The notes under the pieces are model-generated. The model was given only the letters and a program-made list of their open reading frames with translations. It was not told the origin of the DNA and ran no database searches. Positions 1 through 64,000 of a DNA stretch of 64,000 bases are shown in pieces (within the stretch, counting starts at the first letter, position 1; the number at the start of each line of letters is the position of its first letter). The translations under genes were made by a program, and so were the position numbers. Source of the stretch: a virus; IMG/VR virus record IMGVR_UViG_3300031616_000001, positions 32,001 to 96,000 of that record. The stretch is one strand, 5' to 3'.

Positions 1-179
1 TCGGTACCGGCTTCAACGAGCAAGGCGTAGCCTTGCCGAATCATTCCGGCGACTACCCGAGCCGCGCGAATGCGCTCTGCCGGATTGGACTTGTCGAAGC
101 TGATCTTGATGTCGCCGGCTCCGACGCTGAGGATCCCGACGGAACCGGGTGCACCGGCGTATTGGATGGAGCGAGTCAT
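1..179 (-). CDS. Hypothetical phage protein, truncated at window edge (MTRSIQYAGAPGSVGILSVGAGDIKISFD...)
   Basis: ATG at 179 just after stop of upstream gene; frame open to position 1. Confidence 0.6.
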   Translation of the reverse strand, partial: MTRSIQYAGAPGSVGILSVGAGDIKISFDKSNPAERIRAARVVAGMIRQGYALLVEAGT

Positions 180-181
180 GA

Positions 182-469
182 TCAAAAGTCCTCGTCGAGC
201 GTCACAACAACCGAGCCGCGGATCTGGTGTGTCGTGCCGGGGTAGCAGTTCTTGAGATAGAGCTCCGTTGCCTTGGCGTTGACTGGCAAGTTCTTCGAAT
301 GACCGAGGTCATCGACGAACATCACGATGCCGCGGCCGAGGTGCCGCAACTGCACGGTGTCCAGCGCGTCGGCGCCGATCAGCGCGCGGATCAGCGCGCG
401 GATCGTGGTGGTGGATTGCGGGCCGTCGAGATTGGTCTCGGTGCCATCGCATCGGATCAGGCGGCGCAT
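182..469 (-). CDS. DUF3846-like small phage protein
   Basis: MRRLIRCDG...MFVDDLG..KNLPVNAKAT..IRGSVVV pattern; start overlaps upstream stop. Confidence 0.6.
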   Translation of the reverse strand: MRRLIRCDGTETNLDGPQSTTTIRALIRALIGADALDTVQLRHLGRGIVMFVDDLGHSKNLPVNAKATELYLKNCYPGTTHQIRGSVVVTLDEDF

Positions 470-633
470 CACGACTGCACCTCCGACTCGTTCTCGGCGA
501 CGACGATCTGCACGAGATCGACGGATATGCCGAGGGCCTGTGCGACCACGGCGCAGGCCTCGTCGTGATCGGAACCGCGCTTGACGGCGCGGGCGTAGGC
601 GTCGAGCACCCGCTTGCGTTCGATGATCGTCAT
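469..633 (-). CDS. Hypothetical protein (54 aa, MTIIERKRVLDAYARA...)
   Basis: Fills gap, translationally coupled at both ends. Confidence 0.55.
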   Translation of the reverse strand: MTIIERKRVLDAYARAVKRGSDHDEACAVVAQALGISVDLVQIVVAENESEVQS

Positions 634-1496
634 GACGTCGCCAGCACATGATCGCGTGCCACCTTGAAGCCGGCGGCATGCAGGTGGCCGCCACCGCCGT
701 ACTCGACGGCGATCGCGCTGACGTCGATGCCATCGGGTGCCGAACGCAGGCCGAAGATGCGCGATTCAGCTGTGTCCCAGTACGTCGCCGCGAAAGGCCT
801 GCCGACAGCCAACGTGCCGGCGGCATCGCTCACCATCGTGTAGGGCAGTGAAGCGACTGGCACGAAGTAGCCGCCGATCTGCATCTCGCGTGTGCAGACC
901 TTCAGAAGCTCGGCGATGTCCTTGTGATGCTTGCGCTCGATCGCCGCGCCGGCCACGGTCATCTTCAGCAGCTCCGCCTGATCGGCAGACATGAGCCGAT
1001 CCCATTGGTCGAAGGTGTACTCGTAGCTGAAGACGTTGGCCTGGATCTCGCGGGTGTTCGGCAACTTGAAGCGCCATAGATCGCGGTCCTCGATGTGCCC
1101 AAGCAGTAGCGGTCGGTCCTCGCCAGGGAAAAGAAAGTCCCATGCGAGAGTTGCGCCACTGCGATCCAGATCGCAGTACCAGACCGCTTTGCGAGCCACC
1201 CCGTAGGCCATGGCATCGAACTCGTGCGGCTCGAAGACTGGACGCAGGTCTTCGATGGCGGTCTTGTGGTGGTCGATCAGCGTAACGCTGTTGGCCTGCT
1301 CCAGCATCCGAGCCACCACCGGCGCCTTGTAGCTGAAGTCCACCAAGTACACGTCGCGGCCGGTCACGTCGGGCGGGTCTTGCTGATACACGCCTGCCAC
1401 GTAGTCTGCGCCGGCGCGATACTTGCGCCAGAAGCACCAGGCGGCGCTGAAGCCATCTGCGCAATTGCCGTGGTAGATGATGAGAGGTCTGGTCAT
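630..1496 (-). CDS. DHH/DHHA1-family phosphoesterase
   Basis: YHGNCADG, VDFS, IDHH and C-terminal GGGGHLHAAGF motifs. Confidence 0.9.
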   Translation of the reverse strand: MTRPLIIYHGNCADGFSAAWCFWRKYRAGADYVAGVYQQDPPDVTGRDVYLVDFSYKAPVVARMLEQANSVTLIDHHKTAIEDLRPVFEPHEFDAMAYGVARKAVWYCDLDRSGATLAWDFLFPGEDRPLLLGHIEDRDLWRFKLPNTREIQANVFSYEYTFDQWDRLMSADQAELLKMTVAGAAIERKHHKDIAELLKVCTREMQIGGYFVPVASLPYTMVSDAAGTLAVGRPFAATYWDTAESRIFGLRSAPDGIDVSAIAVEYGGGGHLHAAGFKVARDHVLATS

Positions 1497-1498
1497 GG

Positions 1499-1999
1499 TC
1501 AGTCGCTCGATGAGCTCGAAGATGAATCTGAGGAACTCGAATCTCTGCTCGACGAATTCGATTCGGGAGTGGTTGTCGGCGGATCGCTCGGCGTCGCCTT
1601 CGGCTCATCCCAGCTGTCGCTGGCCCCGCCGCCGGCGAACTGACCGCCGCCGCCCGAGCGGAACTCTTCAGGCGGCGGCGCCGGCTCGGCTACCGCGGCC
1701 GCCCCCATGAGTCCGAAGAGGCTCGCCGGCATCGAATCGTCGACGCGGCGATCGGTCACTGGCGGCGGGGCTGGCGGCTGACGGCTCGGAGGAGTCGTCC
1801 GCACGACGTCGCGCAGATACGGTGCCCGCGCCCACGGCCGATCGGGTTCGACGTACGCCGAGTGCGAGTGACGGCCGTATGGCCGTTTGAACTCGGCGGC
1901 ATAGTCGCGCTCCTGTCGGGTCGCGCGGAACGGATTCCACGGGAACGTGAAGAGCCGCTCGAACCAGGTGCGAGGCACCGTCTTGAAGATCTCTTCCAT
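1499..1999 (-). CDS. Hypothetical protein with Gly/Ser-rich tail
   Basis: GGAGG RBS before ATG 1999; SGGGGQFAGGGASDSW motif and poly-Ser end. Confidence 0.6.
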   Translation of the reverse strand: MEEIFKTVPRTWFERLFTFPWNPFRATRQERDYAAEFKRPYGRHSHSAYVEPDRPWARAPYLRDVVRTTPPSRQPPAPPPVTDRRVDDSMPASLFGLMGAAAVAEPAPPPEEFRSGGGGQFAGGGASDSWDEPKATPSDPPTTTPESNSSSRDSSSSDSSSSSSSD

Positions 2000-2000
2000 G

Positions 2001-2348
2001 TCAGCCTCCTGCAGCCTCGGCAGCGCGGTCGTCTCGCTCGATCTGGGCGATGAGCAGCGCCGCGGCGCGCACCAGGTCTTCGCGTCGCGTCTTCGGCTTG
2101 CACTCGGCGCGGTCCCATGGCCAGACGCCGCCGGCATAGGACTCGAGGATCCATTTGCGAGAGACATTGCTCTCATCGGGGATCGGCAGGAGTTCCGCCG
2201 CCGAGTGGATGGCGTAGTAGCTTGCGGCCAGCGCGAGCTCGCCGAGATCGTGCTCGTCGTCGTGGGCGGCGTCATAGCCTTCGCCGGCCACCTGGCGCTG
2301 GCGCTCGGCGATCACGTCGTCCTGGGCGCGGGTTTGTGTCATGCGCAT
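2001..2348 (-). CDS. Conserved phage hypothetical protein
   Basis: AERQRQ..EGY...HDDEH..GELA...WPW...R..LVRAAALLIA pattern common in proteobacterial phages. Confidence 0.7.
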   Translation of the reverse strand: MRMTQTRAQDDVIAERQRQVAGEGYDAAHDDEHDLGELALAASYYAIHSAAELLPIPDESNVSRKWILESYAGGVWPWDRAECKPKTRREDLVRAAALLIAQIERDDRAAEAAGG

Positions 2349-2358
2349 GGTCTGGTCC

Positions 2359-2523
2359 TCAGTAGCTTGGTGCGGGGTTGGTGAGGCCCGACGTCGGCGC
2401 CCGCATGTGCAGGCGTTCGTCGAGCCAGATGTCGAGGATCTCGTCGGCCGGCCGGTAGGGCAGCAGCGCATCACGGCGCAACGCCTCCTCGTTGATCAGC
2501 GGTGGCATCTCTCGCGAGGTCAT
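2359..2523 (-). CDS. Hypothetical protein
   Basis: Coupled to upstream ORF; GGAG RBS. Confidence 0.4.
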   Translation of the reverse strand: MTSREMPPLINEEALRRDALLPYRPADEILDIWLDERLHMRAPTSGLTNPAPSY

Positions 2524-2894
2524 GACCTTCTCCTGGATCTGATGTGCGCGTGCGAGCGCTTGACCCGTGCCCGCAGCGTCAACTTGGAATTGATGAGCCA
2601 GTGCGACGACGGCAGATCGACACCGACCGCGCGGTAGGCGGTGGTGATGAGAGGGATCGCCTGCAAGCGCTTCGCCCGTTCGCCTACGACGGCCCGCAGC
2701 GTTCCGAAGTGCTCGTGGTTCGCCGCGAACTCGCGGAAGAACGGCCACGCCGGCGGCGTCCACCTGGCCACGATCTCGAGTGCCATGTCTTCCACCTGGA
2801 AGCAGATGAAGTGGAAGCGCCACTTGTCGAGACGGCCACCCTTCACCACGCCCGCGGAGGGGATGGTGATGGGGCGGGCGACATCGAGCAGCAC
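2520..2894 (-). CDS. Hypothetical protein
   Basis: ORF in operon context. Confidence 0.5.
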   Translation of the reverse strand: MLLDVARPITIPSAGVVKGGRLDKWRFHFICFQVEDMALEIVARWTPPAWPFFREFAANHEHFGTLRAVVGERAKRLQAIPLITTAYRAVGVDLPSSHWLINSKLTLRARVKRSHAHIRSRRRS

Positions 2895-2906
2895 GGTGGC
2901 CCCCGG

Positions 2907-3206
2907 TCAGATCTTCGAGCTGCGCGGCTTCTCGGCCGGCCCCTTGCGGCCGGCTGCAACTGCCTCCGGCGTCCATTCGAACTCGGGCCGTTCCATGACC
3001 GGCTTGTTGCTCGTCGTATCCAAGCGATTGACGTCGAACCAATGCGAGTCGAGTGGCTTGCCGTCCTTGTCGACACCTGGGTTCACGATCGCCTGAATGC
3101 AGCCGTAGAGATCGAAACCGATGGACGTCACAGTGCCCTTGAATCCGGTCACTCGGTCTTTGACGGGCATGCCGAGCATGTCCAGATGCTTCTTGAGATT
3201 CACCAT
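2907..3206 (-). CDS. Conserved phage hypothetical protein
   Basis: LG..VKDRVTGFKG.VT....LYGC pattern; AAGGAG RBS. Confidence 0.7.
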   Translation of the reverse strand: MVNLKKHLDMLGMPVKDRVTGFKGTVTSIGFDLYGCIQAIVNPGVDKDGKPLDSHWFDVNRLDTTSNKPVMERPEFEWTPEAVAAGRKGPAEKPRSSKI

Positions 3207-3236
3207 GGTCTTCTCCTTTGGATGGATGAGGTCAGG

Positions 3237-3914
3237 TCAGTGCGTCGCTGCCGCGCCGTCGCCGGTGTTCTGTTCGATAAAGGCGTCGGTCGCAGCGCGG
3301 TGTGCATCGCTCTTCGTCTTGGTCTTCGCAGGCTTCTCGGGCTCGGCAGCCGGGCCGGTGCCGGGCGCACCGCTACCGGCAGCCGAGTCGATTGCGTCGT
3401 CTTCCAAGAGGCTCGGTGCGAGCAGCCGAATGAAGATGCTCTTCTTCTGGCTCGATCCCATCTTGCCGATGAAGCGCTCCGTGATATCCGCCGCTGACAG
3501 GATCGTGAAAGCGATGTCGACGAGACCGCCGTCATGGGGCGTGATATCGAAGTGCTTGACCTCGCAAAGCTGGACGATCATGTTCGACTCGCCGCCCGTC
3601 CCATAGTCCACGTGGAACGTGTAGCCGGTGAACTCGCGATCCCAGCGGATCGGATAGTGCAGATCCTTGAAACGAACGAATGCGAGGTCATTGGCCTCGA
3701 GTGCCATCTCGCCTTGTTCGCTCCCTTGGTCTGGGGTGGCCGAGAACAGGTGCTCGCGCAGGCTCTTGTGGAGCATGTCGAGGGCATGGTTCTTGGTGCG
3801 CCAACGGACCACAGTTCGCTGCGTAGTGACGAGAGCCTCGCCGTGCTTTTTCGAGTTGGTATCGAAGTCAACGCACAGAACTTCTGAGACGTCGGTGATT
3901 TCAAATTGGGGCAT
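3237..3914 (-). CDS. Hypothetical phage protein
   Basis: 225-aa ORF with protein-like composition. Confidence 0.65.
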   Translation of the reverse strand: MPQFEITDVSEVLCVDFDTNSKKHGEALVTTQRTVVRWRTKNHALDMLHKSLREHLFSATPDQGSEQGEMALEANDLAFVRFKDLHYPIRWDREFTGYTFHVDYGTGGESNMIVQLCEVKHFDITPHDGGLVDIAFTILSAADITERFIGKMGSSQKKSIFIRLLAPSLLEDDAIDSAAGSGAPGTGPAAEPEKPAKTKTKSDAHRAATDAFIEQNTGDGAAATH

Positions 3915-3977
3915 GGGTTGCTTTCGGTGTGGTGAAGGTACTTTGTAATGCTAAGTTACGCGGCGACTGGAATGGCA

Positions 3978-4379
3978 TCAGAAGGGCTGGTCGTTGTCGA
4001 TCTCGCGATGCGACGTCAGGAGGCGATGCCGGTCCGCGTCGGGCAAGTTGTTGATGGCCTCCTTCACGCTGTACGGTTTCATGGGCTCGTGCTTAATGTC
4101 GAATGCCGCAACTTGCGCCGTGGCTTCGTCGCACCAGTTAATCGAGTAGATCGCCGCGGCACCGAAGGATCTGGTGTGTGCTGCGATCTCGCGGATGCTG
4201 ACCACGCGCTCACCATTCCTGAATTCGCTTTCGCGCACTGTCACGGCTGGCACGTCGACGCGAATGAACGCGGTGCCTCCGAAAGCCTGCTCGTTGATGG
4301 CGCCAGCGATACGGGCGTGGCCGAAGAGCTCGACGACCGCGTAGAGCTGAGGAGACTGAAAGTCGTCGATGGAAGGCAT
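3978..4379 (-). CDS. Conserved phage hypothetical protein
   Basis: AVVELFGHARIAG...FIRVDVP...AIYSI pattern; AGGAG RBS. Confidence 0.7.
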   Translation of the reverse strand: MPSIDDFQSPQLYAVVELFGHARIAGAINEQAFGGTAFIRVDVPAVTVRESEFRNGERVVSIREIAAHTRSFGAAAIYSINWCDEATAQVAAFDIKHEPMKPYSVKEAINNLPDADRHRLLTSHREIDNDQPF

Positions 4380-4491
4380 TCTTTGGCTCCTGCGAGGATT
4401 GAAGAAAAAAGGGCGGCCTTGCGGCGCGATCGGGGAATGGGTTCAGGGAGGGAGGAGGTTGTCCCGATCGGCGCGCCCCGGAAAATGGTTG

Positions 4492-5049
4492 CTAACTCGC
4501 TGGCGGCTTCGCCGGCAGTTCGACGAAATGGAACGGACCGGCCACGCCGGTGCTGAACGTCACGGCCGCATCCAGACCTGCCTGCAGACGTGCCATCGGA
4601 TCGGCGACGCCGCGCAGTGCGTGCATCGCGCCCATGGCGTAGCTTTCACCGCATCCGACGGCTGTGATGTCGTCGATGCACTCGGCGACCTGGAAGTCGC
4701 TGTGGATCGTGAACAGACTTCCGCGGAAGCCGACGATGAAGACACCGCCTTCATCGCGCCCGTTGACCGTCGTCGCGTATCCGCCGCTTTTCAGCGTTTC
4801 TCGGATGGCCGGCACCAGCGCCTTCACGGCGTACTCGAACGGCTGCTGACCTTCGACGATCGCCGGCGGCGACAGGTTGAACTGCAACAGCTGCAGCATC
4901 CTGAATGAAGACGTGCCTCCGATGATTAGGCCGCCGTTGAGGAACACCTTGCGGTCCTTGCGAATGCGCAGGTCCCAGCCGCCGACGCCGGCGCTGTCGG
5001 CACCGAGAATGATCTTGCCCTCGTGGGCGATACCGACGATGCAAGTCAT
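4492..5049 (-). CDS. Proteasome-beta/HslV-like Ntn-hydrolase
   Basis: Starts MTCIVG...GADS, KVF, AVGCG..YAMGAM; Thr2 as putative nucleophile. Confidence 0.75.
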   Translation of the reverse strand: MTCIVGIAHEGKIILGADSAGVGGWDLRIRKDRKVFLNGGLIIGGTSSFRMLQLLQFNLSPPAIVEGQQPFEYAVKALVPAIRETLKSGGYATTVNGRDEGGVFIVGFRGSLFTIHSDFQVAECIDDITAVGCGESYAMGAMHALRGVADPMARLQAGLDAAVTFSTGVAGPFHFVELPAKPPAS

Positions 5050-5429
5050 GCCGTGACTCCTCTGCGCGCGATCTCTTGTTTCAGCGCGTCTATCTCGGAC
5101 CCCGCGAACATGGTCTGCCGCACGGTGCCATCGTTCGCCGCGTACTCGGCTAGCATGCCGGGCACGAAGCCCCACGGCCGCGCAACTAAGTGGGAGGTGC
5201 AAAGCATTTCGATACCGAGGTACGTGAAGCGCATGCCGATGGCGACTGGCGGGTCGAACGCCATCAACGCAGCCACGGCTGCAGGCAGGGGAGTCACCGA
5301 CGGAGGCGGCACCGCGGATGCGGGTGCAGCCGTCCGGCGACGTTCGGCATTGCGCCCGTCGACGCGACCGCGGACGTAGATAAACACGAACGCGACGGCG
5401 ACGTAGAGGACTGCGGTTAGGCCGTCCAT
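5046..5429 (-). CDS. Hypothetical protein with N-terminal TM segment
   Basis: Hydrophobic N-terminus; coupled to next gene. Confidence 0.55.
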   Translation of the reverse strand: MDGLTAVLYVAVAFVFIYVRGRVDGRNAERRRTAAPASAVPPPSVTPLPAAVAALMAFDPPVAIGMRFTYLGIEMLCTSHLVARPWGFVPGMLAEYAANDGTVRQTMFAGSEIDALKQEIARRGVTA

Positions 5430-5431
5430 GA

Positions 5432-7555
5432 TCAGGCGTCCACGTCGTCGAAGACACTGCGCGTGCCGTCGGCGTTCATGAGGGTGCCGTCCTCGGCATA
5501 GAACTGGCCACCCGTCAGCGGAACAGCGCGCAGCGCTGACTTGAGCGCGGCCATCTCATCGTGCGGCACGATCCATGGCCCCGGCTTGCCGGCTCGCGGC
5601 TTCAGGGCTGCCGACTTCATGACGGCGGCGACCGCGGCCAGCAAGGTTCCCGCCGTCTCCAGGTACTTCTTCATGTCGTAGAAGACCTCTGGCGGCGCAT
5701 CAGCAGCGTGCAGCTCGCCGGTCTGCCGCAGATAGCCGATGTACCCCTCATCTGAAGTGATCGAGATCGCCTGCAGCTGATAGTCGCCGAAGTACCTCTT
5801 GCTGGGGACCGATCCTGGCTCGCCGGCATAGCCAAGCGCTTGGAATCCAAGAGAGAAAACGAAGTCTGGCGTCGGTGGCAAAGCCGACGTGCGGATCTCG
5901 AGCCAGCCGACAGGCTTGTTCTGATCGAAGCCGATCAGGATGGGCACGCGCGTGGTGTCCTCGTTGAGTACGACGGGCAGCGTGCCGTCGCCGGGGCCGC
6001 CGGGCAGCGCGTCGGCGGCATCGGTCAGCGCGCCGTGAACCGTTTGGTCGCTGCCCGTCGCCATGTCGACACCGATGACAATCGTCTCACCCTGGTGCAA
6101 TACGTCAGCCATTTCGGCCGGCACGTATCCGCTCGGCGTATCGGCCAGCGCCAGCGCGGCCTTGACGTCGGCCACCTGCTCAACCAGCGGCGGCGCATCG
6201 CGGCTCGCGACCAGCTCGGCCAGGTAGCTGCGCAGGCTGACCAGCGTCGCGTCCTTCACGGCCTGCGCCGAGCCCACGAGGATCCCGAAGTTGGCGTCGT
6301 CGATTAGCCAGGCCTCGGTCTCTGCGATGATCTTCTCGACGTCGTCGACGTTGGCACCGGTGTAGTAGGGGATGCGGCCGACGTGGGCGATGACCAGCTG
6401 CTGGCGAATGCCGTCGATCTGCTGCATGGCCATTTGCGTGCGCTCGGCTGCCGCGGCTTGCTCGTCGCGAAGGCGCCGGGTTTCGGCGTCGGCGGTCTTC
6501 TGGTCGGTCTCGCGCTGCAGGACGACCCTGTGGAAGTCGTGGAGCTCATGCAGCGCCTTGTCGCGCGCCTTGACAGCCACGGCCGCGAACTCGCCGAGCT
6601 CATCGCCGACGGCAACGTGTTCGATCAACGTGACCAGCTCCAGCAGGCCGGCGGCCGACGACGTGAAGGCTCGGCGCTGGATGCGGTCGATCTCGGCCAC
6701 CAGTTCGCTTGCGGCGTCGCTGCGCGCGCGGCGATCGTCGGCGGCCCGCTGCTCGGCTGCGCGCTGCGCGTCGGCGACCCGACGCTGCTCGACGTCGGCG
6801 GCCTCGCGCTGCCGGCGCTCCTCGGCCTCGCGGGTGATGCGCTCGGCGTTCTCGCGCTCGAGTTGCGCGAGGCGCAGGCGGTTCGCTTCGGCCTCGGCTT
6901 CACGCTGCTCGGAAGACTTTGCAATGCTAAGTAAATCGGCCAACTTCAGGAGCGTCTCGGCCTTTGCGTTGACGGCGTGCGGCTCGAACTCTTCGAAGTC
7001 CGCGCCGACGACGATGCGCGCAACCATGTCGATGCGCTCCTGGATCTGCGCCGACGTCATGCCTACCGCGCGCACGGCGACGTTGGTGATGTCGGCGATG
7101 CGATCGCGGTGGCCGGCCTGGCGTTCGGCCTCGGCGGCGTCGCGCTCTGCCTTCTCACGCACCCTGCGCTGCTCGTCTGCGGTGATCTGCTGGTCGGCCG
7201 AGTTGTAGATCTCCTCGGTGATGCCGACGAATCGTTCGGCCTCGCTCTCCAGCCTGATGATCTTCTCGGCGACGCTGGCCTTCAATTCACGCTTTTTGTC
7301 GGCACAGCGCTTCTCGATGGTCGTCATCGTGCGCTTGAGCATCTGCCGATCCTTGCGGGCGCGGTCGTTGCCTTTGATCGTCGTCAAGTCGTAGGCGATG
7401 CCCTTGAGCTTGAGCATCTCGTTCAGGCCGTGGATGAGGTCCTTGTATTCCTCGAGCTCTGTCGAGACAAGTGCGACCTCGGTGCCCGGCGTTTTGTCGT
7501 CGACGACATCAGGGCCTGCCGTGCCCGCGGATTCTTCATTTTCGCTCATGGTCAC
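5432..7555 (-). CDS. Large coiled-coil phage protein
   Basis: 707 aa, E/R/A-rich helical stretches; recombination-region context. Confidence 0.7.
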   Translation of the reverse strand: MTMSENEESAGTAGPDVVDDKTPGTEVALVSTELEEYKDLIHGLNEMLKLKGIAYDLTTIKGNDRARKDRQMLKRTMTTIEKRCADKKRELKASVAEKIIRLESEAERFVGITEEIYNSADQQITADEQRRVREKAERDAAEAERQAGHRDRIADITNVAVRAVGMTSAQIQERIDMVARIVVGADFEEFEPHAVNAKAETLLKLADLLSIAKSSEQREAEAEANRLRLAQLERENAERITREAEERRQREAADVEQRRVADAQRAAEQRAADDRRARSDAASELVAEIDRIQRRAFTSSAAGLLELVTLIEHVAVGDELGEFAAVAVKARDKALHELHDFHRVVLQRETDQKTADAETRRLRDEQAAAAERTQMAMQQIDGIRQQLVIAHVGRIPYYTGANVDDVEKIIAETEAWLIDDANFGILVGSAQAVKDATLVSLRSYLAELVASRDAPPLVEQVADVKAALALADTPSGYVPAEMADVLHQGETIVIGVDMATGSDQTVHGALTDAADALPGGPGDGTLPVVLNEDTTRVPILIGFDQNKPVGWLEIRTSALPPTPDFVFSLGFQALGYAGEPGSVPSKRYFGDYQLQAISITSDEGYIGYLRQTGELHAADAPPEVFYDMKKYLETAGTLLAAVAAVMKSAALKPRAGKPGPWIVPHDEMAALKSALRAVPLTGGQFYAEDGTLMNADGTRSVFDDVDA

Positions 7556-7565
7556 TCCGTTTGAA

Positions 7566-7802
7566 TCAAAGGTCTTGGTCGCGAGCGACGCGCATGCTCT
7601 GCCGATCGCGAGCCACGTCAGCCGCGCAATCCCTGTAGAGCAACTCGCTGCACGGCTTCGGATTCATGTTCTCGTAGCACCAGCACAGGTACTGCGGGTC
7701 CTTCTCGCCGATCTGTGATGGTGTGAGGCCGGGATACTTCCGGCTGCGCGCCATCGGCGCGTGGTCGAGGTCTTCGGCGACTGTCATTTCTAGTTCCATC
7801 AA
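7566..7802 (-). CDS. Small protein resembling ExoX C-terminal/DUF3820-like module
   Basis: KYPG.T..QI..KDPQYLCW pattern. Confidence 0.5.
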   Translation of the reverse strand: MMELEMTVAEDLDHAPMARSRKYPGLTPSQIGEKDPQYLCWCYENMNPKPCSELLYRDCAADVARDRQSMRVARDQDL

Positions 7803-8284
7803 GAGGTAGGGATCTCGCGCTGCAGGCTGACCTGCTGCTTTGGCTTTGGCGGCTCGATCTCTTTCATCATGGCGGAAGCCTGTGAGAGAACGGCTGCACC
7901 AAGACGCATGACGTGCAACTGCTTGCTCTGCTCAATTTGCGTGAGCGTCTCGGCACGTACCATCGTCACACGCCGGATGCTCTTGCCTTGCTTGCGCGTG
8001 CCCTGCTTGAATCCCTTGATGTTCGTGTCCAGTCGCTCGACGCCAGTGAGCGCGCGAAAGCCGATCGTCGGAATTGCCGCGATCTCGATGTTGTGGCTGT
8101 TCAACATCTCTTTTCGCCAGGCGAGCGTGACGCACCGATAGCGGTTCGACTTCGGACTGAGCCCGATCACCGCCTCGATCTGCTCGTGCGTGAAGTCGGT
8201 GCCTTCTGCGATCTCTGGGAACGCAGTGCGCAGCTTCTTGACATCAGGGGCTGTTGGAACGCCCCCAAGAAACAACTTGCTCAT
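7799..8284 (-). CDS. Hypothetical protein, candidate accessory gene of the GGY-NN repeat locus
   Basis: AAAGGA RBS and ATG immediately follow array 4. Confidence 0.7.
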   Translation of the reverse strand: MSKLFLGGVPTAPDVKKLRTAFPEIAEGTDFTHEQIEAVIGLSPKSNRYRCVTLAWRKEMLNSHNIEIAAIPTIGFRALTGVERLDTNIKGFKQGTRKQGKSIRRVTMVRAETLTQIEQSKQLHVMRLGAAVLSQASAMMKEIEPPKPKQQVSLQREIPTS

Positions 8285-8299
8285 CTCGATTCCTTTCAA

Positions 8300-8371
8300 C
8301 TATGCGCGTAGCGCCCGTGCCCCGGCTTGCTCTGCAACGCCCGGCCACGCCTTGCCAGACCACAACAAGAC
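8300..8371 (-). repeat. GGY-NN pentamer array 4 (12 units, more degenerate) with short tail
   Basis: Minus strand: gtctt gttgt ggtct ggcaa ggcgt ggccg ggcgt tgcag agcaa gccgg ggcac gggcg ctacgcgcatag. Confidence 0.85.
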
Positions 8372-8375
8372 GGGA

Positions 8376-9038
8376 TTAGATCTCTTGAACCTCTGCGGTG
8401 AACATCCCGAACGAGCCCGGCGTCGTGCTGCCAGGTCGCCAATCGCAGAGCCCCTTATATTCGCCGGAGAAGCTCACGATCTCCTGGAGAACTCGCTTAG
8501 TGATCTGCTTGTCCCAGACGCTGATCGTTCCGGTCGCTGACCATCGATCGAAGCGGGGACGAACGCGAATGTGTTTGCTCTTGCCGATCTTGGCGCGCTT
8601 CACGAACAGGCTGAAGCCCATCGCAGCACATGCCACCTTGTGCTCGGCGAAATCTTGGACCTTCATCAGGTCTGCAATCGGCGCCCATAGCAGCGGCTGA
8701 CCGTCGATCAGAAGCGGCCAGTGCATGTCATCGACACGCATGCCACTCTGGGTCTGAGCTTTGAAAGTCTTGTTGCCGCGTCCGCCTGGCACGGGGACCA
8801 TGGCGCCGCCTTCCATCAGGCACCGCATCAGGTTGTCGACCGGAACAGTCACGAACTGTTCATCCTGGTAGCAGCTGCCGAGCCAACGCCACGCCGGTGT
8901 TCTGTCATCGCCAGCCTTGCTCGACTTTTGATTGGCGGCATCATCCTTCCATGCCGACATCCTGTCCGCCCAGTCGATATCATCAGAGTGCATCAGTAGC
9001 GGCGTCTTGCCTGTGATGGTCACTGAGAATTTCTTCAT
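8376..9038 (-). CDS. RAMP/Cas7-like putative RNA-binding effector flanked by GGY-NN arrays
   Basis: N-terminal strand VTITGKTPLLMH, central RVRPRFDRW, C-terminal Gly-rich loop G.YKGLCDWRPG...GSFGMF; AGGAGG RBS. Fold is inferred. Confidence 0.7.
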   Translation of the reverse strand: MKKFSVTITGKTPLLMHSDDIDWADRMSAWKDDAANQKSSKAGDDRTPAWRWLGSCYQDEQFVTVPVDNLMRCLMEGGAMVPVPGGRGNKTFKAQTQSGMRVDDMHWPLLIDGQPLLWAPIADLMKVQDFAEHKVACAAMGFSLFVKRAKIGKSKHIRVRPRFDRWSATGTISVWDKQITKRVLQEIVSFSGEYKGLCDWRPGSTTPGSFGMFTAEVQEI

Positions 9039-9058
9039 CGCTTCCTCCTAGAGTTGAT

Positions 9059-9135
9059 CAATGCGCATTGCGCCCTTGCCACACCACACCTTGCCCGGCC
9101 GTGCCCAGCCCGGGCGAGCCATGCCAAGCCTTGGC
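9059..9135 (-). repeat. GGY-NN pentamer array 3 (13 units) ending in palindrome CAATGCGCATTG
   Basis: Minus strand: gccaa ggctt ggcat ggctc gcccg ggctg ggcac ggccg ggcaa ggtgt ggtgt ggcaa gggcg caatgcgcattg. Confidence 0.9.
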
Positions 9136-9265
9136 TGGAGTGGTGCATTCGCACCGGCAACCATCGCACGCGACGGAAGCCGCTGTGAACAGCCCTTGCC
9201 AAGCCTGACCGCGCCGCGCCCCGCCGTGCCGAGGCTTGCCATGCCATGTCAGGCCACGCCGCGCT
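9136..9265 (-). repeat. GGY-NN pentamer array 2 (15 units) plus structured tail
   Basis: Minus strand: agcgc ggcgt ggcct gacat ggcat ggcaa gcctc ggcac ggcgg ggcgc ggcgc ggtca ggctt ggcaa gggct, then hairpins and ccggtgcgaatgcac. Confidence 0.9.
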
Positions 9266-9375
9266 AGTGCAACCGCACCGGGATAACGGCAGAACCGCCA
9301 ACCCGCTGCGTTCGCAGCCCCTGCCAGGCCGAGCCGTGCCTTGCACTGCCACGGCGTGCCATGCCGCGCCACACC
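9266..9375 (-). repeat. GGY-NN pentamer array 1 (12 units) plus structured tail
   Basis: Minus strand: ggtgt ggcgc ggcat ggcac gccgt ggcag tgcaa ggcac ggctc ggcct ggcag gggct, then hairpins and ccggtgcggttgcac. Confidence 0.9.
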
Positions 9376-9396
9376 GAGTGGCATCATGGAAGTAGT

Positions 9397-9945
9397 TCAA
9401 TGCGGGCTCCTGTGACGCGGCTTGGCCATATACCGAGCGCCTTCGCGCTCGCTCGGCTCGAACTCGAATGTCACGCCGTACTGCACGATCGCGTCGTCGA
9501 TGATCTGATCGGTCCAGATCGCGTACTTCTTCGGGCCCAGCGATTCGCTCGAGACATAGACCTTGTGCGGCGTGCGCTTCTTCGCCACGCGCCGCACGCC
9601 GGTCTTCTTGTCGACCACCTCGCCGCGGCGCATTTCCCAATGGAAGAGAAAGCGTTCGTTGTAGACGAGCTTCCACTGGTCGACGGGCCAGAGTTCAGTT
9701 TTTCCGGTCAGCTGACCCTTGCTGTCGAAGAGCGGAATGCGCACCTGATCGCTGATCTGCTTCAGCACGGCGCCGTGCAGAAACTTGCGCTGCTTGATCG
9801 TGATCGGATCCAGCGCCGGGCCCACCCGCAGCTCTACCTGTTCGCCGTTGTCGAGGAGGCATCGCGCATGAGTCATCGCAGCAATGAACTTCTCACGCGC
9901 TCCGGCTTCGGTCGCGATCACCACGAGGTAGATCTCGTCGTTCAT
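9397..9945 (-). CDS. Hypothetical, possibly NinB-like protein
   Basis: T.KQRKFLHG.VLKQISDQV...W....WK pattern; next to recombination genes. Confidence 0.5.
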   Translation of the reverse strand: MNDEIYLVVIATEAGAREKFIAAMTHARCLLDNGEQVELRVGPALDPITIKQRKFLHGAVLKQISDQVRIPLFDSKGQLTGKTELWPVDQWKLVYNERFLFHWEMRRGEVVDKKTGVRRVAKKRTPHKVYVSSESLGPKKYAIWTDQIIDDAIVQYGVTFEFEPSEREGARYMAKPRHRSPH

Positions 9946-10235
9946 TCGGCCAGCCTCCGCAGCACGTCGGCCAGCAGATCGAACTCACTGCCGACACCCA
10001 AGGCAAGCATGAGCGGTGGCTTTGCCAGATGCACGGACGCGCGCGTCCCGTTGTGATGCATCTCGCACAGCGGAATGGTGAGGAAGTCGTCGCGCGCAAT
10101 CCGGCCCTCGCGGATGTGGTGTACCTGTGCCCCCGCGTGGCCGTAGCCGAGGCGATGGCAAACGATGCATCCGATTTCAGCGACGCGACCCATGTGGCGC
10201 GAGGCTGCGGCGGTGGCGGCGATCTTGCGGCGCAT
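9942..10235 (-). CDS. Ref/DUF968-like HNH-related Zn-binding protein
   Basis: GCIVC...QVHHIR...TIPLCEMHH motif. Confidence 0.75.
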   Translation of the reverse strand: MRRKIAATAAASRHMGRVAEIGCIVCHRLGYGHAGAQVHHIREGRIARDDFLTIPLCEMHHNGTRASVHLAKPPLMLALGVGSEFDLLADVLRRLAE

Positions 10236-10236
10236 C

Positions 10237-11136
10237 TCAGGCCTCTACGCCGAACTTCTTCGCCGCGGCGATGCGCAGTGCGGCGCGATCGTCTTCAGGC
10301 ATGTGAGCGATGCCATCGAGCAGCAGGTCGACCTCGGCCTGGTTGCGGGCCGTCGTGATGCGCTTGAAGAGGCGTTCGAACTCCGTGGGCTTCACGGCGG
10401 ACGGCGCGAACGCTGCGCGAACCGTAAGCGGCGCCGGCAGCGTGCGCCTTGCGATCTTCTGCAGCTTGGCGGGCATGTCTTCGACGGCCGCGAAGGGCGC
10501 GCGCAGGATGCGCTCGTACTCGTCGACCATGGCCTTGAACTCCATGAGATCGCTCTCGAGCTTTTCGATGAAGTCGTCGTCGCGGTAGATCCGCTTGCGC
10601 CAGAGTTGCTTGCCGGCTGGCGCCAGGGCAGGGCAGTACAGGCAGAAGTCCATCCACTGCCGACGGCTGATCCACAGGCCGCCCTGCACTTGATCGATGA
10701 CCATTGACGTGTCGCCGGTCGTCCAGATCTTGCGAAGCTTCAGCGGTGCCAGGAAGCACTTGTACTCAGCAGATCCATCGTCTTCGATGACACCGTCGAG
10801 GCTGCCGCCGAAGACCTCGTCGTCGGTCATGATGAAGCCGACGCGCTGCACGAACAGACCGATGTCGATCTCGTGCTCGTGCCGCGCGTCAGGCTCGAGC
10901 TCATGCCCGCGAGTCATGTACCACGTCTCGTAGTTCTCATCGAGCGGCTCGCCGCTGATGCGCTCGATGGCAATGCGGAACGCTTCGTCCTTGGCATCGC
11001 TGCTGTACTCACCGGCTTCATCACCACGCTTCAGCCGGGCGGACTCGCGCATCAGATGGAAGTTGGAGCACGTCAGCTTGCCGACGCGCGCCTGCTTCCA
11101 TGGCTTGCTGCCCTGCTCGCAGAGAACTTCTTTCAC
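10237..11136 (-). CDS. YqaJ/lambda-exonuclease family recombination nuclease
   Basis: QGSKPW...R.GKLT.S, RGHELEP.AR, SLDG, EYKC, QVQGGLW motifs. Confidence 0.9.
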   Translation of the reverse strand: MKEVLCEQGSKPWKQARVGKLTCSNFHLMRESARLKRGDEAGEYSSDAKDEAFRIAIERISGEPLDENYETWYMTRGHELEPDARHEHEIDIGLFVQRVGFIMTDDEVFGGSLDGVIEDDGSAEYKCFLAPLKLRKIWTTGDTSMVIDQVQGGLWISRRQWMDFCLYCPALAPAGKQLWRKRIYRDDDFIEKLESDLMEFKAMVDEYERILRAPFAAVEDMPAKLQKIARRTLPAPLTVRAAFAPSAVKPTEFERLFKRITTARNQAEVDLLLDGIAHMPEDDRAALRIAAAKKFGVEA

Positions 11137-12296
11137 TTGGCCGCGCCCTTGCCTTCAGCCGCCTTGATGTCGCGCACGAAGTCGTCGTCGACTTCGCCTG
11201 TGCCGGGATCGGCGGCCTGCGCAGCCGTCTGAGGCGGCGGTGCATCGGCGGTGGTAGCGGCGGCCGGCGCAGGTGCGGACGCCGGAGCGTTGTCGACGGT
11301 GCGCTCGCGGTCGACGGCGACGGCCTTGTCCTTCAGGCGCTGGTGCTCACCGGCGAGCAGCCGGCGATTCTCTTGGCCGGTGCCGGCGAAGAACTTCTGA
11401 TAGGCGGCGACGCCCTTGTCAGCAGCGGTCTCGGCTGCCTTCAGGAGCGCATCGGGAATCTTCGGTCCGACGTCGTCGACCGGGCCCATGTCGCGCGGCG
11501 CGTTCATCTCCTGCAGGTCGTCGACCGTGTGCACGCCGAGCATGCACTGCGGCGCGTACATGCGCTGCCAGAGCTTCTGCGCGAGATAGAAGATCTGCTG
11601 CTGCGGGTTGGTCGTCCACAGCGTCGAGTTGCGCGTCAGCGCCTGCGCCATCAGCACCTCGAGGTACCGCGGCTCCTTCTCACCGGTGAGCGTCGTCCAC
11701 ACCTTGATGCCGAGGCCGACCTCGTCGGCGGGCTTCCAACCGGGCACCTTGTACTTCGCCGGATGGCCGTGATCGTCCTGCTTCTTCTTGCTCTCGCGCT
11801 CTTCGAAGCGGCCGTTGATCTTCGTCCAGTCGCCGAAGTATTCGATGTGCAGCGCCTCCTTGATGGCGCCCATGTTCTTCATCACGGCGCCGATGACCTG
11901 CGACTCGTAGCCGAGCTTGCCATTGATCATGTGCGTCTTCTCCGCGAGGCCGTAGAAGTCCAGGCCCCATCGGTCGGCGCGCATGGCGATCGCCGTGCAG
12001 TCGGCGGCGTTGCCCTTCAGGTGTGCCGGCAGCGTGGCATTGCCCTTCGACACGAACGAGCCGAAGTCCATGTAGGCCTTCATGGCGGCGGCGTTCGTGA
12101 TCTGCGAGAGGCCGAGGCTGGAGTTCTCGGTCATCGCGACGAGCGCCTGCTCGACGCGGGCCATCAGCCGCACGCCATCCGCGGTTGTCGCCAGCTCCGT
12201 CGACGAGCGCAGGTCGCGCAGCAGTTCGGGGATGCCGCCGGCGCTCGGCGCGATGGTCGCGGTGCTGATCTCGGTGCTCGTGTCTTGCGTCGTCAT
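11133..12296 (-). CDS. recT: RecT-family ssDNA annealing protein
   Basis: PAHLKGN.ADC.AI.M.A..WG.D......KTH..NG.LGYE and NS.LW...P.QQ motifs; adjacent to exonuclease. Confidence 0.8.
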   Translation of the reverse strand: MTTQDTSTEISTATIAPSAGGIPELLRDLRSSTELATTADGVRLMARVEQALVAMTENSSLGLSQITNAAAMKAYMDFGSFVSKGNATLPAHLKGNAADCTAIAMRADRWGLDFYGLAEKTHMINGKLGYESQVIGAVMKNMGAIKEALHIEYFGDWTKINGRFEERESKKKQDDHGHPAKYKVPGWKPADEVGLGIKVWTTLTGEKEPRYLEVLMAQALTRNSTLWTTNPQQQIFYLAQKLWQRMYAPQCMLGVHTVDDLQEMNAPRDMGPVDDVGPKIPDALLKAAETAADKGVAAYQKFFAGTGQENRRLLAGEHQRLKDKAVAVDRERTVDNAPASAPAPAAATTADAPPPQTAAQAADPGTGEVDDDFVRDIKAAEGKGAAK

Positions 12297-12327
12297 GTCG
12301 GTCTTTCTTCGGCGTTCGCCGTGGTGG

Positions 12328-12573
12328 TCAGATCTTCTCGAGGAGGGCGAGCTCGACGCGCAGCTCGGCCGCGCGCTTCTCGTGGTGCTTGATGCGCTGC
12401 GGCAGACCATCGAATTCGGCCTTGAGGTGCGCGGTGTCGGACTCGGCGCTGGCGATCAGCTTGCGCACGTAGATGGCCTTGAACCAGGCGACGGTCTTCG
12501 CGGCGCCGAGACGGATCAGGTCGCCGGCGACGAGGTGCGGCGCCGAGCGCGTTGGGGTCAAGACGGCGCTCAT
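12328..12573 (-). CDS. Hypothetical protein
   Basis: Coupled ORF in leftward operon. Confidence 0.5.
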   Translation of the reverse strand: MSAVLTPTRSAPHLVAGDLIRLGAAKTVAWFKAIYVRKLIASAESDTAHLKAEFDGLPQRIKHHEKRAAELRVELALLEKI

Positions 12574-12812
12574 TGCGATCTCCCTGTTGCTTCGAGAAGC
12601 ACCGCGCGCATCTCCGTTTCCATCGCCAGGTCATCGCGGCGGTCGCCGCCGAGCGACTTGAAGTCGGGCTGATGCAGGCGCACCAGCGCGGCGACGGCGG
12701 CCCAGTGACAGGAGAAGGCGCCGATCACCTGCGGCTGCCGCATGTTGTTCGCGAGGATCACGCGCTTGCCCGACACGTAGGGCTGCGCTTCGCTGACGCC
12801 GCCGGGCTTCAC
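12570..12812 (-). CDS. Hypothetical protein
   Basis: GTG start overlapping upstream stop. Confidence 0.5.
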   Translation of the reverse strand: MKPGGVSEAQPYVSGKRVILANNMRQPQVIGAFSCHWAAVAALVRLHQPDFKSLGGDRRDDLAMETEMRAVLLEATGRSQ

Positions 12813-13036
12813 GCGGTTTGCCTCGCCGTTCTGATGCGCGCGTCGCGGTTGGCGCAGATCACCATGTCGGACGCTTGACCGATCGTGGCGTCGATGGCCT
12901 GGCGGCGGCGCTCGGCATTGGCCTGAGCGGTCTTCAGGCCTTCGGCGCTTCGCGCGCCTGCCAGGTCGGCCTGACGCAGGCGTGATTCCTCGGCGCCCCA
13001 GGCCAGCATCGCGTCGGCGTCCATGTCGCGGTACAT
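12809..13036 (-). CDS. Hypothetical protein
   Basis: Coupled ORF (MYRDMDADAML...). Confidence 0.45.
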   Translation of the reverse strand: MYRDMDADAMLAWGAEESRLRQADLAGARSAEGLKTAQANAERRRQAIDATIGQASDMVICANRDARIRTARQTA

Positions 13037-13380
13037 CACAGCCGAGACTCGTCCGCGGTGATGCAACGCGCGTCTGGGTCGTGTTGCGTGAAGAGTCCGC
13101 CGTCGACCACGATGACCGCTGCCGACGTCGGCGACTGAGGCGCGAAGGCCGCGCGGGCCGCACGCCTCAAGGCTTCGCAATGCTGATCCTGCGCGCTGGA
13201 ATCGGGGTCGCAGCACCCGCGCCCGTTGGGCATGGGCGTCGAAGAGCGGATGGCGTCGTCGGCGACGAACTGGATGAGGTTGTCCAGCGCGTCCTCGAAG
13301 GCTTCCTCGTGCGGGTTGACTGCCGGCGCCGGCGCGACGGGCAGACCACGTATATCGGCAGGTGTGTGCTGTGCTGTCAT
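13036..13380 (-). CDS. Hypothetical protein (QHTP N-terminus)
   Basis: Coupled ORF. Confidence 0.5.
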   Translation of the reverse strand: MTAQHTPADIRGLPVAPAPAVNPHEEAFEDALDNLIQFVADDAIRSSTPMPNGRGCCDPDSSAQDQHCEALRRAARAAFAPQSPTSAAVIVVDGGLFTQHDPDARCITADESRL

Positions 13381-13679
13381 GACGTGGTCCCGGTTGCTTT
13401 GGCGATTGCGGCGCGAGCGGCCATCAAGCGCAAACGATCCTCATGGCGCTCCTGCTGCGTGGTGGGCGCACCAGCGCGGCAGTAGGCTTCGTCTAAACCC
13501 TGCAGCGCAGCCAGCAAATCAGGCGCGCCGGCTGCATCAAGTGCGGATTGCGCATCAGCGAGGTGCTCTTGCCCGTAGACCTTCCACGCGTCGTCGAAGT
13601 CAACGTTGCACTCATCTGCGGCTCGCTTGCACAAGGCTCGCGCTGCGGCGACAACCATCGGCGTGTGCTGCGCGTTCAT
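13377..13679 (-). CDS. Hypothetical protein (QHTP...APDLLAAL...AAIAKATG type)
   Basis: Common phage terminal modules. Confidence 0.65.
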   Translation of the reverse strand: MNAQHTPMVVAAARALCKRAADECNVDFDDAWKVYGQEHLADAQSALDAAGAPDLLAALQGLDEAYCRAGAPTTQQERHEDRLRLMAARAAIAKATGTTS

Positions 13680-13996
13680 GCGGCGCGCCCGGTAGCCGCG
13701 ACGATGTCAGCAGCCGTGAGCCGCCGGCATTGCCCGATGTGTCGCGGCGGACCCATGGAGTCGCCGTGGCCAGCCCAGCCCCAATACATGCAGGCGTTCG
13801 GGTTGATCTCGGCGATCTGCCGGCGCAGCGCGTTGACTTGCGCGACGCGCCCCAACTCGCTGCGAAGATTCGGCCACTCGGTGATGGCGTTGATCTTGCG
13901 CCAGGTCTCGGCAAACGAGCCGCCGCGGCAGACCGCGAGCAGTTCGCGCTGCAGGTCGTCAACGGTGCGCGGCACCGGCGGTTGCTCCGCGCTCAC
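13676..13996 (-). CDS. Hypothetical protein
   Basis: GTG start overlapping upstream stop. Confidence 0.5.
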   Translation of the reverse strand: MSAEQPPVPRTVDDLQRELLAVCRGGSFAETWRKINAITEWPNLRSELGRVAQVNALRRQIAEINPNACMYWGWAGHGDSMGPPRHIGQCRRLTAADIVAATGRAA

Positions 13997-14223
13997 AGCC
14001 CGAACCCCAGCTTCCAGCAGGCTGACGCCGCCGCGGCGACGCCGATCGCGGCGATCCACATCCACGGGAACCAGGTCGGATCAGGCTCGGCCACGCGCGC
14101 CGGCGCCGGCCGCGATGCCGTGGCGCCGATGTGATGCACGACGGCCGTGTGGAACTCGACGAGCGGCGGCAGCGGCGTGCCGGGCACGGCCGGCCGCAAG
14201 ACGAGGCGTGCGCCGGCCTTCAC
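13993..14223 (-). CDS. Hypothetical protein with C-terminal TM segment
   Basis: Coupled ORF. Confidence 0.45.
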   Translation of the reverse strand: MKAGARLVLRPAVPGTPLPPLVEFHTAVVHHIGATASRPAPARVAEPDPTWFPWMWIAAIGVAAAASACWKLGFGL

Positions 14224-14357
14224 GACAGATCTCCGCGCTTGACGAAGAGCACGAGCGCCGCGGCCGCCGCGATGCCACCGTTCCAGGCGCTGCCCACGGA
14301 CAGCGCCGCGACGAGGTTGCCGGCGCCGAGCGCGCCGAGCCAGATCCGGTAGGTCAT
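14220..14357 (-). CDS. Small membrane protein
   Basis: Hydrophobic 45 aa; GAGGAG RBS. Confidence 0.45.
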   Translation of the reverse strand: MTYRIWLGALGAGNLVAALSVGSAWNGGIAAAAALVLFVKRGDLS

Positions 14358-14542
14358 GACTGCTCCTCGAAGTCGAGAGGGATGTCGCAGACGTCCTGTG
14401 TTTCCGCAGCTGGCGGCTCGCGCAGCACCAGCGCCAGCTCGGCGCGCACGCGGTCCTTTGCCACGGACTTGCGGAAGCTCTGGCTCACCGCGATGAGCCG
14501 CACCTGCGCGCCGGGATACAGAAAGGTGGGGGCGACGGTCAC
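14354..14542 (-). CDS. Hypothetical protein
   Basis: Coupled ORF. Confidence 0.45.
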   Translation of the reverse strand: MTVAPTFLYPGAQVRLIAVSQSFRKSVAKDRVRAELALVLREPPAAETQDVCDIPLDFEEQS

Positions 14543-14811
14543 GACGCCGCCGGCTTGTTGCCTGCCGCCGGCGCAACGACATGCACCTGGTAGTCCGTGG
14601 GGGCGATGGAATTCCAGACGGCGAAGTCAGGATCCAGACGCTGCTGGGCTTCGCGCAGCGCCGCGCGTTCGGCGCGTCCCGCGCGGACGACGCGCATGTC
14701 TTCGCTGTAGTCGAAGGCCCAGTCGTGCGCCGTGAGTGCGGCGACGTAGGCCGCCTGCTGTTCATCGCTGACGGCCTGCCCGACGGGTACGCCCGGTGTG
14801 GTGTCTGTCAT
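14539..14811 (-). CDS. Hypothetical protein, first gene of left operon
   Basis: GGAGG RBS; L..HDW.F.YSED pattern. Confidence 0.6.
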   Translation of the reverse strand: MTDTTPGVPVGQAVSDEQQAAYVAALTAHDWAFDYSEDMRVVRAGRAERAALREAQQRLDPDFAVWNSIAPTDYQVHVVAPAAGNKPAAS

Positions 14812-14853
14812 CTCGGTGTCCTCCGACACGTGATTTCGAATGGGTCTGAACGC

Positions 14854-14892
14854 ACTATAGCAGCGCAAAGCAAAAACGCAAGCATTGCTAAA
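14854..14892 (-). promoter_or_regulatory. Leftward sigma70-like promoter with abutting operator
   Basis: Minus strand TTGCGT-16nt-TATAGT with extended -10 TG; palindrome AGCATTGCT at the -35 edge. Confidence 0.75.
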
Positions 14893-14947
14893 TATCATTC
14901 CGTGGAGAATCGGGGCCCCCGACGCCAATCCACCTGGGAGACGCTCC

Positions 14948-15511
14948 ATGAAAGCACTCGTCGCCATTGCAGTGTTGTCCGCGGCATCCGCGCACGCTCA
15001 GCTGGCTTTCAAAGGTCTGCCGCTCGGTGTCGATCGACAGCAGCTGACGCAGCAGTTCCCATCGCTGCGATGCCAACAGGTACCGCCGCAGTTCAGTCGC
15101 CTCGGCGAGCAGCGCTGCACCAGCGCACCGTGCAACAGCGATGCATGCAGGGCCTCAGAGAAGGCCCTGGGTTCTTACGGCGGCATGCCGGCATGGGACA
15201 CCGGCTTTTCAGTCGTCGGCGGCCGCGTGGCGGCTTTCGATCTCGTCGTCAACGCGACATCGTATGAGGCCGTGCGCGAGGCATTGCGCGAAGTCCATGG
15301 CGCCGGCGAAGAGCAGGTCGTCGCCATGCAGACGGCCGGCGGCGCGAAGGTCAACGCGAGGCTGTGGACGGTGAAGACCGCCGACGGCAAGATCTCTCTG
15401 TACGAACGCGCCGTGAACTACGACACGGGCCGGGTGCAGGCAGAGACCACGGCGTTCACGCGGTGGTTGGAGGCTGCTCCGGCTTCGCGAAAAAACGCAC
15501 GTGATTTATGA
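14948..15511 (+). CDS. Secreted/periplasmic protein (moron-like)
   Basis: Signal peptide MKALVAIAVLSAASAHA; opposite orientation to flanking operon. Confidence 0.7.
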   Translation: MKALVAIAVLSAASAHAQLAFKGLPLGVDRQQLTQQFPSLRCQQVPPQFSRLGEQRCTSAPCNSDACRASEKALGSYGGMPAWDTGFSVVGGRVAAFDLVVNATSYEAVREALREVHGAGEEQVVAMQTAGGAKVNARLWTVKTADGKISLYERAVNYDTGRVQAETTAFTRWLEAAPASRKNARDL

Positions 15512-16127
15512 ACGTGCCTATACGGTGGTGGCGTGCATCACCAAAACGGGGCGCGTCATTGAGTCGGTGGATTCCCTCGAATTCCACCCTACCGATCGCA
15601 GCGACAAGCCGCTAAAGTGTTTCATTGAATTAAGGACGGTTTCAATGAAGTACAGGTGGCAATACGACGCCGCATCGGCGACGGCAGAATTTCACGACGG
15701 CCTGTGTGTCGTCGACCTCCGCGGCCTCATGACGGCGGACGCGATCAGCGAGCTATCAGCGGACATTCAAAAGCACATGGTGACGCCGACGTATGTCGTC
15801 GTGTGCTGCTGGGACAAATCCGTGTTGGCGGTGGAGGTTGGCGACGGCGACAAACCCGGTGAAAACCCGATACGCGTGCCGGTCGTCAACGTCGTCAGCT
15901 CGGGAGAGCGCGACGCGTTCGAACGGCACGCCGACAACATGATCCGCTATGGCTTGCTGCGGATCACGACCTTGTCTTTGGACGCCGCTTTGGGCTGGGC
16001 GGCGCGGAAGGCGGTCGTCTCCGAGTGGAGCCAAGAGCTCCGCTTAACCGGACAGTTGCTCGCGCCGGTTTCACCAGCGCGGGCACGGGTCCGATCTCCA
16101 GGTCGGCGACACACCGCTCGACTTTAA
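15501..16127 (+). CDS. Hypothetical protein (start uncertain, possibly 15645)
   Basis: Protein-like ORF; 3' end overlaps repressor convergently. Confidence 0.5.
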   Translation: MIYERAYTVVACITKTGRVIESVDSLEFHPTDRSDKPLKCFIELRTVSMKYRWQYDAASATAEFHDGLCVVDLRGLMTADAISELSADIQKHMVTPTYVVVCCWDKSVLAVEVGDGDKPGENPIRVPVVNVVSSGERDAFERHADNMIRYGLLRITTLSLDAALGWAARKAVVSEWSQELRLTGQLLAPVSPARARVRSPGRRHTARL

Positions 16128-16482
16128 GCCTGGCTTCGTCGCTGGGCAGGTTGTCGTAGGCCCACGCGATGTTCAGCGCTTCCGGTGTGTACGCGCGCCG
16201 CTGAAAATCCTCGCGGGTCGGCCCGGGGATCGACGGCAGGTGCATGCGGGATTCCTTTCGGGCATTGATCTTCGCGATGATGTCTTCGACGTCGAGTAGC
16301 AGGATCTCCTCGGTCGTCGTACGAAGGATCGCCGCGACCTTGGCCAGGTTCTCCTTTTCGATCGTGCTGAAGCGGAACCAGTTGGACACGGCGCCGCCCG
16401 AGACCTCCAGGCGATTCGCCACGTCTATGTTCCGCAAGCCAAAGTGTTTGAAGAGTGACTTGAGCTTCGGGCCGATGTCCAT
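15964..16482 (-). CDS. CI-like XRE HTH repressor (no obvious S24 peptidase domain)
   Basis: DVANRLEVSGGAVSNW HTH; divergent from cro-like gene. Confidence 0.8.
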   Translation of the reverse strand: MDIGPKLKSLFKHFGLRNIDVANRLEVSGGAVSNWFRFSTIEKENLAKVAAILRTTTEEILLLDVEDIIAKINARKESRMHLPSIPGPTREDFQRRAYTPEALNIAWAYDNLPSDEARLKVERCVADLEIGPVPALVKPARATVRLSGALGSTRRRPPSAPPSPKRRPKTRS

Positions 16483-16506
16483 CTCGGAATTCTTGCAGAC
16501 GCGTGC

Positions 16507-16543
16507 TAAGCAATGCTTGCGCTTGAAACTTTGTAATGCTAAA
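16507..16543. promoter_or_regulatory. Operator pair in the cI/cro intergenic region
   Basis: AGCAATGCT (16509-16517) and TGTAATGCT (16532-16540). Confidence 0.7.
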
Positions 16544-16552
16544 GTCTCTGTG

Positions 16553-16894
16553 ATGGACTTGAACACTTGGTGCAACGCGGAATCCGGCAGAGCCTCGCGC
16601 CTGCAGGAATACTTGACTTCGGTATTGCGCACGTCAGACCCCGGCAAGGAGATCGCCGACGCGCAGTTCTGGCAGTGGCGTCGCGAGGACGGCGATCCGC
16701 GCAAGCGCCCCATCCCGGCAACCATGGCCCTCGCGATTGAGGAATTCACGAAGGGCGAGGTCATGCGCTGGGAAAGCCGGCCGAAGGACTGGTTCCTGTA
16801 CTGGCCCGAGCTGAAGAAATACAGCGGCGCGCCACCACTGCCGACGGTGAGTCCGGCGACGGCTGACGAAGCCGCGGCGCTCTCGAAGACCTGA
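16553..16894 (+). CDS. Cro/YdaS-like regulator
   Basis: R.IP...A.AIE..T.GEV...E.RP...W...WPEL pattern; divergent from repressor. Confidence 0.8.
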   Translation: MDLNTWCNAESGRASRLQEYLTSVLRTSDPGKEIADAQFWQWRREDGDPRKRPIPATMALAIEEFTKGEVMRWESRPKDWFLYWPELKKYSGAPPLPTVSPATADEAAALSKT

Positions 16895-16985
16895 TGTGGC
16901 CGGGGCGATCTGGCAAGCATTGCTTCCAGATTTCTGACTGAGCCTATTCACAAACAACCTCCGTTCCTCATTGGTGAAACCGATG

Positions 16986-17018
16986 TTGACAAGGATACCC
17001 GGTGACATTAGCAATGCA
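16986..17018 (+). promoter_or_regulatory. Putative rightward promoter with operator over the -10 region
   Basis: TTGACA at 16986; AGCAATGCA at 17010; another AGCATTGCT at 16916. Confidence 0.5.
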
Positions 17019-17234
17019 AAGCACTGAATTTGGGGGGTGTGCTGGGCACGCGCATTGCATCGGCCAGATCGCATCTGCGGTCAGCAGGCCGGCGGCCGAC
17101 CGGTTGCACGAGGGGAAACCCCCTTCGGAGAAGGTCGCCAGGCCGCGCCGCGCGCGCGTACGGTTTACCGATTCGCGGCTCCGCGCTGTTACAAAAAACT
17201 TTGCGTTGCTGAAGTCCATCGGCGGTGGCCGTCG

Positions 17235-19010
17235 ATGATCGAGCCGCAGTTCATCCTCGCGCGGGCCGCCAAACTCGTCATCGATCTGTTCGCCGGCGGC
17301 GGCGGAGCCAGCACTGGCATTGAGCAGGCCATTGGCCGCCACGTCGACATCGCGATCAATCACGACCGCGTCGCCGTCGCCCAGCACCAGGCAAACCACC
17401 CGCAGACCCGTCACCTGGTCACCGACATCTGGGAGGTGGACCCGCTCAGGACCACCGAGGGTCGGCCCGTCGGGTTGCTGTGGGCGAGTCCGGACTGCCG
17501 TCACTTCAGTCCAGCCAAGGGCGGCGCGCCGGTCAGCGATCGCGTGCGCAGCCTAGCGTGGGTGGTGATCAAGTGGGCGACGCATTGCCGGCCCGATGTG
17601 ATCTGCCTCGAGAACATCCCCGAGTTCAAGAACTGGGGGCCGGTCATCGCCGGCCGGCCGTGCCCGGACCGCAAAGGCAAGACCTTCCGCCGCTGGCGCC
17701 TGCAGCTCGCGCGTCTCGGCTACGTCGTCGAGTTCCGCGAACTCCGCGCCTGCGACTACGACACGCCGACGATCCGCAAGCGGCTCTTCATGGTGGCGCG
17801 CTGCGACGGCCTGCCGATCGTCTGGCCGGAGGCGACGAACGGCCCCGGCCTGCGGCCGTTTCGCACGGCCGCCGAGTGCATCGACTTCAGCCTGCCGTGC
17901 CCGAGCATCTTCGAGCGCAAGAAGCCGCTGGCGGCGGCGACGCAGCGGCGCATCGCGCACGGCGTGAAGCGCTACGTCATCGACAATGCGAAGCCGTTCA
18001 TCGTGCCCGTGACGCACCCGCGCGACTCGCGCGTGCACAGTGTCGACGACCCGATGCGCACCGTCACCGCGGCGCCGCGCGGCGAGTTCGCACTCGCGGC
18101 GCCGACGATCGCCCGCATCGGCCAGACCGGCGGCAATGGCAAGTACGCGAACAGCGTCGAGGAGCCGCTGTCAACCATCACCACGAAGGCCGAGCACCTG
18201 CTGGTCGCGCCGGTGATCGTTGAAGCCGCGCACGGCGATGTTTCGCCGACCGGCGTCAAGCGCTGGGGCAAGGGCCACCGCTCGATCGAGGAGCCGGTGC
18301 CGACGATCACGGCCAGCGGCGGCAACACCGCGGTGGTCGCGTCGTTCCTGGCCAAGCACTACGGTGGCCACGAGACGCCGGGCACGCCGCTCGACAAGCC
18401 GATCAGCACGATCACGACGCAGGACCATCACCACCTGGTGGCAGCGCACATCACGAAGTTCCGCACGGACAGCGACGGCGTCGCCGCCGACGTCCCGATG
18501 CCGACTGTCACCGCCAACAGCCATGTCAAGCGCCCGGGCGGCGCGCCGCCGCTTGGCCTCGTGACATCGCATCTCGCGAAGCTGCGCGGCACCAGCAACA
18601 GCGCGGCGACCGACGAGCCATTGCACACCATCAGCGCCGGCGGCTGGCATCACGCCGAAGTCCGCGCCTTCCTGGCGGCGTACTACGGCACCGACCAGGA
18701 TCCGCGGCTCGAGGAGCCGTTGCATACGCTGACGACACGCGACCGTTTCGGCCTCGTCACCGTCAGCGGTATCGACTACGTCATCGTCGACATCGGCATG
18801 CGCATGCTCCAACCTCGCGAGTTGTACCTGGCGCAGGGTTTCGCGCCCGACTACATCATCGACTGGGGCATCGACCCGAAGACCGGTGACCGCATCACGC
18901 TGACAAAGACCGCGCAGGTTCGCCTGGTCGGCAATAGCGTCTGCCCGCCGCTGGCGCGCGCCATCGTCGCCGCGAACTACTCCGACGTCGAGATGCGGAG
19001 GGCGGCTTGA
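17235..19010 (+). CDS. DNA cytosine-5 methyltransferase
   Basis: DLFAGGGG, ASPDC, ENI.E, R.RLF, GNSV motifs; repeated EPLxTIT units. Confidence 0.95.
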   Translation: MIEPQFILARAAKLVIDLFAGGGGASTGIEQAIGRHVDIAINHDRVAVAQHQANHPQTRHLVTDIWEVDPLRTTEGRPVGLLWASPDCRHFSPAKGGAPVSDRVRSLAWVVIKWATHCRPDVICLENIPEFKNWGPVIAGRPCPDRKGKTFRRWRLQLARLGYVVEFRELRACDYDTPTIRKRLFMVARCDGLPIVWPEATNGPGLRPFRTAAECIDFSLPCPSIFERKKPLAAATQRRIAHGVKRYVIDNAKPFIVPVTHPRDSRVHSVDDPMRTVTAAPRGEFALAAPTIARIGQTGGNGKYANSVEEPLSTITTKAEHLLVAPVIVEAAHGDVSPTGVKRWGKGHRSIEEPVPTITASGGNTAVVASFLAKHYGGHETPGTPLDKPISTITTQDHHHLVAAHITKFRTDSDGVAADVPMPTVTANSHVKRPGGAPPLGLVTSHLAKLRGTSNSAATDEPLHTISAGGWHHAEVRAFLAAYYGTDQDPRLEEPLHTLTTRDRFGLVTVSGIDYVIVDIGMRMLQPRELYLAQGFAPDYIIDWGIDPKTGDRITLTKTAQVRLVGNSVCPPLARAIVAANYSDVEMRRAA

Positions 19011-19011
19011 G

Positions 19012-19254
19012 ATGACATACGGTCTGAAGCTGATCGACGGCCGTCTCGTGCTCGGCGCGCAATCCACAAGGGGCGGCTTCGTTCCGCAGGTCAGTGAGCT
19101 TCAGCCTGTTGGTCATTGGGTCGATGCCGAAGGCGGTCTGCGTGCCCAGTTCTGGCCAGGCCCGGGCTTGATCACGCGCTTCTTCGCGCGGCGCCGCGAC
19201 TATGTCTACGTGCACTACCCCAAGGAGCGGCGCGTACCGCCGATCATCGAATGA
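19012..19254 (+). CDS. Hypothetical protein
   Basis: Coupled ORF. Confidence 0.5.
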   Translation: MTYGLKLIDGRLVLGAQSTRGGFVPQVSELQPVGHWVDAEGGLRAQFWPGPGLITRFFARRRDYVYVHYPKERRVPPIIE

Positions 19255-19940
19255 ATCTGCCGAAGTTCATCACGTTCACCGGTGCCGATGAGCACACCAA
19301 CGTTCATGGCATGCTCGCCCTGGCCGCGCGCTACCCCATCGAGTGGGGCGTGCTGTTCTCGCCCAAGCGCCAGGGCACCGGACGCTATCCGCCGCTCGAG
19401 ACGGCGTGGAAGTTCCAGGCCTCCTCGCCGGCGCTGCGCCTGAGCGCACATCTATGCGGGCAGTACGCGACTGACACGATCGATGCAGGCGGCCTGCCGC
19501 TGTATCGCCAGGCCTTCGATCTGTCGCGTTTCATCAAGCAATGCCAGCGCGTGCAGATCAACACGACACGCTCGGATCTGAACGTCGGCGAGGTCTCGCA
19601 GTGGGGCGCAAGCATGGGCGTGCGCGTGATCTACCAATCCCGAGACGAGCATTGCTTCCCCGCCGACGATCGATGCGATTGGTTGTTCGACAACAGCGGC
19701 GGCCGCGGCGTGTCGCCCGGCGAGTGGCCGCGACCGGAGATCGGCTCACCTGCGATCCACGGCTATGCCGGTGGGCTGAACCAAGACAACGTTGCCCGCA
19801 ACGTCGAGTCGATCGAGTGGGAAGCCGGGGCGAACTACTGGATCGACATGGAGTCCGGTGTCCGCGACGCCGACGATCGCTTTGACCTGGCCAAGTGCGA
19901 GGCCATCTGCCGTGCGGTGTACGGGGAGGGCGCGCTGTGA
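19251..19940 (+). CDS. TrpF-like TIM-barrel phage protein
   Basis: ITFTGAD, IEWGVL, LFD.SGGRG, GYAGGL, WIDMESGVR motifs. Confidence 0.7.
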   Translation: MNLPKFITFTGADEHTNVHGMLALAARYPIEWGVLFSPKRQGTGRYPPLETAWKFQASSPALRLSAHLCGQYATDTIDAGGLPLYRQAFDLSRFIKQCQRVQINTTRSDLNVGEVSQWGASMGVRVIYQSRDEHCFPADDRCDWLFDNSGGRGVSPGEWPRPEIGSPAIHGYAGGLNQDNVARNVESIEWEAGANYWIDMESGVRDADDRFDLAKCEAICRAVYGEGAL

Positions 19941-20599
19941 TCGATGCCTGCTCGTGGGACGCGCCAGGCCGGGACCGCTATACGGGGTCGGTGCCGGCGG
20001 CCATCATTGCCTTCGGCCTGCCGCTGGCCACCCAATCCAAGCTGATCGCGGCCTTCGAAGCCCGCGAGTTCGTCGACGCCGTCGTCATCGACCGCGATGC
20101 CATCCGCGGCCGCACCTTCGACTATGCACCGGAGATCTCCGCGATGCACTTCGGCAGCCGCGGGCGGATCTGCGGGACGGTGACGCGCACCGGCTGGAGC
20201 GCTGAGCACGTCGAGACGGCGCTGGTGCTGTGCGCCGACGGCGAGTGCATCGCCTGGCCGGCGGTGTGCGGCAACGTCTTCAGGCTCGCGCGGCGCGAGC
20301 GCGCCGAGAAGCTCGCCGGGCCGCCGGCCGCGGTCCCCGAGACGCCGGGCGATGCCGTGGCCCCGCCCGAGCCGCCTCCTGTTCTCACGCTGACGTCGGC
20401 GCCCGTGCCGCTGGCTGGGCCCGCATATCCGCCGTCGGGCTACGGCGGCCCGCCGGACATCTTCTTTGGGCCGTGCTGCGCGACGCCAGGGGCTCCCGGG
20501 CTTCCGCCGATCACTCCGGCCATCCCGGAGCCGTCGACCTGGGCGCTGTTGATCGCCGGCGGCGCGGCGTTCCTCCTGGCGAGGAGACGGCGGGCGTGA
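19937..20599 (+). CDS. MHFG-family PEP-CTERM protein
   Basis: CSWD.PG, MHFG, Cys pattern, and C-terminal IPEPSTWALLIAGG...RRRRA. Confidence 0.85.
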   Translation: MIDACSWDAPGRDRYTGSVPAAIIAFGLPLATQSKLIAAFEAREFVDAVVIDRDAIRGRTFDYAPEISAMHFGSRGRICGTVTRTGWSAEHVETALVLCADGECIAWPAVCGNVFRLARRERAEKLAGPPAAVPETPGDAVAPPEPPPVLTLTSAPVPLAGPAYPPSGYGGPPDIFFGPCCATPGAPGLPPITPAIPEPSTWALLIAGGAAFLLARRRRA

Positions 20600-23214
20600 A
20601 ATCGTACGAGCAGTTCCTTCGCGACAAGGTGCGCCTCGCCCCTGATGAGGGGTTCGACGTTGCCCTGGACGAGGTGAATCCGCTGCTGAAGATGCACCAG
20701 CGCCTTATGGTGGTCTGGGCAATCCGCGGCGGGCGGCGCGCGATCTTCGCGGCCTTCGGTCTCGGCAAGAGCGTCATCCAACTCGAGATCGTCCGCCTGA
20801 TCCTTGCGCGCATCACCGGCCTCGGCCTGATTGTGATCCCGCTGGGCGTCCTGCAGGAGTTCAAGCGCGACGCCGCCATGCTCGGCATCGTCGTCAAATT
20901 CATCCGCGACATCGAAGACGCGCACGGCGCCGACATCTACCTGACGAACTACGAGACCGTCCGCGACGGCAAACTCGACCCGCAGCGGTTCGCCGTGGCC
21001 AGCCTGGATGAGGCCGCCGTCCTGCGCGGCTTCGGCGGCACCAAGACATTCCGCGAGTTCATGCGCACGTTCGCCGGCGACGGCAAGACGTTGAACGACA
21101 GGACGATCACGGACGGCGTGCGGTATCGCTTCGTGGCGACGGCGTGCCCGAGCCCGAACGAGTACATCGAGTTGCTGGCGTACGCCGCCTACCTCGGCAT
21201 CATGGACGTGTCGGCGGCGAAGACCAGGTTCTTCAAGCGCGACAGCACGAAGGCCGACAAGCTGACGCTGCACGCGCACAAGGAGCGCGAGTTCTGGTTG
21301 TGGGTGTCGTCGTGGGCGATCTTCGTTCAGAAGCCGAGCGACCTCGGCTGCTCGGACGACGGCTACGAACTACCGCCAATGGACGTGCGCTGGCACGAGG
21401 TGGCCAGCGACGTCGCCACCATCGGCCACGAGCCCTGGGGCCAGGCCAAGATGTTCGTCAGCGCCGCCATTGGCGTCGTCGACGCCAGCCGCGAGAAGCG
21501 CGAGAGTCTGCCGCTTCGCATGGCCAAGATGATGGAACTGCGCGCGGAGGATCCGCATGCCCATCGCATCCTCTGGCACGACCTCGAGCGCGAGCGCGAC
21601 GCCATCGAGCGCGCCATCCCGACGGCGGTCAGCGTCTACGGTTCGCAGGACCTGGATGAACGCGAGCAGGCCGTCGTGGACTTCAGCGACGGCCGGTTCC
21701 AGGAGCTCGCCGCGAAGCCCGTGATCGCCGGCAGCGGCTGCAACTTTCAGCGGCACTGCAGCTGGGCAATCTTCCTCGGCATCGGCTTCAAGTTCAGCGA
21801 TTTCATCCAGGCGATTCACCGTATCCAGCGTTTCCTGCAGACGCGGCCGGTGCGCATCGACCTGATCTACACGGAAGCCGAGCGCGAGGTTCGCAGGCAG
21901 CTCGAGCGCAAATGGGAGCAGCACACCATCATGGTCGCCAAGATGACCGAGATCATTCGGGAGTTCGGACTCTCACAGGCCGCGATGGCGCAGTCGCTGA
22001 CGCGCGCCATGAACGTGGAACGCGTGGAAACCGCTGGTCGCAGCTACAAGCTCGTGAACAACGACAGCGTCGACGAGACGCGTCGCATGGCTACCGACAG
22101 CGTCGACCTGATCCTCACGTCGATTCCGTTCTCTTCGCAATACGAATACTCGCCGAGCTACCGCGACCTCGGTCACAGCGACAACAACAAGCACTTCTTC
22201 GAGCACATGGACTTCATCACGCCGAACCTGCTGCGCGTGCTGAAGCCCGGCCGCATCGCGGCGATCCACGTGAAGGATCGCATCGTGCCCAAGGGCATGA
22301 CCGGCCTCGGCTTTCAGACGGCCTACCGATTCCACAGCAAGGTTGCCGACCACTACGAGAAGCACGGCTTCGCCTACCTCGGCATGAAGACGATCGTCAC
22401 CGACGTCGTGCGCGAGAACAACCAGACCTATCGCCTGGGTTGGACGGAGCAGTGCAAGGACGGCACGAAGATGGGCGTCGGCATGCCCGAGTACCTGCTG
22501 CTGTTCCGCAAGCCCGTGACGGACACCGCCGACGGCTACGCCGATACGCCGGTGGTCAAAGCCAAGCCGCTGTGCCTCGACGGCGACGACGACGTGCCGT
22601 TTGACCGCGATCTTCCGATCAAGCCGAACAGCGGCTACTCGCGATCGCGGTGGCAGATCGATGCCCACGGCTTCACGCGGTCATCGGGTGACGGTCTGCT
22701 GCTGCCAGAGGACCTGGCCGGCATGACGCACGCCGAGATGTTCCAGCTGTTCAAACGGCGATCGCTCGAGACCGTCTACAACTTCGAGAACCACGTGCGA
22801 CTCTGCGAGCACCTCGAAGCCGCCGGCAAGCTGCCGGTGACCTTCATGTTGCTGCAGCCGCAGAGCTGGAGCGATGAGGTGTGGACCGACATCACGCGGA
22901 TGCTCACGCTCAACGGCGCGCAGTCCGCGAAGGGCAAGGAGATGCATCTTTGCCCGATGCAGTTCGATCTCGCCGATCGCGCGATCGAGCAATGGTCCAT
23001 GCCTGGCGAGGTGGTGTTCGATCCATTCGCCGGCCTCGGAACCGTCCCGTACCGCGCCGTCCAGAAGGGCCGCTTCGGCCTGGGCTGCGAACTGAGCCCG
23101 TCGTACTACCTCGACAGCCACACCTACTGCCGCGCGGCCGAGCTCGAGCTGAGCATGCCGAGCCTCTTCGATGCCGAAGAGATCGGCGAGACAGCCGACT
23201 CTGCCGCGTCTTGA
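20596..23214 (+). CDS. SNF2-like helicase fused to N4/N6 DNA methyltransferase
   Basis: GLGKS, LDEA, ATACP, QAIHRIQR; then TSIPF and FDPFAGLG. Confidence 0.9.
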   Translation: MKSYEQFLRDKVRLAPDEGFDVALDEVNPLLKMHQRLMVVWAIRGGRRAIFAAFGLGKSVIQLEIVRLILARITGLGLIVIPLGVLQEFKRDAAMLGIVVKFIRDIEDAHGADIYLTNYETVRDGKLDPQRFAVASLDEAAVLRGFGGTKTFREFMRTFAGDGKTLNDRTITDGVRYRFVATACPSPNEYIELLAYAAYLGIMDVSAAKTRFFKRDSTKADKLTLHAHKEREFWLWVSSWAIFVQKPSDLGCSDDGYELPPMDVRWHEVASDVATIGHEPWGQAKMFVSAAIGVVDASREKRESLPLRMAKMMELRAEDPHAHRILWHDLERERDAIERAIPTAVSVYGSQDLDEREQAVVDFSDGRFQELAAKPVIAGSGCNFQRHCSWAIFLGIGFKFSDFIQAIHRIQRFLQTRPVRIDLIYTEAEREVRRQLERKWEQHTIMVAKMTEIIREFGLSQAAMAQSLTRAMNVERVETAGRSYKLVNNDSVDETRRMATDSVDLILTSIPFSSQYEYSPSYRDLGHSDNNKHFFEHMDFITPNLLRVLKPGRIAAIHVKDRIVPKGMTGLGFQTAYRFHSKVADHYEKHGFAYLGMKTIVTDVVRENNQTYRLGWTEQCKDGTKMGVGMPEYLLLFRKPVTDTADGYADTPVVKAKPLCLDGDDDVPFDRDLPIKPNSGYSRSRWQIDAHGFTRSSGDGLLLPEDLAGMTHAEMFQLFKRRSLETVYNFENHVRLCEHLEAAGKLPVTFMLLQPQSWSDEVWTDITRMLTLNGAQSAKGKEMHLCPMQFDLADRAIEQWSMPGEVVFDPFAGLGTVPYRAVQKGRFGLGCELSPSYYLDSHTYCRAAELELSMPSLFDAEEIGETADSAAS

Positions 23215-23228
23215 GGCTTAGTAATACT

Positions 23229-23483
23229 ATGTCGCCGCCACCCATCACCTACCCGTCTGGGTTATTCACGGAGCTCATGCGCAGGCACGCGTGGCCCCCC
23301 GGCTTCGAGTCGCAGATCCAGATCCAGACGTTGAGCGACGTCGACCGCCGCGAGTCGGCGGCGCGCGGCCGCGAGACGCAGCTGTCCAACGGCTACACCG
23401 GCACCGTGTTCGGCATGAGCAGAAGCGCCGACGCTCAGGCCGCGGTGTCGAGGCCAAGGTTCAACGCGAGGTTGAGCCGATGA
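23229..23483 (+). CDS. Hypothetical protein
   Basis: Coupled to downstream gene. Confidence 0.4.
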   Translation: MSPPPITYPSGLFTELMRRHAWPPGFESQIQIQTLSDVDRRESAARGRETQLSNGYTGTVFGMSRSADAQAAVSRPRFNARLSR

Positions 23484-24166
23484 CAAAGCTCACCTACTCA
23501 GAACAGCTGAAGCATCCAAAGTGGCAACGCAAGCGTCTCGAGATCCTTGAGGCAGCTGACTGGAAATGCATACGCTGCAGTTCAGCGGAAAAGACGCTTC
23601 ATGTTCATCACCGGCAGTACATCGCTGGCAGGTTGCCGTGGGAGTATGCCGCCGACGATTTGCTCGCGCTTTGCGAGGACTGCCATGCGGGAGAGCATGG
23701 GAAAGAGTCGATTCCGAATCGCCGCGCAGTGACTCGTCGAGATCGAGCCCTCTGGCTGGGAATCGAGGTTGCTGATCCACGTGCTGTTCTCAGTCAAGTC
23801 GACTGGGAATTCCTGTGCAGGTTGCCGCCTCCGTACGGTTTCGCGTTTGTCCAGATCGACATTATTCAGCGAGGATTGGGCCCGCTGTCCAAGATTGAAC
23901 TCTTGGCTGAGATGAGGAAGAAACGTCCTCAAATTTCAGATGAGCCTGCTGTCCCGAATGTCCTCGACGTCGTTCAAGGCCTCATACAGGTACAGCCAGG
24001 GGTCGACGTCGGTCGCGATCTGGCGCTCGCCGTGAAATGGCTCATGCGGGACGAGGTTAACGATCAACTCCGAGCATTGATCTCCGTTGGCGAGACAGCG
24101 AGGGGCGGTGAGCTGAGAGACCTCGTTGCTCGCCAGCGCCTTCTGAACCAGGAGTTGGCGCCGTGA
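23480..24166 (+). CDS. HNH-domain protein
   Basis: Y..QL.HPKWQRKR, C..C, LHVHH..Y, LCEDCH. Confidence 0.8.
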   Translation: MTKLTYSEQLKHPKWQRKRLEILEAADWKCIRCSSAEKTLHVHHRQYIAGRLPWEYAADDLLALCEDCHAGEHGKESIPNRRAVTRRDRALWLGIEVADPRAVLSQVDWEFLCRLPPPYGFAFVQIDIIQRGLGPLSKIELLAEMRKKRPQISDEPAVPNVLDVVQGLIQVQPGVDVGRDLALAVKWLMRDEVNDQLRALISVGETARGGELRDLVARQRLLNQELAP

Positions 24167-25155
24167 GCAAGACGGTCGAGACCTGGATGCCCTGGTACAT
24201 CGACAAGTACCTCGGTGACACGACCAACCTGACGACCGAGCAGCACGGCGCGTACTGCCTTCTGCTGATGAGTATGTGGAAGAAGCAAGGGCTCCTGCCA
24301 AACGACGACAAGCAACTCGCGCCGATAGCAAAGCTGTCATTGGGAAAGTGGCGCTCGTACCGACCAGTGCTCATCCAGTTCTTTCGAGTGTCCGAAGACG
24401 GCAGATTCATCAGTCAGAAGCGCGTCAGCAAGGAGTTGACTCGGGCGCTTGCGATCTCAGATGAGCGGTCTAAGGCGGGCAAGGAGGGTGCAGCCAGGAA
24501 GCGCGTGATTCAGGAAGAGAGGTCAGCATTTGAACTAGCAAACGGTATAGCAACCGCGGTAGCAAATGCTTCAGCAAATGCTAAGCAAAACGCAACACCT
24601 ATACCGAAGACACCTTCGCTTCGCTCAGGTTCCGAAGCTATCGCTTCGGTTGCTGTGACAGCTGCGCCGTCACCGCCGAAGCGTCGAAAGGCAAAGGCTG
24701 AAGTCGACCCTGAACCTCCGACAAACGCCACGTGGGAGGCCTATAGCGAGGCATACCGCAGGCGGTATCGCATCGCCCCATTGCGAAATGGCAAGGTCAA
24801 CAAGCTATTGCTGAACTTCCTGGGGCTCGTGCCAGCCGAACATGGGCCTGCAATCGCTGCGTTCTACGTCGGACACCAGCAGAACCTCTATGTCAACGCG
24901 AAGCATGCGGTGGAGCTTCTATTCCGCGACGCAGAGCGGCTGTACGCCGATTGGATGACAAACAGCGCGGCGGGCGTGCAGCAAATTCACGGCACCGAGA
25001 CGGCCAACCATCGCCAGCTGCGCGAGATGCACGCGGCCCTCAGTGGCAATCGAGTCGCGTCGGCAACCGCTCCGGCCCCCCCAGCGCAGCGCTCGATTGA
25101 TCTCAAACAAGCGCAGGAGGTGCTTGATGTCATCCCTACCGATCTACTCCGTTGA
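24163..25155 (+). CDS. DUF1376/YdaU-family replication initiator
   Basis: WMP.YI..YLGDT..LTTEQHGAY.LLL motif. Confidence 0.85.
   Translation: MSKTVETWMPWYIDKYLGDTTNLTTEQHGAYCLLLMSMWKKQGLLPNDDKQLAPIAKLSLGKWRSYRPVLIQFFRVSEDGRFISQKRVSKELTRALAISDERSKAGKEGAARKRVIQEERSAFELANGIATAVANASANAKQNATPIPKTPSLRSGSEAIASVAVTAAPSPPKRRKAKAEVDPEPPTNATWEAYSEAYRRRYRIAPLRNGKVNKLLLNFLGLVPAEHGPAIAAFYVGHQQNLYVNAKHAVELLFRDAERLYADWMTNSAAGVQQIHGTETANHRQLREMHAALSGNRVASATAPAPPAQRSIDLKQAQEVLDVIPTDLLR
24536..24592 (+). repeat. Iteron-like repeats, putative replication origin inside initiator gene
   Basis: AGCAA core repeated five times at about 11-12 nt spacing in an AT-richer patch. Confidence 0.55.
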
Positions 25156-25657
25156 GGAGATCATGTCGCGTCTGAGCGTGGCCTACGGCAGTGCTTGGGC
25201 ACAGATGTGGCTCGGCCTTGACCCAGCCGAAGTGAAGGCGCAGTGGGCGGATGCGCTCGGCCCGTACCTCAACAAGCCCGAGAAAATCCATCACGCGTTG
25301 GCCCACTTGCCAGTCGACAGGCCACCGAACTCGCTTCAGTTCAAGGTCATCTGCATGAACGCGCCGGAGACGGAACCGGATCCGGTTCCGCAGTTGCCCG
25401 GGATGCCGGAGCGCAAGGCAGACATCTCACGGCTGCGCGCGGCGTTCCTGCGCTTCAAGGAACTCCGCAAAGAGATGCTGAAGAAGCCCAAGGAGTGGGC
25501 GTACCGGCTTCAGGAGCGCGAGCGGCGCGGCGAGCGGCTGACAGCCTTCGAGCAGCAGGCCTGGCGCGATACGCTGGCCAAGGTCGAAGACAAGCACGTC
25601 GGTGGTCATCACACGCCGATCGCCAACGAAGACCTGCCGCCAGGGATGCGGCGATGA
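25127..25657 (+). CDS. Putative replication partner (P-like)
   Basis: Follows initiator; YG..W..MW...PPN..QF...C pattern. Confidence 0.55.
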   Translation: MSSLPIYSVEEIMSRLSVAYGSAWAQMWLGLDPAEVKAQWADALGPYLNKPEKIHHALAHLPVDRPPNSLQFKVICMNAPETEPDPVPQLPGMPERKADISRLRAAFLRFKELRKEMLKKPKEWAYRLQERERRGERLTAFEQQAWRDTLAKVEDKHVGGHHTPIANEDLPPGMRR

Positions 25658-25926
25658 GCTACGAAGCCTGGGGCGAACCCGATGGCCGCCCGTACCCGAC
25701 GGCGGCGGCGAGGCGCATCCGCGTGCGCGTCGAAGAGGGCGACTTCCGAGGATTCAACGGCCGCACGCCGTGCGCACCCGACGAGCCGACGCGACAGTGT
25801 TCGATCTGCGCGCGGCACCGGCCGGCCCTGGCGCGCGTCGTCGATCGCGACACCGTGCTGATCGACGCCACGACGGTGACGCCGCCCGGGCTGCGCTGCC
25901 CAATGTTTGCACGGCGCGACCAATGA
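25654..25926 (+). CDS. Hypothetical Cys-containing protein
   Basis: Coupled ORF. Confidence 0.45.
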   Translation: MSYEAWGEPDGRPYPTAAARRIRVRVEEGDFRGFNGRTPCAPDEPTRQCSICARHRPALARVVDRDTVLIDATTVTPPGLRCPMFARRDQ

Positions 25927-26120
25927 GCCCGGAACAGATGGACCACATCCGCCAGGCGGCGCGCGACATCCTCGATGCCGCCGAGTTCGGCTGGTGGTAT
26001 GCCGGCGGTCAGATCGATGCACACAAAGTGGCATGGGCGCAGTGGATCCTGTGGCACGCCCCCAAAGTCTGGCCGGAGCTGATCACGGCGAACGAGTGCT
26101 TCACGGAGATCGTGCTGTGA
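25923..26120 (+). CDS. Hypothetical protein
   Basis: Coupled ORF. Confidence 0.45.
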   Translation: MSPEQMDHIRQAARDILDAAEFGWWYAGGQIDAHKVAWAQWILWHAPKVWPELITANECFTEIVL

Positions 26121-26623
26121 GCAGCGGCCTGCACGCGCATTCGCGCGAACTCAAGTACGCCGTCCAGGGCCCGGGGCTGAGCTGCGAGGGCCGGTTGTGC
26201 AGCCGCTGCCACAGGCCGTCGCGCAGCACCGGCGGCGGAACCATCGACGGGCGCTGGTACTGCGCGAAGTGCAAACCAAAGAGAGGCAACGACATGGCGA
26301 AGACGAGCGACTGGACAACCCGAGTGCACGAGCACCTCTTGAAGACCAGGACGGGCATGACGCCGGCGATGGTCATCACGATGTTCGGCAAGCCGCCGGG
26401 TACGAGCGCCGCCGGCAAGGTGCTGAGCGCGGCGTCGCAGCACGGATGGTTTCGCCGCGAACAGCGCGAAGCCGAGGGCGACACCGTGCGTGTCACGACG
26501 CCCATCTATTTCGCCGTCGACCGCGCGAATGCCACGCCGACGCGCCGCGGGCCGGAGCCCGAGAGCTACTTCTACGGGGTCAAGCGCGTGCGGTCAGTCT
26601 TCGAACTCTGGAGCACGCTATGA
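26117..26623 (+). CDS. Hypothetical protein (Zn-ribbon N-terminus; alternative start 26294)
   Basis: CSRC...CAKC; internal RBS before MAKTSDW. Confidence 0.5.
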   Translation: MSSGLHAHSRELKYAVQGPGLSCEGRLCSRCHRPSRSTGGGTIDGRWYCAKCKPKRGNDMAKTSDWTTRVHEHLLKTRTGMTPAMVITMFGKPPGTSAAGKVLSAASQHGWFRREQREAEGDTVRVTTPIYFAVDRANATPTRRGPEPESYFYGVKRVRSVFELWSTL

Positions 26624-27267
26624 CGCACACGCCACGACCGGGAAGCATTGGCGAGCGGTCCATCAAGTATCTCGGCGAACACGGCCGGCAGACGATGCGC
26701 GATCTCGCCGACGGCATCGACGCCGAGCTCGGCTCGATGAGCGCATCGCTGAATCTCTGCTTGCAGCACGGCTTGCTTGTCCGCGAAGAAGCCGACGGCA
26801 AGATCTTCATCGGCGTACCCAAGCCGCCGGCCGTCGTCGCGTCGATTATGCGGCCGAACGGCGTCGAGGTCGGTAATCGGAAGGCTGAACCTCGCGACGG
26901 CGTTGCTGTCGCGGAGGAAGCCGAGTCTGCGGAGGCGATCGTCGTGAGCAACGGCCACTATCAGAATGGCGTTCGCGAAGAATCGTTTGTCGTCGACGAC
27001 AAGAGGACCGTGACGGTCCGCCGGCCCGACGAGTCGGCAGCGGATTCCTCGACCGAGACGCCGACGTCGATCATCGAAGAGCTCGCGCCGAGCAGGCCGA
27101 TGCGCGTCGATGCGCCGGCGCCGCGTCACTTCGCCGTCGGCATCTTCACCGATGGCCGCTTTGTCATCGAAGTCGGCGATCGCGGCGAGACGCTGACCCG
27201 CGATGAAACCGAAACGCTGTGGAAGTTCGTGCACGGCATCGAAAGGCCATTCGATGAACAGGCCTGA
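26620..27267 (+). CDS. Winged-helix domain protein
   Basis: TMRDLADGID....SMSASL......GLLVR. Confidence 0.55.
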   Translation: MTHTPRPGSIGERSIKYLGEHGRQTMRDLADGIDAELGSMSASLNLCLQHGLLVREEADGKIFIGVPKPPAVVASIMRPNGVEVGNRKAEPRDGVAVAEEAESAEAIVVSNGHYQNGVREESFVVDDKRTVTVRRPDESAADSSTETPTSIIEELAPSRPMRVDAPAPRHFAVGIFTDGRFVIEVGDRGETLTRDETETLWKFVHGIERPFDEQA

Positions 27268-27451
27268 CTCGTCGCTGGATCTCGTGCTGGCCGTCTCCTT
27301 GTGCATCGGCGTCTGCCTGATCGCCGTGATCCTTGGGCTCGTCGCTACCGGTCTGATGCTCGCCGTCGCCGCGCTCGTCCTGTGGATAGTGCGCATGGCC
27401 TGGTTCCTCGTGACCGTGCTGTGGGAGATGTGGGGAATCTGGCCGTGGTAA
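27254..27451 (+). CDS. Small membrane protein
   Basis: Long hydrophobic run. Confidence 0.5.
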   Translation: MNRPDSSLDLVLAVSLCIGVCLIAVILGLVATGLMLAVAALVLWIVRMAWFLVTVLWEMWGIWPW

Positions 27452-27930
27452 TGCCGATTGCGTTCCGCATCCTGGGGCAGCCATGCTCAAAGGCGAACTC
27501 GCGGCAGATCGTGACGATCGGCGGCAAGCCGAAGTCGATCAAGTCGAAGGAGGCTCTGGCGTATGAGTCCGATGCACTGCGGCAAATTCCGACATGGGCG
27601 CGTCAAATGATCGACGTCCCGGTTCGAGTGACGCTGCGAATTTTCTACGCCTCTGAGCTTCCAGATCTCGATGAATCGATCGTGCTGGACGTCATGCAGG
27701 CGCGCTACAAGAAGTATGGAGAGAAGCGCGTTCTGATCCAGTCCGGTGTCTATGTCAACGATCGTCTCGTCCGCGAGAAGCATGTCTTCCATGGCGTGGA
27801 CAGATCGAATCCACGAGCCGAGATCAGCGTCGAACCGCTTCATCCGGTGCAAGCCGACATGCTTGCACCGGACATCGGAACGATGCTGAACCCAATCAGC
27901 GACGAGCACCCCGATGGCCTCCCGTTCTGA
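27451..27930 (+). CDS. rusA: RusA-like Holliday junction resolvase
   Basis: G.P.SKANSR, PDLD, YVNDRLV, NPRAEI. Confidence 0.75.
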   Translation: MPIAFRILGQPCSKANSRQIVTIGGKPKSIKSKEALAYESDALRQIPTWARQMIDVPVRVTLRIFYASELPDLDESIVLDVMQARYKKYGEKRVLIQSGVYVNDRLVREKHVFHGVDRSNPRAEISVEPLHPVQADMLAPDIGTMLNPISDEHPDGLPF

Positions 27931-28141
27931 GCACGCCAATCTCATGGCCTGGCAATGCAATCAGCAGCTGGGCTGTCTCCAAATGCATGCCGCTGTTCGT
28001 GCGCGGAACATGACGGCTGGCGGCGCGGCGGAGATCTATCAGACCATGGTCGAGATCCCGCTGCTCGTCACCATGCGCGTCTTCGCGCTGTCGTGCGGCG
28101 ACGCCGTCAATGAGATGCCAGACACACCGGAGGCTGCGTGA
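27914..28141 (+). CDS. Hypothetical protein
   Basis: Overlapping ORF in operon. Confidence 0.4.
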   Translation: MASRSEHANLMAWQCNQQLGCLQMHAAVRARNMTAGGAAEIYQTMVEIPLLVTMRVFALSCGDAVNEMPDTPEAA

Positions 28142-28662
28142 TCGAATTCCCGAAGGATCTGATCCTCCGCAACATCGGCGGCAGCGACGATGCGCTGGCC
28201 GTGTCGATTCAAGACGAGATGAATCGCCGCATTGGCGGTGAACTGAAGATTGACATGGGATTCGCAGCTGTCTCGAACGGTGCGGCGAGCACGTCGACCG
28301 CGCGGATCCCGACGGTGGCCAGCATGAAGAAGACGTTGGCCGAGATCGACGAGTTCTTCAGCCGCGCCGCGTCGCCAGCCCCTCAGATGCTGGCGCCGCC
28401 GCCGATGTCGCAAGCCGAAATCGGCCAGCTGATCGGTGTGCGCATGCACATCATGTCAGAGGCCATGCTGCCGCGTGATCCGGTGCGCGTGCACAAACGT
28501 CAGCGCTGGGATCGCTCCGGCAAGTACCACCTGCGCATCCAGAAGAAATGGAACAAGCGCTTCGGTGTCGTCGTTCGCGAAGTCGCCTATGTCAGCGACG
28601 CCGGAAAGACTCTTTACATCACACAGGCGGCGTTCGATCGCCTGCAGAAGGAACTCGCCTGA
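28138..28662 (+). CDS. Hypothetical protein
   Basis: RIQKKWNKRFG motif seen in phage proteins. Confidence 0.55.
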   Translation: MIEFPKDLILRNIGGSDDALAVSIQDEMNRRIGGELKIDMGFAAVSNGAASTSTARIPTVASMKKTLAEIDEFFSRAASPAPQMLAPPPMSQAEIGQLIGVRMHIMSEAMLPRDPVRVHKRQRWDRSGKYHLRIQKKWNKRFGVVVREVAYVSDAGKTLYITQAAFDRLQKELA

Positions 28663-28916
28663 TGGACTCGACGACGACATATCCAACGGTGGCCGCCGTG
28701 ATAGCCGCCGACTTCGAGACGTTGAGCGGGTGGGCCGACAAGCTGCCGCCGCCGCAGACCGACGTGGAACGCACGGTAGTGCGCCGCATCAAGGCGCGAC
28801 AACACGAGATGGCTTCGAGCGAGTTGCGCAGGAAAGCACCTGACATTGCCGACACGATCAACTCGGTCTCCGACATGGTCGAGAAGCTGACAGGCAAGAA
28901 GTTCCCGAGGTTCTGA
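28662..28916 (+). CDS. Hypothetical protein
   Basis: Coupled ORF. Confidence 0.5.
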   Translation: MDSTTTYPTVAAVIAADFETLSGWADKLPPPQTDVERTVVRRIKARQHEMASSELRRKAPDIADTINSVSDMVEKLTGKKFPRF

Positions 28917-28918
28917 TC

Positions 28919-29101
28919 ATGAGCATCAAGGAAGTTGTGCGGATGGAGATTGCGATTGCCTTCTGGGCGTGCGTGATCTGCTCGACCGTCTGGTCCACCC
29001 AGTTTGGCGTCAACCCCATCGCCGCGTTCTGGTGCCCAGCGTGGATGGTCGCGGCCGCGGTCCTCGCTGTGTCTCGAGTCATTGTGGCATTCATGAAATG
29101 A
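28919..29101 (+). CDS. Small membrane protein
   Basis: Two hydrophobic segments. Confidence 0.45.
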   Translation: MSIKEVVRMEIAIAFWACVICSTVWSTQFGVNPIAAFWCPAWMVAAAVLAVSRVIVAFMK

Positions 29102-29418
29102 AATCGCCGCCGCAGTACGAAGACCCGGACGCCGCGACGTCGATCGCGCTGTTCAAGGCGCGCACGCCGCAGGCCAACGCAGATGGCTCGTTGATGGGAG
29201 GCGCGCGCATCCTCAATTTTCAGACGGGATGGGCGATGCCGGTGTTGGTCGTCAACGCCTCGTCGTCGCACTGGTTCCGGCGTCTCGGCAACGACTGGGC
29301 GGAAGCGCTCTGCGGGATCCAGGCGCCGCTCGAGCTGGTCCACGGACCTGGCAACTACCCGCGCTGCGGCAACTGCATCAAGACGATGTCGCGGCTGATC
29401 CGACAGGGTGCGATGTGA
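29098..29418 (+). CDS. Hypothetical protein
   Basis: Coupled ORF; H..ALCG...C..C. Confidence 0.5.
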   Translation: MKSPPQYEDPDAATSIALFKARTPQANADGSLMGGARILNFQTGWAMPVLVVNASSSHWFRRLGNDWAEALCGIQAPLELVHGPGNYPRCGNCIKTMSRLIRQGAM

Positions 29419-29702
29419 GCCGCAACAACAGCCCGATCCCGACGGCCGATCGCCAGGACTTCCTCGCCGCGATGACAGCTATCGACGCGGAATGCGAAGG
29501 CCTTGCCGAAAGCTACTGGCTGATGCTCGATGCCGCCGAGGAGTTCATGGTGTCCCGACGCTACCAGCGCGGCGATCCGCTGGCGGCCTTGAAGCAGTAC
29601 CGACGAATGAAGGCAGAAGCTTTAGCCAACGCCGAGAGATTCCCTGGCGTCGACATCGACGCCGTTCACCGCAACCAAAGACCGAAGACGAAAGGATCCT
29701 GA
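29415..29702 (+). CDS. Hypothetical protein
   Basis: GTG start overlapping upstream stop. Confidence 0.45.
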   Translation: MSRNNSPIPTADRQDFLAAMTAIDAECEGLAESYWLMLDAAEEFMVSRRYQRGDPLAALKQYRRMKAEALANAERFPGVDIDAVHRNQRPKTKGS

Positions 29703-29704
29703 CC

Positions 29705-29953
29705 ATGGAAACAACGGAAGACCGCGTGAAGCGCATCGTGAGCCATCACCTCGGCGTGCCCGCTGAGACGCTCAACGCCGCCGCCGACATCGTGAAGGAT
29801 CTCGGCGCCGAGTCCTTAGACCGCGTCGAGATCGTGATGTGCGTCGAAGACGAGTTCGGCATCGAGATCTCCGACGAGGACGCCGAGCCGTTCCGGTCGA
29901 TCGCCGACATCTGCGCACATGTCGACAAGCACAAGTCGGCCGCCGCGGTCTGA
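29705..29953 (+). CDS. acpP: Acyl carrier protein homologue
   Basis: EDRVKRIV...LGV...DLGAESLD.VEIVM.VEDEFGIEISDEDAE. Confidence 0.9.
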   Translation: METTEDRVKRIVSHHLGVPAETLNAAADIVKDLGAESLDRVEIVMCVEDEFGIEISDEDAEPFRSIADICAHVDKHKSAAAV

Positions 29954-29964
29954 CTGGACCTGCC

Positions 29965-30114
29965 ATGACCTTGATCGTATGTCCTCGAGGTCGCGGCAAG
30001 TGGAACCACATTCGCTTGGTGATCGACGGGCCGTTTGATCTTTTCACGTTCGCGGTCGGAGAGAAGCTAGATCTCGGCGGCAGATGCTTTTGGATTATTG
30101 AGGTGCTCAATTGA
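29965..30114 (+). CDS. Hypothetical protein
   Basis: Short ORF MTLIVCPRGRGKW. Confidence 0.45.
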   Translation: MTLIVCPRGRGKWNHIRLVIDGPFDLFTFAVGEKLDLGGRCFWIIEVLN

Positions 30115-30653
30115 TTGATTCGCGTGATCTGCCAGAAGAGTGGCGACCGATTGCTGGATTAGAAGGCTTCTATTCCGTTAGCAGTTGGGGACGGGTTCGC
30201 GCCGAGTGCCGACAAGTGTCGGGAAAGCTAGGAAGCATTCGAACCCTGCCACAACGCATCATGGCTACGTCTTCTATTGACAGCAGTGGCTATCCGCACC
30301 TCAGCTTGTCCAGAGACCGGAAGAGGGTATTTCGGAAGGTTCACATCCTTGTCGCGCATGCCTTCAATGGACCGCGGCCGACAGGACTCCAGGTCGCGCA
30401 CAACGATGGAATTCCGGTCCATGCGCATGCTTCGAATCTTCGATACGACACGCCGGTTGGCAATCAAGCAGATCGTCTCATCCATGGAACCGCACCCCAT
30501 GGCAACGCTACGAATCGTGCGAGGCTAGAAGCGGCACAGATAGAGGCGATCCGCAGAGACCCGCGATCAGAGCGAAAGATCGCAGCGGAACTGGGCGTAA
30601 ACCACAGCACGATTGGTGCAGTGAAGAGGGGGACATCATGGTTCTACATCTGA
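30111..30653 (+). CDS. NUMOD4-HNH homing endonuclease
   Basis: EEWRPIAGLEG.YSVSSWGRV, VHILVA.AF, VAHNDG....NL; lower GC. Confidence 0.85.
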   Translation: MIDSRDLPEEWRPIAGLEGFYSVSSWGRVRAECRQVSGKLGSIRTLPQRIMATSSIDSSGYPHLSLSRDRKRVFRKVHILVAHAFNGPRPTGLQVAHNDGIPVHAHASNLRYDTPVGNQADRLIHGTAPHGNATNRARLEAAQIEAIRRDPRSERKIAAELGVNHSTIGAVKRGTSWFYI

Positions 30654-31093
30654 AAGCTGCTGCCATCGCTAGTCCGACATTGTTGAAGCGCACAGTGCGC
30701 CCAATGGAACATAGGCGTGTTGCTCTTCGAGCCTTCACTGCACTTGCCGAAATCTGCAATGGAACGGCGAGAACGGAAGAGATCATTGATCTATGCGATT
30801 CGATCAATGTTGTCGAAGCGCTTGTGACCATTGGCAAGTGCGACGATGATTCGGCTCCCGAGCACATTCTCAAAGCGATGGACGGCGTCCGCGTGGCGGT
30901 CAAGTGTCCGTCCGGAATGATGCGCATGGGTCAGGCTTCGACGTTCTCGATGCGTCACATCGTGACCCTGCATGACTTGGCTGTGGGCCGGCTAAGTCAG
31001 GGCACATTGTTCGAGGCATGGCAACTGGTGATGGACAAGATCGCCGATCCAGCGGCCAACGAATCTACTGGTCTCTTCGTGGTCCACGCGTGA
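30638..31093 (+). CDS. Hypothetical phage protein
   Basis: 151-aa ORF. Confidence 0.55.
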   Translation: MVLHLKAAAIASPTLLKRTVRPMEHRRVALRAFTALAEICNGTARTEEIIDLCDSINVVEALVTIGKCDDDSAPEHILKAMDGVRVAVKCPSGMMRMGQASTFSMRHIVTLHDLAVGRLSQGTLFEAWQLVMDKIADPAANESTGLFVVHA

Positions 31094-31332
31094 CGTGCGC
31101 GCATTGCATCGCTGCTTCCGCGGATCCTCACCACGGGCGGTCGAACGCCGGATGCCGGGGCTGCCAAGCGCGGCGCCTCGCACTGTCTCCGCATGCATTC
31201 GCCGCGCTGGCCGGCGCGCCGGAGCAGCTGCAGGCGGACATCGCGGAGATCTGGGGGGACGACTACAAGGCGGGCCGCGCCGAGGTTTGGAAGTGGATCG
31301 AGTTGATGCGCCAGAAACCGGGTAGCGGATAG
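31090..31332 (+). CDS. Hypothetical Cys-rich protein
   Basis: CAHC...CRGC; coupled GTG start. Confidence 0.5.
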   Translation: MTCAHCIAASADPHHGRSNAGCRGCQARRLALSPHAFAALAGAPEQLQADIAEIWGDDYKAGRAEVWKWIELMRQKPGSG

Positions 31333-31409
31333 CGAAGCGCCCCGCGACAGATGAACTGTCGCAGGGCGCTGGTCTGACGTGAAAAGCGAGGTGAGATGCG
31401 CATTCTACG

Positions 31410-32060
31410 TTGGAGACAAAGATGAACCTCGGCGACAACACAGACCCGGTCTTCAAGACCGTGGGGCAGGCCTTGTACTTGGCATACGTGATGGAGGTGA
31501 CTCCGGCGTCGACGCCGAGCCCGACGGAGACGCTCATCAGAGACTTGATGAAGCAGCGCTACGGCGAGGCGCCGGTGCCGCAGGCCGAGCGCAGCATCAA
31601 CATGGGTGGCATGAACCCGCAGGAACTGCGCGCGCAATGCGCGCTGATCCGCGCGAGCGTTGCCGATCACCTAGCCGGCCAGGAGCGCGACACGATCTGC
31701 TCGCGCTTCGGCCACCAGATGACGCGAGCCGTGGGCGTGCGCAATCTTCGCGATCACTACGGCAGCCTGTGCAACACCCAGCACCAGGAAGCCGTGCTCG
31801 GATTGATCTGGGCGATATACGCGCCCGGGATTCGGCAGTTCCCCGGTGAGAATCCGCGCGCCTTCAATCTGCGGCGCAAGAAGCGCGAGAACGAATGGTC
31901 GGTACGTGGCATGGAGCGCGTCTACGGCATCGGCCGAAGCGTACTGCGGCGCGATCAGGACATGCTGCGCAAGCTGCTTAACGCCGTCGAGATGCAGGCG
32001 CAGTCGAAGCTGGAGGACCTGTTCACGCGGACCGGACTGATCGGCGATCCCAACGCTTAG
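31410..32060 (+). CDS. Putative late transcription regulator (Q-position gene)
   Basis: Last gene of rightward early operon; HTH-like C-terminus; function inferred from position. Confidence 0.5.
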   Translation: METKMNLGDNTDPVFKTVGQALYLAYVMEVTPASTPSPTETLIRDLMKQRYGEAPVPQAERSINMGGMNPQELRAQCALIRASVADHLAGQERDTICSRFGHQMTRAVGVRNLRDHYGSLCNTQHQEAVLGLIWAIYAPGIRQFPGENPRAFNLRRKKRENEWSVRGMERVYGIGRSVLRRDQDMLRKLLNAVEMQAQSKLEDLFTRTGLIGDPNA

Positions 32061-32077
32061 CGTGCGCAAAAGAAAAC

Positions 32078-32118
32078 ATTAGCAATGCTTGACTCGTGCG
32101 CTCCTGTTGTGGTGCAAT
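32078..32118 (+). promoter_or_regulatory. Putative promoter of the ncRNA/Ro operon with operator at -35
   Basis: AGCAATGCT overlapping TTGACT (32089-32094); weak -10 TGCAAT. Confidence 0.55.
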
Positions 32119-32122
32119 TCGC

Positions 32123-32253
32123 TTCCCGATCAATGACGTGCTTTACATGTAGCTCATCTGGTAGAGCAAAAGCCTAAAAAGCTTTGGGTAGCTGGTTCGA
32201 TTCCAGTCGTCGCCGCGCAAGCGGTGGTCAAACGCACATCGACTCATCGGGAA
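32123..32253 (+). ncRNA. Y-RNA-like unit 1 with tRNA-like D, anticodon and T arms
   Basis: ttcccgat/atcgggaa outer stem, caat/gactc loop, inner stem, TACATG; agctcatctggtagagc, aaagc-ctaaaaa-gcttt, gctgg-ttcgatt-ccagt. Confidence 0.8.
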
Positions 32254-32285
32254 CTGAATTTCAACGCCAGCGGAGGACCTTGAAC

Positions 32286-32462
32286 ATGCTGCACTACGCC
32301 GTCGTCTTTCTCGTCGTCGCGCTCATCTCCGCGATGTTCGGCTTTGCCGGCATCGCAGGCACGGCGGCCCTCGTCGCAAAGGGGCTGTTCGTCGTGTTCG
32401 CGGTTCTCGCGCTCGTGGCGTTTCTCATGGGCCTGCTCGCAGCAGACCGAGACAAGAGTTAA
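32286..32462 (+). CDS. DUF1328/UPF0391 (YtjA-like) small membrane protein
   Basis: [28 protein letters not shown]; GGAGG RBS. Confidence 0.9.
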
Positions 32463-32467
32463 AGAGT

Positions 32468-32540
32468 TTCCTGACACGGCCGGGCATACACGACCTTGCA
32501 AAGACCGTCCCGAAAGGGATTGCTCGGCGACTCTCAGGAA
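32468..32540 (+). ncRNA. Y-RNA-like unit 2 (short)
   Basis: ttcctga/tcaggaa, cacg/gactc, gccgggca/tgctcggc, TACACG, GAAA hairpin. Confidence 0.75.
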
Positions 32541-32558
32541 TCTAGTTTTGAAGGGTTC

Positions 32559-32648
32559 GTGGCCACTGATCGGCCTACATGCTTTTGGCGCACGGAAGCG
32601 GGCCGCCTAGCGCGGTAGCGCACGAACGAAAGCCGATCGACTCGCCAC
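32559..32648 (+). ncRNA. Y-RNA-like unit 3
   Basis: gtggc/gccac, cact/gactc, gatcggc/gccgatc, TACATG. Confidence 0.75.
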
Positions 32649-32657
32649 ACAGTTTTC

Positions 32658-32779
32658 GTGACTACTGGAATGGCTACACGCCTTTTAAGCGGGTTGTCGC
32701 AAGTTCGAATCTTGCCGTTCGGTGAAAGCTGAACGTAGCTCAGCGGTAGAGCACCTAAATATCCATTCCGACTCGTCAC
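32658..32779 (+). ncRNA. YrlA-like Y RNA unit 4 with circularly permuted tRNA domain
   Basis: gtgac/gtcac, tact/gactc, ggaatgg/ccattcc; order: cgc-cttttaa-gcg, T arm gcaag-ttcgaat-cttgc, loop-closed acceptor-like stem, D arm tagctcagcggtagagc. Confidence 0.85.
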
Positions 32780-32795
32780 ACATAGTTTTCAGAGT

Positions 32796-32931
32796 TGCCG
32801 CGCACTGTATCTGCATACACGCATCAGAGGAATAGCTCAGCTGGTTAGAGCATCGGGGTCAACCCCGAGGTCGTCGGTTCGAACCCGACTTCCCCTACCA
32901 ACCGCAAGGACAGCAGATCGATTTCGCGGCA
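32796..32931 (+). ncRNA. Y-RNA-like unit 5 enclosing a CCA-ending tRNA-like body (32826-32900)
   Basis: tgccgcg/cgcggca, cact/gattt, TACACG; cloverleaf with tcgggg-tcaa-ccccga (4-nt loop) and ACCA end. Confidence 0.8.
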
Positions 32932-32958
32932 TCAATTTTTCGACAGAGGAGAGCACAC

Positions 32959-34425
32959 ATGGAATCTGGACTCACGCGCAACCGCGTCATCAGCGAACTC
33001 ACCCGCAGCCCGCACGGCGACCTCGCGCAGTACGCGCCGATTGGCCTGCAGGCGGCCGCTGAGGATCCGAACTTCTTTGCTCACCTCGTCGCCTGGAACG
33101 CCCGCAAGGGCCAGATCCGCGACGCCAAGGTCGCGCTTCCCGTGCTTGCGCTGACGGCTGCCGCGCTGCGGGATGACGTCGAGCTGCGCGACAACGCGAT
33201 CGCGCACATCGTCAGCCTGGATCCGCGCAACCTCGTGCGCGCCGTGCGCTTTGCGAAGTCGCAGCCCGTGCAGGAGCGTCGCCGCGTCTCGCGCGCCGTC
33301 GAGCAGTACCTGCGCGAGCGCGAAGCCAACCCCGGCCGCTTCGAGCGCGCCGCGCTGCAGCACCGCGCCTCCATGAAGGAACTCTACGCGCTGCTGCACA
33401 TCAAGCCCGGCGAGTACGCGCAGAAGGTGCTCTTTGACGGCGCAAAGGTCGGCGTGTTCGCCGACGTCACACGCCTCAAGGACCTGGATCCCACGGAAGC
33501 CGCGGGCTTGATCATGCGCAAGCGCATCCCGTTCCTGACGGCGATGGGCGCGCTCGGCGTGAAGTCGAAGGACCCGGCCGTCGTGCAGGCGCTGATCGCC
33601 GCCATGACGCCGACGGAACTCGTGACGAACGCGAAGATGCTCGAGCGCCTCGGCGTGAAGACCGACCCAGCGCTACGCGCTGCCTTCGATGCTGGCCTGA
33701 TGAAGGCGGCCGACTCCGGCGCGTCCACGCTGAAGACCACGCGCGCCGCTGACGCCATCGGCGGGTCGACGGGCGAGAAGCTTCGCGGCGTGCAGGAGAA
33801 ACAGATCGACAAGATCGCCGTCGAAGGCGACTGGTTGATCCTGGCCGACAAGTCGCCTTCGATGCGTGATTCCCTGGATGTCGGCCGCAAGATCGCCGAC
33901 GTGCTCGCGCGCGCCGCGAAGGGCGACGTGCACCTCGTGTGGTTCGACTCGGGGCCGACGTACTTCAACGTCACCGGCAAAACGTACGACGAGATCATGG
34001 AGCTGACGAAGCGCATCACCGTGAGCGGTGGCACGGACATCGGCATTGGCCTCGAATACGCGCTCGAGAAGAAGCTCATCGTCGACGGCATTGCAGTCGT
34101 CTCGGACGGCGGCGACGGCCGTGCCGGTGGCTTCAGCCGGGCGTATCAGAAGTACAGCGACTTCGCCGGCAAGGACGTGCCGGTGTACTTCTACAAGCTC
34201 GCCGGCGACCCCGACACGTTCACGGATCGCGTGGTGGCCGATGGGATCTCCATGCAGGCCTTCGACCTGCGTGGCGGCGTGGACTTCTACTCACTGCCTG
34301 CTGTCGTGACCACGATGCGCACCAATCGCTTCGGGCTGGCCGAGGAGATCCTCGAGATGCCGCTGCTGCGACTGGCCGACGTGCTGCGCAGCAATGTGGT
34401 TGCCGCAGAGTTGGTGGCGGCCTGA
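32959..34425 (+). CDS. Ro60/TROVE-like protein with C-terminal vWA domain
   Basis: Helical N-terminal region; MIDAS ADKSPSM, GGTDIG, VVSDG; adjacent Y-RNA-like units. Confidence 0.8.
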   Translation: MESGLTRNRVISELTRSPHGDLAQYAPIGLQAAAEDPNFFAHLVAWNARKGQIRDAKVALPVLALTAAALRDDVELRDNAIAHIVSLDPRNLVRAVRFAKSQPVQERRRVSRAVEQYLREREANPGRFERAALQHRASMKELYALLHIKPGEYAQKVLFDGAKVGVFADVTRLKDLDPTEAAGLIMRKRIPFLTAMGALGVKSKDPAVVQALIAAMTPTELVTNAKMLERLGVKTDPALRAAFDAGLMKAADSGASTLKTTRAADAIGGSTGEKLRGVQEKQIDKIAVEGDWLILADKSPSMRDSLDVGRKIADVLARAAKGDVHLVWFDSGPTYFNVTGKTYDEIMELTKRITVSGGTDIGIGLEYALEKKLIVDGIAVVSDGGDGRAGGFSRAYQKYSDFAGKDVPVYFYKLAGDPDTFTDRVVADGISMQAFDLRGGVDFYSLPAVVTTMRTNRFGLAEEILEMPLLRLADVLRSNVVAAELVAA

Positions 34426-34515
34426 TGCCGATGACGGGTCAACTCAGCGACCCGCAGAAGATGCGCGAGTTCATCAACGGCTTCAACTGAAGCTGCAACC
34501 AGAGAGGAAAGAGGA

Positions 34516-34818
34516 ATGTATCTGCAGCAACTCAAGAATCTAAACGTCGAGCGCATCGACGTCGACGAGGCGATCGCGATGGCTACCTGGGCGCGTGCGT
34601 CGGCGAACGGCTACGACCACTACGGTGTGACGCCGCCGGCCTGGTTGACCGCCGCGATCGAGACGCTCGACGCCGAGATCAACCGCCGCCGCCGCGACAT
34701 CCTGGTCGCACGCAAGCGTGAGATCGAGGCGAACCTGACGCAGCTCCGCACCCGCGAGGAACGGCGTCACGACGCCGAGGCCGAGCTGGCGCGTCTCAAC
34801 GATGCCCTCGGCAAGTAA
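34516..34818 (+). CDS. Hypothetical coiled-coil protein, last gene of Ro operon
   Basis: GAGG RBS; followed by terminator. Confidence 0.65.
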   Translation: MYLQQLKNLNVERIDVDEAIAMATWARASANGYDHYGVTPPAWLTAAIETLDAEINRRRRDILVARKREIEANLTQLRTREERRHDAEAELARLNDALGK

Positions 34819-34822
34819 GCCA

Positions 34823-34854
34823 AAACAGGCCACCCCGAAAGAGGTGGCCTGTTT
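34823..34854 (+). terminator. Rho-independent terminator (possibly bidirectional)
   Basis: aaacaggccacc-loop-ggtggcctgttt. Confidence 0.8.
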
Positions 34855-34953
34855 GCATTGCGCCTATCGCTGGCTGCCGCGCATCACCGGCCGGCAAGCC
34901 AAGTGCCCGCAGTGCCAGTCGCGCAAGTGGGACCAGAAGCCGAAGGCAAAACG

Positions 34954-35709
34954 ATGAAGACCACCATCCTCGAAGCCGTTGTTGGCTCGACGGTTCACGG
35001 TACCGCGGTGAACGATGGTCTCGAGGACCTTGACCTCATGGCCGTCGTCGTCGAAGACCAGAAGACCTTTGCAGGCTTCAATGCAGCCGACACGTGGGTC
35101 AGCCGAACCAAGCCGGTTGGCGTGCGCTCCGAGGCTGGCGATGTGGATCATGTGGCGTATGGTCTGCGCAAGTACCTGAGCCTGGCACTCAAGGGAAACC
35201 CGTCGATCCTGCTTGCGCTCTTCGTGCCCGGAGAGCACGTGCGGGAGATCACACTGTACGGCCACGCCTTGCGCGCGCTGGCGCCACAGATCGTCAGCAA
35301 ACAGGCCTACATGCCATTCCGAGGCTACATGCGTCAGCAGCATGAGCGCCTTCTGGGACTTCGCGGCCAGCGCAACATCACCCGTCCCGAGCTGGTCGAC
35401 AAGTACGGCTATGACACGAAGTATGCCGGCCACGTTGTGCGGCTCGGGCTGCAAGGCGAAGAGTTGCTGCAGACTGGCAGGATCTCGCTACCCATGCGCG
35501 ACGCCGATCGCCAGCTCGTGCTCAAGGTGCGAACTGGCGGCTTCTCGCTTGCCGAGGCATCGACGCAGATCATCGACGCTGAGCGGCGGCTGGATGCTGC
35601 CTATGCGGCGTCGACATTGCCAGATCGGCCGAACTCGGAATTGGTCGAGCGCTGGATGCTGAAAACCTACCTGCAGCACTGGTCGGAAGAATGGAGGATA
35701 GGCGGATGA
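34954..35709 (+). CDS. Pol-beta superfamily nucleotidyltransferase (YcgL/RlaP-like)
   Basis: VGSTVHG....DLD, LKGNP, GYDTKYA.H.VRL motifs. Confidence 0.85.
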   Translation: MKTTILEAVVGSTVHGTAVNDGLEDLDLMAVVVEDQKTFAGFNAADTWVSRTKPVGVRSEAGDVDHVAYGLRKYLSLALKGNPSILLALFVPGEHVREITLYGHALRALAPQIVSKQAYMPFRGYMRQQHERLLGLRGQRNITRPELVDKYGYDTKYAGHVVRLGLQGEELLQTGRISLPMRDADRQLVLKVRTGGFSLAEASTQIIDAERRLDAAYAASTLPDRPNSELVERWMLKTYLQHWSEEWRIGG

Positions 35710-35993
35710 CCTTCGAGCGCCACCGCTTCATGACCAACGCCGACGACTTCAGGCCCGTCAAGTTTCCGCCTCCCGGTCCCTACTGGTGCAGCGGCTACCG
35801 CTTCGACGACGACGAGCCACGGAACAATCACGCTATCGTCATCGCGATCCTGCCGAAGGACGAGCCGCTCGCCACATGGTGGCCTGACGCCGAAGACGTC
35901 GAGACCACCGAAATCGACGTCATCACATTCACCGAACGCTTCCCGCGGCCCACATGGTGGCAGCCGCAACTCACCGTGGTGCCTCCGACATGA
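35706..35993 (+). CDS. Hypothetical phage protein
   Basis: DFRPVKFPPPGPYWCSG...F..RFPRP.WW. Confidence 0.65.
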   Translation: MTFERHRFMTNADDFRPVKFPPPGPYWCSGYRFDDDEPRNNHAIVIAILPKDEPLATWWPDAEDVETTEIDVITFTERFPRPTWWQPQLTVVPPT

Positions 35994-36325
35994 GCGTCAG
36001 CCTTGCCTGCATCTTCGCGAAGTGGGAGCACTTCCCAGGTCGCGTCCTCGGCTACGAACGTCTCAGCCTGACCTATCAGGACTACGACCTGTTCGATCGG
36101 ATCAAGGCAGAAGCCACGCCGATCGACGGCATGCTCATGTCGTACGAGGACGAAGGCATCAAGGATCGATCTGACGACCCCTACGGGACGCCGTTGACCT
36201 TCTTGACTGCCCACCGCTTGGCCAAGCATTTCGATGGCATTGGCATGGAAGCGTGGGATATGGCTGTGCTGGCGTTCGTGAAGGCGCTGCCGCCATCGAC
36301 GCGCGTTGTGCTGTGGTGGTCATGA
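35990..36325 (+). CDS. Hypothetical phage protein
   Basis: DPYGTPLT...VVLWW; coupled. Confidence 0.6.
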   Translation: MSVSLACIFAKWEHFPGRVLGYERLSLTYQDYDLFDRIKAEATPIDGMLMSYEDEGIKDRSDDPYGTPLTFLTAHRLAKHFDGIGMEAWDMAVLAFVKALPPSTRVVLWWS

Positions 36326-36510
36326 ACTCACGCGACGTCAGCAACCAGGATCTGGTCGGCGTGATGCGCGCGCAGGCGTGGGAGCGCGCCAAGGGCGAAC
36401 TGCGGTCGATCCTCGCCGCCTATTTCGATGATCGCAATCGCTTCGACGCCATGGACAAACTGGTCTCGAAATTCGTGATAGAGGTCGAAGAAAACGGCCT
36501 GGCCGAATGA
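36322..36510 (+). CDS. Hypothetical protein
   Basis: MRAQAWERAKGELRS; coupled. Confidence 0.55.
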   Translation: MNSRDVSNQDLVGVMRAQAWERAKGELRSILAAYFDDRNRFDAMDKLVSKFVIEVEENGLAE

Positions 36511-36522
36511 AGGTCTGACCCC

Positions 36523-36936
36523 ATGGATCATTTTGGAATCGGCGCTGCCGTCCGCGCCATGATGCAGATCTACCAGCACTCCGCCAGGAGGAGCGGCCGC
36601 ACGACGTCGCTCGTCGAGAGCGTGAAGGATGGTGATCGGATCGTCTTCTCGGATCGACGCGAGGCCGTGCGCGTGAGGCGACTATGCGCTGAACGCAAGG
36701 CAAGCGTGGAATGCATCGTCATCGATCCACATCATCCGGAGAATCTGTTCGGAAATCACGGGACCTCCGAAGGCCGGACGATCTTCGATCACACATGGGT
36801 CGAGCAGTTCTACCTGGCGGCGATCGAGCGAGCGCAGGCGGACATCGACCACCTCGAGCGTGAGACATCCGGCTATGGCGCGGCGCATCGCGAGACGCGC
36901 CGGTGTGCTGAAGAACTAATGCGATGGAGACCGTGA
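36523..36936 (+). CDS. Hypothetical protein with P-loop-like RRSGRTT
   Basis: 137-aa ORF. Confidence 0.6.
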   Translation: MDHFGIGAAVRAMMQIYQHSARRSGRTTSLVESVKDGDRIVFSDRREAVRVRRLCAERKASVECIVIDPHHPENLFGNHGTSEGRTIFDHTWVEQFYLAAIERAQADIDHLERETSGYGAAHRETRRCAEELMRWRP

Positions 36937-36938
36937 TC

Positions 36939-37487
36939 ATGGGACTTAACGTACACGCATACCGGCAGATCAGGAAGCTGGACGTGCTCTTCGATGCCGA
37001 CGGGCAGCCCGTGGATCCACTGACACGAGCGCCGGTGGAAGGCGACTACTTCCGAGCGACTGTGAACAGCGACTTCCCGAGTCAGGCTGAAGGCGTCGAA
37101 CATCGCGGCGTCTATGCCTTTGCCGACGAAGACCACTTTTGGTCTGGAGGCTATGGGCACTACGGGAGGTGGCGGGAGACGCTCGCGAAGTTAGCCGGCT
37201 ACACGGCGGTTCTACATGAGCGCGTTCCGGGCTTCAAGCCGTCGGAAGTGATGAGCCATACGGTCGGGGCATTTGAGGTCGAAGACGGCCCGTTCCATGA
37301 ACTCGTGTGCTTCAGCGACTGTGAAGGCTGTATCGGCACCGTCGTCTCCGCCGAGCTGGCGCGTGACTTCGCCGAATGGGATGACCGCGCGAAGGCAACG
37401 GGCGATGCGTGGTTCTACGAGAAGTACGCCGAGTGGCGGCGCTGCTTTGAGATGGCCGCTGACGGCGGAGCCGTTACGTTTGGCTGA
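36939..37487 (+). CDS. Hypothetical phage protein (MGL.. start, FSDCEG motif)
   Basis: PF.EL..FSDCEG.IG pattern. Confidence 0.65.
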   Translation: MGLNVHAYRQIRKLDVLFDADGQPVDPLTRAPVEGDYFRATVNSDFPSQAEGVEHRGVYAFADEDHFWSGGYGHYGRWRETLAKLAGYTAVLHERVPGFKPSEVMSHTVGAFEVEDGPFHELVCFSDCEGCIGTVVSAELARDFAEWDDRAKATGDAWFYEKYAEWRRCFEMAADGGAVTFG

Positions 37488-37525
37488 GCGTTGGCGGCGC
37501 CGCCGCAAGGCATAAGGAAGGAACG

Positions 37526-37843
37526 ATGAGCTTGTTCCAGTGTGGTCACTGCGGGTGCTGCGAGAATACGGCTTTGGCCTCCCAAGGCTGCGACGGCTAC
37601 GCGGAGAGCTTCTTTGACTGGACAGACTTCGAGGACCGCCGTGGGAAGCAGCTTTGCAGCGTATGCGCGCCCACGAAGTACAGCGACGGCACGCCCACCG
37701 AGTTCGGGTTTTGGCACGGCCGCTTTGATCGCGTGTTTCTGCCGATGGGAGTGTTCCGCACGGCCAAAAACGGCAACCTGGAGCATACCGAGACAGGTGA
37801 TCAAGAATTTCGGAAGTACGCCTTGACTGCAGTTAAGGGTTAG
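37526..37843 (+). CDS. Hypothetical Zn-binding protein
   Basis: MSLFQC..CGCCENTA...LCSVC..WHG.F. Confidence 0.65.
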   Translation: MSLFQCGHCGCCENTALASQGCDGYAESFFDWTDFEDRRGKQLCSVCAPTKYSDGTPTEFGFWHGRFDRVFLPMGVFRTAKNGNLEHTETGDQEFRKYALTAVKG

Positions 37844-37885
37844 CCGGACCCTCCAAACGCCGGCGCATGTTGGAGTTAAAACCCA

Positions 37886-38032
37886 ATGGAAACCGAAGTC
37901 ACCAAGGCAATCAAAGATTTGGCCGAGAAGGCTGCGGCCGCGCAAGCGCACGAAGCCATGCACTATTCGCAGGCGGCGCTGAACTTGGCTCATGTTCTGC
38001 AGGTCAAGAAAGAAATCGATATGACGAAGTAG
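37886..38032 (+). CDS. Small helical protein (48 aa)
   Basis: GGAG RBS; METEVTKAIKDLAEKAAAAQAHEAMHYSQAALNLAH. Confidence 0.55.
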   Translation: METEVTKAIKDLAEKAAAAQAHEAMHYSQAALNLAHVLQVKKEIDMTK

Positions 38033-38082
38033 GCGTAGCAGCCGGCACGCAGGTACTGGTGCCGGCGAGAAAGGACACAGAC

Positions 38083-38355
38083 ATGACGATGCATATCCGA
38101 GTCGACGCATGGGTCGACGAGCACTCCGGCAAGTACGACAACGGCCGCATCGCATGCGGTCTCGAAACGCTCCCGGAAGGCGACACGGCGGTATTCGAAG
38201 CCGACTCCTATGCCTATCACGTCGCCGACTGCCAGCAATGCAACCCCGGTGGTCCCGAGCCCTATGGCACACCGATCTCGCAACTGAGTGGCCGACCCGG
38301 GCACCCTGGGTTCGAGGCGTTCCGCGAGATCGCCGCAAGCTGGGGCCATGAATGA
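38083..38355 (+). CDS. Hypothetical protein
   Basis: AAAGGA RBS. Confidence 0.55.
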   Translation: MTMHIRVDAWVDEHSGKYDNGRIACGLETLPEGDTAVFEADSYAYHVADCQQCNPGGPEPYGTPISQLSGRPGHPGFEAFREIAASWGHE

Positions 38356-38549
38356 GCTACTGGCAAACATTGCTGCTGATGTACCCGATATGCGTTGTCG
38401 GATACCGGACTGGGTCGTGGACCTACTGGCGTCTTAGGTCCGGAAAGAACAGCGCATCGGCGCCAACCTGGGGCGAGGCGTTCAGTGCAAGCTGGTACAG
38501 CGCAACAGGTGGCGCGATCGCCATGCTTTTGTATCGGCCAGACGCCTAA
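38352..38549 (+). CDS. Small membrane protein ending in attC-like site 1
   Basis: Stop TAA lies within GCCTAAC. Confidence 0.5.
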   Translation: MSYWQTLLLMYPICVVGYRTGSWTYWRLRSGKNSASAPTWGEAFSASWYSATGGAIAMLLYRPDA

Positions 38550-38601
38550 CGTTTTAGTTCAGCGGCTGCCGAAGGCAGTCCGCTGGAACGAAGGGTTAGG
38601 C
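38544..38601 (+). mobile_element. attC-like site 1
   Basis: GCCTAAC...GTTAGGC ends, 58 bp imperfect palindrome. Confidence 0.8.
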
Positions 38602-38630
38602 GCCTGGTTGAGAAGCGAAAGGACCGACGA

Positions 38631-39020
38631 ATGCTGAACATGCTGAAAGACCCAGCGAAGCGCGCCGAGTGGGTGTACGGCCAGCAGATGGCCACGTGCC
38701 CAGCCTGCGGCAGCTACAACATGAAGCCGCAAATGCCGATCAAGCTGGACGTGGCCGGCGACGACACAGTGCCACAACTTGTGGGCAAATGGGCGCGTGC
38801 CACGAAGGCCGGCGCCACGCCGCTGGAAGGCCCGGCCTACTACTGCTGCTGGGACTGCTCCCACAAGGGGCCGGCAGTGGACTGCACCGGGCGCACCAGC
38901 GAGGATGCCCGCCAGGACCGCGCACTGAACGCGGAGATGAAGCGACTGTGGAACGCGCAGACGCCTAACGTGAAGGTAAGCGGCGACCCGAAGGGGCGTC
39001 CGCCTTCACCGTTGGGTTAG
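38631..39020 (+). CDS. Zn-ribbon cassette protein
   Basis: CPACG...CWDC; reads through attC-like site 2. Confidence 0.6.
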   Translation: MLNMLKDPAKRAEWVYGQQMATCPACGSYNMKPQMPIKLDVAGDDTVPQLVGKWARATKAGATPLEGPAYYCCWDCSHKGPAVDCTGRTSEDARQDRALNAEMKRLWNAQTPNVKVSGDPKGRPPSPLG

Positions 39021-39022
39021 GC
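38963..39022 (+). mobile_element. attC-like site 2
   Basis: GCCTAAC...GTTAGGC ends, 60 bp imperfect palindrome. Confidence 0.8.
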
Positions 39023-39045
39023 GCGTGGAACGAAGGCAGAGGACT

Positions 39046-39240
39046 ATGAGCAAGCGAAAACTCAAGAAGGCGATTTTGGCGGAGGCTCTGGCTGTGTACC
39101 GCACGACAGACTTCGGCTGCCGCAGCTTCACGGTAGACGTGACAAACGGGCAATTGGTCTATGTGCATCTGCCGCGTGAGTACCGGCCGATTGAGACGCT
39201 GATGCACCTATGCGCTCAATTGAATGGCGACAGACCGTGA
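39046..39240 (+). CDS. Hypothetical cassette protein
   Basis: GAGGA RBS just after attC-like site 2. Confidence 0.5.
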   Translation: MSKRKLKKAILAEALAVYRTTDFGCRSFTVDVTNGQLVYVHLPREYRPIETLMHLCAQLNGDRP

Positions 39241-39241
39241 A

Positions 39242-39369
39242 GCGTCAAGACTGCTGCACTAGCTCAGAAAGCCGCGAGCCGAAGTACAAGGCGGACGACA
39301 GGCAGAGCAGCCGGTTTCTAACCGGAAGGCCCGAGCAGACAGGCTCGCTCGGTGCAGCAGTGTTGACGC
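39242..39369 (+). ncRNA. Distorted tRNA-Arg(UCU)-like element in an extended 18-bp stem
   Basis: gctgcac/gtgcagc acceptor, gctc/gagc D stem, ccgg-tttctaa-ccgg anticodon arm, cgagc/gctcg T stem. Confidence 0.6.
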
Positions 39370-39424
39370 CTAACGTTTGAGATAAGCGGACTGTACTCAG
39401 GTCCGCTTGATCGAAGGGTTAGGC
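39368..39424 (+). mobile_element. attC-like site 3
   Basis: GCCTAAC...GTTAGGC ends, 57 bp imperfect palindrome. Confidence 0.8.
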
Positions 39425-39448
39425 GTGGTGAACAGAGAGGAAAGAACG

Positions 39449-39709
39449 ATGAAGTGGGAAGACATCAGCTCGCACAGCCAAGGCGACAAAGAGCGAGTGC
39501 CGAACGCATGGCAATTGGATTGCGCAGGAATTCGCTTGCGAGTGCATCGGCACATCTACCATGAGCCAACGGATTGGCTGCTCAGCGGGGCGCCATGGTT
39601 CGATAGGCACAAGCTTGCTTCTCTTGGCGCTGAGGATGCGATGCGTGAGGCGGAGCAATCTTTGCTTAAAAAGATCGCGGCCGCAAACGCCGCATTGCAT
39701 GACGCCTAA
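39449..39709 (+). CDS. Hypothetical cassette protein
   Basis: GAGG RBS; stop within GCCTAAC. Confidence 0.6.
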   Translation: MKWEDISSHSQGDKERVPNAWQLDCAGIRLRVHRHIYHEPTDWLLSGAPWFDRHKLASLGAEDAMREAEQSLLKKIAAANAALHDA

Positions 39710-39725
39710 CGTTGTTATAGACAAC
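39704..39725 (+). mobile_element. Truncated attC-like half site
   Basis: GCCTAACGTT with no matching GTTAGGC nearby. Confidence 0.45.
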
Positions 39726-39889
39726 ACGTGATGTGTTCGCACGAGTTTTGCGTCACCCAAGAATCGAGCACTGGCGCGGCGCTGCGGGGTGGCGTGATGC
39801 ATAACTTTGGCGCCACTCACCGCGAGACACGCCGGCGAGCCGAAGAGCTGGTGCGCTGGCGACCTTGATTCACCGGGCCGCGCAGTATC

Positions 39890-40327
39890 TCAGCGCTTCG
39901 CCGCGATGATCTTGTCGACCTCGGGCGCTGCGGTGACCTGGTCGACGAGCTCGACAGTGGCGAGGCCGGCCCACGCCGGTCCGCCCATCGACGTCCGCAC
40001 GTAGATCTTCTCGCCGCTGCGCACGACGACGTCGAGCGTGGCGACACCCGAGTACATCGTGCTCGGCGCCGACACCACGTGCGGGCCCGGCGCGGCCTTG
40101 GCGGCGAACCACTCACCTGGTACTGACTTGCCGACGCGCAGGCCGTCGACGAGCAGCTCCGGTCGCTGGCCGTGGCCGAACAACGAGTACATCGGCCGGT
40201 AGAAGACGATGGTGCCGGCGCGCGGATCCTGGTCGGCTGGGTTCGGTGGTAGCGGCGCCATCGCGCAGCCGGCGGCGATCAGCAATGGCAGCAGCGCGAG
40301 TGCGCGCAACACTTTGGTTCTGTTCAT
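39890..40327 (-). CDS. DUF2846-like lipoprotein (moron)
   Basis: Lipobox IAAG-C after hydrophobic signal; IVFYRP...PGPHVV...GEKIYVR. Confidence 0.75.
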   Translation of the reverse strand: MNRTKVLRALALLPLLIAAGCAMAPLPPNPADQDPRAGTIVFYRPMYSLFGHGQRPELLVDGLRVGKSVPGEWFAAKAAPGPHVVSAPSTMYSGVATLDVVVRSGEKIYVRTSMGGPAWAGLATVELVDQVTAAPEVDKIIAAKR

Positions 40328-40797
40328 GACGTGGGGCCTCCAACTCGTAGGATGCCTCGGACGTCGCGCCGCGGCAACTGCCGACATGCACGCCACCGTG
40401 AAAAACGGTACATTCCGGCCCCATGGAACGACGAGTGAAACCTCAATCCTGCCCTTGAACAAGGTGCGGCGAGCGGTCTGATCCCCGCGGGTACAAAGTT
40501 TCGCCGCCACTCGCAACGATTCCGCGCGGTGCTTGCGCATGGCATCGCTCCAACGGCCTCGAGGTGCAAACGCCTCGAGGCCGTTGGTCATTCTGAGCTT
40601 GCCAACGCATCGACACCTGGTGGAAAATCGAGCCTTCCCGGGATAAACCTAGCCCCCTAGGCGCCGCGCACCCTCGACGGCATTCATGTCCTGGCTGTAA
40701 AGGCAGCAGAGGCCTCATACACCCAAGCGCGCAGCGCAACGGGTGTCTGGCGACGGCGGGGCTTCGGCCCCGCTCAAGCCTTGCACTTGAAGCGCGA

Positions 40798-41289
40798 CTA
40801 CTCATCCGAGGCACAGGAACTTCCCCCGCCGGGGGACACCTCGCCATCGGGTCGCGGTTGCCACGGGATCTCGCCGAACTGCTTGCACTTGTCGCACGGC
40901 CGACGGAAAAACGGCGTCTCGTTGCCCTGCGGATACCAACGCGCTCGGGGCCGCATGTTGCGCGCGTTGTTCACCGGCTTGTGCCCGCACAGCGAGACAC
41001 CGGTGCCGGCGTCGACCAGGTGCACCAGGTGGCCGCCGGCGGCGCGCGCCAGGTATGTCTCGCCGCGGCCGGTGCGGGCTTGCTCGATGGACTCGTCGGC
41101 CGCGGCTTCGCGCGCCTCGCGATCGCGGATCGATTGGCGGCCGTCACGGATCATCGCGAACAGCCGCAGCTCGCGCTTGCCGTCTTCGGTGTCAGCGAAG
41201 CAGTCGTAGTGCGCCCGGGCTCGCGTATGCCACGGCTGGCCAGGCTCAATCGGCAGGTTGCAAAGCGGGCAGATATCGACGTCATTCAT
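40798..41289 (-). CDS. Hypothetical Zn-binding protein
   Basis: CPLC...H..C; H...SLCG...CDKC. Confidence 0.55.
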   Translation of the reverse strand: MNDVDICPLCNLPIEPGQPWHTRARAHYDCFADTEDGKRELRLFAMIRDGRQSIRDREAREAAADESIEQARTGRGETYLARAAGGHLVHLVDAGTGVSLCGHKPVNNARNMRPRARWYPQGNETPFFRRPCDKCKQFGEIPWQPRPDGEVSPGGGSSCASDE

Positions 41290-41719
41290 CTGTCTGATCG
41301 CCGCCATATATGCGATCGAGAAACGCCTCGGCTTCTGCTGCATCCTGCGCCCTGCGGAGTCGCGCGCGCCGGCCGAGGAACGGCAGAATGCGATGCCACC
41401 AGCGGTGCTCGAGGCGGTCGATCATCTCGTCGAGCGCCGCCGCCATCGACGGCGCTTGCTCTACGAGGCGTGCCGCGAGCCTGCGCGCTGATTCGTCGGA
41501 TTGCGTAGCCGGTGGGTCAGGCAACTCCTCCATCACCCAGATCTGCGCGCCGTACTCGCTGCGGCGGCCGCTGTCGACGTAGCGGATCGGGAAGTAGCGG
41601 CCGGCGATCTCCATGGGCACGACGACGGCCTGCGCGCGCACGGTGTTCACGCGCATGCGGCCGGCGGCCGGACCACCCTCGAAGACGATCGTCGGGCTTG
41701 CAGCGGGGAGCCTGGCCAT
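41282..41719 (-). CDS. Hypothetical protein
   Basis: ORF in leftward operon. Confidence 0.55.
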   Translation of the reverse strand: MARLPAASPTIVFEGGPAAGRMRVNTVRAQAVVVPMEIAGRYFPIRYVDSGRRSEYGAQIWVMEELPDPPATQSDESARRLAARLVEQAPSMAAALDEMIDRLEHRWWHRILPFLGRRARLRRAQDAAEAEAFLDRIYGGDQTDE

Positions 41720-41721
41720 AG

Positions 41722-42090
41722 TCAGGAATGCGTAGGCAGGGGAGTCGACATCAGATCCGCTTCGACGAGCTCGAACAAGCCGGCCAGTTCGGCGATGCTC
41801 AGCGCATCGACCCGCGCTGCCAGCTCAGTCGAGTCGTCGAGGGCATCAACGAGCACGCGGCAGATCTGCACCAGGTCTGTCAGGCCAAGAGCACCGAGGC
41901 TGTAGGCCGTCCGCAGGCGTTGCCATTCGCCGTCGCTGAATTCAGCGCGCAGGTCGTGTTGATAGCTCTTCATCAGCTGCAGGTAGCGGTCGACGATCTG
42001 ATTGATGCGCCCGCTTGCGCCCTCGCCGCCGCGCATCGCGCTCATCGTGCGCTCGGTCAGGTAGAGCGAAACGGATTTGGACTTGGCCAT
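41722..42090 (-). CDS. Hypothetical, ribbon-helix-helix-like N-terminus
   Basis: KSVSLYL...SGRINQIVDRY; GAGGAG RBS. Confidence 0.6.
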   Translation of the reverse strand: MAKSKSVSLYLTERTMSAMRGGEGASGRINQIVDRYLQLMKSYQHDLRAEFSDGEWQRLRTAYSLGALGLTDLVQICRVLVDALDDSTELAARVDALSIAELAGLFELVEADLMSTPLPTHS

Positions 42091-42129
42091 GTTGTTCTCC
42101 TCGGGAATGCGTAGCAGGGGGGTAGCCTA

Positions 42130-42972
42130 TCAAGGATGAGGATCCGGAGGCGCGGGGCGTTCCATCAGATCGTCCGGATGCTTGCCGTAGAGCCTGGCGA
42201 TGGGCTCGCGCAGATCGCGCCGCAGTTCGTCGACGAGCCGCTGCAGGACCTTGACTCGTGCTGCGTCGGCGCTGATCGCACGGCCCTCCATCTCGGCGGC
42301 GGCCTCGTAGGCCTCGTCGTCGACATAGGGAAGCTCTCCATACCCGCTGAGGCTATAGCCGATGAGCTGCGCGAACTGCTGGCGATCGGCGTTGCTGAAC
42401 TCGAGGCAGGCGATCGCGTTGAGGTCCATACCGCGTGGCTTCGCCCAATCGAGCAGCATGCGCACGATAGCGTTGCCTTGAAAGCGTGTCTTGCCGTCGA
42501 CGTCGACGAGCGGCTGAATGGGTTGCGGCAATTGCATGTCGGCCTCCTGAGTTGCGGATTGCGTAGCCGGGGGTACCGCTTGAGATTGCGTAGCCGGGGG
42601 TGGCGCCTTCAGCGCGACCATGCCGTGGCCGGCAAGCGAACGCGCCGTCTGGCGGTCCAATGCCTCGCCGAAAGCGGTGCGCGGCGTCAGCACCTCCCAC
42701 ATGCCGAGCGCGCCGCCAAGGCCGATCAGCGTCAAAGCCGCGCCCTGATCGCCGAGCCACGCGCCGAGCTCGATGTAGGTGAGCTCGAGGCCGCAAAACA
42801 CGTCGAGAATCTCGTGGAACTCGCCTTCGTGCTTGTCCACGAGCGAGCGCAGCGCAGCGGCATCCGCGGTCGGCTTCGCCTTGACGCCGAAGAAGATCAC
42901 GTCGACGGCGCCGGCTTCGTTAGGCACACATTGCTCGGCATGCGCGGCGATGTACTCGGACAGCGTGCTCAT
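42130..42972 (-). CDS. Two-domain hypothetical protein with internal in-frame start at 42537
   Basis: ELGAWLGDQGAAL domain, motif-encoded linker, then QFAQLIGYSLSGY domain. Confidence 0.65.
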   Translation of the reverse strand: MSTLSEYIAAHAEQCVPNEAGAVDVIFFGVKAKPTADAAALRSLVDKHEGEFHEILDVFCGLELTYIELGAWLGDQGAALTLIGLGGALGMWEVLTPRTAFGEALDRQTARSLAGHGMVALKAPPPATQSQAVPPATQSATQEADMQLPQPIQPLVDVDGKTRFQGNAIVRMLLDWAKPRGMDLNAIACLEFSNADRQQFAQLIGYSLSGYGELPYVDDEAYEAAAEMEGRAISADAARVKVLQRLVDELRRDLREPIARLYGKHPDDLMERPAPPDPHP

Positions 42973-43181
42973 GATGTTCTCCCGGTGGCTTTGGCGATGG
43001 CGGCGTCGATGTAGTCGAGTGCAGCGTTGATCTGGCGAGCACGCTTGCGCTCTTCGGCGTCGCGGTACGTTCTGAGGTCGTCGGCAATCGTGGCCATTTC
43101 GTTCCTGACGAGTGACAGCCCGTCGCGCTCGGTCTTGTTCGGTTTGCGCAGTCGCGGCCCCGGCGTGTGCACCGCGCTCAT
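42969..43181 (-). CDS. Hypothetical protein (HTPG...AAIAKATG)
   Basis: Coupled ORF. Confidence 0.55.
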   Translation of the reverse strand: MSAVHTPGPRLRKPNKTERDGLSLVRNEMATIADDLRTYRDAEERKRARQINAALDYIDAAIAKATGRTS

Positions 43182-43294
43182 TGCTGACCCCACTTCGCAT
43201 AGACGAACAAGGCGGCGACGCCGGCGCCGATGGCAGTGAGAACGCCGACGCAGAACCCGAACCAGAACTGCGCTTCGAAGGTCAGCGCGCTCAT
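43178..43294 (-). CDS. Small membrane peptide
   Basis: Coupled at both ends; hydrophobic. Confidence 0.45.
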   Translation of the reverse strand: MSALTFEAQFWFGFCVGVLTAIGAGVAALFVYAKWGQQ

Positions 43295-43716
43295 GAGGCG
43301 GTCCCGGTGGCCTTTGCGATGACGGCCAGCGCTTGCTCTGCGGCGTGTGCATGCTGCATTGGCTGTTGGGCCTCGGCGCATGCGGTCAGCGCTTCCAGCA
43401 TCTCGGCGATCAGCTCGTCGCGGTCGTCGAATGGCGTGAGCTCATGTGTCGGAACGGTCTGCTTGTAGATTCTGATTTCACGCATCCCATCGCGCGCTGC
43501 AATGACGATCGGCAGGTCAAGCGCAATCGTTGCCATCAGCGCCCGGTCTTCGACACCGAGGCTGTACACCGTGCCGGTAACGCGTTTACCGTCATAGTCG
43601 CGATGACGAACGTGCTGACCAATGTGCAGATTCAATGCGACTCCGGCGTTCTGGGCTACGAGACAGAAACCCTCGCATTCGACGCACTGACGACCGGGCG
43701 TGTGCTGCGCGCTCAC
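43291..43716 (-). CDS. Hypothetical protein (QHTPG...IAKATG)
   Basis: GTG start overlapping upstream stop. Confidence 0.55.
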   Translation of the reverse strand: MSAQHTPGRQCVECEGFCLVAQNAGVALNLHIGQHVRHRDYDGKRVTGTVYSLGVEDRALMATIALDLPIVIAARDGMREIRIYKQTVPTHELTPFDDRDELIAEMLEALTACAEAQQPMQHAHAAEQALAVIAKATGTAS

Positions 43717-44192
43717 GGCGTTACCACCTGGGATTGCGTAGCGGGGGCTGCAGGTGCCGGCGAGACAGCGGCTTTCGTCACGTTGATGACGACGATGAGG
43801 CTGCGGCCATGCTTCATCTTGACCCGGTCTTCCTTGCTGCCGGCATACTCGCGTTCGATCTCGCGGAAGCCGAGTTCGACGAGCGCCGCGTGCAGTTTGT
43901 CGTCGCACGTGCAGATCGCCGGCATGATGCGCAGCGTCTTGCCGTGGTCCCACGTGCTCATGTCGCGTCTGGCCAGCCGCACACCGAGGTCGTGCAGCGG
44001 CCGCAGGAAGGGGTCGAGCAGCGCGAGCTTTGCGCGGAGCGACTTGATCTCGGCGAGGCGCCGGGCGTGCAGATAATCGGCGTGCGCGGCCGAAATCTCT
44101 TCGAGCGTGCGCGGTGCGCGGCCGTTGAACTTCAGGTGGTTGTCCCACTGGTCGAGCAGTTGGAACGGCGCGGCGGGTGTGGTGGTCTGCAT
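43713..44192 (-). CDS. Hypothetical protein
   Basis: AGGAG RBS. Confidence 0.6.
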   Translation of the reverse strand: MQTTTPAAPFQLLDQWDNHLKFNGRAPRTLEEISAAHADYLHARRLAEIKSLRAKLALLDPFLRPLHDLGVRLARRDMSTWDHGKTLRIMPAICTCDDKLHAALVELGFREIEREYAGSKEDRVKMKHGRSLIVVINVTKAAVSPAPAAPATQSQVVTP

Positions 44193-44261
44193 GGTCTGAT
44201 CTCCTGTTTTGGGATTGCGTAGGCAAGGGGGTGCGGGCTTGCGAATGCGTAGGCGGGGGGG

Positions 44262-46832
44262 TCAGGTCGAGGCGGCCTCGCTGCAGGTCTGCGGCGCCGA
44301 GTCCGCGGCCGCGAAGTACCGCGCGGCGCCGGCATCGATCACGGCGACCATCGCCGCGCGTTCGTCGCCGCGGACGGCGGCCAGGTCGCGCAACCGGCTC
44401 ACAGCGGCGCGATACGCGGCCGTCAGCGCGCCGCCGTCGGATTCCGTGGCCAGGGCACCGCCGCACGTCTCCAGGCGCTCAGCGGCCCGCATGATCTCCT
44501 CGCGGGTTACGGTTCCGTCCGCCCAGGCCTCGCACTTGCGCAACTGGTTGTGCGTGATCGCCGCCACTTGATCTGACGACAGCACCGGGCTGCGCGGCTG
44601 CATGCCGTCGAGCGCATCGGCCGGCATCGAGGTCTTGCCCTGGTCGTCGCGGTGCGCGAGGATCAATTCGCCGCCTTGGATCAGCAGCAGGCCGACGCCC
44701 GGGTGTGCCTCCATGTACGCATTCGCGGCGTCGACCTCGGCTTCCGGGAAGCGCGCGACAGCACGGAACCAGCGGCCGCACGTGGCGACGTAATCGGGAG
44801 CGGCGGCGACGCTGACCGATTCGCCGGGCGGGGGTGCGTCCTTCGCTGGCGCTTCGAGCACGACCAGCACCGTATGCACACCGGTGCCAGAGGTCTCGAA
44901 CGTGCCGGACGGCAGCGCCTCGATGCTGCTGCCGAGGCGCTCGACCAGCGCGCGAAAGTCTCGGGTCTTCCGATCGGATCTGAAGCTAACACCGGCCGAC
45001 ATGATCGCGACCAAGCGACCGCCCGGCGCCAGGAACTGCAACGCGTGGTTCACGTGGTCGACGTCTGCGCCCTTGGCGAAGGGCGGGTTCATCAGGATCG
45101 CGTGAAAGTGGCTGCCGAGGGTCGCGATCGAGCACGCCAGGAAGTCACCGACCGCGAGCCGATCGACGCGCGAGCGCACGCCATCCGCCAAGGCGTGATT
45201 GATCTCCACGGCCGTGATGTGCTTCGCGTGGCCCTCGGCGAGGATCGCGTCGACGAGTCGGCCAGTGCCTGCGCTCGGTTCGAGCACGTAGTCGCCCTGC
45301 GTGATGTTGGCAAGCTCCACCATGCGGACCGCCAGCTCGGGCGGCGTCGGGAATAACTGCGGCGCGCTGACCACCTTAACGCCGGCCTTCAAGCTGTCGC
45401 GCATGGCTTGGAACTGATCGCGCTGTGAGTCCGTAGCCAGGGGGGCGGATTGCGTAGGTACGTGGGGCAGGGCGGCCGGCTCGATCTGGCGCTCGAACTT
45501 CGCCGGCTCGGCGGGGGCCTTCGGCTCGCTGTTCCACGGCCCGCGCGCGCGCCCCTTCGGCAGTGCGCCCGGCGCCGCTGGCGTGGATTCCTTCGCATCG
45601 GTCAGGAACACCGGAACGCGCTTCCAGCCGCCCGCGCTGCTGCACGCGGTGCGGTGCCGATGCTCGACCGCTTCGGGCGTGGCTTTGATCTTGTCCACGA
45701 AATAGGAATCGCTGCACCGGGTCGCGCGCTTCCATTCCTCCGCGGTCATTTCCTTGCAGTCGTCTGTGCGATAGTTGCACAGCGGTGCCAGCTTGGACAC
45801 GGCCGCCACCTTGGCCACTTCTTCCGGCTCAGGCGCGCGGTAATCCTTGACCTCCTCGATGCCGCGCACGTTGACATAGCGCGCCGTGGTCGTGAGGCTC
45901 ACAACCTTGCCGCCGCTCTTGTTGATGCGCAGGACCACGCACCACTCGGCGCCGATCAGCACACGCCCGCCAATCTGGATGTCGAATTGCTCCGCCGCGA
46001 TCCCGCCGGAGTCCCCCAGCATCGCGCGCTCGTACTCCAGGCGGTTGCCGATGTGATCGAGCCAGCGGCGCGCGTGCGCGATCATGGCTTCGCACTGCAC
46101 CAGCGATTCACGCCAAGCGGTGTCACCGTGCATGCGGCCGGCGCTCAGTTCCGAATAGATGCCATACGAGCCGACCGAGATTCGACCGGCGAAAAACGTC
46201 GCCACTGCGGTCTGTTTGTCCCACTCGTAGCGCGGGATTTTCTGCCACGTGCGCGCCGCCGCCTCGTGATCATCAACGGTCTTCTGTTGCTTGCGCTGGT
46301 CTGACTCCAAGCCCTTGATGCGACGATGGCGCACGCCCGGGTCTTCCTTGTACTTGGCATGGCGCAGCGCACCGGCCGCGCGTGCCTTCCAGTAGGCCGA
46401 GGTCTCGAACGCCTTCACGGCCTTGCGCATGCCGTTCTCGATGCGCTCGGCATCCTTGCGCGCGTGCCGCTCGGAATGGTGGCCGACGAGGATCGGCTGG
46501 CCCAGCGGGATACCGTCCGTGATCTTGCGCACGTGCTCGGCCAAGTAGACCGCCTCGGCGCCGCGCTTGTCTTCATACTCCCCGAAGCGCTCCGCGCGTT
46601 CTTCCGCGCGGTCCATCAGCGAACGGTCGTCGTCCTCGATCTCGGCGGCCAGCTCGATGCAAAGATCGGCGCGGCCCGGCGTCCACATCGGCGCAATGAA
46701 TTGCTCTTGCTTCGGGGCCCAGGCAAAGCCTGCGGCCTTGACACGGGCGTAGGTGTCGGCGTCCAGGCGAGCCGATGCGGTCAACCGCAATTTGTTGTCG
46801 TCGGGCGAATACGTGGCGGTATAGGTGGTCAT
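44262..46832 (-). CDS. DUF3560 domain fused to adenine-type methyltransferase
   Basis: ATYSPDDNKLRL, GQPILVGHHSE; FPTP, VLEPSAGTG, MNPPF. Confidence 0.9.
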   Translation of the reverse strand: MTTYTATYSPDDNKLRLTASARLDADTYARVKAAGFAWAPKQEQFIAPMWTPGRADLCIELAAEIEDDDRSLMDRAEERAERFGEYEDKRGAEAVYLAEHVRKITDGIPLGQPILVGHHSERHARKDAERIENGMRKAVKAFETSAYWKARAAGALRHAKYKEDPGVRHRRIKGLESDQRKQQKTVDDHEAAARTWQKIPRYEWDKQTAVATFFAGRISVGSYGIYSELSAGRMHGDTAWRESLVQCEAMIAHARRWLDHIGNRLEYERAMLGDSGGIAAEQFDIQIGGRVLIGAEWCVVLRINKSGGKVVSLTTTARYVNVRGIEEVKDYRAPEPEEVAKVAAVSKLAPLCNYRTDDCKEMTAEEWKRATRCSDSYFVDKIKATPEAVEHRHRTACSSAGGWKRVPVFLTDAKESTPAAPGALPKGRARGPWNSEPKAPAEPAKFERQIEPAALPHVPTQSAPLATDSQRDQFQAMRDSLKAGVKVVSAPQLFPTPPELAVRMVELANITQGDYVLEPSAGTGRLVDAILAEGHAKHITAVEINHALADGVRSRVDRLAVGDFLACSIATLGSHFHAILMNPPFAKGADVDHVNHALQFLAPGGRLVAIMSAGVSFRSDRKTRDFRALVERLGSSIEALPSGTFETSGTGVHTVLVVLEAPAKDAPPPGESVSVAAAPDYVATCGRWFRAVARFPEAEVDAANAYMEAHPGVGLLLIQGGELILAHRDDQGKTSMPADALDGMQPRSPVLSSDQVAAITHNQLRKCEAWADGTVTREEIMRAAERLETCGGALATESDGGALTAAYRAAVSRLRDLAAVRGDERAAMVAVIDAGAARYFAAADSAPQTCSEAAST

Positions 46833-46923
46833 GGTGAGGCTCCTTGATGCTGCGCCCGTTGGTGGGCGTGATGGGTTTGGAGTGCGTAGGCAGGGGGTGT
46901 GCAGGAATGCGTAGCCAGGGGTT

Positions 46924-48222
46924 TCAGACCGCGCGGTTCTTGTTGCGCTCGTGGCTGGCCCATTCGAGCAACTTCGTGCCGAACTGCATGGCTTGGCCGG
47001 GTTGCGTCAGATCGAAGTCGATGTCGTTGTCGGCGTGGCCGATGGGCAGTTCGTCGTGCAGCTTGGCGCCGGTGTCCGCGATGACCTCTGCCACTTGCTG
47101 CTCAGAGTCCGCGCGCACCCAATACACCCGGTCGTCGGTGTCGTCGGTGCCGCCGTCGAATCCCGCGGCCGTAACTTCCCAGACGTGCGAGCGCGGCGCG
47201 TGCTTCGCGTCGAAGGCCTTCACCAGCCCCGGCAGTGCGGCGTGGTCGGTGCGCTCGATGTCTTCGACGTGGTTGCCGTCGGCATCGTGAATCGCAAACG
47301 TGCAGGGGATCGGCTCGGCGTCGGCCAGGGCGCGGCCGTCGATGCGCGCATCGCTCAGCGTCGTGCACTCCGCTACGGTTTGCTCGCCGTCGATCATCAC
47401 GTAGAACGGGCCGCGGGGGCGTGCGCCGGCCGCGAGCCGCGCCAGGGCATAGGCATGCACCGGCGAGCCGACGGCAGCCATGCGGGTGACGTAGGCGTGG
47501 GCGTCGTCGTCGCTGGCGAATCGGTTCTGTTCGTCGTCGCGCTGCAGGTCGCGGTCGTCGTTGAACAGCGCCCAGCCCTCGGCCTGACCCAGCGCGCCGA
47601 GTGCGGCGGCGAGTTCCTTCGCGCATTCCTCCCAGCGGTCCCAGCGCTCGCAGTAGTCGCGCAGCCATTCGCGATGGATGCTGTTCTGCAGCACGTCGGA
47701 AACGTGCTGGTCGTCTTCGAGTTCTGCCAGCAGCTCATCAGCGCTCTTGAAGGGCAGGCCGTGCGCCTCGCAATACGCTTCGAGTTCGTCGCAGAGCGCG
47801 GCCTCGCTCGGCAGCTCGGGCGCGACCTCTGAGCGGTCGCCGATCACCGCACGCACGGCGGCGAGCAGCACCGGCACGCCATCCTGTGTGTCGTCGTCTT
47901 CGAACCCGGCAATGAAGGCCTCGCAGCGCTGCAGCAGCGGGATTGCCAGCGCGACCGGCGCGGCCTCGTCGTTCTCGTCGCTGGTGTACGTGGGAATCGT
48001 CGCGTTCGCGAAGAACTGTTCGGCCGCGCTGAGCCATGCGCCTTGCTCGTCGGTGCAGGTCGGACCCGTCTCGATGTCGCCCACCTGCGGCGCACGCGTG
48101 AACCAGCGCGCGGACATGCCCAGGTCCGGCCGGTCGTCGGCTTCGCCTTCGTGCACGGCATAGCCGGCGGCCTGCAGCAGTTGAATCAGGCGGTCTGCGA
48201 TGTCGGATCGATTGGTGCTCAT
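46924..48222 (-). CDS. Acidic multi-module hypothetical protein
   Basis: 432 aa, D/E-rich; AAGGAG RBS. Confidence 0.7.
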   Translation of the reverse strand: MSTNRSDIADRLIQLLQAAGYAVHEGEADDRPDLGMSARWFTRAPQVGDIETGPTCTDEQGAWLSAAEQFFANATIPTYTSDENDEAAPVALAIPLLQRCEAFIAGFEDDDTQDGVPVLLAAVRAVIGDRSEVAPELPSEAALCDELEAYCEAHGLPFKSADELLAELEDDQHVSDVLQNSIHREWLRDYCERWDRWEECAKELAAALGALGQAEGWALFNDDRDLQRDDEQNRFASDDDAHAYVTRMAAVGSPVHAYALARLAAGARPRGPFYVMIDGEQTVAECTTLSDARIDGRALADAEPIPCTFAIHDADGNHVEDIERTDHAALPGLVKAFDAKHAPRSHVWEVTAAGFDGGTDDTDDRVYWVRADSEQQVAEVIADTGAKLHDELPIGHADNDIDFDLTQPGQAMQFGTKLLEWASHERNKNRAV

Positions 48223-48294
48223 GAGTGGTTCTCCTTGATGCTTCGCGCTCGTCGCGCGTGATGGGTTTGGAAACTGGAATGCGTAGTCGGAGGG

Positions 48295-48441
48295 CTACTG
48301 ACGGTCGATCCAGTCTTCGCGGCGTTCGTCGTGCGTCAGCGCTTCGGCGCGTTTGCGGTCGGCGCGAATCGATCGCGCAACCGCGATGCCGGCCCAGAGA
48401 ATGGCCGCAGCAGCGGCGCCGATCACGAGGTATTCAGTCAT
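48295..48441 (-). CDS. Small membrane protein
   Basis: MTEYLVIGAAAAAILWAGIAV. Confidence 0.45.
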   Translation of the reverse strand: MTEYLVIGAAAAAILWAGIAVARSIRADRKRAEALTHDERREDWIDRQ

Positions 48442-48899
48442 CAGTCTTCCTTGGGTTGTGCCGTGGTGGCGGCGTTGAGATTGCGTAGGCAGGGGTAGGG
48501 CAGCGCGGATTCTGGGGCAGCCGGCGTGTGCTTGGTGCGCGGCGCTGGCACGGCGCGATTGAGGAACGCGCGCGCCTCTCGGAACGCGCGACGATGCGCG
48601 CGCCCGCGTTTCGCGCATGCCTTGGCGCCCTCGTGCTCGCCATCCTTGCGATTGCGCTCGGCGGTGTACTCCTGTTCATCTGCGGCGCAGTCGGCAGCAT
48701 CGATCAACGCCGACAGAAGCGCGACCGGCACGATCACATTGACCGGCCCGCCGCTCACGTAGCGGATACCGGAGCGGATGCTTTCGTCGTCGTTGAACGT
48801 ATCGAGCAGATGCAGCGCGGCGCCTTCGCCGGTCTCGTCGGCTTCGGCCTGCGTCTTGGCCTTGATGGTCAGTTCGAGAATCGTGCGGAAGTTGGGCAT
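48441..48899 (-). CDS. Hypothetical protein
   Basis: AGGAGG RBS. Confidence 0.55.
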   Translation of the reverse strand: MPNFRTILELTIKAKTQAEADETGEGAALHLLDTFNDDESIRSGIRYVSGGPVNVIVPVALLSALIDAADCAADEQEYTAERNRKDGEHEGAKACAKRGRAHRRAFREARAFLNRAVPAPRTKHTPAAPESALPYPCLRNLNAATTAQPKED

Positions 48900-48951
48900 G
48901 GGTTCCTCCTGTGAATGCGTAGCGGGGGGCGCGGAATGCGTAGCCAGGGGC

Positions 48952-49407
48952 TCAGGCCTTGGCCCGTTGCGTGCGGCGATAGCGACGGAGTTCGCGCAGC
49001 GCATCGGCGACGTATGCGCGCGAGCGCTCCACGTTGATTGCAAGGCACCATTTCGGAAACTCGCGGCACTTGCGGTCGGCGTAAACCTTGATCGTCGCGT
49101 TCGGGAAGTCGTAGCTTTTGAGCATGGCCCTCTCCTCGGTTTCGTTGACAGCGGCCGGCGCGTCGAGCGTGCAGGCTTGAATCGCGGCAATCACTCGGGC
49201 GCGCCGATGGTGCGGCGGGTAGCGCGCCTCGATGCGCTCGCACCAGTCCAGCGGCGTGACGCGCTCGCCGGGTTCGATCAGGAACGCGAACACGTCACAG
49301 GCATGGCGGAACGTCTTCAGCACGTGCGGCGGAATGCTGGCCGCGGGTTGCATGGGAACCTGCAGGCCGCCGCGATGCGTACGCATGATCCAGACCGCCG
49401 TGCTCAC
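48952..49407 (-). CDS. Hypothetical protein
   Basis: Coupled GTG start. Confidence 0.5.
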   Translation of the reverse strand: MSTAVWIMRTHRGGLQVPMQPAASIPPHVLKTFRHACDVFAFLIEPGERVTPLDWCERIEARYPPHHRRARVIAAIQACTLDAPAAVNETEERAMLKSYDFPNATIKVYADRKCREFPKWCLAINVERSRAYVADALRELRRYRRTQRAKA

Positions 49408-51722
49408 CGCGCACCCCCGGCGCGGAGCACGTACACCGGCGCGAAGCGCGCGGGAATGCGTAGGCGGGGATCACCGGGCGGAATGCGTAGGCGGGGGGCA
49501 GCCGACACCGCGGCGCGTGCGCGCTCGCGCAGGGCTTCGCGGTCGAAGTCGGCCAGGGCATCGGGGCCCAGCTCGGAGACCTCGAGGCCGTCGAGATTCG
49601 GAAGCGCCTCGGGTTCCGGCGTCGCGGTTCCAATTTCCCGGGCAGGGGATACGGAAACGCGAAGCCACTCGGACCAGTTATCGGCGCCGAACACCTCTTT
49701 GGCTGCTACGTCGGCGGCAGGCTGCGAGGGCTCGGATTGCGTAGGCAGGGGGATGGCTTCCGCATTGGATTGCGTAGCCGGGGGGCGCGACTCGCGCGCA
49801 TGCTCCGCCAGGGCATCGGCCAGGGCTCGCGCTTCATCTGCGGCATCGGCGCGCAGGTCTGCGGCGCGGCCGTGCTGAGCGATGCGCTGCAGGTGCGCCA
49901 GGACGGCCGGAGCGGCGGACAGATTGCCGGCCCGCGCTTCCGCGATGGCTGACCCGCGGCCGGAGTCCGGAGCCCATACCATGGAAGCGCGCGCCAGCGT
50001 CGCCGCCGCGGATTTCATCTGCGCGACCGCGACGGTATGCGCGAACTCGGCGGGGGATACGTGGTGCACTGTCACTGCAGGTGCGGCCACCGGCCGGGAT
50101 TGCGTAGGCAGGGGGGTGAGAGTCTCGGCGGCCAGCTCGCGCAAGACTTCCGCGCGCCGATGGTTGCCGATCGAATCCGCGGCATTGGCGCGCGTCGCGA
50201 ACCGCTTCGCCGCGCGATCTGCCAGGATTGCCCGCGCGACGCTGGCGCGGAGTGCATTGGCCGCGTCGCTGCGGTACTCGGCGAAAGCGCGGAAGGTCTG
50301 CAGCGGGTCGGCCGCATCTGTAGGCGTCGCGGTTTCGAACCGTCCGAGTAGCGCGCGGGCCCGGGTGAACGTCTGGCAGTGCACGCGATAGACCGCGCCG
50401 GCCATGGCGGGCGCATTGCAGCGCGCGCGCGCCGGCCCGCAGTCCATGCGCGCGGATTCGCGCAGCGCGGCGCCGGGATGGCCGCGGAAGGCTTCCGGAA
50501 GCGGTTCCGCCCAGACGCGCGCCGCATAGTCTGAGAATTGAGCCGATACGGCGCGCATGCCGCGCGCGGCGGCCATGGCGCGCAGCTCGGCGAATCCGGC
50601 TTCACTGTCGGCGCCAGTCAAGCCCGGGCCGGCGCACTCGAAAAACCGGGATTCGATGCGCTGCGAATCGGTGCCGATCAGATGGAGTTCGAACCGATAC
50701 CGCGGCGCGTCGGCATTGGCGGCCGTGGGCGCGTCCGGCGCGGATTGCGCGGCCACGATATCGGCCGGCGCGCTGGCGTGCACTGGCGCCGCGGTTTCGT
50801 CGCTGGCGTCGGCATCGGCGGCCATGTAGTGAGCCAGCGCGGCGGATTGATCGAATGCGGCCAAACCGGCCACCGCGCGCGCCACGCGCTCGCGGAACGC
50901 GTCTTCGGCCATCTTCGATTCGATCCATGCCAGGGCCAAGGAATGTGACTTGAAACCGTCGGCCGGCGCGCCAGTCTTGACGGTATCGACGCCAAGGCCC
51001 GACGGCGTGTGCATCACGTGGAACTTCCCGCCGTCGATAGAGCGTGCCAGGGTGAACGCATGGCCGCCGATCTCGACTGATTCGGCGGCCATGTAGGGCC
51101 GAGGGCCGGCTCCGGACGAAACGCCAAAGTACAGCGCGCCGCGACTCGCGGCCAGCTGCAGCGCGCCGGCATAGTCGCGGGCTTCCCACATGGCACGCGC
51201 GGCCACGTGCGGCGCCGACGCGGCCGGCTTCGAAGGCTTCGCCGCGCGCCGCGCTTTGCCATCAAACGCGCCGCGGTTCGCGTGGACCTTGTCAGCCAGG
51301 ACGAGAAGCGCGCCGCGCAGATTCGCGACCGTCAGGGAACCGCGCGCGCCGTCCGGCGTGCCGTAGGCGAATGTCGCCCGCGCGTTATCGCGTGCGGCCA
51401 GGAACGGCCCGGGCTTCTCGGGATGCGTCAGCATGCGCGGCCATTTGCTGGCCGGCCCTTCGGTTTCGATCTCGATCGATGCCGCGCCGAGCACTGGCAT
51501 GTAGAAGACCGCGCCGGTTTCATGTTCGGCAGGAACAGTGAACGGATACAGCCCGGGCGCGTAGCGGTCCGGGAATTCGCATTCCGGAGCGAACTCGGGC
51601 GCCAGCTCTGCAGCGGCGCGAATCGCGGCGCACAGTGCAGCGGCGCCGCTGTAGCGCGTCGCCGCGTATGCCAGGGTGGCGGAGGTGTTCGCGCTGCGCG
51701 CGGGGGTGAAAGTGGTTGTCAT
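49404..51722 (-). CDS. Large Ala-rich hypothetical protein
   Basis: 772 aa; AAGGA RBS. Confidence 0.65.
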   Translation of the reverse strand: MTTTFTPARSANTSATLAYAATRYSGAAALCAAIRAAAELAPEFAPECEFPDRYAPGLYPFTVPAEHETGAVFYMPVLGAASIEIETEGPASKWPRMLTHPEKPGPFLAARDNARATFAYGTPDGARGSLTVANLRGALLVLADKVHANRGAFDGKARRAAKPSKPAASAPHVAARAMWEARDYAGALQLAASRGALYFGVSSGAGPRPYMAAESVEIGGHAFTLARSIDGGKFHVMHTPSGLGVDTVKTGAPADGFKSHSLALAWIESKMAEDAFRERVARAVAGLAAFDQSAALAHYMAADADASDETAAPVHASAPADIVAAQSAPDAPTAANADAPRYRFELHLIGTDSQRIESRFFECAGPGLTGADSEAGFAELRAMAAARGMRAVSAQFSDYAARVWAEPLPEAFRGHPGAALRESARMDCGPARARCNAPAMAGAVYRVHCQTFTRARALLGRFETATPTDAADPLQTFRAFAEYRSDAANALRASVARAILADRAAKRFATRANAADSIGNHRRAEVLRELAAETLTPLPTQSRPVAAPAVTVHHVSPAEFAHTVAVAQMKSAAATLARASMVWAPDSGRGSAIAEARAGNLSAAPAVLAHLQRIAQHGRAADLRADAADEARALADALAEHARESRPPATQSNAEAIPLPTQSEPSQPAADVAAKEVFGADNWSEWLRVSVSPAREIGTATPEPEALPNLDGLEVSELGPDALADFDREALRERARAAVSAAPRLRIPPGDPRLRIPARFAPVYVLRAGGAR

Positions 51723-51855
51723 GGCTTCGAATCCTTGAAGGCTTCGCGCGGTGCGCGCGTGCAGGGTTTAGGGTTCCGGGATAGTGCTTTCGCACTGGCA
51801 AGCGCGGCGCGCCATGCTTGCCAGTGCGGCCGGCGCGTGGCCGGCCGGCGCGCGT

Positions 51856-52179
51856 CTAGTGCCGACTCCATGTCGCGCCGCTGTCGTGCGAGTGCAAGCC
51901 CGAGGCAATCGCACGCGGGTCCATGCGGTTCCCGGACAGCGCTTCCGCGCGGAGCAGGGCGCGCCGCACTTCCGGCGTGTGCGAAACCGCGCGGTACGCG
52001 CAGAGGTCCGAAACCCCTTCGCGGTCGGCGTCAAGCCATCCCGCGAACGAAACCGAGCCGGCGCGGCCGATAACCACTTTCACGGCGCCGGCCCCGATGG
52101 CCGCGACAAGCTTTTCGAGCGCGGTGCGCTGGCGCGCCTTTGCGGCCGGCGTCAGATTTGTCTGTGTAATGCATGGCAT
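51856..52179 (-). CDS. Hypothetical protein of the AAA-ATPase module
   Basis: GAGGG RBS; GVSDLCAYR. Confidence 0.6.
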   Translation of the reverse strand: MPCITQTNLTPAAKARQRTALEKLVAAIGAGAVKVVIGRAGSVSFAGWLDADREGVSDLCAYRAVSHTPEVRRALLRAEALSGNRMDPRAIASGLHSHDSGATWSRH

Positions 52180-52189
52180 GGCCGGCCCC

Positions 52190-53050
52190 TCAGATTTCAA
52201 GCGCGGCCTGCGGCGCGTAGACGGGAACGGGGAACCATGCCACGGCCGGCGGCGTCTCGAAGTCAATCGAGGGAACCGGGCCGACTTCCACGGCCGGCGC
52301 ATCATCCGTGGGCGCGAGATCGATGGCCGGCGCGAAGATGTCAACCGGCGCGGCATCCGCGGCCGGCACGCTGTCCACGTCGAGCACGGCAAACCGCGCG
52401 GCTTTCAAGGCTTCGAGCTGCAGCCCCTGCACGACACTTGCCGCGGTTTCCCCGGAGCGCTCGACGCGGCGAACAATGTCGCGCGCCACGCTACGCACTT
52501 CGGCAATCGCTGCACTCACGGCCGCCGCGGTGTCGGTCGACAGCATGCCCGACAGTTCGCGGGCTTTGTTCGCGGCTTCGCGAATCGCGGCCGGGTCTGC
52601 GTTCCGCACGCCGCGCTCCATGGCTTCGATAAGGTCGCGCACCTCGGACCCGATGGCCGCCGCGGCTTCCGTATCACTGTCGGCGATGCGGCCGGCAATC
52701 ACGAACACGTCGAGACGCGAGAAGCGCGCGCCGCGGTTGAATTCGTCAGCCACGCGGCGCGCTTCCGCGATGCCGTCAGAAAGTGCGGATTCATTGGACG
52801 ACGGGCAGAGAAGCCCGAAAGTCGAGGCACAGCAGGTCCGCAGGATCGCGGTACGCGCGAGGCCGCGCGCTCTCACTGCGGAGTCGTGCTCCGCGGCGTC
52901 GGCGATCTCGCGGCGCGTGCGCCACTCCGCCACGCGTGCCTCGCCCTGCAGGTGATCGGATTCGATGGTCTCGGTTTGATACGAGACGCCGCCGCGGATA
53001 GTGGTTTTGAGGGAGACGAGAAGCCCGGGGCGGATGATTGAAGTTTGCAT
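52190..53050 (-). CDS. Helical hypothetical protein of the AAA-ATPase module
   Basis: 286 aa directly after ATPase. Confidence 0.65.
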   Translation of the reverse strand: MQTSIIRPGLLVSLKTTIRGGVSYQTETIESDHLQGEARVAEWRTRREIADAAEHDSAVRARGLARTAILRTCCASTFGLLCPSSNESALSDGIAEARRVADEFNRGARFSRLDVFVIAGRIADSDTEAAAAIGSEVRDLIEAMERGVRNADPAAIREAANKARELSGMLSTDTAAAVSAAIAEVRSVARDIVRRVERSGETAASVVQGLQLEALKAARFAVLDVDSVPAADAAPVDIFAPAIDLAPTDDAPAVEVGPVPSIDFETPPAVAWFPVPVYAPQAALEI

Positions 53051-53081
53051 GATCGAATTCCTTCCGTAGTGGTGTCAGGGA

Positions 53082-54647
53082 TCAAAGGTCCAGCGTGCGG
53101 CGACCATCGGCGCCCGGCACGACTTCCGGCGCGCTTGCCATCCTGGCCCGGCCGTTTGCCCATTGGCGCAGCGCTGCGATACGCTCCGCCGCGGTTCGCA
53201 CTATCGGCACGGTCGCGCCGGCCGCGCTCAACAGGTCAGCGGTTTGCAGCGGCCGCGCGCCGTCAGCGAATGCCGTAAACATGGCGTCAGGCACGAGCGC
53301 GGCCAGCTCGGCGCCAGTGAATTCCGCGGTCGCAGCTGCCACGGCCGCCGCGTCGATGGCATCGGCGTCGCGGCCGTGTTCGCGGAGCGCGGTCTGCACG
53401 ATGGCCGCGCGTTCCGTCGGCGTCGGCACGTCGACGAAAAACACTTCGTCAAACCGACCTTTGCGCATGAGCTCCGGCGGAAGCTTCGAAACGTCATTCG
53501 CAGTCGCGACGACGAACACCGACCCGGCGCGATCCTGCATCCATTGCAGAACCGCGCCCAGCGCGTCCGCACTCACGCCGCCGTCCGCCGCGCCCTGCGT
53601 GGCGCCCCCCATGGCTTTCTCGATCTCGTCAAGCCAGAGGACGCACGGCGCGACCGTCTCGGCGACTTTCAGGGCTTTGCGGATGTTGCCTTCGGACTCG
53701 CCGACCCACTTGGAGCGGAGCGCGCCCATGTCGAGGCGCAGCAGCGGCATACTCCAAGCCGCTGCGATTGCCTTTGCACTGAGCGACTTTCCGCAGCCCG
53801 GAACACCGACGAGCAAAACCCCCTTGGGAGCGCTCAGGCCATAGGCGCGCGCGGCCGGCGTGAACGCGGCGCGGCGCTGCGTCAGCCAGGATTTGAGGTT
53901 TTCCAGTCCGCCGACCCCGTCGAGGCCAGATGCCAGGGGATCGAACCATTCAAGCACGCGTTCACGGGCAATCACGCGCCGTTTCTCTTGCGCTACCGTG
54001 GCCGGGTCAATCCGGCGCGTGGCGATGATGGAGCGCGCAAACGTGCTTTGCGCCTCTTCGGCCGACAGTCCGACGGCCGCATCAATTGCCGCGTCTCGCG
54101 TGCCGTCCGGCGCGGCCGTGGCGCGCATCTCGTCGGGAAGCGCTGCAATTGCCGCGTCAAGGATTTGCCCGACTTCGTCGCGGTCTGGCAAGGGGACATC
54201 AATCACGATTGCATGCCCCTGCAGTTCCGGCGGAACCTCTGCCGAAGGCGTCACGACGACGACGGCGCGCGCGGAGTCGCGAGCGGCAAGCGGAAGCGAG
54301 CGGCAAAGCGAGCGGAGCGCACGGGTTACCGTGGGATCGCGAAGCCACGCCGGCAGATCGCGGAGCACGTAGACGGAACGCGAGCGCGAATCGCGCACGG
54401 CGGCCAGGGCTTGCGCCGGGTCGGTCGCGCGTGAGTCAATGTCGCCGCCCCCGACAATCTGCGTGATCCCGTTCGCGCAGTCCCACGCAATCGGCGCATA
54501 TCCGGCCGATGCGGCGGCGTCGATCACGAGACGTTCGGCGCGTGCCTCTTCGCGCGTCACGAGCCAGATAAGCGGGTTGCGTGCGCGCAGTAGCGCGGCG
54601 ATGTCGGCTGCGCAGCGCGCGCCGGCGGTCTGGGTCTGGGTTGTCAT
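53082..54647 (-). CDS. AAA+ ATPase (Ycf46-like, degenerate N-terminal plus active C-terminal domain)
   Basis: Walker A GVPGCGKS, Walker B VLWLDEIEK, SRH ATAN...LPPELMRKGRFD. Confidence 0.9.
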   Translation of the reverse strand: MTTQTQTAGARCAADIAALLRARNPLIWLVTREEARAERLVIDAAASAGYAPIAWDCANGITQIVGGGDIDSRATDPAQALAAVRDSRSRSVYVLRDLPAWLRDPTVTRALRSLCRSLPLAARDSARAVVVVTPSAEVPPELQGHAIVIDVPLPDRDEVGQILDAAIAALPDEMRATAAPDGTRDAAIDAAVGLSAEEAQSTFARSIIATRRIDPATVAQEKRRVIARERVLEWFDPLASGLDGVGGLENLKSWLTQRRAAFTPAARAYGLSAPKGVLLVGVPGCGKSLSAKAIAAAWSMPLLRLDMGALRSKWVGESEGNIRKALKVAETVAPCVLWLDEIEKAMGGATQGAADGGVSADALGAVLQWMQDRAGSVFVVATANDVSKLPPELMRKGRFDEVFFVDVPTPTERAAIVQTALREHGRDADAIDAAAVAAATAEFTGAELAALVPDAMFTAFADGARPLQTADLLSAAGATVPIVRTAAERIAALRQWANGRARMASAPEVVPGADGRRTLDL

Positions 54648-54650
54648 GAC

Positions 54651-54911
54651 TCAGGCCCCCAACATCAGGAACAGGGAAGCCGCGCCGGCCACACCCAGCG
54701 CCACCGAGAACAGGACCGCGGCCAGGGTGTTACCCGACTGGGCCCGGGCCGGCGCGTTCCGCGGCGCGGCGCGCTTGCTGTCGCGGCGCTCGAGCACGCG
54801 GCGCCAGTCGTCGCGCTCCGATTGCAGGGCCATGGAGCGGGCTTGCTGCTGAATGGCAAGCACTGCCTGCTGTTCGTTGAAATAGACCTCGGTGCGAATG
54901 GTGCGTGACAT
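54651..54911 (-). CDS. Hypothetical protein with C-terminal TM segment, first gene of operon
   Basis: AGGAG RBS downstream of promoter. Confidence 0.55.
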   Translation of the reverse strand: MSRTIRTEVYFNEQQAVLAIQQQARSMALQSERDDWRRVLERRDSKRAAPRNAPARAQSGNTLAAVLFSVALGVAGAASLFLMLGA

Positions 54912-55005
54912 TTTTAGAACTCCTGCGGGCTTTGCAGTGCATGCCGCTTTGGATCACCCGGAACCGCCGGGCCGCTGCACTAGTTGTCGGTTAGCGCATG
55001 AATGA

Positions 55006-55044
55006 ACTATAGCAGCGCAAAGGCGAAACGCAAGCAATGCTAAA
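55006..55044 (-). promoter_or_regulatory. Leftward sigma70-like promoter with operator, near copy of 14854-14892
   Basis: 35/39 identical; TTGCGT-16nt-TATAGT; AGCAATGCT. Confidence 0.75.
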
Positions 55045-55489
55045 GTTAAAACGTGAAATAGTTGCGCGTTCCCCTGCATCTGAATGGGAGTGCAAGCGCG
55101 CTGCTGTCCTACAGACAATGGCGCCGATCGACCCAGATACAGTACATTTCCGCTATTGTCTGCAGCTAGTCGCCACTCAGGCACTGCAGTAGGCAAGCCC
55201 GCTGCGACCGGTTCCGGTTCGCGCAGCCCCCACTAGATTGACCCTCGCAAGCGCGCCCACTCGGCGCGCTGCACTGCCATGCGCGCCGCTCCCTGGTCCG
55301 ATCAGATCGGAGCGCGCTGGCCGCTTTCCCCTGCAGCTCTGCCCGTGTGTCTCACGCAGCAGCGCGCGCACGCCATGCGCTGACCCCCGCAACGACCGAC
55401 CGTGCCGACCATCGCGAACCGATGGCCGCGCGTCGGGTTGCGCTCGTCCGCCATGCAAAGCGCGTCGCTTCGTTTCATATGGGCCGGAA

Positions 55490-55650
55490 CGGCATGGGGG
55501 CCGGGTCGGATTGGTCCGAGTGGCGCCAGCTCAGGACCCGGGGGGGTGGGTTCGGAACTGCGCGGGCCCGGGCGAAAACACCGGTCGTGCCGAGTCAGAC
55601 GCATCGCGTCAGTTGCGAAGGTATTTTTTGCAGGGGGTCGAAGGGGTCGC
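55490..55650. other. Candidate cos/packaging-initiation region
   Basis: Non-coding G-run region upstream of HNH and terS; position-based inference. Confidence 0.35.
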
Positions 55651-55653
55651 CAG

Positions 55654-55998
55654 ATGGTTTGGAATCGAGGCACCGCCGAATCGCGCGGCTATGGACCGGC
55701 ATGGCGCAAGTTGCGCGTGAGGATCCTGAAGCGGGACGGCTTCGTTTGCCAGTGCTCAGATTGCAAATCGGCGTTTCTGGTGACCGAGGCAACCGAGGTT
55801 GATCACGTCCTGAGCAAAGCCAAATGGCTGAAGAGATTCGGCAATCTGGTCGGCGTTGACGACCCAACCAACCTCCAGGCCATCAATCGCGACTGCCACA
55901 AGCGCAAGACCGCGATCGAGATGGGCCTGCGACTCAAAGGTGGATGCGACGTGACCGGCTGGCCACAAGGCATCGACCACCCGTGGAATGTGAAGTGA
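55654..55998 (+). CDS. Terminase-associated HNH endonuclease
   Basis: RGYG..WRKLR..IL.RD...CQC, ATEVDH, NLQ.I...CH..KT. Confidence 0.9.
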   Translation: MVWNRGTAESRGYGPAWRKLRVRILKRDGFVCQCSDCKSAFLVTEATEVDHVLSKAKWLKRFGNLVGVDDPTNLQAINRDCHKRKTAIEMGLRLKGGCDVTGWPQGIDHPWNVK

Positions 55999-56004
55999 CA
56001 TCGA

Positions 56005-56490
56005 ATGGCGAATCCTCGAAAGCCCACTGACCTGAAGTTGGTCGCGGGCACGACGCGGAAGGATCGATCCAATCCCACCGAGCCGAAACCAGACAAGGTA
56101 GCGCCGGTATGCCCGGCGCATATGAGCGACGAGTGCAAGGTGTACTGGGGTCGCGTCTGCGTCGAGTTGGAAATGATGGGCGTGCTCACGCGAGCCGACG
56201 GTATCGCGCTCGAGCAACTGGTCTACCTGTACCAGGAGAGCGTCACCCTCAAGGGCATCCTGGCCAAGGAAGGTCGCACGTACCAGGTCAAGGCGACGAA
56301 CGGCGAAGTCGTGTGGAAGAAGCACCCGGCGGCCGACATGCTCAAGGACATCCTCGTGGAGTTGCGTCACAGCCGCTCCGAGTTCGGCTTGAGCCCCGCA
56401 TCCCGCACCAAGGTGCACACGGTCCCGACCGGTGGCAACAAGAACCCCGCGGAAGCCCCGAAGCAGCCCGCCTCGGCCTACCTTACCTGA
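56005..56490 (+). CDS. terS: Terminase small subunit (P27 family)
   Basis: KPT.LK...GT, KHPA, EFGLSPASR. Confidence 0.9.
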   Translation: MANPRKPTDLKLVAGTTRKDRSNPTEPKPDKVAPVCPAHMSDECKVYWGRVCVELEMMGVLTRADGIALEQLVYLYQESVTLKGILAKEGRTYQVKATNGEVVWKKHPAADMLKDILVELRHSRSEFGLSPASRTKVHTVPTGGNKNPAEAPKQPASAYLT

Positions 56491-58234
56491 CCCGGTCACG
56501 GCGTACGCGCTCTCCGTCGTCAACGGCGAGACGCTCGCCGGGCCGAATGTCAGAGGAGCCTGCCGGCGCCATCTCGCGGATCTGAAGGAGGGCAAGGCGC
56601 GCGGGCTCCGGTTCGACCTGGTTTTGGTCAACCGCGCGATCGGCTTCTTCCGCGATGTCTTGCGCCTGAACGGCGGCGAACACGAGGGCCGGCCGTTCCA
56701 CCTCGAACCGTGGCAAGCCTTCATCGTCGGCAGCCTCTTTGGCTGGCTTGGATCCGACGGCTTCCGCAGATTCCGCACCGCCTACATCGAGATCGGCAAG
56801 GGCAACGGCAAGTCGCCGCTGTGCGCCGGCATCGGCCTGTACTGCCTGTGCGCGGACAACGAGCCGCGAGCCGAGGTGTACGCGGCGGCGACGAAGAAGG
56901 ACCAGGCAATGATCCTGTTCCGTGACGCCGTCGCGATGGTGAACCAGTCGCCCGAGCTTCACGCGAAGATCGCGCAGACCGGCGGCCAGAACCCATGGAA
57001 TCTGAGCTACGGCGGCAGCTTCTTTCGTGCCATCAGCTCCGACGACGGTCAGTCCGGGCCGCGGCCGCATTGCTCGCTGATCGACGAGGTGCACGAGCAC
57101 ACCAACTCCGGCGTCGTTGACATGCTCGGCTTGGGCCAGAAGGGGCGCCGGCAGCCACTGACGGTAGAGATCACGAACAGCGGGTTCGACCGCACCTCGA
57201 TCTGCTTCCAGCATCACGAGTACAGCGGCCGCGTCACCTCCGGCATGGAGGAAAACGACGAGTGGTTCGCGTACGTCTGCGGGCTGGACGAGGGCGACGA
57301 TCCGATGAAGGACGAGTCGTGCTGGCCGAAGGCCAACCCGAACCTCGGCGTCTCGGTCACGCTCAAGTACCTGCGCAAGGAGGTGCGCGAAGCCATCGGC
57401 ATGCCGGCCAAGGCATCGATCGTCAAGCGCCTCAACTTCTGCGTTTGGGTCGACGCCGAGAATCCGTGGATCGAGGGTCCGCTGTGGATGGCGTGCGAGG
57501 ACAAGTTCGACGCGATCTCAGAGTTGCAGCAATGCAGCGAGGTCGTCGGTGCTCTCGACCTTTCGGGCACGCGAGATCTGACGGCATTGGCCTTGGCAGG
57601 TCTCGTCGAGACCGTCATCACCTGCGTGGTCGAGTTCTGGACGCCGAAGGACACGCTGATCGAGCGCGCGCGCACCGATCGCGTTCCCTACGACTCGTGG
57701 GTCGAGGACGGCTACATGACGGCGACGCCAGGTCGCAACGTCGACTATGGTTTCGTCGCCCAGCGCCTCAGCGAGCTCCAGGTCATCTTGCCGTCGTTCC
57801 GCAGGCTGTGCTTCGACCCGTACCGGATCAAGTACCTCGAGAAGGAGCTCGATGAGCTCGGCATCGAGATTGAGCTGATCCCGCACGGGCAGGGCTACTA
57901 CAAGGCGCACGACAAGCCGTCGGAAGATCAGAAGAAGGCCAAGGCCGGCGACAAGCCGCGGCCCAACATGTGGATGCCGCGGTCGATCGAGCTGCTCGAG
58001 AAGGCCATCCCGGAGAAGCGCTTCCGCGTTCAGCGCAACCCGTGCCTGACCTGGAATAGCGCGTCGGCCGTGCTGGAGGCCGACTCGAAAAACAATCGCA
58101 TCTTCTCGAAGCGCAAGTCGCGAGGCCGCATCGACGGACTCGTGGCAGCCGCGATGGCCACGGGACTTCTTCACGAAGACGCGCCGCCACCGAAGAAGCG
58201 CGAGTTCCAGCTGTTCACGCTGGGCGGGCGATAG
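56432..58234 (+). CDS. terL: Terminase large subunit
   Basis: LEPWQ.F, KGNGKS, IDEVHEH, KANPNLG, DLS, RIDGLVA. Confidence 0.95.
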   Translation: MATRTPRKPRSSPPRPTLPDPVTAYALSVVNGETLAGPNVRGACRRHLADLKEGKARGLRFDLVLVNRAIGFFRDVLRLNGGEHEGRPFHLEPWQAFIVGSLFGWLGSDGFRRFRTAYIEIGKGNGKSPLCAGIGLYCLCADNEPRAEVYAAATKKDQAMILFRDAVAMVNQSPELHAKIAQTGGQNPWNLSYGGSFFRAISSDDGQSGPRPHCSLIDEVHEHTNSGVVDMLGLGQKGRRQPLTVEITNSGFDRTSICFQHHEYSGRVTSGMEENDEWFAYVCGLDEGDDPMKDESCWPKANPNLGVSVTLKYLRKEVREAIGMPAKASIVKRLNFCVWVDAENPWIEGPLWMACEDKFDAISELQQCSEVVGALDLSGTRDLTALALAGLVETVITCVVEFWTPKDTLIERARTDRVPYDSWVEDGYMTATPGRNVDYGFVAQRLSELQVILPSFRRLCFDPYRIKYLEKELDELGIEIELIPHGQGYYKAHDKPSEDQKKAKAGDKPRPNMWMPRSIELLEKAIPEKRFRVQRNPCLTWNSASAVLEADSKNNRIFSKRKSRGRIDGLVAAAMATGLLHEDAPPPKKREFQLFTLGGR

Positions 58235-58274
58235 CGCACTGACGCCGCCGAGACGAAGACACCAACCTCATACG

Positions 58275-58297
58275 AACCCGCCCTCGAGGCGGGTTTT
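58275..58297 (+). terminator. Terminator-like hairpin after terL
   Basis: aacccgcc-ctcga-ggcgggtttt. Confidence 0.65.
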
Positions 58298-58314
58298 GCA
58301 TTTCTGGAGCTCAC

Positions 58315-60333
58315 ATGCCCCAAAGCACCCGTTCCAACCCGACGCGGGCGTACTCGACGTTCGACATCAAGTCGATCAGCGAGGACAAGCGAATCATCAC
58401 CGGCATCGCGTCGACGCCGTCGGTCGATCGCATGGACGACATCGTCGAGCCGATGGGCGCGCAGTTCAAGCTGCCGCTGCCCCTGCTCTGGCAGCACGAC
58501 TCGCATTGCCCGGTCGGTCAGGTCATCGCCGCCAAGGCCACGAAGGCCGGCATCGAAGTGACTTGCCAGTTTGCGCAAGTCGACGAACCGCCGAGCCTGA
58601 AGGACGACCTCGACCGCGCGTGGGCGCAGGTCAAGGCAAAGCTGGTCCGCGGCTTCTCCATCGGCTTCAGTGCCCTCGAGTCGATCGACATCGAAGGCAC
58701 CTGGGGCCGTCGCTTCACGAAGTGGGACTGGCTCGAGCTGAGCGCCGTGACGATTCCGGCCAACGCCGACTGTTCCATTCAAACCATCAAGTCCGTCGAC
58801 ACGGAAACGCGGGCCGCGCTTGGCCTCACGCGAAAGGGTGTCGTTCGTCTTGCAGACCCTCCCGGCGCTTCGGGAAAGACCAGTGCACAGCCCGCCTCAA
58901 GCGGGCTTTTTGTTGCCTCAACCACTCCCGAAGGAAAGCTCACCATGAAGACCCTCGCTGAACGTATTGCCGAGTTCAAGGCCCGCAAGGCCGAGAACCT
59001 CAAGGCCCTCCAAGTCATCGTCGACAAGACCCTCGAGTCCGGCGAAACGCTGGATGCCGAGACCAAGCAGAAGCAGGCCGATCTCCGCGCGGAGAACACG
59101 ACCATCGACGAGCACGTCACGATGCTCGAGCAGCACGAGAAGGACATGCTGGCCACCGCCACGGAAGTGACGCCGGCGAACACCACGCCGCGCGGCACCA
59201 GCGTCGACCGCCCGGGCGCCGTCGTCGTGGCCGTCAAGTCGAACCTGCCGAAGGGCATCGGCTTCGCGCGCATCGCGCAGGCCATCCTGCACTCCAAGGG
59301 CAACATCGGCCAAGCCGCGGAAATCGCCAAGCGCTGGTCCGACGCGCCGGAGATCTCGCGCGTGCTGCACGCCATGTCGAGCGCCGGCTCCACCAACCTG
59401 AAGGCTGCCGTTGCCGTCGGCGACAGCAACACCTCGGGTTGGGCGAGCCAACTCGTCTACTACAACGACCTGGCGAGCGAGTTCTACGGCCTGCTGTACC
59501 CGAAGACCATCATCGGTCGCATCCCCGGCCTGCGTCGCATCCCGTTCAACGTCCGCATCGGTGGTACCTCGTCGGGCTCGAGCTCGGCGTGGGTCGGCGA
59601 GAACAACCCCATCCCGGCCAGCGCGCTGGCGTTCACCTCGGTGACGCTGGGACACGCGAAGGCCGCCAGCCTGGTGGTGTTCACGCGTGAACTCGCGACG
59701 ATGTCGAATCCGCAGGCCGAAATGGTCGTGCGCGACGACATGCTGTCGACGATGACGAAGTTCGCCGACGAGCAGTTCATCAACCCCGCGGTGGCGGCCA
59801 GCGCGAACGTCAGCCCGGCGTCCATCACCAACGGTGCGACGGCGGTCGCCTCTGCCGGCAACTCGGTGGCGAACATCTACACCGACGTGTCGACCATCAA
59901 GAAGCTGTTCACCGCGGCCAACCTGGACATGGACGACCTGGTCTGGGTGATGCGTCCGGACGTTGCGCTGGACCTGCAGATGAAGCGCACGTCGCAGGAC
60001 CTGCCGATCTTCCCGGACATCACGATGGACGGTGGTCGCTGGTTCGGTCTGCCGGTGGTGACGTCGAACTCGGTACCGACCTCGGTGTCGGGCGGCTCGA
60101 TCATCGCGCTGGTCAAGGCCAGCGAGGTGTACTTCGCCGATGACGGCGGCATGACCATGGACTACACGCAAGAGGCGTCGGTCCAGATGCTGACCAACCC
60201 GGCGACTGGCGCGCAGTCGCTGGTGTCGCTGTTCCAGAACGATCTCGTTGGCCTGCGCGCCATCCGCGAGATGAACTGGCAGCGTCGCCGTGCGGCGGGC
60301 GTCGCGTACATCGACGGCGTTTCGTACGCCTGA
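58315..60333 (+). CDS. Prohead protease fused to HK97-fold major capsid protein
   Basis: LLWQHD, GFSIGF, ELSAVTIPAN protease motifs; coiled coil; capsid domain ending FQND.VGLRA. Confidence 0.92.
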   Translation: MPQSTRSNPTRAYSTFDIKSISEDKRIITGIASTPSVDRMDDIVEPMGAQFKLPLPLLWQHDSHCPVGQVIAAKATKAGIEVTCQFAQVDEPPSLKDDLDRAWAQVKAKLVRGFSIGFSALESIDIEGTWGRRFTKWDWLELSAVTIPANADCSIQTIKSVDTETRAALGLTRKGVVRLADPPGASGKTSAQPASSGLFVASTTPEGKLTMKTLAERIAEFKARKAENLKALQVIVDKTLESGETLDAETKQKQADLRAENTTIDEHVTMLEQHEKDMLATATEVTPANTTPRGTSVDRPGAVVVAVKSNLPKGIGFARIAQAILHSKGNIGQAAEIAKRWSDAPEISRVLHAMSSAGSTNLKAAVAVGDSNTSGWASQLVYYNDLASEFYGLLYPKTIIGRIPGLRRIPFNVRIGGTSSGSSSAWVGENNPIPASALAFTSVTLGHAKAASLVVFTRELATMSNPQAEMVVRDDMLSTMTKFADEQFINPAVAASANVSPASITNGATAVASAGNSVANIYTDVSTIKKLFTAANLDMDDLVWVMRPDVALDLQMKRTSQDLPIFPDITMDGGRWFGLPVVTSNSVPTSVSGGSIIALVKASEVYFADDGGMTMDYTQEASVQMLTNPATGAQSLVSLFQNDLVGLRAIREMNWQRRRAAGVAYIDGVSYA

Positions 60334-60380
60334 TCCTGACTGAGGCGGTCCATCCGGACCGCCTCAACGCGTCGAAATCG

Positions 60381-60404
60381 AAGAGCCGCCCCCGGGCGGC
60401 TTTT
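60381..60404 (+). terminator. Terminator after capsid gene
   Basis: agccgccc/gggcggctttt. Confidence 0.7.
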
Positions 60405-60437
60405 CCGTTTCTGCGCTAGCGCGACGAAGGATCCCAG

Positions 60438-60692
60438 ATGAGCATTCGAATGATCTCGATCGGCTCGCACCGCTACGCCGGTGTCTGGCTCAAGGCGGGT
60501 GACCAATTCACGGTTGCCAACGAGCGCGACGCCAAAGAACTGATTCGCCAGGGCTTCGCGCAGCGCGGCAAGTCAGTTACCGCCCAGACGTACGACACGC
60601 GTGTCCTCACCGCGTCGACCGCCGCGCCCGCGGCTTCCGGCGACGCGCAGGCGAAGCGCGGGTACCGGCATCGCAACTCGACGGCGCGATGA
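60438..60692 (+). CDS. Small head-associated hypothetical protein
   Basis: AAGGA RBS; LKAGD.F.V....AKELI..G.A. Confidence 0.6.
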   Translation: MSIRMISIGSHRYAGVWLKAGDQFTVANERDAKELIRQGFAQRGKSVTAQTYDTRVLTASTAAPAASGDAQAKRGYRHRNSTAR

Positions 60693-60907
60693 ACAAGGTC
60701 GAGACGGTCGAATTCGGCGGCGCCGCCAAGCCGGATGCCTCGGGCGTCGTGGTCCTTGTCGCGCTCGCACTTCTCGTCATTGGCGTCGCGATGGCAGTCG
60801 TTGGCGTCGACATGCTCTTCGGCCGCGGCTGGGCGTTGCTGACCGCGGCTCCGCTCCCGATCCTCCTGGCAGTCATTCTCTTCAACGGGGTGAAGCGTGG
60901 CCGCTAG
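60689..60907 (+). CDS. Small two-TM protein preceding portal
   Basis: Hydrophobic; coupled. Confidence 0.55.
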   Translation: MNKVETVEFGGAAKPDASGVVVLVALALLVIGVAMAVVGVDMLFGRGWALLTAAPLPILLAVILFNGVKRGR

Positions 60908-62627
60908 AAACTCCCTGTTCAGCGCGCTCGCGCGCGGCCTCTCGTCGATCAGCAAGGCCGTCGTCCCAGTCACGCGGCCGCCGGCGAGCTCCGTCAGCCA
61001 GAGCCCCAGCTGGTGGGGCAGCATCCGCGAGTCGTTCGCCGGCGCCTGGCAGCAGAACGCCATCGTTGCCGATCCGCACCACACGCTGCTCGCGTTCTCC
61101 GCGGTCTACTCCTGCGTGACGCTGATCGCTGCCGACATCAGCAAGCTCCGCATCAAGCTCGTCGCCTTCGACAAGGGCGTGTGGACGGAAACGCAGAACG
61201 GGGCCTTCAGCCCGGTGCTGCGCAAGCCCAACAACTATCAGACGCGCATCCAGTTCATCAGCCAGTGGGTGCAATCCAAGCTGATCTACGGCAATGCGTA
61301 CGTCCTGAAAGAGCGCGACGCGCGCGGCATCGTCGTCGCCATGTACTGCCTGGACCCGCGGCTGGTAAAAGCGCTGGTCACCGACAACGGCGAGGTTTTC
61401 TACGACGTCGGCACCGACCGCCTGCTGGGCCGCATCACGTCGTTCACCGTGCCGGCCAGCGAGATCATCCACGACCGCGCGGTGTGCTTCTTCCACCCGC
61501 TGGTCGGCATCGGCCCGCTGTACGCCTGCGGTATCAGTGCGACCCAAGGCAATCGCATCCAGCAGAACTCGGCGCGGTTCTTCGAGAACATGAGCCGTCC
61601 GTCGGGGATGCTGACGGCGCCGGAAACCATCAGCGATGAAGTCGCACTGCGGCTGAAGGCGGAGTTCGAAGCCAACTTCAGCGGCGCCAATATTGGCCGC
61701 CTGCTCGTCGCCGGCGACGGTCTCAAGTACGAGGCGATGACGATTCCCGCAGAGCAGGCGCAACTCATCGAGCAGCTGCGGTGGACCGTCGAAGACGTGG
61801 CGCGCTGCTTCCACGTGCCGCTGCACAAGATCGCCAGCGACACCGGCGTCAAGTTCAACAACATGGCGGCGATGAATCAGGACTACTACAGCCAGACGCT
61901 GCAGGAGCTGATCGAAGGCATCGAGTTGCTGCTCGACGAAGGCCTGGGCTTGACCGGTGGTCCGCAAGTGCTCGGCGTTGAGCTCGACCTCGAGGGCCTG
62001 CTGCGCATGGATCCCGTGCAGCGCGCTCAGCGCAACGAGAGCGCGATGAATGCCGGCTACATGGCGCCAGACGAAGCCCGCGCGTCGGAGAACCTGCCGC
62101 CGGTTGCCGGTGGTGCCGGCAAAGAGCCCTTCATGCAGCAGCAGAAGTTCCCGTTGTCGGTGCTCATCCAGCAGGCAGCTCCTGGCAGCACGCCAGCACC
62201 GGCGCCGGCAACAGATCCGGTCCCAGATCCGAATGCCGCCGCAGCCGCAGCCGCGGCCGCGCAGGCCGCGAAGTCGGTCGACGACCTGCAGCAGGCTGTG
62301 ACGGCAACCATGGACCGCGTGTCGGCCAGCGTCGCAGAGATCATGACGCGCGCCGCCGAGACTGCGGCCGAGCAAGCGGCGCGGGCCGCCGCGCGCGTCG
62401 CTGAGCTCGAGACAGCAGCCGAGCGTCGCCATGCCGATCAACTCGCGATCCTCGCCCGCGTCGAGGACGAGATCGAGAGTGAGCGGAAGGCGCTGATCGA
62501 AGAGCGTGCGCGCGTCGCCGACGAGAAGCGGGTCGCCGCCGCGTCGGCAGATCTCCATGAGGTCGATGCCGAGGATCTCGCACAGGCACTGATCGCGAAG
62601 TTCACCGAGGCGGCGCGTGAGCAATGA
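60897..62627 (+). CDS. HK97-family portal protein with long C-terminal extension
   Basis: AVYSCV..IA.DI, KPN.YQT, GNAY, SEIIH, FF.N..RPSG, EAR..ENLPP. Confidence 0.92.
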   Translation: MAARNSLFSALARGLSSISKAVVPVTRPPASSVSQSPSWWGSIRESFAGAWQQNAIVADPHHTLLAFSAVYSCVTLIAADISKLRIKLVAFDKGVWTETQNGAFSPVLRKPNNYQTRIQFISQWVQSKLIYGNAYVLKERDARGIVVAMYCLDPRLVKALVTDNGEVFYDVGTDRLLGRITSFTVPASEIIHDRAVCFFHPLVGIGPLYACGISATQGNRIQQNSARFFENMSRPSGMLTAPETISDEVALRLKAEFEANFSGANIGRLLVAGDGLKYEAMTIPAEQAQLIEQLRWTVEDVARCFHVPLHKIASDTGVKFNNMAAMNQDYYSQTLQELIEGIELLLDEGLGLTGGPQVLGVELDLEGLLRMDPVQRAQRNESAMNAGYMAPDEARASENLPPVAGGAGKEPFMQQQKFPLSVLIQQAAPGSTPAPAPATDPVPDPNAAAAAAAAAQAAKSVDDLQQAVTATMDRVSASVAEIMTRAAETAAEQAARAAARVAELETAAERRHADQLAILARVEDEIESERKALIEERARVADEKRVAAASADLHEVDAEDLAQALIAKFTEAAREQ

Positions 62628-63357
62628 AGACGGTGATGCGCGCGACCGAGTAGTCCGTCATGGCCGCGATGGCCGTGACGGTCGCGACGGGAAGGATGGC
62701 GAGCCGGGACCGCTGGGTGATACCGGTCCGCGAGGGAAAGATGGCTGCGACGGCAAGAGTGTCACGCCCGAAGATCTGCGACCGATGGTGCAGGCGCTCG
62801 TCGAGCGCATCGTCGCCGATACGCCAGCGGATCTGCAGAAAGACAACGGCGACCTGCTCGCGCAGATCCGGGACCTCGTGGCTGCCGCGGTGGCGCGGAT
62901 CGAAATGCCGCCCGGGCCGAAGGGCGACGACGGCGCCAAAGGCGAACACGGCGAACGCGGCCCGCGTGGTTTCAAGGGCGAGCGCGGCGACAACGGCGAG
63001 CGCGGACCGACGGGCCCCATGGGGCCTATGCCGCAGCACGAATGGGACCGCACAAGGATTCGATTCGAAGAGTCGCCCGGTGTCTGGGGCGACTGGGTCG
63101 ACCTTCGCGGCCCGCGTGGGCTATCCGGTGGCGGTGGCGGCGGTTCTGCACCGGCCGAACCTACGGCGCCGCCGTTCGATCTCGACTCACTCGGCTTGGC
63201 AGATCCGCTGGTCACGCCCGAAGAGACCATCGTCAAACAGAACGGCGTGTGGCTTCGCATGCGATGGGACGACTTCCTCGCGCTCGTCGGCGCTCCGCCG
63301 CCAACAGGACAGAGGTATGCCGATGACTATGCCGATCAATACACCGTTTACGAGTAG
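62617..63357 (+). CDS. Collagen-like (Gly-X-Y) virion protein
   Basis: GRDGRDGKDGEPG and GPKGDDGAKGEHGERG runs. Confidence 0.75.
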   Translation: MSNEDGDARDRVVRHGRDGRDGRDGKDGEPGPLGDTGPRGKDGCDGKSVTPEDLRPMVQALVERIVADTPADLQKDNGDLLAQIRDLVAAAVARIEMPPGPKGDDGAKGEHGERGPRGFKGERGDNGERGPTGPMGPMPQHEWDRTRIRFEESPGVWGDWVDLRGPRGLSGGGGGGSAPAEPTAPPFDLDSLGLADPLVTPEETIVKQNGVWLRMRWDDFLALVGAPPPTGQRYADDYADQYTVYE

Positions 63358-63360
63358 CGC

Positions 63361-64000
63361 ATGACGGGTATCACCTATCGCTCAGATCAGACGCGCAACC
63401 TCAGCGCGTCGGAGGTCGACGGCAACTTTCTGCAGCTGACGCAGAACAAGGTCGAGACTTCGGTCTACAGCGCGCTCGCGGCTGCCGTGCTCGGCCTGGC
63501 CGCGATCAGCGCGATCGCCGCCGGCACGACAGATCTGACGGCCGGCACGCTGTCATTCGGAAATTCCAACGGCGTGACCTTCGGGCTCAACGGCGCCACG
63601 CTGACGGCCTCGGTGCGCACCGACTACCTCACCACGGCCGCGCTCAGCGGCCATTCGCACGGCAACCCGACGCTCGCCCTCACGAACCTCAGCGGCAGCA
63701 CGGCGTCAAACAGCGCGGGCCTCACGCTGTCGCTATCGGCGGCCGCGCCCGGCGCCGGCGCGGGGATCTCGGCGGCCGGCTCGTCGCAGAGCAACGGCAC
63801 GATCGTCTTCTCGAACAGCAATGGGCTGTCGTTCGGCATGAACGGCAGCACTGTCACCGGATCGCACAACGGCCTCACCACCGCCGCGCAGTCGAACCAC
63901 TCGCACGGCAACCCTACCCTGGCGCTGACGAACCTCAGCGGATCGACGGCTTCAAACAGCGCCGGCCTGACGATCAGCTTGTCGGCGGCGCCGCCAGACG
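63361..64000 (+). CDS. Fibre-like protein, truncated at window edge
   Basis: MTGITYRS...EVDGNF start; repeated HSHGNPTLALTNLSGSTASNSAGLT block; frame open to end. Confidence 0.7.
   Translation, partial: MTGITYRSDQTRNLSASEVDGNFLQLTQNKVETSVYSALAAAVLGLAAISAIAAGTTDLTAGTLSFGNSNGVTFGLNGATLTASVRTDYLTTAALSGHSHGNPTLALTNLSGSTASNSAGLTLSLSAAAPGAGAGISAAGSSQSNGTIVFSNSNGLSFGMNGSTVTGSHNGLTTAAQSNHSHGNPTLALTNLSGSTASNSAGLTISLSAAPPD

What the first reader, a model, noticed from the sequence alone, without database searches (positions are those of the whole stretch)
7799..9390. Candidate RNA-guided system: RAMP/Cas7-like gene flanked by four GGY-NN pentamer arrays
Seen: four non-coding tracts on the gene's strand made of 12-15 five-nt units with near-constant GGY and a variable dinucleotide, each closed by GGGCT or GGGCG. 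NN strings: array 1 GT GC AT AC GT AG AA AC TC CT AG; array 2 GC GT CT AT AT AA TC AC GG GC GC CA TT AA; array 3 AA TT AT TC CG TG AC CG AA GT GT AA; array 4 TT GT CT AA GT CG GT AG AA GG AC. Variation concentrated in two of five positions is not what slippage produces. The 220-aa protein has an N-terminal strand and C-terminal Gly-rich loop reminiscent of RAMP proteins. Known: Cas7-type RAMPs polymerise along guide RNA with a fixed nucleotide period. Inference: one subunit binds each GGY and the NN pairs spell a gapped 22-28 nt target, giving four guides, perhaps against competing phages. I recall a recent report of a similar phage architecture under the name VIPR but cannot verify it here, so novelty needs checking.
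Basis: partly seen in the sequence, partly recalled or inferred. Interest (0 to 1): 0.95.

Follow-up and report, generated by a model that had tools for sequence, protein, structure and literature searches.

The report
Phage VIPR locus with four guides
This stretch of an uncultivated phage genome carries a VIPR system, a CRISPR-like RNA-guided DNA silencer first described in 2026, so it is a real but already known kind of system whose targets remain unidentified.

Summary
Four GGY-NN pentamer tracts lie on the minus strand around the 220-aa gene, against 0.02 expected in shuffles.

The interpretation also holds, and it is already in print. The gene is a Vipr protein:
- It matches the solved SUSP1 Vipr chain, 36pp_D (E 1.8e-9 alone, 1.8e-14 as a profile).
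- Its model has a Cas7-type RAMP fold.
- The SUSP1 residues that hold the two guanines are conserved.

The downstream 161-aa gene is a remote vap1 homologue (hhalign 94.5%) with a winged-helix model.

In relatives, 80 of 85 loci carry same-strand arrays and 74 of 85 carry the vap gene. Near-identical relatives carry different NN strings. Tails form hairpins with compensatory changes.

The window is a tailed-phage genome. VIPR is described in four 2026 preprints.

No target was found for any of the four guides. Expression could not be tested.

This scan has noted VIPR-type loci before, on other DNA: 504 notes in at least 377 genomes.

Verdict: a new member of a known kind, of low to moderate interest.

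The parts
9261..9375 (-). vrRNA1 gene. The repeat tract (9375-9321) has 11 GGY-NN units. The long tail (9320-9261) has hairpins.
   Evidence: Units listed. The tail folds at -32.7 kcal/mol, z -2.86. The two-hairpin consensus has compensatory changes in 24 related tails.
9131..9260 (-). vrRNA2 gene. The repeat tract (9260-9196) has 13 units. The long tail is 9195-9131.
   Evidence: Tail -30.3 kcal/mol, z -2.69. Included in the covariation alignment A4.
9039..9130 (-). vrRNA3 gene. The repeat tract (9130-9076) has 11 units. A short tail hairpin (GCGC-AAT-GCGC) is followed at once by the ribosome-binding site and start of vipr.
8376..9038 (-). vipr: a 220-aa stand-alone RAMP (Cas7-like) protein.
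   Evidence: phmmer hit to PDB chain 36pp_D 'SUSP1 Vipr protein', E 1.8e-9 over residues 1-214. Profile E 1.8e-14. phrog_4652, E 8.4e-23. AlphaFold2 pLDDT 82.1. All ten top Foldseek hits are CRISPR RAMP subunits. H17, R160, D199, W200 and R201 align with SUSP1 H17, R138, D177, W178 and R179.
8303..8361 (-). vrRNA4 gene, between vipr and vap. The repeat tract (8361-8317) has 9 units, the last four degenerate. A short tail hairpin (GCGC-TAC-GCGC) lies just before the vap ribosome-binding site.
7799..8284 (-). vap1-like accessory gene, 161 aa from the ATG at 8284 (ORF listing gives a TTG at 8299). The model is a winged-helix domain plus two long helices.
   Evidence: Homologue next to vipr in 74 of 85 related loci. 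hhalign of alignment A3 against SUSP1 vap1: probability 94.5%, E 8.2e-8, 87 columns. Model pLDDT 92.6. Weak Foldseek hits to winged-helix DNA-binding domains.

Best explanation
This is a VIPR (Viral Interference Programmable Repeat) locus of an uncultivated tailed phage. It is most like the published type II arrangement: vrRNAs, then vipr, then vap1.

The mechanism below is inferred by homology to phage SUSP1. It was not measured here.
1. The minus strand is transcribed through three guide genes, vipr, a fourth guide gene and vap.
2. The transcript yields four vrRNAs of roughly 60 to 130 nt. Each is a tract of 9-13 pentamers capped at the 3' end by a hairpin tail.
3. One Vipr protomer binds per pentamer and holds the GGY bases in protein pockets. 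The aligned residues here are H17, R160, D199, W200 and R201.
4. The NN pairs are left exposed.
5. The filament binds double-stranded DNA whose sequence reads xNN with a 3-nt period (the one-base skip). The expected footprints are about 27-39 bp, and binding blocks transcription of the bound gene.
6. The winged-helix Vap1-like protein assists.

The expected targets are a competing prophage, satellite or phage in the unknown host. They were not found.
For: Shown here:
- Four strand-specific pentamer tracts far above chance.
- The protein matches the solved SUSP1 Vipr chain (E 1.8e-9; profile E 1.8e-14 and the only PDB hit).
- Its best phage-collection matches cover 99% of it at 27.4% identity in phiSUSP1.
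- The model's ten top Foldseek hits are Cas7-type subunits of type VII and type III CRISPR complexes. The best is 8yhe_F, E 1.6e-4, TM 0.46/0.52.
- Five SUSP1 residues said to contact G1, G2 and Y3 are identical in the alignment.
- 80 of 85 homologous loci carry such tracts on the vipr strand. Only 1 small tract lies on the other strand.
- Over 3,523 units, positions 4 and 5 use all 16 dinucleotides.
- Loci with 93% or more identical Vipr carry different guides.
- 176 of 216 distinct tails begin with a hairpin, against a mean of 71 in shuffles, and they use 61 different stems.
- 9 of 12 consensus pairs in 24 long tails show compensatory change.
- The vap gene is conserved in 74 of 85 loci and is a remote homologue of SUSP1 vap1.
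- No guide matches its own 118-kb genome above shuffled controls, as published for other VIPRs.
- The context is a phage.

From the papers: mechanism, one-base skip rule and silencing.
Against: - No natural target was found for any guide. Exact xNN scans of the viral and metagenome collections gave nothing or chance-level single hits. Searches allowing 3 mismatches found nothing in 8 genomes, 401 genomes and 43 viral records.
- In 590 kb of related loci the one-base skip gave no more good matches than skips of 0, 2 or 3 bases. The code is therefore not independently confirmed for this clade.
- Identity to SUSP1 Vipr is only 27-31%.
- The SUSP1 residues lining the pyrimidine pocket and contacting the target backbone are not identical: E71/M72 align with N69/L70, C173 with K195, and K33 with D32.
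- 8 of 44 triplets are not GGY, and 3 of those 8 are in vr4.
- No consensus promoter or terminator lies on the minus strand.
- There is no Rfam family for these RNAs.
Confidence: 0.92

Rival explanations
1. The locus is a VIPR relative that reads its target differently from SUSP1. It might use another skip length, target RNA, or use only some of the units. In particular the last unit may belong to the constant handle rather than the guide.
For: - No target was found under the one-base skip rule.
- Pocket and backbone-contact residues differ from SUSP1.
- The last NN is AA in 118 of 231 distinct arrays of the clade, which suggests it is not free to vary.
- Paper 1 and a later survey report non-canonical repeat units in other VIPR clades.
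Against: - The residues that hold G1 and G2 are identical, and the 5-nt period is the same.
- Skips of 0 and 2 bases gave no hits either, and at 3 bases the only perfect hits are the arrays themselves.
- One relative's guide matches another phage's ATPase gene at 17 of 18 bases under the one-base skip, with the skipped base on the codon's third position.
- The lack of targets is explained equally well by the unknown host and the exact-match limits of the scans.
Confidence: 0.05
2. The tracts act as DNA, not RNA. They would be arrays of binding sites, for example for the winged-helix neighbour, or the product of replication slippage or a hypervariable coding repeat. The RAMP-like gene would then be merely adjacent.
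For: - Several ORFs run through the tracts, for example 9058-9387 (-) at 109 aa.
- In one homologue the called protein starts inside an array (P0120).
- No RNA data exist for this locus.
Against: - A 5-nt period cannot keep a reading frame.
- The tracts sit on the vipr strand in 80 of 85 loci, with 1 small tract on the other strand. Symmetric DNA sites would not require that.
- Each tract is followed by a hairpin kept through compensatory changes, which points to selection on RNA.
- Slippage would copy whole units, yet variation sits in 2 of 5 positions.
- Homologous tracts in SUSP1 are transcribed and co-purify with Vipr (paper 1).
Confidence: 0.02
3. The locus is a decaying or idle copy. The guides have lost their targets and the system no longer acts.
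For: - vr4 has 3 of 9 triplets off consensus.
- No targets were found (as listed above).
Against: - Both ORFs are intact and all residues invariant in the family alignment are present.
- Tails and ribosome-binding sites are intact.
- Paper 1 says internal degeneracy is common in working vrRNAs.
Confidence: 0.03

Closest known systems
Type II VIPR systems of Escherichia phage SUSP1 and a Pseudomonas fulva prophage (bioRxiv 10.64898/2026.04.26.720920 and 10.64898/2026.04.26.720927)
   Same: - A stand-alone Vipr RAMP with conserved H, R and DWR residues.
- GGY-NN pentamer guides of 9-13 units on the gene's strand.
- A structured 3' tail that starts with GGG.
- A small vap1-type partner gene.
- A phage host genome and no self-targeting.
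- The gene order of three guides, then vipr, then vap1 is the one described for the P. fulva construct.
   Different: - Only 27-31% identity to SUSP1 Vipr, with two insertions.
- A guide gene sits between vipr and vap. In SUSP1 the two genes are 2 bases apart.
- The tails differ. Here a short hairpin stands alone or is followed by a second, covarying hairpin. In SUSP1 the tail contains a pseudoknot.
- Repeats are GGC-rich rather than GGT-rich.
- Targets are unknown.
- The type assignment is my inference from the vap1 match. The papers' type tables are in supplements that I could not open.
Cas7-family subunits of class 1 CRISPR effectors (type VII Cas7, type III Csm3, Cas7-11)
   Same: The fold: an RRM core, a thumb hairpin and a Gly-rich loop. 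One subunit binds per fixed RNA period.
   Different: - No CRISPR array was seen by Tandem Repeats Finder in window 1-20000.
- Neither locus protein nor the upstream 182-aa neighbour matches any PADLOC or NCBIfam model, and Pfam models matched among the eight neighbouring genes none that is Cas-like.
- The period is 5 nt rather than 6, and the guide is noncontiguous.
- The system is encoded by a phage.
Solo (orphan) vrRNAs of satellites and VIPR-less phages (bioRxiv 10.64898/2026.10.15.759431; abstract and outline only)
   Same: The same kind of guide RNA gene.
   Different: Here all four guides sit beside their own vipr gene, and no further guide lies elsewhere in the 118-kb genome.

Membership tests
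VIPR system | A Vipr protein: a single-RRM RAMP homologue with a thumb and a Gly-rich loop. | tested here: met
   Sequence match to the solved SUSP1 Vipr. The Foldseek top ten are all Cas7-type subunits. The Gly-rich loop motif DWRPG is invariant across 40 homologues.
VIPR system | Residues that lock the GGY bases: SUSP1 H17, R138, D177, W178, R179. | tested here: met
   They are identical in the alignment, as window H17, R160, D199, W200 and R201. The pyrimidine-pocket residues E71, M72 and C173 and the backbone contact K33 are not identical.
VIPR system | vrRNA genes: tandem YNNGG/GGY-NN repeats (9-16 in the studied clades) flanking vipr on its strand, with constant GGY and hypervariable NN. 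| tested here: met
   Four tracts of 9-13 units. Relatives carry arrays in 80 of 85 loci, use all 16 NN, and swap guides between near-identical loci.
VIPR system | A conserved structured 3' tail capping each repeat tract. | tested here: met
   All four tracts here have a hairpin directly after them. So do 176 of 216 distinct tails of relatives, against 71 in shuffles. 9 of 12 pairs carry compensatory changes. A pseudoknot like that of SUSP1 was not tested.
VIPR system | A minimal locus with a vap accessory gene and no CRISPR array or cas genes, mostly viral. | tested here: met
   The vap1-like gene. No match for either locus protein in PADLOC or NCBIfam. No CRISPR-like repeat in window 1-20000. 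The genome is a virus record with terminase, head and portal genes.
VIPR system | vrRNAs are expressed as discrete RNAs of about 100 nt and co-purify with Vipr. | not testable with these tools
   Only two DNA runs hold the stretch, and no RNA run is listed.
VIPR system | Guides match natural targets under the one-base skip rule (80% or more of NN positions) and do not match their own genome. | tested here: inconclusive
   No self-match above shuffles. No credible external target. The host is unknown, and collection scans allow exact matches only.
VIPR type II (vap1-associated) | Vipr phylogeny, vrRNA architecture and a vap1 partner, as defined in paper 1. | tested here: inconclusive
   Remote homology to vap1 (hhalign 94.5%), and the gene order matches the P. 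fulva construct. The phylogenetic placement and the papers' type tables, which are in supplements, could not be checked.
CRISPR-Cas class 1 effector | A Cas7 backbone together with a CRISPR array and other cas genes. | tested here: not met
   The fold is shared, but there is no array and no other cas-like gene near it.

The most novel reading that the evidence does not exclude
This large environmental clade (1,828 homologues) may be a VIPR subtype with its own RNA architecture, in three respects:
- Guides behave as interchangeable cassettes. Each is capped by a hairpin, or by two covarying hairpins.
- The last repeat is semi-constant (AA).
- The final hairpin abuts the ribosome-binding sites of vipr and vap, so cutting out the guides could set the level of the two proteins.

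Its targets, still unknown, could be a class not yet described for VIPR.
Probability: 0.2. Interest if true: 0.4.

Novelty: new member of a known kind. Interest (0 to 1): 0.3.

Why it matters
VIPR is a newly described RNA-guided DNA-binding system that has been proposed as an ancestor of CRISPR. This locus adds a divergent, intact example from a 118-kb phage whose only full DNA holder is a root-metagenome run. It also shows that its clade is widespread in environmental phages and exchanges whole guides between close relatives.

It does not change the picture drawn by the 2026 preprints, and this scan has met such loci many times. Its practical value is as a candidate for testing whether the one-base skip rule and the vap1 function hold at 27-31% identity, and for finding what soil and root phages aim these guides at.

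Tried and rejected
1. Self-targeting. The best one-base-skip matches of the four guides in the 118-kb genome were 15/22, 17/26, 15/22 and 14/18. These equal the shuffled-order controls, with means of 15.4, 17.4, 15.1 and 13.5.

2. Targets in 477 kb around related vipr genes. The best matches were 17/22, 18/26, 16/22 and 13/18, within the controls.

3. Exact xNN scans.
- Viral contigs: vr1 full 0, vr3 full 0, vr2 last ten units 0.
- Viral contigs: vr4 nine units gave 1 hit (L087). The nine central units of vr3 and of vr1 gave 1 hit each (L088, L089).
- All three hits lie in contigs of 42-53% G+C, against 65% here. Extension adds 1 of 4 bases for L088 and L089, and the two degenerate upstream units of vr4 are not matched in L087. 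I treat all three as chance.
- Metagenome contigs: vr1 0, vr3 0.

4. Searches allowing up to 3 mismatches.
- vr1 in 8 bacterial genomes that carry related loci: 0.
- vr2 in 401 genomes of the order of G003: 0.
- vr2, vr1 and vr3 in the 43 longer of the 71 related viral records, taken whole: 0 each.
- vr4 was not run in these searches.

5. Skip-rule test within the clade. 172 guides against 590 kb with the arrays masked gave no excess for a skip of one base.

6. Other searches that returned nothing.
- Rfam: no family with E up to 1.
- Consensus promoter and terminator scan: nothing on the minus strand.
- Pfam, PADLOC and NCBIfam: no family for Vipr or Vap.
- PDB sequence search with the Vap profile: nothing meaningful.

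7. Expression. No RNA holder is listed.

8. Host. The large terminase's best matches among isolated phages are below 60% identity, in enterobacterial temperate phages. I did not name a host.

9. Neighbouring genes. BLASTP of the 166-aa and 182-aa neighbours against SUSP1 vap1 gave nothing. The profile comparison was needed. The 182-aa, 78-aa, 97-aa and 707-aa neighbours have no homologue in any related locus, so I rejected them as parts of the system.

10. First locus scans. The search for related loci with the single protein found nothing. The alignment query worked.

11. What I could not see. The papers' supplementary tables (the lists of 664 loci and their types) were not opened, because supplements are closed. 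They may already list this clade or this record.

Not used: complex prediction, the search of protein representatives, the protein-atlas search, the listing of cluster members.
Full report
**What is in the sequence**

All genes in window 5400-12400 run on the minus strand. Reading 5' to 3' on that strand, the stretch holds:
- a 182-aa ORF (9945-9397);
- three tracts of five-base units (9375-9321, 9260-9196, 9130-9076);
- the 220-aa ORF (9038-8376);
- a fourth tract (8361-8317);
- a 161-aa ORF (8284-7799, counted from its ATG).

The tracts have 11, 13, 11 and 9 units, and 36 of the 44 triplets are strictly GGY.

A scan that keeps the five-base phase finds exactly these four tracts in the window, against a mean of 0.02 in 100 dinucleotide-preserving shuffles. 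It finds no others in the whole 118-kb contig.

**The protein**

- Pfam, PADLOC and NCBIfam have no model for it. PHROGs places it in phrog_4652, of unknown function (E 8.4e-23).
- Against the sequences of solved structures, its only real hit is chain 36pp_D, named 'SUSP1 Vipr protein'. The E-value is 1.8e-9 over residues 1-214, and 1.8e-14 with a profile of 40 homologues.
- In the phage collection it matches 122 records. These are mostly Felix O1-like enterobacterial phages, including phiSUSP1 at 27.4% identity over 99% of its length.
- An AlphaFold2 model (pLDDT 82.1, pTM 0.79) gives Foldseek hits whose first ten are all Cas7-type subunits of type VII and type III CRISPR complexes. The best is E 1.6e-4, TM 0.46/0.52. 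That library ends on 8 April 2026 and lacks the Vipr entry.

The structural preprint names the SUSP1 residues that hold the repeat: H17 and D177 for G1, R138 and W178 for G2, and R179 with E71, M72, C173 and T175 for the pyrimidine.
- In my alignment H17, R138, D177, W178 and R179 are identical, as window H17, R160, D199, W200 and R201.
- E71/M72, C173 and the backbone contact K33 are not identical.
- Position 175 of the SUSP1 translation reads V in my copy, not T. I leave that unexplained.

**The partner gene**

The 161-aa protein has no BLASTP similarity to SUSP1 vap1. However:
- A homologue lies beside vipr in 74 of the 85 related loci, while the other four neighbours occur in none.
- A profile of 35 of these proteins aligns to SUSP1 vap1 with probability 94.5%, E 8.2e-8, over 87 columns.
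- Its model (pLDDT 92.6) is a winged helix-turn-helix followed by two long helices.
- Foldseek hits are weak. The best is an uncharacterised protein at E 3.3e-3, followed by GntR-, OmpR- and ArsR-type DNA-binding domains.

This agrees with paper 1, which calls the type II vap a predicted DNA-binding protein.

**Relatives**

The family is large: 1,828 proteins with E up to 1e-3, and the best is 90% identical. An alignment query brought in 14 loci from bacterial genome contigs and 71 from viral contigs.
- Arrays. 80 of the 85 loci carry GGY-NN tracts on the vipr strand, and one small tract lies on the other strand.
- The five loci without strict tracts.
  - L006 is a short contig and L012 holds only part of vipr.
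  - L085 has only a 31-residue match.
  - L066 and L081 show, by eye, degenerate NGC-NN tracts with the same tail hairpins.
- Variation. Over 3,523 units, not deduplicated, positions 4 and 5 are close to even and all 16 dinucleotides occur. The scan itself rewards GGY, so positions 1-3 are not an independent result.
- Guide swapping. Where Vipr is 93% or more identical, guides differ as whole cassettes. In the twelve loci L021-L032 the guide next to vipr is the same in all twelve, and the upstream ones come in several versions.
- Length and end. The median tract length is 12 units, and the last NN is AA in 118 of 231 distinct arrays.

**Tails**

Each tract here is followed by G and a short hairpin. 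In vr1 and vr2 the tail runs about 60 nt to the next tract and folds well (z -2.86 and -2.69).

Among relatives, 176 of 216 distinct tails start with a hairpin of at least 4 bp. Shuffled tails average 71, with a maximum of 87. The hairpins use 61 different stems.

RNAalifold on 24 long tails gives two hairpins, and 9 of the 12 pairs carry compensatory changes. A third hairpin (GGTGC...GCACC) is visible in many rows but did not enter the consensus.

The SUSP1 tails also begin with GGG but differ in sequence. Paper 1 describes a pseudoknot there, which I did not test here. The tails of vr3 and vr4 end 10-20 nt before the start codons of vipr and vap.

**Context**

The tool states that the window's genome is a virus record of 118,179 bases.
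- The window encodes a large terminase, a head protein with protease, and a portal.
- Next to the locus it encodes RecT, a YqaJ-type exonuclease and a Ref-like nuclease.
- G+C is 64.7%.
- One root-metagenome run holds the whole stretch and may be its source. A soil run holds a small share (0.07 of the sampled words), which I did not lay.

**Literature**

Two searches found four relevant preprints:
- The discovery paper, 10.64898/2026.04.26.720920. I read sections 4, 18, 20, 26 and 27 and ran a term search.
- The cryo-EM paper, 10.64898/2026.04.26.720927. I read the outline and sections 5 and 6.
- The satellite-competition paper, 10.64898/2026.10.15.759431. I read the abstract and outline only.
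- A language-model survey, 10.64898/2026.10.21.760802. I read passages only. It reports 99 VIPR-like clusters with a period of 5.

- One protomer binds per repeat.
- The GGY bases are sequestered.
- The NN pairs read a target in which every third base is skipped.
- The outcome is transcriptional silencing of competing phages and satellites.

**Targets**

None was found. Guides do not match their own genome or the 477 kb around related loci above shuffled controls. The exact scans of the viral and metagenome collections gave nothing or single chance-level hits. The searches allowing 3 mismatches found nothing in 8 genomes, 401 genomes or 43 viral records. The full list is in Tried and rejected.

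Within the clade, the one-base skip did not outperform other skips on 590 kb. There is one suggestive case. A guide shared by L047, L049 and L055 matches 17 of 18 bases inside an ATPase gene of L046, with the skipped base on the third codon position. I expect about 0.16 such hits by chance, by my own estimate assuming even base use.

**Verdict**

The locus meets every VIPR criterion that sequence analysis can test. It most resembles type II, but the type and the targets remain open. It is a new member of a known kind. This scan has already logged 504 notes with these words in at least 377 genomes, so its interest is low to moderate.

Noticed in passing
L046:1280-1306 (-), guide at L047:2752-2796: A 9-unit guide shared by L047, L049 and L055 matches 17 of 18 NN bases under the one-base skip. 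The site lies inside a 305-aa P-loop ATPase ORF (803-1720) of another VIPR-bearing viral contig, with the skipped base on the third codon position. It is a possible case of one VIPR phage targeting another.
   Followed up: partly
L021-L032, about 350 nt upstream of vipr: Twelve viral contigs with near-identical Vipr share the vipr-proximal guide but carry several alternative upstream guides. This looks like cassette-like exchange of whole vrRNA genes.
   Followed up: partly
related loci, ends of arrays: The last NN before the tail is AA in 118 of 231 distinct arrays, and AA, GA and AG are common in the penultimate unit. The 3'-most repeat may therefore be part of a constant handle.
   Followed up: partly
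protein P0120: Its 55-residue N-terminal extension, rich in G, A and R, looks like a translated pentamer array. The gene caller probably started the vipr ORF inside a guide gene.
   Followed up: no
L066:3655-4250 and L081:3655-3905: Two relatives lack strict GGY tracts but show NGC-NN-like pentamer runs, each ending in the usual GG-hairpin tail. These are degenerate or non-canonical repeat units.
   Followed up: partly
window 9942-12410 (-): Directly upstream of the locus lie three genes: a Ref-like RecA-dependent nuclease (97 aa), a YqaJ-type exonuclease (299 aa) and RecT (425 aa). Together they form a phage recombination module.
   Followed up: no
window 32826-32900 (+): ARAGORN calls a tRNA-like gene with an undetermined anticodon. 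Other readers' notes place Y-RNA-like units and a Ro60-type gene there.
   Followed up: no
window 7566-7802 (-): The 78-aa ORF overlapping the end of vap has a sub-threshold match to the ExoX-like C-terminal domain (22.1 bits against a cut-off of 26.5). It has no homologue in the related loci.
   Followed up: no
window 17037-23214 (+) and 44262-46832 (-): Large DNA methyltransferase and helicase-methyltransferase genes are present in the phage.
   Followed up: no

Follow-up and report, generated by a model that had tools for sequence, protein, structure and literature searches.

An 18-base, one-strand motif at gene and domain seams in a phage accessory operon

Among the closest described systems are the promoter-early stem-loop (PeSL) cassettes of T4-type phages (Arbiol et al. 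2010, PMC2839356), short conserved elements that recur in a single orientation ahead of small accessory genes within the hyperplastic early region. Related phages differ at these cassettes by insertions, deletions and replacements, recombination between copies has been proposed as the shuffling engine, and mini-circles have been demonstrated (PMC2839356). Stoperators of Cluster A mycobacteriophages, known for L5 gp71 and the TipsytheTRex repressor, are asymmetric 13-bp sites of temperate phages that occur genome-wide, promoters included; within transcription units their orientation is locked to transcription, and the repressor that binds them is a monomeric HTH protein containing a stoperator domain (PMC9283540). 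The SAS/ESAS elements of Cluster K mycobacteriophages, asymmetric and in one orientation, lie just upstream of the starts of non-structural genes only, are conserved across subclusters before unrelated genes, and include the Shine–Dalgarno (SD) core, 3-7 bp from the start (PMC3203893). Two protein types are also relevant. AcrIE10 is a bifunctional Acr-Aca protein with a ribbon-helix-helix (RHH) at its N-terminus, which represses its own anti-defence operon; known Aca sites, its own included, lie over the promoter and consist of inverted repeats whose 2-bp spacer is fixed (PMC13530269). Polyvalent proteins of phages and conjugative elements combine many unrelated modules in a single chain and are encoded in conflict-related regions (Iyer et al. 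2017, PMC5512222).

The motif described here, from a 64,000-nucleotide stretch of a viral record (the window), resembles PeSLs in all of the respects just listed except the mini-circles, the shuffling role being proposed in both cases. However, PeSLs consist of a strong sigma-70 promoter and a terminator hairpin (PMC2839356), whereas the motif has neither, is only 18 nt long, occurs in tandem and runs into coding sequence as an in-frame domain linker. Like stoperators, which also number about 20 or more (PMC9283540), it is asymmetric and sits inside a transcription unit of a temperate phage in an orientation tied to transcription. In contrast to them, it is 18 bp long, is confined to one operon with no copy at the promoter, lies within genes in a third of its copies, and has an RHH protein as its only candidate binder. 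It shares with SAS/ESAS the asymmetry, the single orientation, the restriction to non-structural genes, the placement ahead of starts and the conservation before unrelated genes, but the SD is a separate element downstream of it, the start codon is 9-71 nt away, and copies occur also deep in frames and past the last gene. Polyvalent proteins resemble the system described here in joining many unrelated modules into one chain within conflict-related regions of mobile elements; the passages of PMC5512222 that were examined contain no conserved nucleotide motif at module seams, and the words "linker" and "shuffling" do not occur in the paper.

The motif array and its setting

The phage is uncultured, temperate, HK97-like and probably of the cos type, and the motif array lies in the distal, variable part of an early accessory operon with the following landmarks.

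54990..55040, minus strand: probable operon promoter of sigma-70 type (TTGCGT-N16-TATAGT), recognised by eye in an AT-rich stretch, motif-free and missed by a stricter scan
53082..54647, minus strand: AAA+ ATPase, which with a 286-aa gene (52190-53050) forms the motif-free proximal part of the operon, common to many phages
49404..51722, minus strand: 772-aa modular protein with a conserved N-domain without recognised fold, motif-coded linkers between modules and a conserved C-terminal peptide
44262..46832, minus strand: 856-aa DUF3560 plus N6-adenine methyltransferase-like protein
41722..42090, minus strand: 122-aa protein, candidate motif binder, with an N-terminal RHH pattern and a helical C-terminal domain, distantly AcrIE10-like

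The 856-aa protein, whose methyltransferase module matches PHROG families with profiles of 1259-3925 positions, is probably anti-defence-type cargo, and the operon appears to be anti-defence in character. A distant relative (L100) carries 12 promoter-plus-terminator cassettes in the same neighbourhood as the array. A RecT-type recombinase gene is found at 11133-12410 of the window.

In gene sense the motif reads CCCC-Y-N-N-CTACGCA-W-TCC. With at most two mismatches, the pattern GGAWTGCGTAGSCRGGGG matches 19 times in the window, always on the plus strand and between 41498 and 50114; in 100 shuffles the expectation was 0.08 and the largest count 2. The full record (118,179 bases) holds 8, 16 and 19 copies on the plus strand at 0, 1 and 2 mismatches, respectively, and none on the minus strand. 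All 19 fall in the window, over 8.6 kb, and no copy lies outside this array on either strand of the record at up to two mismatches. The 7-mer TGCGTAG occurs 22 times on the plus strand of the record, 20 of them in the motif stretch, and its complement once. Two further degenerate copies (45426-45443 and 45447-45464) bring the total to 21; another candidate, at 47501, was dropped as a false positive of the degenerate-copy listing. Seven pairs are present, with start-to-start distances of 33, 27, 21, 25, 21, 30 and 27 nt. A preliminary description had reported about 20 copies in one orientation over 8.6 kb, not noticed elsewhere and often paired 21-33 nt apart, all of which is borne out, and the genome-wide scan finds one strand occupied rather than a uniform spread over both. 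The peptides that it had named are likewise present, PLPTQS, PPATQS and PRLRIP in the translation of the 772-aa frame and PLPTHS at the end of the 122-aa protein. Orientation relative to the genes is strict in every carrier (19/19 here, 15/15 in G001 and 5/5 in G002). Over 80 distinct copies from eight loci the motif is bipartite and its edges are sharp, conservation being absent beyond -8 and +10. The copies in the window, in gene sense, are as follows.

50097..50114, minus strand: in frame (PLPTQS), within the 772-aa gene, upstream of module F
49767..49784, minus strand: in frame (PPATQS), 772-aa gene; first of a 33-nt pair
49734..49751, minus strand: in frame (PLPTQS), 772-aa gene; second of that pair
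49480..49497, minus strand: other frame (PRLRIP), at the C-terminal region that the 772-aa family conserves; opens a 27-nt pair
49453..49470, minus strand: PRLRIP; GTG of the next gene 46 nt downstream
48933..48950, minus strand: intergenic, 1 nt past the TGA of a 151-aa gene; first of a 21-nt pair
48912..48929, minus strand: intergenic, directly followed by AGGAGG, then ATG at 48902
48478..48495, minus strand: 3' end of a 153-aa gene; next ATG 35 nt downstream
48276..48293, minus strand: intergenic, after a TAG stop, followed by a conserved leader of about 50 nt (small hairpin, SD) and ATG at 48222
46904..46921, minus strand: intergenic, past the TGA of a 432-aa gene; first of a 25-nt pair
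46879..46896, minus strand: intergenic, followed by the same leader (about 50 nt) as the 48276 copy and ATG at 46832; homology to the relative L005 begins here
45426..45464, minus strand: degenerate pair 21 nt apart, read in frame where a linker joins the DUF3560 domain to the methyltransferase domain; missing from the L005 orthologue
44242..44259, minus strand: intergenic, past the TGA of the 856-aa gene; first of a 30-nt pair, with four extra genes between the corresponding L005 copies
44212..44229, minus strand: intergenic, 19 nt ahead of the ATG at 44192; L005 homology begins here
43731..43748, minus strand: APATQS, 3' end of a 159-aa gene; next GTG 14 nt downstream
42556..42600, minus strand: pair 27 nt apart, then AGGAGG and ATG, all in frame within one 280-aa frame
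42104..42121, minus strand: intergenic, 13 nt ahead of the ATG of the 122-aa RHH gene
41725..41742, minus strand: PLPTHS, the last six residues of the RHH protein, TGA immediately after
41498..41515, minus strand: last copy, in frame (PPATQS) in a 145-aa frame

HNH, small-terminase and large-terminase genes form a block typical of cos packaging at 55654-58234, about 5 kb from the first motif copy. Since the operon starts beside this block, its probable place is an end of the packaged DNA. The earlier placement of the array near a genome end is thus plausible for the virion but fails for the record, in which the stretch lies at 73.5-82.1 kb of 118 kb. Such a position, together with the confinement of every copy to one strand, would suit sites for a polar DNA transaction at the virion end (staged entry or an injection stop, exonuclease protection, priming, iterons). 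We nevertheless consider this highly improbable: the copies extend over 8.6 kb with variable spacing and form no compact array beside an AT-rich stretch, neither a replication initiator nor a primase was identified among the operon genes, G002 has arrays in a much shorter operon, and a scan of host-type species genomes returned chance singles at 49 loci and no dense array.

Constraint on the nucleotide sequence

We collected 21 in-frame P-x-[PAT]-T-[QH]-S peptides by peptide pattern alone and compared their codons with background codon shares. The synonymous sites are frozen: CCC is used at 20/21 (background 24%), xCT at 21/21 (7-9%), ACG at 21/21 (46%), CAA at 16/16 (39%), CAT at 5/5 (36%) and TCC at 19/21 (19%). 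The constraint therefore acts on nucleotides. About half of the motif copies are non-coding and are preserved as well as the coding ones, neighbouring in-frame copies are read in different frames (including copies 23 nt apart), and the peptides alternate between Q and H while the nucleotide stays A or T. The earlier claim that selection works on the nucleic acid is upheld by the frozen sites, the non-coding half and the change of frame between adjacent copies.

These same observations weigh against the idea that the in-frame copies matter as protein, with P-x-P-T-Q-S serving as a short linear motif, such as a cleavage site for freeing the modules of a polyvalent protein or a shared C-terminal tag, and the intergenic copies being recent relics of split genes. 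Most in-frame copies do use one frame (8/10 copies in the related locus L157 read P-x-P-T-Q-S), several small proteins share the same tail, and phage polyvalent proteins are thought to be cut into units (PMC5512222). However, the frozen synonymous sites fall on rare codons, and searches of Pfam and PHROGs found no peptidase in the operon, so that we give this idea very little credence.

Sigma-70 promoter-like sites (2 found, 1.7 expected) and terminator-like sites (12 found, 11.5 expected) are not enriched, a search of Rfam gave no family at threshold for the motif, and no structure is predicted for the motif RNA (z-scores -1.79 to +1.37, both negative values coming from stretches that include the extra leader hairpin). 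The motif is thus not a promoter of the sigma-70 type, nor a terminator, a hairpin in RNA or a member of a known RNA family. A scan of ten large frames turned up no phage RNA polymerase. A single-stranded, C-rich element acting in the mRNA (as the site of a host or phage RNA-binding protein, a processing or stability site, or a translation signal) would be compatible with the lack of structure, and since transcription runs one way, the strict orientation would need no further assumption. Copies often lie 2-7 nt, or about 40 nt, ahead of the SD, and the start-associated sequences of Cluster K mycobacteriophages offer a precedent, the mechanism there being unknown (PMC3203893). Such a role is nonetheless improbable, since many copies sit deep in long frames (9/10 in L157) or past the last gene, the SD is not part of the motif, the start codon is anywhere from 9 to 71 nt away, and neither a candidate RNA-binding protein nor a complementary RNA was found (0 reverse copies in the record at up to two mismatches).

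Gene and domain content at the motif

The motif marks seams. Eight of the 21 window copies are intergenic, between stop codon and SD, 4-5 lie in the final codons of a gene at most 75 nt ahead of the next start, two precede an in-frame SD and ATG, and six are deep in frames. At a typical seam, a stop codon is followed by the motif, once or twice, and then by a ribosome-binding site and the start codon; if neighbours are fused, the motif is read in frame as a P-x-P-T-Q-S linker. The pair at 42556..42600 is a former intergenic seam that is now inside one frame. The 772-aa family, with 13 members of 543 to 1306 aa, is riddled with the motif. Its module A is bounded by motif-coded linkers, 22-23 aa upstream and 52-56 aa downstream, in all three proteins that have it, with different neighbours in each, and module F has such linkers on both flanks in 2/2 proteins.

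Motif arrays are shared by at least five related uncultured phages, whose gene and domain content differs at the motif, and the core remains intact at the RHH gene's 3' end in phages that share only 38-42% identity in the RHH protein. The layout of L005 matches that of the window, with 10/16 copies non-coding by scripted classification. Of the three window/L005 homology blocks, one of 2083 and one of 469 columns have their start, on both sides, at a distance of 0-7 nt from a copy; L005 carries its four genes where the window has an adjacent pair (44259/44229), and two small genes, missing in the window, upstream of the DUF3560 gene. Of the options listed in the preliminary description, recombination between gene modules thus appears to fit the sequences best, while nothing here speaks for priming, antitermination, or DNA entry or protection. 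Our favoured explanation, to which we give somewhat less than even odds, is that the motif is a portable junction that lets co-oriented modules be swapped by homologous recombination. It would be a nucleotide-level signal at the seams of exchangeable modules, its copies acting as short portable homology patches, and recombination could join any pair of copies, whether in one genome or in two co-infecting relatives, to delete, insert or swap a whole module. The RecT gene of the window, the PeSL precedent and the cassettes of L100 speak for such a mechanism. Because all copies point one way, recombined modules would stay co-directional and, for in-frame copies, in frame. Where a stop is missing, the same nucleotides are translated as a harmless proline-rich linker, so that modules occur as free-standing genes and also as parts of a single long protein. 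Frequent exchange with gene conversion would hold the copies uniform. We infer that recombination at the motif is the source of the module differences and the reason for its persistence; if so, the motif may reveal how phages reshuffle accessory genes.

Several observations sit uneasily with a portable junction. Eighteen bases are short for homologous recombination, and several of the nine available nucleotide homology blocks end far from the motif. A test on protein homology ends was statistically weak: of 148 ends, from long alignments of low identity, 25.7% lie within 12 aa of a linker compared with 17.7% expected (equalled in 24 of 2000 shuffles). At the motif, neither recombinants nor mini-circles nor deletion joints were seen; the sole run that contains the stretch is stored as contigs, one of which spans it whole. 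Recombination alone leaves unaccounted for the tandem arrays without a following gene (four copies at the operon end of G002 and two in L005). Nor does it say why phages with 40-60% protein identity should retain one particular sequence, for which either a binder or frequent exchange is needed. The close association of the arrays with the RHH family is left unaccounted for as well.

A candidate binding protein

The main rival, which we regard as rather unlikely, is that the motif is a stoperator-like DNA docking site of the 122-aa protein, an AcrIE10-like, Aca-type repressor. Encoded at the operon's distal end and bound, once made, to about 20 co-oriented sites within the unit, this protein would block or attenuate elongating RNA polymerase across the cargo genes in a manner that depends on orientation, leaving the proximal ATPase genes active. 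The asymmetric, intra-operon placement of stoperators, with orientation tied to transcription (PMC9283540), is a precedent; the bipartite, sharp-edged motif resembles protein sites, and docking could accommodate the arrays after the last gene. However, neither in the window nor in G002 does the operon promoter carry a copy, in contrast to known Aca sites, and the motif is not a repeat within itself, with pairs spaced 15 to 33 nt apart.

The RHH family is found in 5/5 motif-array elements whose distal end is available (G000, G001, G002, L200 and G009), in 0/53 loci of AAA-ATPase relatives without arrays and in 0/4 contigs with a single motif copy. Motif copies flank the RHH gene in the window, L005, G002 and L200, and 11/27 family members end in a motif-coded x-T-[HQ]-S tail. 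This co-occurrence, which argues for docking, is confounded, since the 772-aa family is distributed in the same way and the carriers are all related to one another. Moreover, the predicted β-strand RPKSVYLT is nearly constant in members whose tails imply different motif classes, so that the two do not co-vary. Protein docking may be a second role of the motif.

The RHH fold itself is indicated by several approaches. A profile search against the PDB gave 8ji9_D (E 0.052) and AcrIE10 chains (E 0.11), the best Foldseek match was 9m7t_A (E 0.22), VIA-align placed 8ji9_D at rank 2 (Z 5.7, rmsd 3.7, 94 residues aligned), and Atlas neighbours are named "Arc-like" (score 0.90) and CcdA (score 0.86). 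The similarity to AcrIE10 is weak (E 0.05-0.2, Z 5.7), each instance taken singly being below significance, and carries no implication of anti-CRISPR activity; the operator of AcrIE10, an inverted repeat of 20 bp, lies over the promoter (PMC13530269), and no such site was found here. The two proteins nevertheless agree in size and in architecture, with short helices bundled after an RHH, and have in common an R-[LIM]-N-x-I-x-D-R-Y stretch and a place in an accessory operon of a mobile element (PMC13530269). The homodimer model of the 122-aa protein scored 0.86 against 0.00 for the best control, a mark reached by 20/30 proteins solved as pairs and 1/23 solved as single chains. Contacts agreed by at least 94% between runs, with a partner pLDDT of at least 88, and the interface includes residues 4-18 and 29-39, the predicted dimer forming, as in AcrIE10 (PMC13530269), via the N-terminal strand and helix 2.

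The operon and its motif array

The virus record comes from a root metagenome and belongs to a temperate tailed phage with an uncultured host. Its terminase neighbourhood also encodes a protease-capsid fusion and a portal, and genes for a tape measure, tail proteins and an integrase lie elsewhere in the record.

Terminase block and RecT
11133-12410, RecT
55654-55998, HNH endonuclease
56005-56490, small terminase
56432-58234, large terminase

Two portal-like genes occur in this single record, both on the + strand (60897-62627 in the window, and 104050-106164 in the numbering of the full record, G000), and its order of terminase, protease-capsid fusion and portal is unusual; the record may be a composite, or may carry two head modules. 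A tRNA-like gene detected by ARAGORN at window positions 32826-32900 (+) has an undetermined two-base anticodon.

The motif-bearing genes are all on the - strand and form the distal two thirds of an operon of roughly 15 kb, which starts at an AT-rich stretch near 55.0 kb. Its promoter is probably the sigma-70-like TTGCGT-N16-TATAGT, a sequence read by eye and absent from a stricter promoter scan. The proximal genes, encoding an 86-aa membrane protein, an AAA+ ATPase and a 286-aa protein, are free of the motif; the ATPase/286-aa pair is common to many uncultured phages, the ATPase being found in 53 loci and the 286-aa gene in 31. The distal part comprises the gene for a modular 772-aa protein (49404-51722, - strand), small genes of unknown function, a DUF3560-methyltransferase fusion and the gene for a 122-aa protein (41722-42090, - strand). 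We infer that this part is anti-defence cargo because it encodes DUF3560, a methylase and an AcrIE10-like protein. The HNH/terS/terL block is typical of cos packaging, which probably places the start of the operon near one end of the virion DNA and makes plausible the remark in the preliminary description that the array lies near the genome end. This position bears on a virion-end process as the role of the motif, which we regard as very unlikely.

The pattern of that description, said to occur about 20 times on one strand, gives 19 matches with at most two mismatches, all on the + strand between 41498 and 50114, as compared with a mean of 0.08 and a maximum of 2 in shuffles of the window. In the whole 118,179-base record, of which the window covers bases 32001-96000, the + strand has 8 exact copies, 16 when one mismatch is allowed and 19 when two are, and the other strand has none. 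All 19 are confined to a single 8.6-kb stretch, so that the copies are one-stranded and local rather than spread uniformly over both strands of the record. Two more, degenerate copies lie at 45426-45464. The pairing of copies described earlier is likewise confirmed, with seven pairs spaced 21-33 nt apart, and the peptides reported with it are present in the translations of the window.

The gene-sense consensus is CCCC-Y-N-N-CTACGCA-W-TCC; in 80 distinct copies from eight loci, in which core positions 1-4 are fixed by the selection filter, conservation ends sharply at -8 and +10. The motif is asymmetric, not a palindrome, and every gene of the stretch lies on the strand opposite to the pattern matches. 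When the degenerate copies are included, 8 of the 21 window copies fall between a stop codon and the Shine-Dalgarno sequence (SD) of the next gene, often beginning 0-3 nt past the stop, and another 4-5 occupy the final codons of a gene, no more than 75 nt ahead of the following start. Two copies (42556-42600) precede an SD and ATG that are read through in frame, and six are deep inside frames. These classes were taken from translation, with genes called from open frames and GC3, the automatic frame classification misassigning four copies in the 772-aa gene. Junctions in which genes overlap by ATGA have no motif in the window.

A different seam is conserved at some overlaps of this kind. Unrelated small genes end in ...(A/V)IAKATG(G/T/R).. 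and overlap (ATGA) a next gene starting MSAQHTPGP. The 22-nt word TGAGCGCGSWGCACACVCCGGG has four matches at up to three mismatches, with none expected, in two separate regions of the window.

Occurrences of the ATGA-type second seam
Window, - strand: 43159-43180, 43694-43715, 13657-13678 and 13974-13995
L005, a related uncultured element: 10100-10400 and about 8100

At the RNA level, no motif stretch reaches the threshold of a family in Rfam, and motif stretches fold no better than shuffles, except for two leaders with an additional small hairpin. An RNA-level role for the motif is unlikely. Some copies are followed by a second conserved leader, ccaaacccatcacg..(small GC hairpin)..agcatcaaggag, with an ATG after another 7-8 nt, which is common to unrelated genes of three phages.

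Occurrences of the second conserved leader
Window, - strand: 46833-46878 and 48223-48275
L005: about 12860-12908, 14140-14195 and 10745-10800
L157, another related uncultured element: also present

Other identities for the motif were discarded. A promoter for a phage RNA polymerase was rejected, no such polymerase being found among 10 large frames scanned with PHROGs (recognition by a phage sigma factor is conceivable), as was a mimic of CRISPR repeats, no motif array having CRISPR-like spacing among the scan matches listed. The similarity of the motif to CRISPR repeats touches its variable positions only, and sigma-54, sigma-32 and ops-like readings appear not to fit the respective consensus sequences.

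The motif in related elements

Motif arrays are also present, always in gene sense, in the related elements listed below, all of these carriers being uncultured fragments.

Related elements with motif arrays
G001/L005: 15 copies; collinear with the window, DUF3560 gene at 77% identity
G002: 5 copies within 2 mismatches and 9 counted by core, 4 of which follow the last gene as a tandem
L157: 10 copies; 9 within the homologue of the 772-aa gene
L200: 12 copies
G009/L255, L140/L141 and L137: motif arrays, gene sense

In some of these relatives, a second motif class, CCCC-N4-5-GT(A/G)AWTCC, lies immediately upstream of the class described above. None of the 53 ATPase relatives has a motif array, and megablast against plasmid and phage collections returned no close relatives. 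A scan of species genomes for the 18-mer gave 49 loci, which is about chance level, and none with a dense array, while a scan for tandem pairs gave at least 116 loci in metagenome contigs and 24 in viral contigs, most being unrelated micro- or minisatellites with a chance core.

Several other loci are worth recording. In another phage lineage, the viral contigs L247 and L258 (GC 0.50), as well as at 11413-12672 of G006, four to five co-oriented copies of ..ATCCACTAAC-CTACGCAATCC.. lie within 1.3 kb; this element has the core of the motif with a different left half, and two copies are just before an SD and ATG. Full-motif tandem arrays with a 29-30-nt period and identical spacers are found in L049 (three copies) and at 372-471 of L137 (four copies), and are probably slippage products. 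The first is in a bacterial contig, since L049 is a Solirubrobacterales metagenome-assembled genome (MAG; G007 C5 515460-515528). The Acetatifactor MAG L044, a low-GC Clostridia MAG, has the exact 18-mer twice at 5559-5685, 109 nt apart and with a 30-nt left flank in common.

Nucleotide constraint and module seams

The peptide P-x-[PAT]-T-[QH]-S was searched in long frames of high GC3 from seven loci, blind to the nucleotides. The 21 instances found have almost fixed codons.

Codons in the 21 peptide instances, with background share
CCC: 20/21 in peptides; background 24%
xCT: 21/21 in peptides; background 7-9%
ACG: 21/21 in peptides; background 46%
CAA: 16/16 in peptides; background 39%
CAT: 5/5 in peptides; background 36%
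TCC: 19/21 in peptides; background 19%

Furthermore, about half of the motif copies in five loci are non-coding, in-frame neighbours 23 nt apart use different reading frames, and the 122-aa gene keeps an intact core at its 3' end in phages whose proteins share only 38-42% identity. Therefore, the constraint acts on nucleotides, and its source is either selection or continual copying among copies. The preliminary description had proposed as much, and the frozen synonymous sites, the non-coding half of the copies and the mixed frames bear it out.

The same nucleotides encode linkers in the 772-aa family, which has 13 members of 543-1306 aa and was found, among the loci examined, at array-bearing loci only. 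Its N-domain is conserved (mean pLDDT 67.8), without a Foldseek match at E 0.001 or better and with a best VIA-align Z of 4.5, and so is its C-terminal peptide, which contains the motif read as LRIP. In between, modules come in varying order with motif-coded linkers between them. Module A has linkers on both sides in three of three proteins, and module F in two of two. A protein-level role for the linker, which would account for copies read as P-x-P-T-Q-S, is highly improbable given the non-coding copies and frame changes. In the distant members P0034, P0036, P0039, P0040 and P0041, other peptides are found at the seams (PPGAESG, PPTRE, PVPGKS and PTAHS), which suggests that the nucleotide motif may differ between lineages while retaining CCCC at its 5' end and WTCC at its 3' end.

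Between genes, copies lie where the window and L005 differ in content. Of the three homology blocks shared by these elements, two have a copy 0-7 nt from their start on both sides, and motif copies were seen at insertion, deletion and replacement breakpoints between the relatives, in the few comparisons that this pair affords. Where two copies form an adjacent pair in the window, their counterparts in L005 are separated by four genes; upstream of its DUF3560 gene, L005 also has two small genes that are absent from the window. The DUF3560-methylase linker contains two degenerate copies in the window and none in L005. Moreover, the window frame 42130-42972 reads through a whole seam (pair, SD and ATG), so that a seam can evidently turn into a linker. 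A broader test was only weakly positive: 25.7% of protein homology ends are near linkers vs 17.7% expected, a value reached in 24 of 2000 shuffles. In the contigs of a single DNA run, one contig spans the whole stretch and no joint falls at a motif.

The reading of the motif as a signal that marks junctions between modules and is constrained at the nucleotide level seems well supported. The mechanism that we tentatively favour is recombination between co-oriented copies, in which exchange would both use and maintain the motif, a logic that has been shown for PeSL cassettes (PMC2839356). One short word marks seams at two levels, between genes and between domains, with its synonymous sites frozen. 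We class it with the conserved boundary elements of phage accessory regions, its unusual property being that the same nucleotides double as in-frame linkers of a modular protein. Phage accessory regions, anti-defence genes included, turn over fast, and to our knowledge, the mechanism by which genes are slotted into them has been detailed for few cases. If the motif moves modules, it would provide a simple and testable rule for the rebuilding of such arsenals, and a handle on metagenomes, in which one would search for the word and read the cargo between copies. A literature search with motif 11-mers and related terms returned no paper describing the motif, and no phage repeats among the matches listed.

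A candidate binding protein and comparison with known elements

The 122-aa protein has what we read by eye in its sequence as a pattern of the ribbon-helix-helix (RHH) type at its N-terminus, followed by a helical domain. Its family is unnamed, has 28 members and matches nothing in Pfam. It is present in all five array elements whose distal end is covered and absent from the 53 ATPase loci as well as the four single-copy contigs, and 11 of 27 aligned members have a motif-coded C-terminal tail. A homodimer model scores 0.86, with the best control at 0.00, a contact agreement of at least 94% and a partner pLDDT no lower than 88, and its interface involves residues 4-18 and 29-39; a score this high was attained by 20 of 30 proteins whose solved structures are pairs and by 1 of 23 solved as single chains. 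The model shows a likeness to dimeric folds rather than binding in the cell. There is a weak likeness to AcrIE10 (profile vs PDB, E 0.052-0.11; top Foldseek match, E 0.22 in a monomer search with nothing significant; VIA-align Z 5.7 over 94 aligned residues, rank 2). AcrIE10, an RHH protein, represses the anti-CRISPR operon to which it belongs, binding as a dimer of dimers to an inverted repeat over the promoter (PMC13530269). The motif, unlike an Aca-type operator of this kind, is asymmetric rather than an inverted repeat and is absent from the promoter regions of both the window (54.9-55.2 kb) and G002; an alignment of these two regions shows scattered identity only.

The main rival to recombination is that the copies are candidate docking sites of the RHH protein within the operon, much as stoperators are, which is possible but rather doubtful. 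The RHH family co-occurs with motif arrays, arrays are present after the last gene and the motif has a site-like shape; however, it is absent from the promoter and has no symmetry, the spacing is variable and no co-variation is seen. Docking and recombination are compatible, not mutually exclusive. Were the motif a docking site, it would extend stoperator-like silencing networks beyond actinophages, with a repressor of a different fold. It is quite improbable, though more far-reaching, that the motif works together with the 772-aa and RHH proteins as a single dedicated module platform, built on a strand-specific 18-nt site for a recombination or docking activity. The N-domain of the 772-aa family, which is without match to solved folds, would be the candidate for this activity, and anti-defence modules would be captured and reordered in two forms, as genes of their own and as domains joined in frame within a polyprotein. 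Its logic would be integron-like with a wholly different site and enzyme, and the RHH protein would be the switch.

The motif misses defining features of each of the nearest known kinds, yet partly resembles them all. Integron attC sites are imperfect inverted repeats that fold as hairpins, with the integron integrase adjoining the array, whereas the motif is without self-complementarity and folds unstructured; Pfam and PHROGs searches of the operon returned no recombinase, the one integrase seen is about 55 kb away, and the N-domain of the 772-aa protein has no recognised fold. Iterons form a compact, regular tandem array beside an initiator gene and an AT-rich stretch. In contrast, the motif copies extend over 8.6 kb, with pairs spaced 21-33 nt apart and a GC content of 0.64-0.70 throughout, and no initiator was identified.

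The stoperators of Cluster A mycobacteriophages are asymmetric, occur in about 20 or more copies and have an orientation tied to transcription; they are found genome-wide, also at early promoters, and are bound by the immunity repressor (HTH and stoperator domain), which stops elongation (PMC9283540). The motif is similarly asymmetric, with 19 of 19 copies on one strand and an orientation locked to that of the genes. However, it is confined to 8.6 kb of the 118-kb record, has no copy at the operon promoter, and its only candidate binder is the RHH protein, not an HTH repressor. The SAS elements of Cluster K contain the SD core, 3-7 bp from the start codon (PMC3203893). The motif has no GGAG, the SD being separate and downstream and the start codon 9-71 nt away, and unlike SAS, some copies lie deep in frames or past the last gene.

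As for PeSL of T4-type phages, each element has a strong sigma-70-like promoter and a terminating stem-loop, the elements are located at breakpoints between related phages, and recombination between them gives mini-circles (PMC2839356). The motif, too, is found at gene-content breakpoints in the few comparisons between the window and L005. In contrast to PeSL, there are two promoter-like sites in 17.5 kb vs 1.7 expected, neither at a motif, and 12 terminator-like sites vs 11.5 expected, the motif stretches folding like shuffles.

Two of the 53 ATPase relatives, all of which lack the motif array, have repeats of their own. In L100, a distant relative with an ATPase 45% identical and a GC content of 0.45, 12 near-identical cassettes of classic promoter-plus-terminator build lie at 2598-17864 (+), most of them consisting of a terminator-like hairpin, TTGACA-N17-TGGTATAAT, a conserved leader, an SD and a gene; by analogy, they look like PeSL cassettes. 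In L088, six to seven copies of ACTAAGGACGGCG-N4-CGCCGTCTCATAGTGTT, a hairpin with a conserved tail, are found at 6911-11612 (+), in the gaps separating genes upstream of the ATPase gene and directly past it.
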